A stretch of DNA of 37,204 nucleotides from the NCBI GenBank assembly GCA_003971905.1, contig RSEE01000014.1, positions 930,001-967,204 of the forward strand. The letters are read 5' to 3'. Within the stretch, counting starts at the first letter, position 1; every line of letters begins with the position of its first letter. Of the stretch, positions 1 through 37,204 are shown piece after piece. This DNA is from Moniliella sp. 'wahieum'. Taxonomy: Eukaryota. The translations under genes were made by a program, and so were the position numbers. The notes beneath the pieces are model-generated. The model was not told the origin of the DNA. It saw only the letters and a program-made list of their open reading frames with translations, and did not search any database.

Positions 1-354
1 AGGTCCCGTTTGACCGTGCGGCTCACCTTCTCGAAGGCCACGGCCACGGTCACGGCCACGGTCAAGGTCACGGCGCCGACGACCCGCTACTGACTCGCCC
101 TTGCACTTGCCCCCGCTTCGACCGATCCCCAAGCTGGACGAAATCCCACAAGCTAGTCGCACCCCGTCTCGTCCTGCCAGCCCCGCGCTTTCGCCTCACA
201 TGCCACCATAAGGGCCTAAGGCCTTGGCCTAAGGTCTAACCCCTAACGCCCACCTCTCATAACATGTAACAAGTGGCCCAGACCCCGTCGATGAACAAGA
301 TTCTCCCCAGCGCGAGCCTCCTTTTGGTGTTTACGCGTCGTTCGTTGCATGTTA

Positions 355-382
355 GGTGACCGGTGACCGGTGACCGGTGACC
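355..382. repeat. (GGTGACC)x4 heptamer tandem array
   Basis: Four exact copies read directly. Confidence 0.9.
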
Positions 383-830
383 GTAGAATAGACAGGCATT
401 TCAACTGCCGCCCTTTGCTCCCCCCTGGCTGGGGTTCCCCGGCCTACCAATTTCACTCCCCCTTGTTATTTTTCTCGTAGCGAATTATGGCCAAGCCGTA
501 GCGGGGGACTGGGGGTAAGCTGACTGACAAGCCTTACCCCTTACCCTTGAGCTCAAGCTTGAGCAGACTGAGTACTGAGCGCCTGAGCGGAGAGACAGTG
601 GGAGAGAGGTGGCTACCGCAGGGGAACAAGGAGAGAGAGGAGCTGGCAAGATACAGCATGGAGAAGACCGTGGGCGTGATTGAAAAAAAAAGACAAAAAG
701 AGGAGACACGGGCAACGTAGGGCTGTGGCGATGGGATGTGTGAAGGAGGGGGGGGGGGGGGGGGAATGGTCCAGAGGAGGAGGTACAGGGGCAGACGTAA
801 GGTACGGGCGCCTTCACGCTGTTGACTCAC

Positions 831-1640
831 AAGCTGCTACTACCGGCGGCGTTGGCCTGGCAGGAGGAAAGAGGGGGAACACAACGTCAGTAGGCGAGCA
901 GGGGAAAACGAAGGGAAACAGAGGAAACCGCAGGGACACGACGTACCGCTTGCTTCAGCGCCTGAGTCGGCAACATTTGCGGCGGGTTGAAGCGTTGCCA
1001 CATCAGCGGCTTCAAAGAGCCGTCCCAGTCGTACAGCTGGAGGTAATACGCTGCCTCGTCGTAATGGGTATCGATGCCGATCTGGAATCCCTTGAGGGTC
1101 TCCTTTTGGCCATACCATTGTACCTGCTCCGAGTGGCTGTTGCAACGCGACGCTTGCAGCATCGCTCCGTCTGCCGGGAAGGGGTTGAGGATGACCCAGT
1201 TGGTATCGTTGACAGTGTAGGAGCCGTGTTGCCAGATCAGATACGCCGACACGCACATTGGGTTGCTGCCGTTGATTTGTACTGGTACAGGGCCTCCTCA
1301 AAGAAGCCATCGTCGGTAAAGCTGTAGCTGATGCCGGCCGATTGCGGGTAGGTGAAGGAGTTGTTGGCCGGGTTGTAGAAGTTGAGGCCGGTCAGCACAT
1401 GGCCTGCGCCGCTGCTCCAGGTGCCACTGAGGGACGTGACATTGTTGGCCTGGCCAATGCCGGTGCCGACGGCGGCGCAGCGACGGTGGGCGCCGGCGAC
1501 GCTACCAGCGCGACGAGCCCAGCCAGGGCGGTGGCCAAGGCGGCGGCGGGGAGGGCGGCGAGGAGGGCGCCCCGGCGGCGCGTGTGCGCAGGGCGGGGGG
1601 ACGAGGCGGCGGCGGAGGGAGGAGGGGGCATCGAGCGCAT
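831..1640 (-). CDS. ROT1: Rot1-family ER protein-folding chaperone (introns, apparent frameshifts; last exon beyond ~830 unresolved)
   Basis: Minus-strand translation gives a hydrophobic signal-like N-terminus, then NVTSLSGTWSSGAGHVLTGLNFYNPANNSFTYPQSAGISYSFTDDGFFEEALYQY and SAYLIWQHGSY...NPFPADG...LQLYDWDGSLKPLMWQRFNPPQMLPTQAL. These match the Rot1 motifs GTWSS, GISYSFT.DG.FEEA, IWQHG.Y and PPQMLPT. Frame breaks near 1455 and 1278; GT..AG introns start near 946 and 830. Confidence 0.88.
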
Positions 1641-2263
1641 CGCACGCAGCCCTGGCGGTGTGGCGGACAGAGCAGGGGAGAAGGTGGTGGCGCTGGGGGG
1701 TGCTGAGCCTGCGCGGCTGCTCCCGCTGGGCGGCTGGGCAGCGCCGGCGGGCTGCGGCGCCAGCCGAGTCGCAGCGCGTGGGCCGGTGGTCTGACCCGTG
1801 ATCTCACCGGCCGCCGGCGAACAATGCACCCGTGCCGCCCGCCCACCCACACTGGTGTGCTGCCGCCCGGCATGGCGGCCGCATCCCGACCACTGCAGCG
1901 CAGCGCAGGGCCTCTCTTGGCACCCGCACCCGAGCGCGGCGCGGCGCCAGCCTCGCGATGGACCCTCTGACCCAGCCAGCGGCGGGGGTGGCTGTCCCGC
2001 GGCATGCCGCGTCACACCCCGTGTGCACCGCGGTGGCCCCCGATCGCCACTTCTGCGTGGCTGGCGCCCTGCCCGTGCCGCCGTGCTCCGATCGGCCTGC
2101 TTCCCTCTGCTGCTGGGGAGCAGGCGGGTGTAGACCGGCGGTGTTCCTTGTGGAAGCGCCAGCGTGCATGCGCTGTCCGGCAACGTGCATGACACTGGCC
2201 CCCGGCGCCGCTGCGCGCCCCCTGCGGATGCGTGCGGGTTTCCTCAATGTGTGATGTGTGCAT

Positions 2264-2296
2264 GTGACCGTGACCGGTGACCGGTGACCGGTGACC
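2264..2296. repeat. GTGACC/GGTGACC tandem array between the divergent ROT1 and bL36m genes
   Basis: gtgacc gtgacc ggtgacc ggtgacc ggtgacc. Confidence 0.9.
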
Positions 2297-2603
2297 CCTG
2301 ATGCAGATGGGGTCTGCTGGCAGCTGCAGCACAGGAGGAAGAGCAGCAGCACAGGCAGCAGCACTGCGGCAGCCGCCAAAACAAAAGCACGGCGGCCGTT
2401 CGGACTTGCCAGGGTGAAATCTGAAATCTGAAAGGTGGACTGCTGCCTCTGCCCTGGCGCAGCAACTGAACATTGCACTCTTCTGGTGCTATTACGCAAT
2501 CCACCTGCCAGCCCGCTTCTTGCCGTCGTCTGCGCATCGCTCATCCGTGCTTCTGCGTGCAGTGCCTTGCCATCGACGACGACCCGCCGCCGGCCCTACA
2601 GTC

Positions 2604-3061
2604 ATGCTCGGCGCTCCTCTCCGTTCCCTCCTTCGGCCTGCCCTCGCGGCCACGACACGGCCCGTCTCTGTGTCCGTTGTGCGGGGAGTGCATATGGCAC
2701 GGAGTGGTTCCACTCCCCGTGCGGTGCGGGCCTCTGCGCGCATCGCCACAACCGCTTGCTGCCCCCCTTTCCGCCCCGCTCCCCTCGCACCCCACTTGCA
2801 CGTCCACGTCGCGCCACGCCCGCCACGGCGCGCGGGATGAAGGTGCGCACGTCGCTCGAGAAGCGGTGCAGCTCGTGCCAGATCGTCCGGCGGCGTGGCA
2901 AGACGTTCGTGATTTGCAAGGCGCATCCGCGCCACAAGCAGGTATGTCCATCCGTCCCCCCCGACCAGGCTCGGTTGGGTTTTGCGCGAGGAGATGCAGG
3001 TTGCGCGATGGGTACTAATGCGTGCTGCTTGGTTTCTGTTTCCCAGCGGACACGCAACTAA
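2604..3061 (+). CDS. RTC6: Mitochondrial ribosomal protein bL36m (L36 family) with Arg-rich presequence
   Basis: [35 protein letters not shown] from 2837 is the L36 zinc-ribbon signature. Intron 2942-3046 (GTATGT...TACTAAT...CAG), then RTRN-stop. Upstream ATG at 2604 encodes [19 protein letters not shown] (targeting-peptide-like) in another frame. Confidence 0.9.
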
Positions 3062-3631
3062 CCTGGCCCGGGTGCGCTTGCGCATAGTCGTCGGCCAGAG
3101 GAAGAAGCCCCCCCGATGCATGTGATTTGGTTGGACTGATGCTGCTGCTGCTGAGCGGGGTGCGATGCAAAGGGGGTCTGAAGACTTCATTTTGGCATGG
3201 GCTAAGATAGCAAGGGGGGAGGCAGATGAGTCCTGAGGCCTGAGTGGAGAGGGCCTTAGGAGGCCCAGGCCTAAGGCCTAACCCTCGGACGAGGTCGACA
3301 ATGAACTGCTGGCCAAGGGCGGGTTGAGAGCAAAGGAGGGGTAGGGTTGGGTGACACGTGACTCCGGGTGTGATGTGGTGATCGCATGCCGCAGGGCCCA
3401 ACCACCCCCCCTGTACTGGTCTGCGTCCTGAGGCCCTGGGGCCTGACGCGCTGACGTGACATGTGACATGTGACATGCGACACCTGGCACGCGCACCGGC
3501 TAATCATGATGCAGCCATGCACCTGGCGAGCACTAGCCCAGCCAGTGGCTAGTAGTGGCCGGAGCGAGCGGCTCGATCAAGTGCGTGCACAGGCCGCAGG
3601 GCGCAGTACCGAGGCAAGGATGATCGGGGTT

Positions 3632-3659
3632 GGTGACCGGTGACCGGTGACCAGTGACC
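3632..3659. repeat. (GGTGACC)x3 + AGTGACC tandem array
   Basis: Read directly; related arrays (GTGACAT)x3 at 3456-3476 and (GGGTGAC)x2.7 at 3701-3719. Confidence 0.9.
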
Positions 3660-3992
3660 GATGGCGATGCAGGCGCCACGCGGTGGCGCTGACGCGTGAG
3701 GGGTGACGGGTGACGGGTGCGGGCACAACCGCCGTGCTGCCGCTGCGGCCGCAGCCACGACGCAGCACGCAGGCAGCGCGGCCGGCATGTCGGCGGGCGT
3801 TCGCAGCGGGCGTTCGCATTGCAGGGGGCCTGGCGTGCCGCCCAGCCGGGGCGGTGGATGCTGTGTGGCCGCCCGACCTGCACCCAGGCTACAACCCACC
3901 CGCCCCGCCGCCCGCACCGCCCCCACCCCCCGCCGCCGCCTCGGCCGTGGCAGAGCGCGCGGCCCCCCAGCCCACACCGCACCCTCCCTCCC

Positions 3993-4152
3993 TGTCGGCC
4001 TCGCTACTACCACAGAATGTGAGCACTGAACGTCGTATTTGACTAAGAAGCTTCTGCGACTGACTCGTCCAGAAGACTGGTGCGAGCTCGGAAGGAATGA
4101 AAGCTGACTCACGTGACTCAGGGTCCGCGCGGTCCTAGGACGGATGTCAACA
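3993..4152 (-). repeat. 3' LTR of element 1
   Basis: TGTCGG...TCAACA on + strand; near-identical to 8889-9048; polypurine tract adjacent. Confidence 0.96.
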
Positions 4153-4160
4153 CCCCCGCT
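4153..4160 (-). other. Polypurine tract of element 1
   Basis: Minus strand AGCGGGGG immediately precedes the 3' LTR. Confidence 0.75.
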
Positions 4161-4175
4161 GACCGGAGGGCCCAG

Positions 4176-7100
4176 TCATGTGGACTGGATCCATCTCTCG
4201 ACGCGGAGTTGAGCAAGATGGCTTGTCAGGGCGGGACGGCCGAGAGGCTTGGTGAGGACGTCCGCTGGGTTCCTTTCGCCGGGGATGTGTACAAGTATGG
4301 CCTCGCCCGAGTCCACGTGTTGCCGTACATTGTGGTACCGGATCTTCAGCTCTCGGAGCTTGCCGGTGCTGCCAAATTTGTGGGCGAGATCGACGACAGA
4401 CTTATTGTCGCAATACCAATGAATGGGTGTACCCTCGCCGATGGCCCCAAGCTCGATCATGATGTTCTTGACATAGTTGGCGTCAACCAGTCCATCATAT
4501 CCTGCCGTATATTCGGCGGCGGCGGTACTGGTAACGCTCTTCGGCTGAAGAATGGATCGCCACGACACCGGCACACCGTACACCATCAGTAGGCATCCAG
4601 ATGTGGAGCGTGCCTGGATGGGATCTCCCGCCAAGTCGGAATCTGTATACAGCGCAATGGCCGGTGCATCTGATGTTGGGGTCAACCTCAGGCCCTTTCC
4701 TCGAGTATGGTACAGGTAGCGAAGGAAGTCATCGACTGCTTGATGATGCTGCTGCGATGGGTCGGCAGCGGCTCTGCTGAGGGCCGTGATAGCGAAGAGG
4801 GAGTCAGGCCGGCCCATTCGTGCAGCCCACAGTCCCGATCCGATCTTCCCCTGATATGCCTTGCGCAAGGCTGGGAGGGATGGGGGTTCAGGGTCGGCAC
4901 GGGGCGGTATCATCCGTACGGGATGTGGGAGAGTCCGGATCCACGGGGCTTTGATGTGGTGCTTTGCCACCACTTCCTCGATGAACTTTGGTTGGCTCAG
5001 GTACAGCTCCCCACCGATCCGATCGTATTGGCATCCCAGGTGGTAGTGAAGGGGACCGTTACCACGAACATCAATGTGTGTGTTTTCTCGGCCATAAACT
5101 CCTCGTACTTTTGGTGTGACTTGCATGCGAGGAGCAGATCGTCGGTGTGGACCGCCAGGAGGATCTGCTCACCCGTGGTGCAGCGCGCACGAACAAGCAG
5201 GGCTCGGTCAAGCTTTGCGTGAAGCCGAGCTTGTCACGCAGCAGGTTCCGGATGTATCGTGCCCAGTTTGCTCCGCTCTGATGTAGCCCGTATAGACTCT
5301 TCTTGAGACGCCACACGCGACCACCCGCTTCGGGGAAGTAGGGGGGTGGGCGGATGTAGACTGCTTCTTCGAGGGGGGCGTTCAGGTACGCTGCATTGAC
5401 GTCCGCCGAGAAGAGGCCAAACTTATACTTCTCGGCCAGCACGACGAGGGTCAGGATGGCAGGTGTGCGCACCGATGGTGCGAACGTCTGGCCCCAAGTC
5501 TCGGCCGATTGTTGGTGTCCGCCCGCGACAAAGCGCGCGCGGTGGCGCAGGAACCGGCCCTCGGCGTCCGTCTTTGTGGTGATGCGCCATAGTCCTATGA
5601 GGATTTGTGCACCCGGTGGTGGGTACGTAGCCTCGTAGGTGCCGTATCGCGCGAGTGTGGCCACCTCGTCGGCCATAGCCTGCTTGACCATGGCAAAGGA
5701 GGGTGAGTCTCGAGACCCTTGAGCGTCTTGGGAGCGAGGGGTACGCCATCCTTGGTGAGCTGAACCGTGTCCGGGTGGATGGGTGCGCTGAGAGCAGTCA
5801 TGGCGGCGTATTCGGGAGGTTGAACTGTGTCGGCAAACGGGGGGGCGGATGTGTCAGGTAGGGGGCGGGCGATGCCGATCTCTGGTGCGGCGCAGTGGGG
5901 CGTGGCGGCTGCAGCACGAGCATGGTAGGTCGTGTCGGTGGGGTCGTCAGCGATTGGGAGTGTGTGCAGGTCGAGGGAGGTGCGGGTGGTGCGCTGGCGG
6001 AGGGGGTAGCGGCGCGGAGGGGGGGTGGTGGTGGGAGCGGGTGTCTGGGGTGTGGCGGCGGTTCGGGGCATGGGTGCTGCCGCGGCTGGCGGAGTAGGGT
6101 TAGCGTCTTTTTCACTGTCGATTTTAATTTGAGGTGATTTGGAGATGTCGGGTGGGAAGTGGTCGGGGTGGAGATGGGGGTAGATGGCGTTGCCCCATTT
6201 GTACGGTTTCGACCAGCGGTAGGTGAAGGTACCCAGGGATGGTTGGTATGTGGCGAAGAGCCATCCCTTTGATCCGCGCTGATGGTGGTATCCTACCAGC
6301 ATACCTTCCTCTGCCCGCGCGCTGAGCTTGTGCTCGCGGCGTGACTCGGGCAGATGGAGGTATGCAACGCGGCCAAAGGGTTGCATCGGTAACGAGTATG
6401 CGTGGCCTTTGTATCGCTCAAATCGCGATTTGTTGTCTTCCCCGGATGTTTTGAGTGGCATTTGGTTTTGGGTGAAGCACGCAGCGTGGAGGCTGTGTTC
6501 CCACCAGTCCGACGTCGGAAGACCTGTACCCAAGAGCAACTGCCTTGCACGAGTCGTTATGGTTCGGATGGCACGCTCAGCCACACCGTTGCTAGCACTC
6601 TGCCCCGGGATTGTCCGTTCTGACGTGATGCCTTGCTCGTCCAGAAAAGGTTGCAGTGCGCTTGTCAATTCGGGGGCGTTGTCCGTGCGCAAAGTCCGCA
6701 GCAGTCTGTCCGGGCCGTAGCGTTGCTCCCGCAATATGAGGTTCCGCAGTTCCTTCGTTGCAGCGCCCTTTGTCGGGATCGCTGTGGTGAAGACGTACCG
6801 CGTGAAGTCATCAACGGCGACGAGGGCGTATCCGTGCCCCATGCCGGTTACCCGGGGGAGGTCTACTACGTCGACGTGGAGGACCTCGAAAGGTCTTTTG
6901 GATCGGAGGCGGTCCCGGCTCGGATGGGGCGATGCTGTCGCTAGTGCCACCGCGCATGTTGGGCAATCCCACTCTGAACGACAGAGGGAGATATGCTTGG
7001 CTGTGACGCGGAGGCCTGCGGTTTCCGATCGTGTAAGCCAGGGGAGGAGGTCGATGGCTGCGTGGTTCCAGCGTTTGTGGGCTTTAGAGACGTGGTCCAG

Positions 7101-7586
7101 GGCCAGGGATGCTGCGAGGGAGTTTGGGGTTGAGGGTGGGTCGGCCGGTTTGATCGGTTTGGTCGCCATGGCCCGCAGGGGTGTGGGTGGCGTTCGCGGG
7201 TTGTGTAAGATCGTGAATTGATAGTCACTGCCGGTTACTTTTCGTAGGGTGGATCCTGGGTTACCAAGCCAGATACCCTTCTGGTGTGGGGCGAAGTATG
7301 ATGCGATTCCGGTGTTCGACAGGTGTGCTACACTGACGAGATTTCGGCTGAAACGGGGCATGTATAGGCTGTTGGGGAGTTTTATCTCCATTTGGTGTCC
7401 TCCTAAGCATCGGATACGGATTGTGGCCGTGCCTCGTCCTTCCGCCTTTACATGTGTCCCGTTAGCAACCTCTATCTCGTCGTCGCAAGGGGTCATGGAT
7501 GTGAAGACGGATTTGTCTTTCCAAATGGATGGGAATGCCCCACTGTCATATAATGCCCGGATGATTCGCATTTCGCCCCCGAGTTC
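4176..7586 (-). CDS. pol: Element 1 pol (protease, integrase, RT, RNase H); split by apparent frameshifts near 5700 and 5090-5190
   Basis: Protease LYDSGA. Integrase HKRWNH..CPTC, LHVDVVD, RTDNAPE, SNGVAERAIRT. RT RHRARFVAGG, ADVNAAYLNA, LKKSLYGLHQSG, AVHTDDLL. RNase H YTDSDLAGD, AEY, NPADVLTKPL. Confidence 0.95.
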
Positions 7587-8834
7587 CTAGTAGTCAGCTG
7601 TGCCCGCATCAACGTCAATCACTTCAGACTCGGGAGAGCTCGCTCTCTGAGCGACGTGAGCGTTGGCTCGGCCTGGGTTGCGCGGAGGGACAACAGGTTT
7701 ATTAGACGTCGCGCTGCGCCAGGGTTGGTTGGTGCGGTCTTGCCCCTTGGTCTTTGTGTCCGCGAGGTTGTCGTCGCCGGCTTTGCCCCCGCTGGAGTTT
7801 TTTCCCCCGCTGGTGGGTCGTCCCCCGCTGTCGGGTCGAGTCCAAGGCGTTCCTCCGTTGACCGGCTTGCCTCCGTTTCTCTTCCTTTCTCCACCGGGAT
7901 ACGTGGCGGCTGGTATGTCCATCACGGCCTGCCGTAACTTGTCTAGACTCGAGCGCTCTTCACGCTGGCGAATGCTCATGTCGCGTAAGCCGAGTAGGAT
8001 CCCAGTGCGTTCCTGCTCTTCCGTAAGTGGGATGCCCGCTCGCGTCAGGCTTGCACTGATCTCTTCCATGTAGTCGAGGTAGTCTCGACCCGATCGGTTT
8101 CCTTGGTCGGCCGAAAAGTAGCGAATGAGTAGAGGCCCTCTGTTTGCGGTAGGCGTATATCCATACCGCTGACGCAGCATGTTCAGCGTGTCCTGGGTGC
8201 ATGATATTTCGTGGTGGGTGCGGATCGTCCGGAAGAGGGTTGACGGCATGGCTTCCCTAAGAAGGTTGTGCAAGCGTCTGTCGAGGTCCTCGGTGAAGTA
8301 GCGGGAGCTGCGACCATTCTGGACGACGTCGCTTGCGTGGGGGTGGGCATCTGTTATCGCGAAGAGAAATTCGTCTTCCCAAGCGCTGTAGGCGGACGGG
8401 TCTTTGTTCAGATCAGGCCACTTGATATTCTTGGTGGGAGACTCGCGTAGTGATCTGTAAAGGTCGTACTCGGGTCGCGAGGCTGCGCCTGTAGGTGCCC
8501 CCAAAGTTGCGTTGGGTTGAGTTTCCATTTGGTGGATGTTTTGCACCACAAAATTCGTAGCCCGTCGAACCCAGTTTGTCGTGATAGACGTAGGTTCGTC
8601 CTTCCATCCAAGCCACTCGGCTCTGTCGTGTATAGCTCTGTTGATCTTCTCTTTAACGACATCGATGTCGTTCGTCTTCTTGAACCACAGGTGCGCTTCG
8701 GCGCAAAGCATCATGAGTTCCTCGTTGTCGGTGCCAATCGGTGGCGGATCGCGACCGGTTGGTGTCCAGTAATCGCGCTTGTTCACCATTGTGGTGTCGC
8801 TGACCGAGAGATCGGTGTTAGCGTTGGCGCCCAT
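7587..8834 (-). CDS. gag: Element 1 Gag (no CCHC knuckle; basic Gly/Arg-rich C-terminus), ends in TAG in frame with pol
   Basis: Uninterrupted ORF from MGANANTD. Copia-gag-like segments YSAWEDEF, LNMLRQRYG and DYLDYMEEISASLTRAGIPL..ILLGL. Located between the 5' LTR and the protease. Confidence 0.88.
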   Translation of the reverse strand: MGANANTDLSVSDTTMVNKRDYWTPTGRDPPPIGTDNEELMMLCAEAHLWFKKTNDIDVVKEKINRAIHDRAEWLGWKDEPTSITTNWVRRATNFVVQNIHQMETQPNATLGAPTGAASRPEYDLYRSLRESPTKNIKWPDLNKDPSAYSAWEDEFLFAITDAHPHASDVVQNGRSSRYFTEDLDRRLHNLLREAMPSTLFRTIRTHHEISCTQDTLNMLRQRYGYTPTANRGPLLIRYFSADQGNRSGRDYLDYMEEISASLTRAGIPLTEEQERTGILLGLRDMSIRQREERSSLDKLRQAVMDIPAATYPGGERKRNGGKPVNGGTPWTRPDSGGRPTSGGKNSSGGKAGDDNLADTKTKGQDRTNQPWRSATSNKPVVPPRNPGRANAHVAQRASSPESEVIDVDAGTADY

Positions 8835-8888
8835 GGTTGTGGGTGTAGTTTTGGCCAGCTCAGGGATGAGCAGATAAGGATGTAACTC

Positions 8889-9048
8889 TGTCGGCCTCGC
8901 TACTACCACAGAATGTGAGCACTGAACGTCGTATTGGACTAAGAAGCTTCTGCGACTGACTCGTCCAGAAGACTGGTGCGAGCTCGGAAGGAATGAAAGC
9001 TGACTCACGTGACTCAGGGTCCGCGCGGTCCTAGGACGGATGTCAACA
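8889..9048 (-). repeat. 5' LTR of element 1
   Basis: Direct repeat of 3993-4152, followed by TSD CTCCC. Confidence 0.96.
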
Positions 9049-9085
9049 CTCCCGACCACCACTCCACCCCCCCCCGTCTCTGGCC

Positions 9086-11350
9086 ATGGCTTCTGCCGCC
9101 GCGCCAGACCCCGTGCCGCCGGCCCAGGGCAGCCCCGCCGCGCCTCCGCCCGTCACCCTCCAAGGCCAGGAGGACCCCCACAACTGGAGCGAGCGCAAGC
9201 GCTGGGGCATGGTCATCCTCGTCTCCCTCATGGGCTTCATATCCCCCCTCGGCTCCTCCATCACCGTCGCCGGATCCAAGTCGCTGGAACAGACCATGGA
9301 CCTGGCCAGCCGTCTGCTGGCGACCGTGCCCGTTTCCACCTACCGCTCGGTACGCGTCTCCCTGCCTTGTTGTGCTTCGTCTGCCGAGCCGCAGCGCGTA
9401 CTGACCTGGAAGCGCTTCTCCGTCTAGGCCTCGCCTTTGGCCCCTTTGTCTTTGCCCCGGCCTCGGAGCTGATTGGCCGCCGGCCAGTTTACGTGGCAAC
9501 GGCGGTTATCTTTGTAGCCTTCAACGCCAGCACCGCTGCCGCGCCCAACTACCCCGGCCTTGTTATTCTCCGTTTCCTCGCGGGCATATTTGGTTCGACA
9601 GGACCTACACTAGGCTCGGGTGTGATTGGTGATATGTTCCAGCCCCGCTTCCGGGGCCGTGCGGTCGCCATCTACGGATTGGGACCATTACTGGGACCCG
9701 TGGTGGGGAACCTGATCAGTGGGTACATTAGCCAAGCCACCCATTCGTTCCGCTGGCTGTTGTGGACCTTGACAATTGTATGTTGGCCCTGTCCCATTCC
9801 ATTGCGCATGGCGTACTCACCCTACCATCGTCTCCTTTCAGATCTCCGGGGCCGTGATGGGGGCGATTGTGCTTTTCCTAGAGGAGACGTATGCATTTGT
9901 CCTGATTGAGCGCAAGCGGCAGCGCCTTGCTGGCTACGACGTCTCGTGGCAGGCCCGTGCTCAGCATTCGGTCCATACCATGCTTCGCCCCTGGATTTGG
10001 CACCCATCGCCCGCAGCCCAACAAAAGTTCCGCTTGGCCATGACCCGGCCCTTCCGATTACTGTTTTGCAACCCCATCTGTGCCATCTTCAGTCTGTATC
10101 AAGGCTTTGTCTATGGTGTCATGTTTATCTTTCTCACTCAGCACCCCTTGCTCTTCCAACAGCGCAGTGACGTTTCCTCCTCCGGCTCGGGCGCCACCAG
10201 TACTGGCTCCGTGTCGTCCAACCATCTTGCCTCCGTCACGCGACGACAGACCCCGTCTTCCTCATCTCAGGCTTCCGCTCACCATGACCGCATTGGTTCC
10301 GACCACACCGATCCCAACTTGCATCGTCTTCCCTCCTATGGCTGGTCCATGGGTAATGCTGGTCTGAGCTATCTCGGTTTGGGACTCGGTTTCTTGATTG
10401 CTATGCTGCTCAATGCGCTCCTTTCCGATCTCCTCTACCGTCGCCTCGTCGCCACAGACGGAGAACTGCGATGGGCCCTGTTAAACCCTCGGATCGGGGT
10501 AGATCAACTGGCCCAAGAGACCGAGCTGCGTGCTGCTACCCACGAACTGTTGCAGGGCAGTCGGCCCGCCTCGGTTCGTTCGCAGCAGCCCCCTCCTCCT
10601 TCCTGTCCTCCTCCCCCATGTCCTCCTCCCTCATGTCCTCCTCCCTCATGTCCCCCTCCCTCCTGTCCTCCTCCCTCCTGTGCCCCTCCCCCTCCGTCTC
10701 TCACCACACGGGTGGGGGTCGCACATGCCGTTCCCCCGCCATATGGGGCGTCCTCTCCCCCCTCGCACTCGGATACGATCCAGGCCGCTGAATCTGAGCC
10801 TATTCCCAATGCCGAATCTGGCATGAACCCCATCGACGTGCCCGAGAAGAGTGACGATCCTCCCCTATCGGAAAAGGGGAGTGATGTGGAGAAGCAAGGA
10901 GCCGTGATGCCGCTTGCGACGCCGCCTGCACCTACGCCCCGCAAGGGTCGGCCTGAATACCGTCTTCCGTTCTGTCTGCTGGGCATGCTGATTCTTCCCT
11001 GTGGGCTTCTGCTCTTTGGCTGGAGTGCCTCGGCCAAGACGCATTGGTCTGTGCCGCTAGTCGGCTCGCTCGTCACGGGCGCCGGGCTAATCCTGTGCTT
11101 CCAGACGATTCTCATGTACTTGGTCGATGCGTTTGTGCCCTACAGCGCATCGGCCACCGCATGCTCTGTCCTGACCCGCTCCGTGCTCGCAGCGGGCTTC
11201 CCCTTGTTTGCCGAGTACCTCTATGCGGCCCTGGGCTATGGCGGCGGGTCGTCTCTGTTGGCGGGCATTGCGCTGTTGGGCGCGCCCGTGCCGGTGATTA
11301 TGTTTGTTTATGGGCCGCGGCTTCGTACCCGGTTTGCGTTTACGGGCTAG
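9086..11350 (+). CDS. MFS drug:H+ antiporter, DHA1 family (TPO1/FLR1/MDR1-like); introns ~9350-9427 and 9778-9841
   Basis: EDPHNWS, GLAFGPFVFAPASELIGRRPVY, ILRFLAGIFGS, GVIGDMF..RFRGRA, GPLLGPVVG, FLEETYA, RPFRLLF, PEYRL, YLVDAF..YSASA, RSVLAAGFPLF. Introns have GT..AG ends and CTGAC/CTCAC branch sites. Confidence 0.94.
10589..10696 (+). repeat. 15-bp coding minisatellite encoding (PPPSC)n in the MFS transporter
   Basis: About 6-7 copies of cctcctccctc(a/c)tgt; protein PPPPSCPPPPCPPPSCPPPSCPPPSCPPPSCAPPPPS. Confidence 0.9.
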
Positions 11351-12023
11351 CGGCTGAAGCGCCCGGTTCTTAACGCCCCTACTGGCCGGCCAATGCCGTG
11401 GTCATCGGCGGGGTGGGGAGTGGGGAGTGCGGCGCATTGGCCCGCTTCACTTCCCCGCGTTAAAAAGCACCCTCCATACCCGATTCACCTCCCTTCCGGC
11501 CTCCCTCCCTAGTCACTCGCTACTCCCCATCCTCAGATCGGCCCCCATCCTAGCACCCCCATGGATTGTATACTTTCCGCATTGGAACATTCTTAATTGC
11601 ACTTACTTCCCATATCGCACGACGGATGGAACCATCGTTGTACACTGCACACTGCACTCGCACTCTCCCCGCCCCTGAGGGCCGCCGGGGAGCTCGTCGG
11701 CCCCGTGTTAGCTGGTGTCGCTTCTGTGGGCGGACGCTCTCGAGCAGCGGCCTGGAGCATGTTGGGCTTTGCCAGCCCCTGGCTAACACTAGGAAACTTG
11801 AAGCTTGAACGAGAGGTATACAGATTGGATACAGATTTTGGCTGTGGCAAGAGGCGAGACGCGACGTCGCCCGATGCGCGCGACTGACGCGTTCACATTG
11901 CCCCCGCATGGCCTCTCAGATACCAGCCCACAGGCGTCTTTGCCAGAGTGGGTGGGTTTTTTTTCACCGTGTTCTACCATATACCATCCCCTGCCTCCCG
12001 CCAGCCTCGCCCTCCCACCAACA

Positions 12024-13086
12024 ATGAACTATGTATTTGTATGGGCATGTCTCCTCGTTGCCCCTGGCCTTCCAGTACACTCAGCTGGGCCTGCGGCCTA
12101 TCACCATTCACCAGCTCAGGCATGCCGAGCCAAGCAGCGTCGACATGCCAATGCTGATTGACGACAAGGAGGTCAGAATGTATGCTGGCCTGTTGACGTG
12201 CTTCTTCTCATTGTTCTCTCACTCTGACACAGTTCTTCTTCTATCCTCTCTCTCTCGCCTTTTTCTAGGCTACCTTGTTGGCAGGGGTGCCGAGGCCCAA
12301 GGCGGCGAGCTGTTTAGTTCGTTTGTCGTTGATGATGGCACAGGATCGATCGAGTGTAAACTATGGAGCATCAAGACCACTCCACTGAGCGTCGGGTTGA
12401 ATGAATATGCATGTGTGCGTGGCGTGGTCAAGCAGTTCCAAGGCACCGCCACCATCTCGGCTTCCGCAGTGCCCATGGTTGCCGACCTCCAAGCCATCTG
12501 GGCCCATCTCGACCTGGCCATACACAGCGACGTATCCATGGGAGAGCACAACCCCTCCACCTCTGCCTCTGCGTCTTCCTTTGCAGTGCCTCTGCCTCTG
12601 CCTCCGCCCACGCCCTCACTCCCGCATTGCGCGTATCCAAAGCGCTGCAGCACCTCGCCCCGGAGAATCCCAAGGGCGTGTTGGTCGCCCAGATTCAAAA
12701 ACGCGTGTGTCCACACTCGGTATGAACGATGTCGCGTACGTTCTGTCCTCTTCCCCTTCCTTTGCTTGGGTGTTGGACGAAGGACTGACGCTGCGTGTGT
12801 TGTTTTTTTGCTGAGGTGCAGCAATATCTTTACCGATCTGGCCGAAGCAGGTTCGGCGTACAGTGTCCGGGATGCCGACGACAACGACGTCTGCTTAAGT
12901 TCCTCTGGCGCTGCAACTTTAACCTCCCCCATATCCGCCACACCTTCTCCCCCCCCCCCTTCCACTTTCGCGTCCAACCTTTTTCCCGCATTCCCGCGCT
13001 TGTCGCCTGCTGATGCCTCTCAACTTGTTGTTCTGGCCAGCGCAGCACTCCATGCACTCCCACCAGTTCTCTGGCCCCCATCATAG
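12024..13086 (+). CDS. Divergent RPA32/Rfa2-like ssDNA-binding protein (OB fold + winged helix), multi-exon
   Basis: LRPITIHQL resembles RPA32 LRPVTIKQL. VDDGTGSIECKLW and YACVRGVVKQFQG fit the OB fold. LTPALRVSKALQHLAPENPKGVLVAQIQKRV and IFTDLAEAGSAYSV fit the C-terminal winged helix. GT..AG introns near 12035-12075, 12171-12268 and 12736-12820. Exact ends uncertain. Confidence 0.8.
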
Positions 13087-13618
13087 TGAGTGGTAGTACC
13101 CTGCCTCCTTTTCGTCATTTATCGCCTACACCCATCGCTCCTGGCCGTGACTAGTGACTGCGCTAGTAATCGTGATCCCTTCAAACAAGAGGGGGGGCGA
13201 GGCGACCGGTAGTGCTATGGGGGCTCTATACGTACCAGCGTAGCATGCAGTTGTGCCAAGACCCAGGGGGACCAAAGGTCGGGAGGCGCGTGCTGCACGT
13301 GACGCGTGATGGCCGATGCAGATGCGGCAGGAGAGAAAAGCGGCGGATGCGTTTCAAACAAAGTGTGGGGGGGTGTATATACGGCGGTGAAAAAGGCACT
13401 GCACTACCCGACCGCTGCCGTCTGCCCCGCCTTTCGGGGAGTACCGGTTCCCGGGCTATGAATGGCAGGCTTGTAAGTATATTGGCTGCAATCTCTATTA
13501 CCTTCCCTCGGCCGGTAGTGCGCGGGCGCTGGACCTTGGCTGGTTCGCCACGCCCACCTGACGGACATCGACGAGTATACACGATACTAAGCCCCCTTAC
13601 CGGCCCACCACACAATTC

Positions 13619-13964
13619 TGCTAGACTGCAGCTGGGAAACGCTATGGGCAGCACGAGAGATAAGCTTCAAGGCGTGCAAGAAGGCAGGGCAGTTAGCCAC
13701 AAGTCCTTCAAGCAAGCTCGATTGCGAGGAGGACAACACAAGAACAGGGAAAGCAGAGGCGCACCTTCAAGGCGTGCAAGAAGGCAGGGCAGTTAGCCAC
13801 AAGTCCTTCAAGCAAGCTGAAGGGAAGAAGATAAGAGTCAAGCAAGCAAGTCGGAACAGACAAAGGGGTGGCGTTGGCCACGCAAGGTTCGAATCACCCG
13901 AACCAGCGAGCATCACCGATCCATTGGAGAGAGTGCAGGTGAACCCTAGCACTACCCTCTAGCA
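13619..13964 (-). repeat. Element 2 3' LTR (contains a 54-bp internal duplication at 13665-13718 and 13765-13818)
   Basis: 7-bp perfect inverted termini; minus-strand PPT GAGGGGGGC at 13965-13973. Confidence 0.96.
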
Positions 13965-14222
13965 GCCCCCCTCGGTGAGCTCGCCAGGCCAAAGGTGGTG
14001 AGGGCCAAAGAACATCGAGACGAAAGGGAGAAATGATTCACGGCCGCGAGCGCCAAACATGTATTTGTTCTGGTGAGCAGGAACTGGTAAAACAAACGCA
14101 TCGTGGATGCGAGAAAAAAAAAACCCAGTCCCGCTGCGATTTAATTTGTGTAGATGAGAAAGCCAAGACGAAAGAAAAGAAACCGGTCTTGAGAGAAAGA
14201 AGGGCTCCGGAGCCCAACGTGG

Positions 14223-17200
14223 TTAGCTGCCACCGCCACCACGCAGACCAAGTTGCTCCGCCCTAGCGTCGACTGCGCGGCCCGAGATCGTCTTGGTGAA
14301 CATGTCAGCCGGATTGTGCACCCCGCCACTTGCGCCAAGAGGAGCACGTTGGCGGCAATGAGTTCCCTCAGAAAGTGGTGCCGCAAATCGATGTGCTTCG
14401 AGCGCTTGTGAATGATGTGGCCCTCGGCCAGCTTGCGGGCGCCGAGAGAGTCAGTGAAGATGGTGGGCACCACCTCCTCATGTGGTAAGATTTCCCGGAG
14501 CAACAGCCTGAGCCACACTGCTTCCTTGGCCGCATGAGCCAGGGCAACATATTCCGCTTCGGTGCTCGAGAGTGTGACCATGAGTTGCTGCCGCGACGAC
14601 CAAGAAACCAAATTGCCAGCCACAAAGAAAACATACCCAGAGGTCGAACGCCGGTTCGCCGGGCACCCCGCCCAGTCGGCATCGCTAAACCCATTTAGCA
14701 ACGGCGCATCAGCGTGAAAGGAGAAATGGAGACCTTTTCCCGGTGAGCGACGAAGAAAGCGTAGGACCTGAAACGCGGCATTGAAGTGATCTGGTCCCGG
14801 GTTAGCCATGAAGCGACCACACACGCCCACAGCTTGAGCAATGTCAGGGCGGGTGTTAAGGGCAGCGAAGCCAAGGTGACCAATAAGCCCCGCATACTGA
14901 CGACGATCCGCATCACTGGCCTGGCCCGAGAAAGGTAGTAGATGCGCCGGGCGAGCAGGTCGAGGGCTGGGAGGTGAGGTTAGCTTTTCCCCATAATGCG
15001 CAAGCACACCCTCCACGTATCCCCGCTGGCTGAGGAAGCAGGTACGGGCTGCTTGATCATACTCCACCTTCACCCTAACAAGTAGCTGACAGGGCCGCCA
15101 TCAGTCACGGGCAATTGCTTGGCAAATTGGCGCTTGGCCTCTTGCAAGCGCGTCAAGTCGGCACAGGCCCAAACAGTATCATCCACAAAGCAGGCCACCA
15201 GAACCAAAGCACTGCCCTGGCCGCGAAGATATACACACGGTTCCCCTTGCAACCGGTGGTAGCCGAGACGTAAGAACACCCCATCCAGATGGTCGTGGAA
15301 AAGCTTGCCCCCCTGGCGTAGGCCGTAAACACCCTTGAGCAACTTCCAGCACTTGCCCTCCGTGTCAGGACCCCTGAAGCCAGGCGGGATGGCCATGTAA
15401 ACCTCAGTGTCAACTGCCGCATGTAAGTATGCCGCCTCCACATCCATTTGATGGACATGCAGGCCAAAACGACACGCCAAGGAGAGCAAGACCCGGATGG
15501 TCTCACTCCTGACAACGGGAGCAAAAACCTCGTCAAAGTTCACTCCTTGAACCTGGGTCCGTCCATCGGCAACGAGACGGGCTTTGTGCTTGGTAACCTG
15601 ACGAGTGTCATCCAGCTTCGCTTTAAACACCCACTGGCACCGGAGAACAGGAACATTGGCAGGCCGATCCACGAGCTCAAAAACCGCGAGTTCCCGCATC
15701 TTGTTCACCTCCTTAACCATGGCAGCATGCCAGACGGGCCAGTCTGGTCGCTGGCATGCCTCTTGAAACGACAGGGGTTCAAGCAGCTCGCCATCGGCGC
15801 TACGCTCCTCTTGTACGCGAAAGGCCACGCCCTGTGCTGTGAGCGCTAGTGTGTCCTGCACCACGGCAACTGCATGCAGGGCCTGGGTCGCGTAGGCTCC
15901 GCCGGTGGCCACCGGACCATGCAACATCCCGGCAGCAAAATGGGCAAGGCCAAGAGTGACCTGCGCAGCAGCAGCCCCCTGGGACAGGAGCCAGGTCCAC
16001 AGCATCAAGTTCGACTGCCAGCTCCACAGCAAGAGCCGATCGAGCACGCTTCCTGGGCGCGTCAACGACTGCTGGTGGATCAGCTTCACGCTCACGCTTG
16101 GTCACGTCGAGCATGCGCCGGAACTCCGCGCGGGCGATGTCCCTCCCGGGTGTTGTAGGGGACGGTGGGGTGGTAAGGCCCGGCGGTCCGGGTGGGTGGA
16201 CGCCGCGGAGGAAAGGAGGGGAATGTCACCAGCAATACCATCTTCACCCACTGCTGGGATAGGGTTGAGCAAGGGGATCAAGGGGAATATCACGTACATA
16301 ATCGTCCTGGAGGCGCGGCTGCTCCTCCAGCCGACCCGACTCTCCCTCAGCAAAATGCACATCGTAAACTGTCACGATACGGTCCAACACCTCGACCCAA
16401 ACACGATGACCTTTGACTTGGCCCGGCAGGTCACTGTAACCCAGGTACACCCCTCGAACGGCACGTGGAGCGAGGTATTTGCCGCTGAGTTCACTAGCTT
16501 GTGTCCAGGCACGTCGATTCCCACCATGCAGCACAACCCAAGCAGTGCAACCAACACCCGCAGAGCAGACAGAGTGGGGGGTTGGCCCGTCCACAGTTCA
16601 TACGGCGTCTTCCAGGCATGCGCTTTGCTGGCGAGGCGGTTGTGAATGTATCCGGCGTGCGTCGCAGCATAGGGCCAAAACCGCCCCGGCAACTGGGCGT
16701 GGTGCATGAGACAACGGGACAACTTCTCAATCTCTTGGTTCATTCGCTCTGCGACGGCGTTCCCTGTGGATTCTTGAGTAGGAGAAGCTGTCAAAAGGCA
16801 ACCTGAACGAGCAGCCCATGTCTTGACCTCATTAGTCCATAATTCGCCTTGGTCCACACGTAATTCTTTTGGATGTTTTTCTGTTTCGCGATGAATTAAG
16901 GTAGCCCACTGAATGAGGCAGGGTGCAGCACTGGCCTTGTCCTTCAACGGCCAGACCCAGGTCATGCCACTGTAATTGTCCACCACGACAAGAATGTAGT
17001 GCCAAGGTACCTTGTGCTGCAAAGCATCTGGCTCATTCCAAGGGCCCACCACATCAGCTGACACCAGGTCGAGGCGGGCCAAGATGAGACGAGAATCATT
17101 CCCCCGCCGGGCTCGCGACTTGGCAGTACGGCAAACATCGCAGGAAGAAAACTCAGGAAACGAAGGCGGCCAAGATCCCCCTTTGCTGGCCGTAGACGTG

Positions 17201-17930
17201 TGTTTCACGGCCTCAGCGCCGGCATGGCCAAGCCGAAGGTGCCACAACCAAGCTGACGCGCGCGTCAAGTCGGGGGCTGGAGTCTCAGCTACAGGCCGAG
17301 GAAAGAGTTTGTCCCGCAACTGGTCATCAGGATCATTCAAAGAGTCATCCTCAGTCTCCGAGAAATAGGGAACGCTAATAACTGCACCTTCCACCTGGCA
17401 GTCATCCGTGCACACTACCATTTCCGCTCTGGGGTAGGTGCCCTTCAGTGGAACCCCGAGGGAAGTGCCATTCTTGGTGAAAAACACCACCTCATGGTCC
17501 CGAAATAGCGTACTCCCACCCGTGGCTGCCACTCCTTGGGTACTGAGGAGATTAGTAATGAGGTCAGGTACCAGCATAACCCCATTGAAGTGAAGCGCCT
17601 CCCACTTGCGCTGGGATGGATCATATTGTAGGAGGCGTAAGGTGCCATTCACCCCAGCGACCGGCAGTTTCTGCCCCCCTGCAGTGACTACCGAGGTGGG
17701 ACGGGAGGGAGGCACGAAGTTTTTCGCCAAGCTTGCATCATTGACAAGGCGATGGGAGGCTCCGCTGTCAAAGATAAATTCAGCCGAGCGAGGTGTGGAG
17801 CAAGGTGGAGATGGGATGTTGTTAGAAGAAGAAGGGGGGGAAGAAGGGGCGCGCGTCCTGGGCGAGTGGTAAACAATGCGCTCAACAAGTCCTCTGCGAG
17901 GATAATGAGCGCCTCACCCCGCGCGCACCC
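14223..17930 (-). CDS. pol: Element 2 copy A pol (PR-IN-RT-RH), with several apparent frameshifts
   Basis: FIFDSGASH; WHLRLGH..CDVC; SADVVGP; RVDQGE; NAVAERMNQ; KHKARLVADG; HQMDVEAAYL; KGVYGLRQGG; CFVDDTV; FSDADWAG; SSTEAEY; KHIDLRHHFLRE. Confidence 0.95.
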
Positions 17931-19872
17931 CTATTCGATATCATCAAACCCCGCGGCAGGCTGCCCATCCTCCTCTGAGACGGAGAGATCCATTACCGTT
18001 AAGCCGTGCGCCAAGGCTTGAAGCACACGCGCAACAGCATGCTGCTGTGGGGGCGCACGGTTGGTATTCGTGTTCCGTCCTGCCCCAGGGAGGGTGCGAT
18101 TCCATCCTGACGTACCACGGGTAGAAATGCGGTTGTCCTGACGCGGCGCCGGGCAGTTGGCAGCGATATGTCCAGGCTGGCGGCAATTCCAGCAGACAGC
18201 CGCAACCCCCATCGCTCGTAGCTGCGCTGCCAGAGACATGTCTGCGTTCCCAAGCAGTCCCGTGGTCCCCGAATTAACGGGAGGGGTAGAGACATCAACA
18301 GCCAAAGATTCAACCGTAGGTACCGAGATGGACGCAATCCGGTTAGATTCCATGACGAAGTTGGCCCGGGCCAACGACTGCAAGTCCCCCAAGACAGAAT
18401 TGACGTGTGCCACGGTCACACGCTGTCCGGGAGGTAGCCCCGCGAAAATCAGCGGCCGATACGAATCACCACGCCGGAAAAGGGCTTCCAAACTGGACAT
18501 CACACGTGCAGGGTCCCAGGTGGAGTACCCCAAGAGGGTCAGAACTTGGATGGAATCGAGCCAGCGCGTCAGGGCCTTAGAAGCCGGTTCTGCATTGGGA
18601 TCCCATTCCGTCTGGTGCACCGACAGCTGTAGTTCAGAGACGCTGGGCGTAGAAGAAGACGTACTTCCGCGAACAAGCACGACAAGAAGTCCGGAACCGA
18701 GTCAAGAATCCCGGGAGACGTTGTGGTCGCGAGGCGCGAAATGTAGGACGCGAGGGCAGGCGACACCAGCGTCATCAGTTGCGCAACGATCTGAGAGTGC
18801 ACCCCCGGCGGCACCTCCATTGTTCCGGCCAAGATCGAAGCAAAGTCGTGATAAATGATGGCCAAACGAGTACGGAGGCCCTGCAGCCAGCGAAGAACAG
18901 CCAACGGGTCATTTTGCTCGGGACCATGCACCAGAGGTGTCAGAGGCGAGGAAGCAAAAGCACGCGTCATACGCTTCGCCAATGTCATAACATCGAAATT
19001 CATGTGTCCCTGGACTAGACGCGGTGCATCCACCCACTTGGGCTGCTCCTCGATAGTCACCGTGCGAGCAGACGGGGCCCGCTCGCTGATACGCTCCACA
19101 GAAGGGACGGTCACCGACGGCAAAGCAGCCGACGGGTCATGAGCAAAAGCCATACCACTGTCAGTCGGAACAGAACCTTTCGGGGTGCCCAACAGGTCAA
19201 TACGTGCACTGACTCAGTACTGACTCGAGCGGTCAGAAGCTGAAGTTCATCGTCAGATTCGGTAGTTGGAGCTGGGTCCTCTGGGTCGAGGAGCATGTCG
19301 CGCATGGCACGACGCTTCTGAGCAACACGATGTTTGGAAGCCTTATTGTCCTCGTACAGTTTCCAAGCATTACGCACTGCCTTGAGATGGCGAAAGATTG
19401 CCTTCTGCAAGTCCTCAAAGGTGGAGAAGCGATGAGACTTGGTATAAAAGACGTAGGCAACATAGAAGTCGGTCGGTGTGTGAGCAAGAAGTTTTCGCCA
19501 CCATGGCCCTTATTGTAGTCGGTAATGATATCAGCCACAATAGAGTCCTTGTCTGCCACTGCAGAACCAGGGGCCGGGGAGGCTATGCCCTTCCCCGGGA
19601 TACCCCAGCGGCGAATGGTAGGAATGACGTCCTGGATGAAATCGGCAGCGACATCCACGTCAACGTCCCACAGGATGGTGTTCAGTCCAGACCAAGCACC
19701 AATCGTGTGCTTGATGCGAAAAGCCGGCCATTTCGCTGTCTTGCCAGGAGCCATCCCGTCTTGAGAGTTGGGGTTAAACTCGCCACGACGAACATACGCT
19801 TCCACAATGTCATCAGGCGAGGAAACCGGGTGCGCAGAATGCGCAGAGGCAGAGAGAAGATAAGGGCGACAT
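17931..19872 (-). CDS. gag: Element 2 copy A Gag (~650 codons, CCHC zinc knuckle, long N-terminal extension); apparent frameshifts
   Basis: ATG lies in the PBS (GGTTATG). CWNCRQPGHIAANC knuckle. Ends GFDDIE-TAG at 17931-17933. Confidence 0.85.
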
Positions 19873-19876
19873 AACC

Positions 19877-20221
19877 TGCTAGACTGCAGCTGGGAAACGC
19901 TATGGGCAGCACGAGAGATAAGCTTCAAGGCGTGCAAGAAGGCAGGGCAGTTAGCCACAAGTCCTTCAAGCAAGCTCGATTGCGGAGGACAACACAAGAA
20001 CAGGGAAAGCAGAGGCGCACCTTCAAGGCGTGCAAGAAGCAGGGCAGTTAGCCACAAGTCCTTCAAGCAAGCTGAAGGGAAGAAGATAAGAGTCAAGCAA
20101 GCAAGTCGGAACAGACAAAGGGGTGGGCGTGGCCACGCAAGGTTCGAATCACCCGAACACCAGCGAGCATCACCGATCCATTGGAGAGAGTGCAGGTGAA
20201 CCCTAGCACTACCCTCTAGCA
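19877..20221 (-). repeat. Element 2 shared central LTR
   Basis: Flanked by the PBS of copy A on one side and the PPT of copy B on the other; no TSD. Confidence 0.96.
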
Positions 20222-20477
20222 GCCCCCTCGGTGAGCTCGCCAGGCCAAAGGTGGTGAGGCCAAAGAACATCGAGACGAAAGGGAGAAATGATTCACGGCC
20301 GCGAGCGCCAAACATGTATTTGTTCTGGTGAGCAGGAACTGGTAAAACAAACGCATCGTGGATGCGAGAAAAAAAAAACCCAGTCCCGCTGCGATTTAAT
20401 TTGTGTAGATGAGAAAGCCAAGACGAAAGAAAAGAAACCGGTCTTGAGAGAAAGAAGGGCTCCGGAGCCCAACGTGG

Positions 20478-23400
20478 TTAGCTGCCACCGCCACCACGCA
20501 GACCAAGTTGCTCCGCCCTAGCGTCGACTGCGCGGCCGAGATCGTCTTGGTGAACATGTCAGCCGGATTGTGCACCCCCGCCACTTGCGCCAAGAGGAGC
20601 ACGTTGGCGGCAATGAGTTCCCTCAGAAAGTGGTGCCGCAAATCGATGTGCTTCGAGCGCTTGTGAATGATGTGGCCCTCGGCCAGCTTGCGGGCGCCGA
20701 GAGAGTCAGTGAAGATGGTGGGCACCACCTCCTCATGTGGTAAGATTTCCCGGAGCAACAGCCTGAGCCACACTGCTTCCTTGGCCGCATGAGCCAGGGC
20801 AACATATTCCGCTTCGGTGCTCGAGAGTGTGACCATGAGTTGCTGCCGCGACGACCAAGAAGAAACCAAATTGCCAGCCACAAAGAAAACATACCCAGAG
20901 GTCGAACGCCGGTTCGCCGGGCACCCCGCCCAGTCGGCATCGCTAAACCCATTTAGCAACGGCGCATCAGCGTGAAAGGAGAAATGGAGACCTTTTCCGG
21001 TGAGCGACGAAAGCGTAGGACCTGAAACGCGGCATTGAAGTGATCTGGTCCCGGGTTAGCCATGAAGCGACCACACACGCCCACAGCTTGAGCAATGTCA
21101 GGGGGGTGTTAAGGGCAGCGAAGCCAAGGTGACCAATAAGCCCCGCATACTGACGACGATCCGCATCACTGGCCTGGCCCGAGAAAGGTAGTAGATGCGC
21201 CGGGCGAGCAGGTCGAGGCTGGGAGGTGAGGTTAGCTTTTCCCCATAAGCGCAAGCACACCCTCCACGTATCCCGCTGGCTGAGGAAGCAGGTACGGGCT
21301 GCTTGATCATACTCCACCTTCACCCTAACAAGTAGCTGACAGGGCCGCCATCAGTCACGGGCAATTGCTTGGCAAATTGGCGCTTGGCCTCTTGCAAGCG
21401 CGTCAAGTCGGCACAGGCCCAAACAGTATCATCCACAAAGCAGGCCACCAGAACCAAAGCACTGCCTGGCCGCGAAGATATACACACGGTTCCCTTGCAA
21501 CCGGTGGTAGCCGAGACGTAAGAACACCCCATCCAGATGGTCGTGGAAAAGCTTGCCCCCTGGCGTAGGCCGTAAACACCCTTGAGCAACTTCCAGCACT
21601 TGCCCTCCGTGTCAGGACCCTGAAGCCAGGCGGGATGGCCATGTAAACCTCAGGTGTCAACTGCCGCATGTAAGTATGCCGCCTCCACATCCATTTGATG
21701 GACATGCAGGCCAAAACGACACGCCAAGGAGAGCAAGACCCGGATGGTCTCACTCCTGACAACGGAGCAAAAACCTCGTCAAAGTTCACTCCTTGAACCT
21801 GGGTCCGTCCATCGGCAACGAGACGGGCTTTGTGCTTGGTAACCTGACGAGTGTCATCCAGCTTCGCTTTAAACACCCACTGGCACCGGAGAACAGGAAC
21901 ATTGGCAGGCCGATCCACGAGCTCAAAAAACCGCGAGTTCCCGCATCGTTCACCTCCTTAACCATGGCAGCATGCCAGACGGGCCAGTCTGGTCGCTGGC
22001 ATGCCTCTTGAAACGACAGGGGTTCAAGCAGCTCGCCATCGCGCTACGCTCCTCTTGTACGCGAAAGGCCACGCCCTGTGCTGTGAGCGCTAGTGTGTCC
22101 TGCACCACGGCAACTGCATGCAGGGCCTGGGTCGCGTAGGCTCCGCCGGTGGCCACCGGACCATGCAACCATCCCGGCAGCAAAATGGGCAAGGCCAAGA
22201 GTGACCTGCGCAAGCAGCCCCCCTGGGACAGGAGCCAGGTCCACAGCATCAAGTTCGACTGCCAGCTCCACAGCAAGAGCCGATCGAGCACGCTTCCGGG
22301 CGCGTCAACGACTGCTGGTGGATCAGCTTCACGCTCACGCTTGGTCACGTCGAGCATGCGCCGGAACTCCGCGCGGGCGATGTCCCCTCCCGGGTGTTGT
22401 AGGGGACGGTGGGGTGGTAAGGCCCGGCGGTCCGGGTGGGTGGACGCCGCGGAGGAAAGGAGGGGGAATGTCACCAGCAATACCATCTTCACCCACTGCT
22501 GTGGGATAGGGTTGAGCAAGGGGATCAAGGGGAATATCACGTACATAATCGTCCTGGAGGCGCGGCTGCTCCTCCAGCCGACCCGACTCTCCCTCAGCAA
22601 AATGCACATCGTAAACTGTCACGATACGGTCCAACAACCTCGACCCAAACACGATGACCTTTGACTTGGCGCCGGCAGGTCACTGTAACCCAGGTACACC
22701 CTCGAACGGCGTGGAGCGAGGTATTTGCCGCTGAGTTCACTAGCTTGTGTCCAGGCACGTCGATTCCCACCATGCAGCACAACCCAAGCAGTGCAACCAA
22801 ACACCCGCAGAGCAGACAGAGGGGGGGTTGGCCCGTCCACAGTTCATACGGCGTCTTCCAGGCATGCGCTTTGCTGGCGAGGCGGTTGTGAATGTATCCG
22901 GCGTGCGTCGCAGCATAGGGCCAAAACCGCCCCGGCAACTGGGCGTGGTGCATGAGACAACGGGACAACTTCTCAATCTTTGGTTCATTCGCTCTGCGAC
23001 GGCGTTCCCTGTGGATTCTTGAGTAGGAGAAGCTGTCAAAAGGCAACCTGAACGAGCAGCCCATGTCTTGACCTCATTAGTCCATAATTCGCCTTGGTCC
23101 ACACGTAATTCTTTTGGATGTTTTTCTGTTTCGCGATGAATTAAGGTAGCCCACTGAATGAGGCAGGGTGCAGCACTGGCCTTGTCCTTCAACGGCCAGA
23201 CCCAGGTCATGCCACTGTAATTGTCCACCACGACAAGAATGTAGTGCCAAGGTACCTTGTGCTGCAAAGCATCTGGCTCATTCCAAGGGCCCACCACATC
23301 AGCTGACACCAGGTCGAGGCGGGCCAAGATGAGACGAGAATCATTCCCCCGCCGGGCTCGCGACTTGGCAGTACGGCAAACATCGCAGGAAGAAAAATCA

Positions 23401-24169
23401 GGAAACGAAGGCGGCCAAGATCCCCCTTTGCTGGCCGTAGACGTGTGTTTCACGGCCTCAGCGCCGGCATGGCCAAGCCGAAGGTGCCACAACCAAGCTG
23501 ACGCGCGCGTCAAGTCGGGGGCTGGAGTCTCAGCTACAGGCCGAGGAAAGAGTTTGTCCCGCAACTGGTCATCAGGATCATTCAAGAGTCATCCTCAGTC
23601 TCCGAGAGAATAGGGAACGCTAATACTGCACCTTCCACCTGGCAGTCATCCGTGCACACTACCATTTCCGCTCTGGGGTAGGTGCCCTTCAGTGGAACCC
23701 CGAGGGAAGTGCCATTCTTGGTGAAAAACACCACTCATGGTCCCGAAATAGCGTACTCCACCCCGTGGCTGCCACTCCGGGTACTGAGGAGATGTAGGAT
23801 GTAATGGTCAGGTACCAGCATAACCCCAATATTGAAGGAAGCGCTCCCACTTGCGCTGGGATGGATCATATTGTAGGAGGCGCGTTAAGGTGCCATTCCC
23901 CAGCGACCGGCAGTTTCTGCCCCCCTGCAGTGACTACCGAGGTGGGACGGGAGGGAGGCACGAAGTTTTTCGCCAAGCTTGCATCATTGACAAGGCGATG
24001 GGAGGCTCCGCTGTCAAAGATAAATTCAGCCGAGCAGGTGTGAGCAAGGTGGAGATGGGATGTTGTTAGAAGAAAGAAGGGGGGGAAAGAAGGGGGGCGC
24101 GCGGCGAGTGGTAAACAATGCGCTCAACAAGTCCTCTGCGAGGATAATGAGCGCCTCCCCGCGCGCACC
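20478..24169 (-). CDS. pol: Element 2 copy B pol (many small indels relative to copy A)
   Basis: Same motifs as copy A in fragmented frames, e.g. NPADMFTK, FSDADWAG, CFVDD, WHLRLGH. Confidence 0.9.
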
Positions 24170-26101
24170 CTATTCGATATCATCAAACCCCGCGGCAGGC
24201 TGCCCATCTCCTCTGAGACGGAGAGATCCATTACCGTTAAGACGTGCGCCAAGGCTTGAAGCACACGCGCAACAGCATGCTGCGTGGGGGCGCACGGTTG
24301 GTATTCGTGTTCCGTCCTGCCCCAGGGAGGGTGCGATTCCATCCTGACGTACCACGGGTAGAAATGCGGTTGTCCTGAGCGGGCCGGGCAGTTGGCAGCG
24401 ATATGTCAGGGCTGGCGGCAATTCCAGCAGACAGCCGCAACCCCCATCGCTCGTAGCTGCTGCCGCTGCCAGAGACATGTCTGCGTTCCCAAGCAGTCCC
24501 GTGGTCCCCGAATTAACGGGAGGGGTAGAGACATCAACAGCCAAAGATTCAACCGTAGGTACCGAGAGGACGCAATCGGTTAGATTCCATGACGAAGTTG
24601 GCCCGGGCCAACGACTGCAAGTCCCCAAGACAGAAATGACGTGTGCCACGGTCACACGCTGTCCGGGAGGTAGCCCCGCGAAAATCAGCGGCCGATACGA
24701 ATCACCACGCCGGAAAAGGGCTTCCAAACTGGATCACACGTGCAGGGTCCAGGTGGAGTACCCCAAGAGGGTCAGAACTTGGATGGATCGAGCCAGCGCG
24801 TCAGGGCCTTAGAAGCCGGTTCTGCATTGGGATCCCATTCCGTCTGGGCACCGACAGCTTGTAGTTCAGAGACGCTGGGCGTAGAAAGAAAGACGTACTT
24901 CCGCGAACAAGCACGACAAGAAGTCCGGAACCGAGTCAAGAATCCCGGGAGACGTTGTGGTCGCGAGGCGCGAAATGTAGGACGCGAGGGCAGGCGACAC
25001 CAGCGTCATCAGTTGCGCAACGATCTGAGAGTGCACCCCCGGCGGCACCTCCATTGTTCCGGCCAAGATCGAAGCAAAGTCGTGATAAATGATGGCCAAA
25101 CGAGTACGGAGGCCCTGCAGCCAGCGAAGAACAGCCAACGGGTCATTTTGCTCGGGACCATGCACCAGAGGTGTCAGAGGCGAGGAAGCAAAAGCACGCG
25201 TCATACGCTTCGCCAATGTCATAACATCGAAATTCATGTGTCCCTGGACTAGACGCGGTGCATCCACCCACTTGGGCTGCTCCTCGATAGTCACCGTGCG
25301 AGCAGACGGGGCCCGCTCGCTGATACGCTCCACAGAAGGGACGGTCACCGACGGCAAAGCAGCCGACGGGTCATGAGCAAAAGCCATACCACTGTCAGTC
25401 GGAACAGAACCTTTCGGGGTGCCCAACAGGTCAATACGGTGCACTGACTCAGTACTGACTCGAGCGGTCAGAAGCTGAAGTTCATCGTCAGATTCGGTAG
25501 TTGGAGCTGGGTCCTCTGGGTCGAGGAGCATGTCGCGCATGGCACGACGCTTCTGAGCAACACGATGTTTGGAAGCCTTATTGTCCTCGTACAGTTTCCA
25601 AGCATTACGCACTGCCTTGAGATGGCGAAAGATTGCCTTCTGCAAGTCCTCAAAGGTGGAGAAGCGATGAGACTTGGTATAAAAGACGTAGGCAACATAG
25701 AAGTCGGTCGGTGTGAGCAAGAAGTTTTCGCCACCATGGCCCTTATTGTAGTCGGTAATGATATCAGCCACAATAGAGTCCTTGTCTGCCACTGCAGAAC
25801 CAGGGGCCGGGGAGGCTATGCCCTTCCCCGGGATACCCCAGCGGCGAATGGTAGGAATGACGTCCTGGATGAAATCGGCAGCGACATCCACGTCAACGTC
25901 CCACAGGATGGTGTTCAGTCCAGACCAAGCACCAATCGTGTGCTTGATGCGAAAAGCCGGCCATTTCGCTGTCTTGCCAGGAGCCATCCCGTCTTGAGAG
26001 TTGGGGTTAAACTCGCCACGACGAACATACGCTTCCACAATGTCATCAGGCGAGGAAACCGGGTGCGCAGAATGCGCAGAGGCAGAAGATAAGGGCGACA
26101 T
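24170..26101 (-). CDS. gag: Element 2 copy B Gag
   Basis: 411-aa ORF MSPLSSASAH... from 26101, continuing in shifted frames to QPAAGFDDIE-TAG at 24170-24172. Confidence 0.85.
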
Positions 26102-26105
26102 AACC
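26094..26105 (-). other. Primer-binding site of element 2, resembling the internal (half-molecule) tRNA-iMet type; also at 19865-19876
   Basis: GGTTATGTCGCC directly follows the LTR; the canonical half-tRNA-iMet PBS begins GGTTATG(A/G)GCC. Confidence 0.7.
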
Positions 26106-26448
26106 TGCTAGACTGCAGCTGGGAAACGCTATGGGCAGCACGAGAGATAAGCTTCAAGGCGTGCAAGAAGGCAGGGCAGTTAGCCACAAGTCCTTCAAGC
26201 AAGCTCGATTGCGGAGGACAACACAAGAACAGGGAAAGCAGAGGCGCACCTTCAAGGCGTGCAAGAAGGCAGGGCAGTTAGCCACAAGTCCTTCAAGCAA
26301 GCTGAAGGGAAGAAGATAAGAGTCAAGCAAGCAAGTCGGAACAGACAAAGGGGTGGCGTTGGCCACGCAAGGTTCGAATCACCCGAACCAGCGAGCATCA
26401 CCGATCCATTGGAGAGATGCAGGTGAACCCTAGCACTACCCTCTAGCA
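26106..26448 (-). repeat. Element 2 5' LTR
   Basis: TGCTAGA...TCTAGCA followed by TSD AATTC. Confidence 0.96.
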
Positions 26449-26580
26449 AATTCAAGCCCCATGCGCGACCCGGTGGCAGGGGCCTGTGCCGGCCTGCACG
26501 GGCGCTGGTGAAAAATTAATATTTTGCTAGATAACCACATCACCCCAAAAATGAGTAAATTTTACGAACTTACCTTGGCA

Positions 26581-26745
26581 CTTTGGCCACATGAGGTTAA
26601 GCGCTTTGGCCCAAGAGATCAAGCGCTTTGGCCACATGAGATCAAGCGCTTTGACACCTGAGATCAAGCGCTTTGGCCACATGCGTTCAATGGCTTTGGC
26701 CACATGCGCTCAAGCGCTTAGCCCAAATGCGCCCAAACGCTTAGC
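26581..26745. repeat. Degenerate 22-23 bp minisatellite (~7 units, consensus approximately ATCAAGCGCTTTGGCCACATGAG)
   Basis: Units read directly; most contain the palindrome AAGCGCTT and/or TGGCCA. Confidence 0.85.
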
Positions 26746-27868
26746 TGTGATTGGATGCGTGCTTGTAGGCTTTCTAACCGGCTGGTTGGATGGGCTGGCA
26801 TCGATCCAGAACTACTAGATTTATAGGCAGGGTAGGTATTTTTTAGGTGTAGAATGCATTCGAAGATCGCTGGGAAGCGATGACACGGCAACCACTGTTA
26901 GGTGTGACGTCAGACGGAAGCACCACAACGTAGTAGAGCAGCGAGCGGTTCAAAAAGTGGCAGGTTAGTGTGTGAGGGGAGTGTGCACTAGGAGACGTGG
27001 CCAAGTCAGCAGCAGCATAGGGTTAGCGAGAGACACAGAAAATGTGCGACGGACTCACGGGTCAGGCGATGAAGACGGCCAGTAGCGAGGCAAGCGGGAT
27101 GAAGTCGGAATGTACACTGATAGGGCGAACAAGGTAGGAACAGCGTTGGCATATAACAGAAGGGACTTACGACCGCGAAACAGGTCAGTGAGTTGAGGCG
27201 AGCAAGGCGAGATGAACCAACCGGGGATTCCGTGCATGCAGCTGGGCAGACAGTGTCAGTGGGCAGGATATAACTTCAAGCGCGAAGTACGGGGGACGAC
27301 GATAGCAAAAGGCAGACCAGCCAAGCGAGAGAACCACAGTCGAGTCAAAAAGTGAGAAGACGGACAAGGGTGGGCCGAAGGCGAGCGAAACGGTGCATGC
27401 ACGTCACGCATGCGACCCACAAGGTCAGCAGAAGTGAGGGGAATGCGGAGGAAGCGGGCACGTACGATGACACTGCGGACCAGAGGTGAAACGAGGGCAA
27501 GAGACCCGCGAGGGGAGTCTGTGTAGGCGGGGTCAGCCACAGAGCTCTGGCGGGCAAAAGAACACGTACGACAAAAGCAATGCAGACAGTGAGAGGGGGA
27601 CGGGGCGAGAGGCAGAGGGGGCGTCCAACAGCGATACTGACGAGGCGAGGAGGACGGAGTGTGGCGGGAGAGGTGCAAGCAGCAACTGGTGATATTGATG
27701 GCCAGGGGAAGAAGATGGTGCTTTGCGCCGTGGCACAGAGCACTCTGCGATGTGTTGCTGCAGAGATGGGATACTGGTGTTACGGGCGCAATGAGAGGGG
27801 CGGTGGTGAAGAGACAGGATGCAACCACAGAGGAGCAGGAGGTTAAAAGGAGGCGCGCGTGTGGCGCA

Positions 27869-27932
27869 GCCAATCTGTGCGCACAGGCCAATCTGGGCCA
27901 CGCCAGGGGCCTAGGTAAGCTATAGTATATAT
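27869..27932 (+). promoter_or_regulatory. Possible promoter: two GCCAATCTG (CCAAT) boxes followed by a TATA-like tract
   Basis: GCCAATCTG at 27869-27877 and 27887-27895; TATAGTATATAT at 27921-27932; upstream of the transposase-like gene. Confidence 0.35.
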
Positions 27933-28130
27933 GTCTAACGCCTCACACTAGCGGCCCCCGCAGCAGTGTTCGAGGTCTAATCATCTAATCAAGAGCGCCA
28001 TTTTGACTTTGCCTATTTGCGACTTGCTGTGGTACTAGTTGTCTGTTTCGACGGTGACTGGCTTCATCGAACGCGGCGCACTTGCGGCCTCTCTAGCCCC
28101 GAGACTCCAAGGGCTCCCCGAAGGTTGCTG

Positions 28131-31124
28131 ATGCGCGCGTAAGTCAACGACTAGTGGCCTTGTCCAGTAGCCCTCGTCCTGCTTCCTACCACCAACGCCT
28201 ATCTCTCGCCCGCAATCGATCGCCTACGCTACTGTCCCAAACGCTTCAGCAATTTGCGGTCTCCATAACCGGGTGAATCGCTATACAGGTCACGATTATC
28301 CTCACTTGAGCTTTACTAGTGACTAGTGACCTGTGGTGTTACATCAAGTGTACGTCAAGCTTCAAGTGAATGGGCACCACATGACTTTTTACAAGCTGGG
28401 GCGAAGCCCCAGCTGCCGGGCCGTAGGCCCGGTGGTCGCCTGTGACTTGTTATGTTCAACGTTCACGCAAGATGCACCAAAGTGCTTGCGATATACGGTG
28501 AGACGAACCGCATCAGTATGGTCTGTGGTTTCGACCAGGGGCTATCGTCCCTGATCGAGGTGAAGGAGAGCTCCGGTGTTGAACCATTCCATTTAGCTTT
28601 TGTGTTGGCTTTGTCCATGATCTCCGCAGCCCTAAGGTATAGCCTCTGTTGCTCTTTCATGCTCCCTTGCATTAGGCGTGTCGTTGGCTGGCGTATTCGA
28701 CCATCATACTGCCAACACTATAGTGCTACCGCATCACCCATCAGGGTGGCCATCTGGACTGCTCCACTCTCATCTTCAGATAGGGGATCACGAATGTAAT
28801 ACGCCTTGGAAGAGCATCAACGAAGCGGGAGAGCGTGCGTCTCTGGGAGAGGGGGCAAGTTTTAAGGTTAGAGGGGACAAGGGTTAAGGTTAGAGAGGGC
28901 CGCGATCGTCTGCCGGACCTGTGACAAAAAAAGCACCCAGCAATCCATATCATATGTACAACCCATCTCGCCCATAATTTTACCAAGTCGCCACCGCCAT
29001 GTTTCGACGTCGGCTCACCAAAATGCCGACCGATGGAACGAGCCGCACGCGTGCACAATAGGACAGACGCATCTGCTGTACCTTTTCCCGCGGCCTGGTT
29101 CACCATGAAGCAGGACGAGAGGTTGCTGTACCAGTTCCCTGCTTGCCCAGTTCGACCGATGTCCGGTTTCATGCACTCAAGCACACGAAGGTGCGCAGGT
29201 ACAGCCAAAACGTGGTGCTGGGTGCGAGGATGGGGGCCAATCACGCCATTGACGAGGTGGCCGAAGATGCGAGCATGCCCCCAGCCACCTGACGCATGCT
29301 CGCCTTCCCCTGTGCTTCCGTGCCTCCTCGCCTGTAGACACTACCATGGCCGAGGACGACTTATGCCAGACGTAGCCCAGTGTTTCCTTTGGACCACCCT
29401 CAAGAGCCACGGGCGTGTCCTTTGCCCCGCGGGCGCATGACAACCCGCTCGGCGCCCCGAATGAGCGTGTCGAGCAAATCCGCAACCAAGAGACTGATAT
29501 TCATCAGCGATCTCAACACGGAGGGTATCCCTGGCGCAGAGGGCACCAATATCCGAGCTAGGGGTTTGTTGGCTAACCTAAAGACTGGGGTTGGGAAGGA
29601 TGTGCGCTCTATGCTTGTGGCTCTCCATTCGCGGCACTCCCCATCCTCGAGACCGGAAAAAAGAGGCCAACGATGAGAAGGAGTTCACGTTTCCGGTTCC
29701 GCTTTATGACGCTATCGTCGCGGCAGCCGACCTGCATGGTTTGCTTCCAGGACATGGTACCCGGCTGCGGGCAGGCCAGGGCGCAGTTCATGGTACGTCC
29801 CACAGCCTTGGTTGATATACGGTTTAGACGCTGACCATGCCTGTTATGGCTGGAATAGTACCGGCGACCCAGACTGCATACCGACTGATCGAACGCCTTT
29901 CGAGACTCGGCCCCGACAGCGCCATGGTCGCGACGCGACCGAAGCTCCATCTCCTCCTGGCGCATACGTCTGATGCGCTCAAATTGTTCGGCCCTCTCCA
30001 GAACACAGACTCTGCCAGATTCGAGGATCGCGTGAAGCACATCCGTGCGTCCGTTGCCCATTGCAACTTCCAGAACCTCCCGCGTGACACCTTGTACAAC
30101 GTCATGGTCGCAGAGAAGATTCTGCACCACTCTTCACCGGGGTACGATGTGTCTAGTGACGGCTCGGTGGTGGATCGGCCTGGGGCTCCTCCCGGGGTGC
30201 TGGAGCAAGGGAAGGAAGAGCCCGACTACAACTCTGATGGCATGGGTTAGTGCTGGCCCCAGCCAAGAACCAATCCTCGGTGGGTTGCAACAACCTCACC
30301 GACAGGAGCTGGGTCGTTTCCAGTTGGCGGACCGTGTCAGGTGCGGGCGCAGTACCTGGTGGGCAAGGCGGCTGTTATCGCTACAGGGGAGATGATCCGT
30401 GTGGGGATGAACGTGAAGACGATCGGCCAGAAGTCGGCCGAGTACAGCGCGTCCGCCGACTTTGTTATTGGCAAAATCCTCCGGATTGGGCGCGATCCGT
30501 TGGATGAGAAGGCTGCCTGGGTCGGGTACAGGCCGTACATCATCACGGGTAGCACGCATCGCTCAGGCTGCCGCATTGTCCGCGAACTCGATGATGGTGA
30601 TGCTCCTGAAGAGTTGCCCTATTGACGGTGAGCACCGATGAGTGCTGAATCCTCCGCTGCGTGACGATTGCTCATCAAGTACTGACACTGGGACATTCAC
30701 CACAGGATGTTGCAGCGAGGCGCCTCTCCAGCACGCCTGCACCAAGAAGTGCATGATAGAGCAGGACGGCCAGAAAGTACTGGTGCACAACTACGAGAAG
30801 GACCCGATCTCGGGGGAGAACGAGGCGATTGAGTACTTCATCCCGGCGGCGTCTCATTTTAAAGCCAAGAACGGGAAGCGGCTGGTATTGAACGAATACG
30901 CTATGCGAAGTCCACCACACCACAAGCCGCACATGGACTTGAGGATCAGCTGGAAGTCCCCCAAACTGAGCGCCAACGCGCTGAGCAAAGACGTGGCCCA
31001 GAGGATTGCAACGAACGGTGCCATGCACCTGTGGGACAAGCGCGCCAAGAAGAAAGCACCTGCCGTGGCTGCTGTCGGAGGAGGGGGCAAGAGCGACGAC
31101 TCTTCGGACAGTGACAGTGATTGA
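28131..31124 (+). CDS. CACTA/EnSpm(CMC)-related fungal transposase-like gene, fragmented (introns plus indels; intactness unknown; start uncertain)
   Basis: Motifs occur in the order I recall for basidiomycete CMC-type transposases: ISDLNTEGIPG..IRARGLLANLKTGVGKDVR; RPKLHLLLAHTSDALKLFGPLQNTDSARFEDRVKHIRASVAHCNFQNLPRDT (compare KPKFH.L.H....IRRFGP.....TE.FE.FN..IR....HSNR..PSRDI); VIATGEMIRVG..IGKILRI; LQHACTKKC..RLVLNEYAMR. Recognised from memory, no search run. Confidence 0.7.
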
Positions 31125-31363
31125 TGCGAGAACCAAATGGACATGCATTGCGCGATGAGGATGAGTATAGGTTTGGTGGCAGTCGTCAGTCATCAGTAGC
31201 CAGGCCACAGGGTGGTGCGCATCCCGGACCCATCAGCCGGAACCTCTCGAGACGTGAGATCTGAGATGGGGCCATGGGCGGCGCTTTGATATGATGCGAA
31301 GCTTCTTTTGCCGGCGAACGAGCCAGGTGACGGATAACTGTCATGCGTCCCATGCGCAGGGGC

Positions 31364-32592
31364 ATGGCCGAAGCGAAGGGGCGGTTATGGAGTAAGAGGC
31401 CAGACGGTGAGGCGTGGGTTGCAGCCCCAAATGCCTGTCGCCACAAGCGTCGGGTTTCTGCCACCGGCCTCTTCAGCCCCACTCCGCTTATCCAGCCCAT
31501 CTACCCATTTTCCAATCCCGCCATGACCCATGTTTCAATTTTTCACACCCGCCCGTGTGGCGTCGTCCGTGCTGACCTGTCCGCTCGACGTGGTCAAAAC
31601 ACAGCTCCAGGCTCAGGCTGCTTATCCGGCCATTCGCCCTCACCCGGTGCGCGCACCCCTCCCGTCAGCCCTGCGCATCAGTGCCGCACGCATCATCGTC
31701 GCTCGGATCTGGGCTCGCGATGGCGTCCGCGGCTTTTACCATGGCCTAGGCCCTGCCATCCTTGGCTACTTGCCCTCCTGGGCCATCTACTTTACCCTCT
31801 ACGACCATGCCAAGCGTCACTGGTCCCGTGCCCCCTCAATCCCAATGGCCAGATGGGTGGGCATGTGATGAGCGCGCTGCTGGCTGGTGTGGCCACACAC
31901 GGCCATTTCGTCTCCGGTTTGGGTGGTCAAGACACGTTTTATGCCAGGCCTTACCGCGGGAGGGAGAGGCGCGGTACCGTCACACGGTGGATGCGTTTGT
32001 CCGCATTGCTCGCAACGAAGGCGTCACGGCATTTTACAAGGGATTGGTGCCGTCGCTACTAGGCACGGTACATGTAGCGGCCCAGTTCCCGCTGTACGAC
32101 AAGCTGAAGAACTTGATGGCTCAGTGCCGACACCCACGCGACACCGACCCGCTCTCGTCCCAAGAAATCCTCGCCTGCTCCTCCATCTCGAAACTGTTCG
32201 CTTCGTGCCTTACTTATCCCCACGAGGTGCTGCGTACTCGGCTGCAGATGCAGGGCAACTGCATGCCCCCTCCAGTCCCTACGACTACACAATTGGCTTT
32301 GGCCGATACAGGCCGAATGCCCCCACCTAAACAAGGCATGGTGACCATGGCCAAAGCAATCTGGAAACATGAGCGAATGACAGGATTCTACAAGGGAATG
32401 GGCATCAACCTGTTCAGAACGCTGCCCAATTCAGCTTTGACTCTTCTCACGTACGTGATACCCCCAATCCAACTCCCTTCCTGATCGGGCATCTGCGTCT
32501 ATAATGTGGTGCGTCTTCTCGTTACCAGGTACGAGCTTATAATGCAACACCTCCACACCGACCCGCCTCATCAATTCGCAGCCGCCTCTTGA
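31364..32592 (+). CDS. NDT1: Mitochondrial carrier, NAD+ transporter (Ndt1/Ndt2-like); start uncertain; last intron 32451-32528
   Basis: Three carrier repeats CPLDVVKTQLQ, PVWVVKTRFM and YPHEVLRTRLQ. GLGPAILGYLPSWAIYFTLYD and HVAAQFPLYDKLK are typical of the NAD carrier subfamily. Final exon TYELIMQHL...stop. Confidence 0.88.
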
Positions 32593-33175
32593 TGTCGCCT
32601 TATAGTCTGCATTTTGGCCTCCTCGCGTTGAGTTCGGAGTGGGGTCTATTGTTTTTCTTATCAAATCTGTAGATGGAACCGTGATATCGTGATACGACTG
32701 CTCGACCAAACGACTTCTTTGGCGGCACGAATGTAACGTCGAGTCGTGACTAGTATTGGCATGACTTTTGACCTCTCTCATGTGCTGGTGAACGTGCCCT
32801 GCACCTACTCCCCACGATTTTCAACGCAACGCGCATTGATTATTCACGGATCGATCAGCCCTGACTGCCAAAGGAAAGGGGGGGGGCGGGGGAAGGCACG
32901 TCTGTCTACTTCTCCTTGATTCACCCGGTTGGAAGGTTAGCAACCTGGTATAGTGGTAAAGGGCTTTCGGTTCTCAAACGCTGGCACTAAAGGTGATGGG
33001 AAATTCGCTGTCGGCCTCATGGAACCGTGCAGGTGAACGATGTGTGGGTACTGGGGCATGCAGAGCACGACCAGCAGAGTATAAAATACAGGTCAAGATG
33101 GGCGTTATCCGAGGGCCTTGGTCCAGTGGATAGGGTCCACACCCATCCTAGATGGTCGAGATGCGGGAGGAAGAG

Positions 33176-34083
33176 TTAACCTTGGTGCTTGAGCATCTTG
33201 CGCTCCTTGTGCAGGCGATAGGCCTGGACAGCGCGCTGACGCTCTGTTCCATTTGCTCCTTCTTGGAGTCAGATGCAGCCTGCTTCTTGGCCAAAGCAGC
33301 CAGCTTGCCCAGCTGAAGCGAAGCGTGCTTCGGCGACTTGACGCACCCCGCGGCGCTGGGTGCCGATTCAAACTCACGTTCGGGTGTTCGTGACGGTCGT
33401 GGCGCAACGCTTCCCGTTGTGCTTTCAAGTTTCTTCTCTCTCTCTCTGGCTTCGGCCGCTTGAGCTTTGGCTTTACGCCCTCCCTTCCTGCCCAAAACTT
33501 TCTCTTCCCGTGCGCCTCTCGCGCAGCAACCTTGGCTCGCGCCTTGCGTTTCTCTCCCCGCCCGGAGCGGGGCCACCTTCCGAACCGCCTGGGACACCTC
33601 GAATTTGTACGCATCCTCTACGCGGCGGTTGAACTGGAACAGACTCTCTCCCGGACGGATCTTGAGTTTGGACGGGTCGATGACCTCGTCCTGAGGTTGT
33701 TGCTCCTGTCATCGGCTTGAAGTGGATGCAGAGGGCGAATGACTAAGCTTAGCTTTCTTGCTGGCCGGGGTGGCGTCCGAGGCGGATGCAGCGGGCTGGA
33801 GCTGTGCCGTGCGCTTTTTTGCCTGGGCCTCCGCTTCGCGCTTCCGCCGTTGGTGGTACGACTCGCGAATTTGACGCGCATTGAGGATGCTGAGCTGCCT
33901 TGGGCACGTCTTCGAATCGAATGTCCTGACTGCCCTTGGGCGCCCAGTCGGACCCGCTGGGAGGAAACGAAGAGAACGAGGGGAACGAGGTCAGAGCAGA
34001 GAGCGAGCGCAAAAGAAGAGCAGACACGTACGACGCCTCCTTGTCCGACTTGCGCGCCGAGAAACTTTTTCTCTTGGCGGCAT
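33176..34083 (-). CDS. Basic coiled-coil protein resembling the CCDC137-like family; one intron ~33958-34030; apparent frameshifts
   Basis: Joined frames give AKRKSFSARKSDKEA..FEDVPKAAQ, LKIRPGESLFQFNRRVEDAY, EFESAP, and KKEQMEQ..AVQAYRLHKERKMLKHQG-stop. Confidence 0.65.
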
Positions 34084-35137
34084 GGCGAATGGTGGGGGTG
34101 GGGGGCGGGGGGGCGAGGCCTAAGATGCGAGGCTGTAGCGGCGCGTGAGCCGGCTGGCAGCGACTCAAGCTTGAATTTCCACTTGAAGCGGCCCTCGAAA
34201 AAATCAATTGCACCGAGCGGGTGCCACAACGACATTGGAAACGAACTCGATTTGAAAAATGCAATGTTCAAAACTACTCCTGGGCAGACCAAGACTGGCT
34301 AAAACGTCGGGTATGCAAGTGAGGCGAAGCTTGTTAAAGGACAACCAGCCCCGGTGCGCATGGTGGATGGGTAGCACGATCCCCACGCGCCCATCCGCGC
34401 CCCGTGCGCTGCCGAACAGTTGCCTCGCACCCCAGCATCAGATGCACTCATGCGATGCATCAACAAGCACCAGCCGCTCAGGCGCAACACGCCCGGTTTT
34501 CTTCGCTTTGTCCCGCTGTCGGGGGGACGGACAGGGTGGAATCAGACCGGCCATGGTGAATGGTAGATGGCTGTGTGCCCCAGACATGCCACGACCCGAA
34601 GGGGTGGGGTTGGATTGGGTCCATATATGGGAGCGCCCACGTCGCCCGACCGCCGACCCCATGCACCAGCGTCTCTCCTACCTATCTACCTACCAACATC
34701 CCTCGTCCAACCGCAGCAAAGCGGCCCACGGCGTGTCTCGCGCGCCAAGATCCGGATCAATTGGATGGGATGGGATGGATGGAATCGATTGAATTCGGGT
34801 TCGTGTGAGGGTATTAGGATCAATGTGCCTCACTCCGAGTCTCGATTGAATATTGAATGTGGATCTTCTTTACCATCCCAGAACGATGAATGTGCGGTAG
34901 GGGTGGGTCGTAACAGGGTCAGTAGAGGGAGCTGAAGAAGCATGTCCGATGACTTTGATGGGTCGGCGGCCTGGCGCTTCGCCTTGGTACAGCAGCGCGG
35001 TACAATGTAATCCTGGTGGGCTCCATATTATCGCGTTGGCTCTCCGGTGCTTAATTAAGCAATAGGTTAAATGAGTGTCAAACCACCAAACCGCGCTGGC
35101 TTGTCCGGCGCCCACCATCCGGCTGCGCTTGGTACGA

Positions 35138-36213
35138 TGGCCGCCGCATCCGCCGCGGCGGAAGGATCGACGCGCTGCCGGACATGGTACGACCATCCGC
35201 TCGCTTCCCCCACCAGCCTGCCATCCCTCACGTCCACCGACCAGCAGGTCCAGCACGGCGCCAGCCTATTTCACGCACTGTTCTCCCTCGCCCCTGCTGC
35301 CCCCTCCAGCTCCCTGCCTTTGCCCCGTAGGCACCCCGATCTCCCCCCGCACGAACAGGCTCGACAGCTGTGCTTGGAACCTCCCTGTTCAGCTGCGTTG
35401 AGATGCTTTCATCTCGTTGCCTCCGCCCAGCCGGGCGAGCCAGCCGGCGAGGCAGCCGCCGCGCGGAGCCGCCCTACATCCTGCTCTTTACCGCTATCTC
35501 GGGACGAGTTCTACGATGAGCTCCGCGGGGGCGATCGAATTGAGCTCTGGAAACAGCTCCTTGACCAATTCGTCATCGGGGTGATGCTCCGCATCCAAGA
35601 TGCACTGCATTGACATTCGGTTCGTCCTCCCTCACACCCAAAGCAGTGAAGGCTCACCCCCCATTCCAACTCTTCTCTCCTGACTAGCTACGTCCCCACC
35701 TGGAGCACTGTAATTCCCTGCTTCTCATCCATCGACATCTGTCTTCCCCGTTGGGTCCGGAGGCTCGTTATGCGGCACGCCCGTGTCCAGCTGGGCGAAT
35801 CCGGTAAGCCGGGGGAATGGGAATTGGAGAGCATGCTTCTGTGATTGCTCTGCCGCAAGCCCTATGGCTGTGGTGTGCATGGAATTTCACGTTGGAGCGA
35901 GGAGGGAGCATGTGCTCCCCTCATCATGGCAGAGAAAGTACGTTTTGCACAGAGATCGTGCCACGAATGCGGGGCCAAGCGGCATGATGAGACGGCGGCC
36001 TTAGGCGGATCATCTCCGCTGGGCGACTGATCTGCACTCCGGCCGGCGCCTCTGCTGTACTTTGACCAGCTCCTCTTGTGCTTCTTTGGATCCACACACC
36101 TCGCGCGCGCGCCTTGTGGATCGCGTCCTAGTCGTCAACCAGCATGTGACACCAGGTAATGATGTTGCGGACGAGGGCGGCCAGTGCTGCCGATCCAACC
36201 CGCCAGTCCGATG
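35138..36213 (+). CDS. Hypothetical protein, probably spliced; family not recognised
   Basis: ORF MAAASAAAEG...SRDEFYDELRGGDRIELWKQLLDQFV, intron-like sequence near 35580-35688 (CTGAC..TAG), then further coding-like frames (CLPRWVRRLVMRHARVQL; LLYFDQLLLCFFGSTHLARALVDRVL). Confidence 0.4.
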
Positions 36214-36348
36214 ACCTACTTGCTTCTTCCACCTTTCTACCCGCTCTCACCCCGGCCTATCAGGCTCGCCACGCGAGACTGGTTAGCATTCGACAAAAAT
36301 GCATTTTCAAATGTAGCATTCCTCAGAGCAAGGGGCGGAGGGAAACAA

Positions 36349-37204
36349 CTAAGACGCAATCTTCCACTTGAGCTGCTTGCCTGCCAGAAAGGGAACGACA
36401 GCAATCTTCCGGGCTGCGTGTCAGGCCAAGTCTGGTGGCGGCCAAGACATACTCGGCCGGAACCTTACCATCGTCTGCCTGTGCTCTACAGTCCTGACCA
36501 GGGTGACGGTAGGCGTGGCTTCCAGAAGGGAGGGTGTGGCATAAAAGCGCGGGCATCATTGCGGCTCACAAATCCTTCTAGCTGCTCCAGCGCACCAAAC
36601 GATTCAGCAGCGTTGCACAGAGCGGAAGCAGAATCGCCGATGTGTACACCCCGGCCGCACAGGCACCCTGGGCCGCTGCGGCATAGCTGCCATGAGAGGA
36701 AGCCGAGGGCACTGTTGGTGAACGGATGGGAGCCGAGTCAGAGCCAGGAAAGAAACGCGGATGGCCAGAACGAAACAATGTCCTGCAGAGCAGCACGATC
36801 AGAGGGATACTTGGCAACTGGCTTGCAAAAGTTGAGCGGCTTGCCGGCCCAGTCGTCGACAATGAGCGCGAGGTGGTGAGCGGTGATGGAGCAGCCAACG
36901 GTTGCACCACACTGCTTCACCGCCTCCACCGCGGCAGCAGTTGTGGCGTGCTCCAGTACATCCGGAGGGTGGGGAAGCGAGTGTGGATTTTGTGGAGTTG
37001 TTTGAGGAATGCTTCTTCAGCGTTCAAAACACAAATTCCCTGCGCGTAAGATGAAAATGTTAGCCCAAGATGGCGAGGCATGTCACACGACACCCAGGAG
37101 AGGCACAGCGTCAAGACGGGAAAGGGGGCGGTGAATCAACTAGACCACGCACAAGGTCTGGGTCGCTTGGGATTTCCCCATGAAGATTGAGTACCAGCCC
37201 CTCC
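36349..37204 (-). CDS. URA4: Dihydroorotase, 3' part (gene runs off the window end); intron 37040-37152
   Basis: LVLNLHGEIPSD, NAEEAFL..LH..FPTLR, ITAHHL..IVDDWAG.PLNFCKPVAKYPSDRAAL, SGHPRFF.GSDSAP, AAGVYT, and VVPFLAGKQLKWKIAS-stop. Confidence 0.95.

Follow-up and report, generated by a model that had tools for sequence, protein, structure and literature searches.

How does a Ty1/copia retrotransposon make Pol when an in-frame UAG codon stands between its gag and its pol? The question is raised by element 1, a 5.06-kb copy of a Ty1/copia LTR retrotransposon that lies on the minus strand of a 37,204-nt stretch of DNA (the window, whose coordinates are used throughout) and that inserted recently in the genome of a basidiomycete fungus. 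For Tca2, a copia element of Candida albicans whose gag likewise ends in an in-frame stop, the study concluded with a 'non-canonical bypass' (PMC2194720). A sequence-only reading of the window had proposed that the UAG of element 1 is an amber-readthrough signal that sets the ratio of Gag to Gag-Pol. Below we consider how securely the arrangement of gag, stop, and pol can be read from this assembly, whether it is native to the family or an accident of this copy, and by which route the stop might be passed or avoided.

Element 1 and the stop codon between gag and pol

When trimmed to TG...CA, the two 160-nt LTRs of element 1 (8889–9048 and 3993–4152) differ by a single mismatch, which is also the figure that the sequence-only reading had given; the untrimmed direct repeats returned by the repeat search are 167 nt long and carry 2 differences. 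One mismatch in 160 nt of LTR, together with a perfect 5-bp target-site duplication, indicates that there has been only a short time for decay. The element is assigned to copia because its domains follow the order protease, integrase, reverse transcriptase (RT; RVT_2), and RNase H. Pfam searches of the 663-codon ORF past the stop found Pol_BBD (8.4e-12), rve (5.7e-10), and SH3_retrovirus (6.8e-08), and along the element these are followed by RVT_2. Over RNase H, element 1 shares 71% identity with P0002, which is the sole close relative of this pol in a library of 1.84 billion representatives (55–58% identity). The features of element 1, in the direction of transcription, are as follows.

9049–9053, minus strand: target-site duplication GGGAG, upstream copy; directly precedes the 5′ LTR and is identical to the pentamer that follows the 3′ LTR
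8889–9048, minus strand: 5′ LTR, 160 nt, TG...CA, with 1 mismatch to the 3′ LTR
7590–8834, minus strand: gag ORF, 415 codons; its ATG at 8834 is the first after the 5′ LTR
7587–7589, minus strand: in-frame UAG in the context UAC UAG GAA CUC, from reading the sequence
7573–7577, minus strand: run of five G (G5), 6 nt past the stop, from reading the sequence
7569–7571, minus strand: first AUG past the stop (6th codon), where translation might restart, from reading the sequence
5700–7586, minus strand: pol, first frame, with protease (Asp codon 7545–7547), integrase core, SH3-like domain, and linker (Pfam; tblastn with P0002)
5116–5721, minus strand: pol, second frame, N-terminal reverse transcriptase (Pfam RVT_2, 1.1e-25)
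5078–5200, minus strand: pol, third frame, around the RT active site (HTDD, a motif common to P0002)
4197–5084, minus strand: pol, first frame again, C-terminal RT and RNase H (tblastn with P0002, 71% identity)
4147–4196, minus strand: last pol codons in a further frame, ending ...SGQRGC, with TGA at 4147–4149; C-terminus identical to that of P0002
3993–4152, minus strand: 3′ LTR, 160 nt, with 1 mismatch to the 5′ LTR
3988–3992, minus strand: target-site duplication GGGAG, downstream copy; perfect 5-bp match to the upstream copy

The TGA that ends pol (4147–4149) thus falls within the first bases of the 3′ LTR. At the junction of gag and pol, the minus strand reads GCT GAC TAC TAG GAA CTC GGG GGC GAA ATG CGA ATC ATC CGG GCA TTA TAT GAC AGT GGG GCA, which translates as ADY*ELGGEMRIIRALYDSGA. 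The TAG at 7589–7587 is the sole stop from the gag ATG (8834) down to 5598, and when the pol frames are followed, it is the only stop over the ~1,540 codons of the element. As assembled, one and the same frame stays open over the 415 codons of gag before the TAG and over 663 codons of pol past it. This minus-strand reading agrees with the earlier description of gag and pol in one frame with a single UAG at 7587–7589, of a distance of 14 codons from the stop to the protease Asp (which here belongs to a DSGA motif), and of an ATG 6 codons past the stop, where it lies 15 nt downstream. The accompanying claim of clean ORFs on both sides stands for gag over all 415 codons, but not for pol, which meets four frame breaks after its 663 open codons.

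The UAG sits in the poorly conserved linker between gag and protease, in the gag tail. At the equivalent position, the linker is read straight through by all nine of the single-ORF copia polyproteins that we examined, which were chosen from 117 relatives for matches reaching into gag. At its widest definition, the gag tail and linker make up ~120 of the ~1,540 codons, such that a randomly placed stop is expected there with a frequency of ~8%, and at most 30 codons from the protease with a frequency of ~2%.

The ORF upstream of pol is a putative copia gag, an assignment that draws on polyprotein alignments, a feature search, and a structural model, which are weaker evidence than a domain match. 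In HMMER and BLAST, single-ORF copia polyproteins align from as far upstream as gag residue ~183, and these alignments cross the stop; the Atlas feature search gave a lead to the Ty1 TYA Gag (0.90). The predicted Gag is helical up to about residue 305 and continues into a basic tail rich in Gly, Arg, Lys, and Pro; the AF2 model, which is of low confidence (pLDDT 39), is all-helical over residues 38–305 and disordered beyond. No CCHC knuckle was found in the gag tail, no Pfam family matched this gag at E up to 10, and no homologue close to the length of the 415-aa Gag was found. In the gag tail, GC content by codon position did not tell the frames apart.

Frame breaks in pol and the in-frame relation to gag

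Three-frame translation and tblastn with P0002 placed four changes of frame in pol, inside 5700–5721, 5116–5200, and 5078–5084, and at ~4196. The loss of one base from the window, at a short run or repeat, would account for each of these breaks. The break at ~4196 is contradicted by a contig from a DNA run (X1, share 0.14), which has one extra base behind 4196, and it is contradicted as well by P0002, in that the corrected frame ends pol with ...SGQRGC, exactly the C-terminus of P0002. The contigs of X1 match element 1 at 4058–4837, 6524–6716, and 6979–7231 only, each piece with no more than 4 mismatched letters and 1 gap, and the stop lies outside these pieces; two further runs, X2 and X3, contributed a single 33-base piece that looks like a chance match, and no RNA run was among those listed as containing the window.

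The window also contains two tandem copies of another, unrelated copia family, elements 2 and 3, which share three LTRs over 13597–26417 and whose alignment with each other provides a view of the quality of the assembly. This alignment has 65 gap events, of which 46 are of a single base, and 69 mismatched columns; among the first 40 of these columns, most are clustered at a misaligned end or stand beside gaps. Homopolymer runs of four bases are discordant between the two copies in 9 of 58 cases, runs of five in 2 of 13, and runs of six or more in 3 of 6. The four frame breaks in pol are therefore most likely assembly indel errors that are no part of the biology, and in an assembly so prone to indel errors they say little about the biology of the element. 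The errors of this assembly are indels, with few isolated substitutions, and a miscalled base is therefore an unlikely source of the TAG. Were the four frame breaks real mutations, the copy would be decaying, and a nonsense mutation at the gag–pol junction would become more plausible.

The same susceptibility to indels bears on the relation of the two frames. That gag and pol are in frame depends on 39 nt (7548–7586) of an indel-prone assembly, the G5 run included, and a wrong length of this run at 7573–7577 would break the common frame of gag and pol. A base might accordingly be missing between the stop and the protease, in which case pol would really lie in the +1 frame, overlap the end of gag, and be reached by Ty1-like frameshifting, the in-frame relation being an artefact. 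Such an explanation would be in keeping with the fact that all four detectable frame breaks of element 1 fit one missing base each, one of them contradicted by both the independent short-read contig and the C-terminus of P0002, and with the discordance of elements 2 and 3 at runs of five bases (2/13) and of four (9/58); in addition, upstream of the G run the frame that would join pol has no stop for 15 codons. However, a rate of ~4 breaks in 4.7 kb predicts only ~0.03 to 0.1 errors in the 39-nt spacer, and gag is unbroken over 1,245 nt. Neither is a shift site evident: an in-frame X XXY YYZ heptamer is absent from the 120 nt before the stop, and inspection of the overlap by eye revealed no Ty1-like or Ty3-like site. 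We consider an origin of the in-frame relation in a missing base to be very improbable, and the risk that a miscalled spacer length has shifted pol out of the gag frame to be slight.

Relatives, neighboring elements, and the origin of the stop

Is the UAG then a property of the family or of this copy? No second copy of element 1 was found in the window, and no look-alikes were found in the indexed sequence set by DNA, protein, or place. P0002 is silent on the gag–pol junction, because it starts inside the integrase. No pol relatives were found in viral_contigs with either the element 1 protein or P0002 as query, and a search of metagenome_contigs with pol returned two loci only, L001 and L002, at 26% identity.

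Among copia relatives, a single gag–pol ORF appears to be the rule: 89 of the 117 relatives aligned over the protease start have at least 200 residues fused upstream of the protease. Another 11 of the 117 begin within ~10 residues after the position equivalent to the stop, or at most 26 beyond it, and 7 of these 11 are at least 970 aa long. Proteins that start so near the stop-equivalent position indicate that split gag/pol forms exist in the wider clade.

Stops at the end of gag are found in two other copia lineages. Elements 2 and 3, which were compared to element 1 through P0002 (~30% identity), have a CCHC-bearing gag that ends ...GFDDIE-TAG-G (GAA-UAG-G) in both copies, and this UAG lies ~50 codons before the protease Asp of an FDSGAS motif; the frame relation between UAG and protease cannot be read there, because the two copies disagree. 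Directly after the UAG lies a nested hairpin of ~85 nt, which in three windows of folding reached −48, −42.6, and −50.7 kcal/mol (z of −4.3 to −4.85), with none of 200 shuffles as good. The second lineage is formed by L001 and L002, complete copia elements with 126-nt LTRs that are 97% identical to each other and 26% identical to the pol of element 1. Both copies have a gag with two CCHC knuckles, the sequence UGA-CUAG, and pol, all in one frame, and UGA-CUAG is a context that favors readthrough according to the accessible part of a recent report (10.1101/2022.12.06.519325).

Because the UAG is the sole stop in ~1,540 codons, because it is positioned in the linker, and because stops occur in elements 2 and 3 and in L001 and L002, we propose that gag–UAG–pol is probably the native, family-wide layout of the family to which element 1 belongs. 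The alternative is a nonsense mutation private to this copy, which would then be dead and whose family would have one gag–pol ORF like most copia elements. A single ORF is after all the majority state, with gag fused in 89 of 117 relatives; several sense codons could turn into TAG by one substitution; and 1 LTR mismatch in 160 nt translates to ~15 substitutions expected internally, an estimate with a very wide range, among which one nonsense change would not be unlikely. The outcome of the folding, pseudoknot, and Rfam searches described below, in which a readthrough signal was not found, also fits a dead copy. A random stop would, however, have to fall by chance in the gag tail or linker (~8%), or even within 30 codons of the protease (~2%), a second stop is absent, and the stop is at the same place in the lineage of elements 2 and 3 and in that of L001 and L002. 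On balance, a private mutation seems to us unlikely.

Possible routes past the stop

With its UAG followed by G, the stop of element 1 begins as a MuLV-type signal does. We compared its surroundings with three contexts as they are given in the accessible parts of their sources, namely CAR-YYA (PMC2194720), UGA-C/CU/CUAG (10.1101/2022.12.06.519325), and the purine-rich spacer plus pseudoknot of MuLV. In UAC-UAG-GAA-CUC, the six bases GAA CUC match neither CAR-YYA nor UGA-C/CU/CUAG.

Searches for structure at the junction were equally without result. Folding of the RNA past the stop, which had been suggested along with the readthrough signal, gave z scores of +1.46, 0.04, +1.59, and 0.23 for 76, 87, 120, and 149 nt, respectively, and for folds at or after the stop, 103 to 193 of 200 shuffles were at least as stable. 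The weak pairing CUCGGG/UCCGGG that had been pointed out downstream of the stop does occur in the minimum-energy fold, but such folds are no better than those of shuffles. Among structures starting 3–12 nt after the stop, the best H-type pseudoknot was equalled or beaten in 150 of 300 shuffles and the best hairpin in 186 of 300. Nothing significant emerged from folds upstream of and across the stop (z of −0.01, 0.30, and 0.19), and a search of Rfam with element 1 returned nothing at E up to 1. The detection of the hairpin in elements 2 and 3 indicates that the folding method is able to see a signal of this kind. With a context that is unmatched, structures no better than shuffles, and an empty Rfam search, the proposal that an amber-readthrough signal accompanies this UAG is not supported.

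Readthrough as such is a separate matter from a recognizable signal for it. We judge the chances to be about even that low-level readthrough of a native UAG yields Gag-Pol in element 1. In such a mechanism, most ribosomes would stop at the UAG and release Gag, and a small share would decode the UAG with a near-cognate tRNA and continue into a Gag-Pol fusion; the share of readthrough would set the Gag:Pol ratio. If the stop is bypassed by readthrough, then in the absence of a recognizable stimulator the readthrough would be low-level or would depend on a non-canonical signal, as was concluded for Tca2. The layout of the junction, the place of the stop within the linker, the recent insertion of the element, and the lack of any other stop are observed directly; bypass by readthrough and the occurrence of the stop throughout the family are inferred.

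It is also conceivable that Pol is made free of Gag and that the stop is not decoded at all, either by termination and reinitiation at the AUG that lies 15 nt past the stop, or from a transcript that starts at the junction. An AUG is indeed present 6 codons past the stop, and since only 3 residues precede the Asp in the Pfam protease model, a product started at this AUG would keep the whole modeled domain; the start of P0008, a distant relative, coincides in the alignment with this AUG. Production of free Pol would be compatible, too, with the readthrough signal not having been found. A precedent of sorts is offered by Tca2 (pCal), a copia element of Candida albicans that has a minor promoter in its gag–pol junction and whose junction sequence alone directed no readthrough in S. 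cerevisiae (PMC2194720). Yet that same text concludes that the Pol of Tca2 comes from the LTR-driven gag–pol RNA (PMC2194720). In element 1, moreover, upstream structure of the type present in restart systems is not significant (z of −0.01 and 0.19), and no UGGGA-like motif was seen by eye in the 110 nt upstream. Restart after an ORF as long as 415 codons is rare in eukaryotes. Free Pol would further need another route into particles. Taken together, these points make free Pol a rather unlikely source, and low-level readthrough remains the mechanism that we favor.

A related possibility is that the UAG-G of element 1 is passed by a bypass signal of a kind that has yet to be described, or that reinitiation at the downstream AUG, a mechanism not known from LTR retrotransposons, gives unfused Pol. 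We regard this as improbable. If it were true, two different solutions for a UAG would coexist in one host, given that the neighboring family carries a strong hairpin.

Comparison with known systems helps to place element 1. Tca2 is the closest in layout, being a copia element with gag and pol in one frame and a single stop between them, but as described in the accessible part of PMC2194720, its stop is UGA, and downstream of it come a purine-rich spacer of 8 nt and a potential pseudoknot, whereas element 1 has UAG and neither of these was found. The host of Tca2 is an ascomycete yeast and that of element 1 a basidiomycete, and the two are likened by layout and not by sequence relatedness. MuLV resembles element 1 in its UAG followed by G, in having gag and pol in frame, and in the placement of protease shortly past the stop. 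According to the available text of PMC2194720, readthrough in MuLV is ~5%, for a Gag:Gag-Pol ratio of ~20:1, with a purine-rich spacer and pseudoknot; MuLV needs both, in contrast to element 1, in which neither was found, and MuLV is a retrovirus with a different domain order.

The fission yeast elements Tj1, Tosmo1-3, and Tcry1 are, like element 1, LTR retrotransposons of fungi in which the gag–pol junction has an in-frame stop and lacks a large RNA structure. Unlike element 1, they belong to Ty3/gypsy and carry UGA within a strictly conserved 8-nt GAA-UGA-CU, where element 1 has UAG-GAA; in Tj1 the stop is essential for transposition, as stated in the accessible portion of the study (10.1101/2022.12.06.519325). 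An in-frame gag–pol stop has also been described for SIRE1 (PMC2194720; 10.1101/2022.12.06.519325). Elements 2 and 3 and L001 and L002 share with element 1 the copia type and a gag stop just upstream of the protease, but the former have UAG-G with the ~85-nt hairpin and the latter UGA-CUAG, and element 1 has neither hairpin nor such a context. We found no basidiomycete copia element with a gag UAG in the open-access literature, and copia gag stops go unmentioned in the accessible portions of PMC3248453, PMC5445492, PMC6875170, and PMC12810828.

The gag–stop–pol layout of element 1 is thus rare but already described, and element 1 adds one more example. Its unusual trait is that the stop comes with no recognizable signal, a trait seen in a single copy, in an assembly prone to errors. 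In this genome, at least two copia families have gag-UAG-G and lie side by side, one with a strong hairpin and the other with nothing recognizable, and element 1 and elements 2 and 3 therefore form a natural pair for studying what UAG bypass requires in fungi.

No tRNA genes were found within the window. That the host is a basidiomycete is indicated by a mitochondrial-carrier exon at 31807–32484, for which the top-ranking named sequences are from Ustilaginomycotina and Pucciniomycotina, at 42–51% identity.

Candidate readthrough cassette and tandem array of elements 2 and 3

Elements 2 and 3, copies of a second copia family, are arranged as a tandem LTR-internal-LTR-internal-LTR array, and in each the gag UAG-G is directly followed on its 3' side by a nested, GC-rich hairpin of about 85 nt:

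13597-26417, tandem array of a single copia family
near 13597-13932, 19855-20187 and 26084-26417, the three LTRs of the array
17846-17933 and 24072-24172, minus strand, hairpins 3' of the gag UAG-G

Folding these hairpins gave energies of -42.6 to -50.7 kcal/mol, with z-scores of -4.3 to -4.85 relative to shuffled sequences, none of which (0/200) equalled the native structure. Based on sequence and predicted folding, we propose that UAG-G together with the hairpin constitutes a candidate readthrough cassette, and a much better one than the UAG junction of element 1, the Ty1/copia copy with an in-frame stop between gag and pol. When the array's two internal parts were aligned to each other, 65 indel events separated them and isolated substitutions were few; these indel differences provide a direct measure of the indel error rate of the assembly.

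Reverse transcriptase motif, ends and insertion site of element 1

The features of element 1 and its flank considered here are as follows:

about 5125-5140, minus strand, reverse transcriptase active-site motif HTDD
4147-4167, minus strand, 3' end of pol, where the ORF crosses the polypurine region
8865-8888, minus strand, position of the primer-binding site, right after the 5' LTR
9040-11350, plus strand, Major Facilitator Superfamily (MFS) transporter gene (Pfam MFS_1, 3.4e-21)

The active-site motif of copia reverse transcriptases is usually Y/F-x-DD, and YVDD or FVDD is found in all four of the more distant relatives checked. Because HTDD is common to element 1 and P0002 (residues 669-672), its only close relative at 55-58% identity, it looks like a trait of the lineage and not damage.

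The 3' end of element 1 is very compact, with the TGA of pol being supplied by the opening bases of the 3' LTR (TGTTGA). At the primer-binding position, inspection by eye did not reveal a recognisable match to the 3' end of initiator tRNA-Met, the usual site, and no tRNA gene was found in the window. Element 1 directly abuts the start of the MFS transporter gene; the transporter ORF begins inside the LTR edge, and the insertion may therefore affect the promoter or 5' end of this gene.

Interrupted pol of the metagenome copia element

In both metagenome loci of a distant copia element, the integrase and reverse transcriptase ORFs lie in one frame on either side of a stop-containing gap of about 316 nt:

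L001, 7839-8155, gap between the integrase and reverse transcriptase ORFs
L002, 2993-3309, the corresponding gap

Either an intron within pol or a defect common to the two copies could account for this gap.

Follow-up and report, generated by a model that had tools for sequence, protein, structure and literature searches.

The analysed window (37,204 nucleotides of a contig of Moniliella sp. 'wahieum') carries on its minus strand a retroelement, hereafter element 2, which on the basis of its sequence organisation is a young Ty1/copia LTR retrotransposon present as a tandem dimer (26448 to 13619; order LTR-copy B-LTR-copy A-LTR) in a smut-related basidiomycete host. The 5' LTR of copy B (26106..26448) and the 3' LTR (13619..13964; TG...CA, preceded by a purine tract) align with 0 mismatches and 3 gaps, while the LTR common to copies A and B (19877..20221) adjoins the primer-binding site (approximately 19876-19864). 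Because a single 5-bp target duplication flanks the dimer (26449-26453 and 13614-13618), it represents one insertion, and the absence of mismatches between the outer LTRs marks this insertion as recent. In copy A, gag (17934..19872, minus strand; PF00098; CCHC knuckle near the end) has its first ATG inside the primer-binding site and is broken by indels as assembled; pol (14141..17930, minus strand; PF22936, PF13976, PF00665, PF07727) likewise shows several frame breaks as assembled and encodes, in this order, protease (Asp codon 17769-17767), GAG-pre-integrase, integrase, reverse transcriptase (RT) and an RNase H-like end, the last assigned by motifs, without a Pfam match. Besides the TG...CA LTRs, the 5-bp duplication, the primer-binding site and the purine tract, the position of integrase before RT and the RVT_2-type RT place the element within Ty1/copia.

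The assembly comprises 69.5 Mb in 223 contigs, and small indels are abundant: the alignment of copy A with copy B contains 9 mismatches and 113 gap positions in 6645 columns. Among named matches, the host eRF1 is closest to that of Tilletiaria anomala (88%), followed by Violaceomyces and Malassezia (82-84%), which points to a smut-related basidiomycete. Outside the host genome no close relatives of element 2 were detected (four matches at 25-31%; best single-stretch RT matches at 38-40%); scans of metagenomes, by protein and by junction pattern, gave no match, and a protein-cluster atlas searched with RT returned generic RT clusters only.

In both copies gag ends with GFDDIE-TAG (copy A 17933-17931, copy B 24172-24170; minus strand), as the sequence-only reading of this DNA had noted. 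The stop of copy A (17931..17933) is a UAG followed by G, and its hexamer UAGGGG fits the type III readthrough pattern UAGGGV; the junction of copy B (24013..24172) contains the same UAG-G. The distances from the stop to the protease Asp codon, given earlier as 161 nt in copy A with an indel-differing copy B, were found again (161 and 154 nt, respectively). A genome search with the element 2 junction yielded seven matches, six complete and one cut short. One of the six complete copies (C59) is in frame: its 646-codon open gag is followed by a single stop and 221 open codons into protease, with 162 nt between the stop and the Asp codon. The other five junctions (161, 161, 159, 160 and 154 nt) differ from C59 by 14 indels (seven of them in copy B), of which 12 are deletions and nearly all lie at different sites, apart from shared losses near +70 to +76 in two copies. 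Copy A as assembled leaves the gag frame in a pyrimidine run after the hairpin described below (17835..17845, minus strand), by a one-base difference from C59 that is absent from the other four copies. The off-frame copies are probably explained by scattered indels of the kind typical of this noisy assembly. Public contigs (one run, 16% of words) match pieces of elements 1 and 2, with five small indels relative to copy A in element 2; among the 17 of 28 pieces listed, none spans the element 2 junction. The alternative frames after the stop of element 2 close after 15 codons (+1) and 4 codons (+2); a +1 shift at the stop was rejected, as this frame ends after 15 codons. In the gag frame, the protease Asp is codon 55 after the stop and the first Met codon 119, so that no Met stands between stop and Asp. 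Judged from these sequences, gag and pol of element 2 very probably share a reading frame that a lone UAG interrupts, and the C59 layout would represent the true frame of the element.

A sister family with two copies (C11 and C54), 46% identical to element 2 over RT-RNase H, shows the same arrangement. Its stop hexamer, UAGGGA, falls into the type III pattern as does that of element 2; one of the two copies is in frame (C54, 126 nt), and the other (C11, 139 nt) loses the frame in a C-rich stretch past the hairpin. Read in the gag frame, element 2 and the sister resemble each other over the first 26 post-stop codons.

According to the folding calculations, the stop of element 2 lies at the foot of a predicted 85-nt stem-loop (17846..17931, minus strand) composed of a lower helix (17931-17922 with 17855-17846), an upper basal helix (17919-17913 with 17866-17860), an interior helix (17912-17906 with 17884-17878) and an inner hairpin (17902-17898 with 17894-17890). 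It belongs to the most stable predicted fold after the stop (-54 kcal/mol over 146 nt, z -4.0, reached by 0 of 200 shuffles). The 64-nt stretch of the earlier reading is unremarkable when folded alone (z -0.5); the interval 17875-17936 omits the 3' arm of the longer stem-loop, which runs to 17846. Since the region is coding, stability was compared with synonymous recodings: element 2 was more stable than 298 of 300 (equal stability in 2), both sister copies were more stable than all 300, and the long-range pairing was matched by 5 and 50 of 1000 recodings. By this measure the predicted stability is beyond what the encoded peptide explains. An Rfam search gave no match at E values up to 1.

Both sister copies are predicted to form a long stem-loop with the same foot as in element 2 and a different interior (two small hairpins). 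Conservation among the three sequences peaks at both arms of the stem-loop: element 2 and the sister share 18 of the 21 nt surrounding the stop and 14 of the 21 nt that form the 3' arm, whereas identity drops to 20 of 48 nt in the loop and to 26 of 57 nt upstream. Within the sister family, whose two copies are 89% alike in gag, only 3 of 83 hairpin positions differ, two of which keep a pair and one of which lies in the loop, as against 9 of 60 positions upstream and 9 of 90 in protease. Counted by columns, no two-sided compensatory change separates element 2 from the sister; of the 16 basal pairs in the element 2 register, 10 are unchanged, the sister disrupts 5 and a gap affects 1, and the upper helix of the sister is re-formed one base out of register.

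The sequence-only reading had proposed a different signal, an H-type pseudoknot of the murine leukaemia virus (MuLV) kind behind an 8-nt spacer. Its components were all located where they had been described: the spacer (17930-17923; five of eight nt are purines), GCGGGG (17922-17917), GCGCUCA (17912-17906), CCUCGC (17901-17896) and UGAGCGC (17884-17878). In the resulting pseudoknot (17878..17922, minus strand), stem 1 pairs 17922-17917 with 17901-17896, stem 2 is common to the stem-loop, and the loops measure 4, 4 and 11 nt. A prediction of H-type folds, one of the checks the earlier reading had called for, confirmed that it can be drawn and that it is the best such fold with stem 1 starting 7-11 nt after the stop; one as stable was possible in 1 of 125 windows elsewhere in the element, and when the loops were shuffled with stem 2 in place, an equally good first stem arose in 397 of 20000 trials (2%). 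The pairing is therefore uncommon, although not unique, and the pseudoknot was kept as a rival: it might be the active stimulator of readthrough as a minor fold that forms once the foot of the long stem has been opened by the ribosome, comparable to a MuLV-like switch. Stem 1 begins exactly 8 nt after the stop, as this model would have it, and a motif check recovered both stems in four of seven copies (in one, the first arm lay elsewhere within the 20 nt searched). Furthermore, activity in Moloney murine leukaemia virus (MoMLV) may reside in the less stable fold (PMC13517186).

The energy balance and the comparison with the sister family nevertheless speak against this model. The long stem-loop incorporates stem 2 as well as the alternative hairpin of the earlier reading, and the stem 1 strand pairs in it with a partner 50 nt further on; indeed, other partners are available to both stem 1 strands. 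When the first 8 nt are held open, as with a ribosome at the stop, the nested fold reaches -30.3 kcal/mol including loop costs, whereas the pseudoknot stems sum to -28.5 kcal/mol before any loop or knot penalty. Such a penalty typically amounts to 7-10 kcal/mol. In the folding model the stem-loop would thus outcompete the pseudoknot by roughly 10 kcal/mol. No pseudoknot starting at +7 to +11 is possible in either sister copy, and the loop sizes depart from the 1, 0 and 18 nt of MoMLV (PMC13517186). The pseudoknot is accordingly regarded as a possible minor fold that is not conserved and, as far as the predictions go, is probably not the signal of element 2; a role as the active stimulator appears doubtful. 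With spacer and stem 1 predicted to be tied up in the long stem-loop and both sister copies devoid of the knot, the MuLV-like pseudoknot is the part of the earlier proposal that could not be upheld.

The UAG junction itself proved to be far more widespread than the two copia families for which it had been claimed: it is indeed shared, by 12 families. These were collected by searches with protease (115 matches) and with RT (204 candidates, of which 150 were scored), with at least one copy per score class fetched rather than all. In the 12 families a TAG stands 12-54 codons before the protease Asp and is always followed by G, although RT identity among the lineages falls to 20-38%. In the 11 tabulated families, TAG-G and a purine at +2 are invariant (11/11 each), and C at +6 (9/11), G at +7 (9/11) and G at +9 (10/11) prevail; the stop-bearing form of f76, in addition to these, also reads TAG-G. 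A type III hexamer is present in 5 of the 11 families, and the other six use UAGGAA or UAGGAC, outside the listed hexamers. TAG GAA CTC G(C/G)G recurs in five families belonging to three lineages at 30-36% RT identity. A census with a pattern left open at the stop position hit 81 places, of which 80 carried TAG (57 element 1, 20 f70, 2 f40, 1 f130) and one was unrelated; the control for this census gave 6.

Element 1, a different copia family with its junction in the same window (7545..7589, minus strand), reads UAG GAA CUC GGG; the Asp codon of protease follows after 39 nt in the same frame, and there is no stable fold. The frame is kept in all 30 best-matching element 1 loci, and 5 of 14 loci from the protease search are broken near the junction. 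As assembled, f70 (8/8), f80 (5/5), f40 (2/2), f89 (2/3), the f76 stop form (6/6), f136 (1/1) and f130 (1/1) are in frame; f41 and f103 are single copies and out of frame. There is no in-frame Met between stop and protease Asp in f40, f70, f80, f89 and f136, while one precedes the Asp in element 1 (codon 6) and f130 (codon 16). Hairpins starting at +6 to +9 occur in f80, f89, f136, f76, f130 and f41. Among those tested against recodings (f76 left out), only the f80 hairpin passed; those of f89, f136, f130 and f41 were equalled by 22-55 of 300 recodings. No hairpin follows the stop in element 1, f40, f70 and f103; for the first three, 277, 289 and 88 of 300 recodings were as stable as the native sequence.

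An RT-RNase H tree of 44 sequences (13 family rows and 31 library proteins chosen by likeness; f41, having no RT, was omitted) neither supports nor rejects a single clade of the UAG families (AU test with 5000 replicates under a fast search: p 0.35 with all in one clade and 0.52 with element 2 placed apart). Two Logan proteins can be assigned to f70 and f76, and one of them begins just before protease, which fits an upstream stop. Two gypsy families of the host genome likewise have a G directly behind the gag stop, and their pol lies in the +1 frame.

The f76 family offers natural variants of the junction. Among 29 copies (36 loci minus 4 of other families, 2 without protease motif and 1 duplicate), 6 carry TAG, 3 TCG and 2 AGG, and 18 have an in-frame deletion over the stop; the sense-codon variants keep the frame. 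As these 18 copies lost the stop and still spread, it is not required in cis in this family. In one f80 sister, both stop and hairpin are absent, so that stop-less in-frame variants have arisen in two families.

Taken on the sequence evidence, the arrangement is probably best explained by translational readthrough at a UAG-G resembling type III, which in element 2 the stem-loop would promote; that most related families in this genome share the UAG stop and its context makes occasional readthrough by ribosomes probable. What the DNA shows directly is the stop with its context, an in-frame layout both in other families and in individual copies of the element 2 lineage, and a conserved potential for pairing. 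A single RNA would carry gag and pol in the same frame with UAG between them; most ribosomes would stop and release Gag, while a few would decode the UAG with an ordinary near-cognate tRNA and produce Gag-Pol, thereby setting the ratio of coat to enzyme. The signal may consist of two layers. One would be a short context common to the copia families of the host (UAG, G, purine, C-G-(C/G)-G at +6 to +9); the other, in element 2 and a number of further families, would be a stem rich in GC that begins 6-12 nt after the stop and would thus be positioned at the mRNA entrance of the ribosome, where it would stimulate readthrough. In element 2 this second layer would be the long stem-loop rather than a pseudoknot. 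The idea of retrovirus-like amber suppression thus survives in part: one frame is likely and UAG-G fits type III, whereas the MuLV-like combination of spacer and pseudoknot does not hold and readthrough itself would be deduced from the layout. Counterpoints to this explanation are the junctions that are off-frame as assembled (five of six in element 2, one of two in the sister and the sole copies of f41 and f103), the missing two-sided compensatory change, the lack of a stable fold in the most abundant families (element 1, f40 and f70), the six families with hexamers outside type III and the spread of f76 copies that lost the stop.

Type III hexamers comprise UAGGGV, UAGGUA or UAGGAU, and such contexts generally require downstream structure (PMC13517186). 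MoMLV, assigned to type III (Beier-Grimm), resembles element 2 in having gag-UAG-pol in one frame, a UAG GGR start and a structure close behind the stop (PMC13517186, PMC3159437); its hexamer is identical to the UAGGGA of the sister, compared with UAGGGG in element 2. It differs in being a retrovirus rather than a copia element, and in element 2 the predicted stimulator is an 85-nt stem-loop with a paired spacer, even though a ribosome at the stop would open the latter. The conserved compact H-type pseudoknot after a spacer that characterises gammaretroviruses can be drawn in element 2 only, is disfavoured there and is absent from the sisters; its MoMLV version has other loop sizes than the non-conserved one of element 2. 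On present evidence, element 2 would behave as a type III site coupled to an extended stem-loop, outside the gammaretroviral pseudoknot family. Also comparable are the extended 3' stem-loop elements of alphaviruses, furoviruses and Drosophila kelch (Firth et al. 2011, PMC3159437), with GC-rich basal stems of 10-14 bp 7-12 nt after the stop and arms conserved around a variable loop; stem-loops 7-12 nt past the stop are frequent at readthrough sites (PMC3159437). By prediction, element 2 possesses both a basal stem at this distance and stability beyond coding constraint, although those elements mostly use UGA-C instead of UAG-G, the element 2 stem reaches back to the stop, and no two-sided compensatory change was seen among the three sequences compared here.

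Among fungal elements, Tca2 of Candida albicans and VdLTRE5 of Verticillium dahliae are likewise copia elements in which a stop separates gag from a pol of the same frame, and the mechanism of its bypass is described as unproven (PMC2194720, PMC3441728). Both are single families of ascomycetes with a UGA stop, in contrast to the 12 UAG families of this basidiomycete, none of which has the Tca2-like UGA. The Tca2 junction did not permit readthrough in S. cerevisiae (PMC2194720), a reporter result that, given the similar-looking junction, counts against readthrough here. The gypsy elements Tj1, Tosmo1-3 and Tcry1 of fission yeasts share an in-frame stop, a short context kept across families and a GAA often preceding the stop, which in Tj1 is required for transposition (PMC10085805); they use UGA-CU (type II), and the passages concerned describe no downstream structure (PMC10085805). 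In-frame gag-pol stops, a rare strategy, are already known from the accounts of Tca2, VdLTRE5 and Tj1, all of them UGA. In the mainly open-access literature consulted, no basidiomycete copia element with a UAG gag-pol junction was encountered; the supplement of PMC3159437 and Gao et al. 2003 may list more, and the available passages of PMC5445492 and PMC11889832 make no mention of stops.

Apart from the pseudoknot, the junction might be expressed by other routes than readthrough. UAG|G could be a 3' splice acceptor, a minor spliced RNA joining a donor in gag to pol and thereby removing the stop, as was considered for Tca2 (PMC2194720) and named in the earlier reading as an alternative. TAG followed by G in every family would agree with YAG|G and account for a stop that is never TGA or TAA, and CTGAC lies 7 nt before the TAG end in element 1 and f70. 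The introns of the host look different, however: in four of them, read by hand (a frame check through the first failed), the branch A lies 22-41 nt from the acceptor with 59-94% pyrimidines, and in only 2 of 34 pattern-defined candidate introns is it closer than 11 nt. A branch point 20-40 nt upstream together with a pyrimidine tract, as expected of a spliceosomal acceptor and seen in these hand-read introns, was not found at UAG|G: in element 2, pyrimidines make up 41% and the sole candidate branch word is a weak TTGAT, and 5 of 11 families have no branch-like word within 40 nt. Conservation, moreover, extends after the stop (to +9 and in the stem) and not before it. By branch distance and pyrimidine content, splicing is thus unlikely.

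About as improbable is the production of Pol apart from Gag, through an internal promoter, re-initiation or a non-AUG start after the stop. The weak promoter at the Tca2 junction (PMC2194720) and the Met codons ahead of the protease Asp in element 1 and f130 are compatible with it; element 2 and five other families, however, lack a Met before the Asp, free Pol would need another route into the particle, and the kept frame and the sense-codon variants would be left without explanation. A host factor that makes UAG leaky (a suppressor tRNA, a weak release factor or a recoded UAG) and is exploited by the elements is less probable again. The exclusive use of UAG-G by lineages at 20-38% RT identity would suit it, as would the stop-G ends of gag in the two gypsy families; yet pol frames of 1139-1301 codons are free of TAG, two of them end in TAG, and eRF1 displays ordinary GTS, NIKS and YLCDNKF motifs. 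A CUA-anticodon pattern produced one match, a tRNA-Arg(TCT), and no CUA occurred among 50 tRNA loci scanned (63 of 2133 candidates scored).

A-to-I editing that turns UAG into a Trp codon in some transcripts would explain the strict UAG, and all 11 contexts agree with the fungal preference, which is for a U immediately ahead of the edited A and for purines at the first and third positions behind it (PMC11156358). The same review finds none of this editing in basidiomycetes and a preference for hairpin loops, whereas the stop here lies at the foot of a stem; edited RNA would also be copied into DNA, yet TGG occurs in 0 of 80 copies, which renders this route very improbable. The least probable reading is that pol of element 2 is truly out of frame (through a frameshift site after the hairpin or in dead copies) and the in-frame copy an error: most copies are off-frame as assembled, and copy A and the C11 sister each break in a C-rich run after the hairpin, but the offsets disagree and the breaks lie at different sites, both alternative frames close early, the first 26 post-stop codons agree with the sister in the gag frame, and LTRs without mismatch indicate recent activity.

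Readthrough of UAG-G, the preferred explanation, may be extended, if only tentatively, to the evolution of these elements: most copia lineages of this host may have converged on, or exchanged, a compact UAG-G-purine-N3-C-G-(C/G)-G signal with an optional stem that is tuned to host termination, unlike the three listed viral classes; its GAA CUC form may work without downstream structure, and derivatives without the stop may spread with Gag supplied by relatives that still have it. The stronger result is the amber context common to many families, together with the natural stop-less variants; the pseudoknot is the weak part of the earlier reading.

The failure of Tca2 in the yeast reporter had left open how fungal copia elements bypass their stops, and this genome provides a natural test series: one stop codon and one short context, in families with a long stem-loop, a short hairpin or neither, and with the stop replaced or deleted. 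Elements of this kind resemble broken copies of single-ORF elements, a point of relevance to annotation. A UAG with G behind it ordinarily terminates translation firmly; if the context works, it would constitute a new eukaryotic signal for UAG readthrough.

Beyond the copia families, for which gag and pol in one frame joined by UAG readthrough is the main reading, a different layout with pol in the +1 frame was found in two gypsy families of the genome. In the first (L225 and L227, on contigs C154 and C37, respectively), gag ends in AAC TAG G in both of the two complete copies, and the distance from the stop to the protease Asp is 121 nt; in the second, represented by a single copy (L224, contig C127), gag ends in GTC TGA G. 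Hairpins lie immediately 3' of the gag stop in both families, which are candidates, judged from their sequences, for a +1 shift occurring at the stop codon.

With regard to the rival idea of UAG suppression by the host, the tRNA and eRF1 genes were inspected. Among the 63 scored loci (of 2133 tRNA candidates), tRNA-Ala(AGC) far outnumbers every other tRNA, with approximately 41 dispersed genes of identical score (L177-L199 and further places). For eRF1, a pair of near-identical loci and two additional partial matches were found (L222, L223 and two other contigs), a pattern suggestive of a diploid or hybrid assembly.

Element 2 is an LTR-internal-LTR-internal-LTR tandem dimer enclosed as a whole by a single target duplication (window 13614-26453); within each LTR, a 54-nt stretch is repeated at a spacing of 100 nt. 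The gag start codon is located inside the primer-binding site, 4 nt past the LTR (window 19864-19876, minus strand), and an array of 22-23-nt repeats lies close to the 5' LTR of copy B on its outer side (window 26578-26735). Between elements 1 and 2, two host genes are encoded on the plus strand (window 9209-11350 and 12025-13090): an intron-containing MFS transporter gene terminated by TAG, with a 15-nt tandem repeat at window 10577-10711, and a small OB-fold gene.

Copia forms devoid of the gag stop also exist. In one sister of family f80 (L105/L123, G000 C28), approximately 27 nt comprising both stop and hairpin are absent, leaving a single ORF. In family f76, an in-frame deletion has removed the stop from 18 copies (L076-L079, L107, L108, L151-L160, L165, L166), versus 6 copies that contain it; the stop-deleted form would yield Gag-Pol only, unless other regulation or help in trans intervenes.
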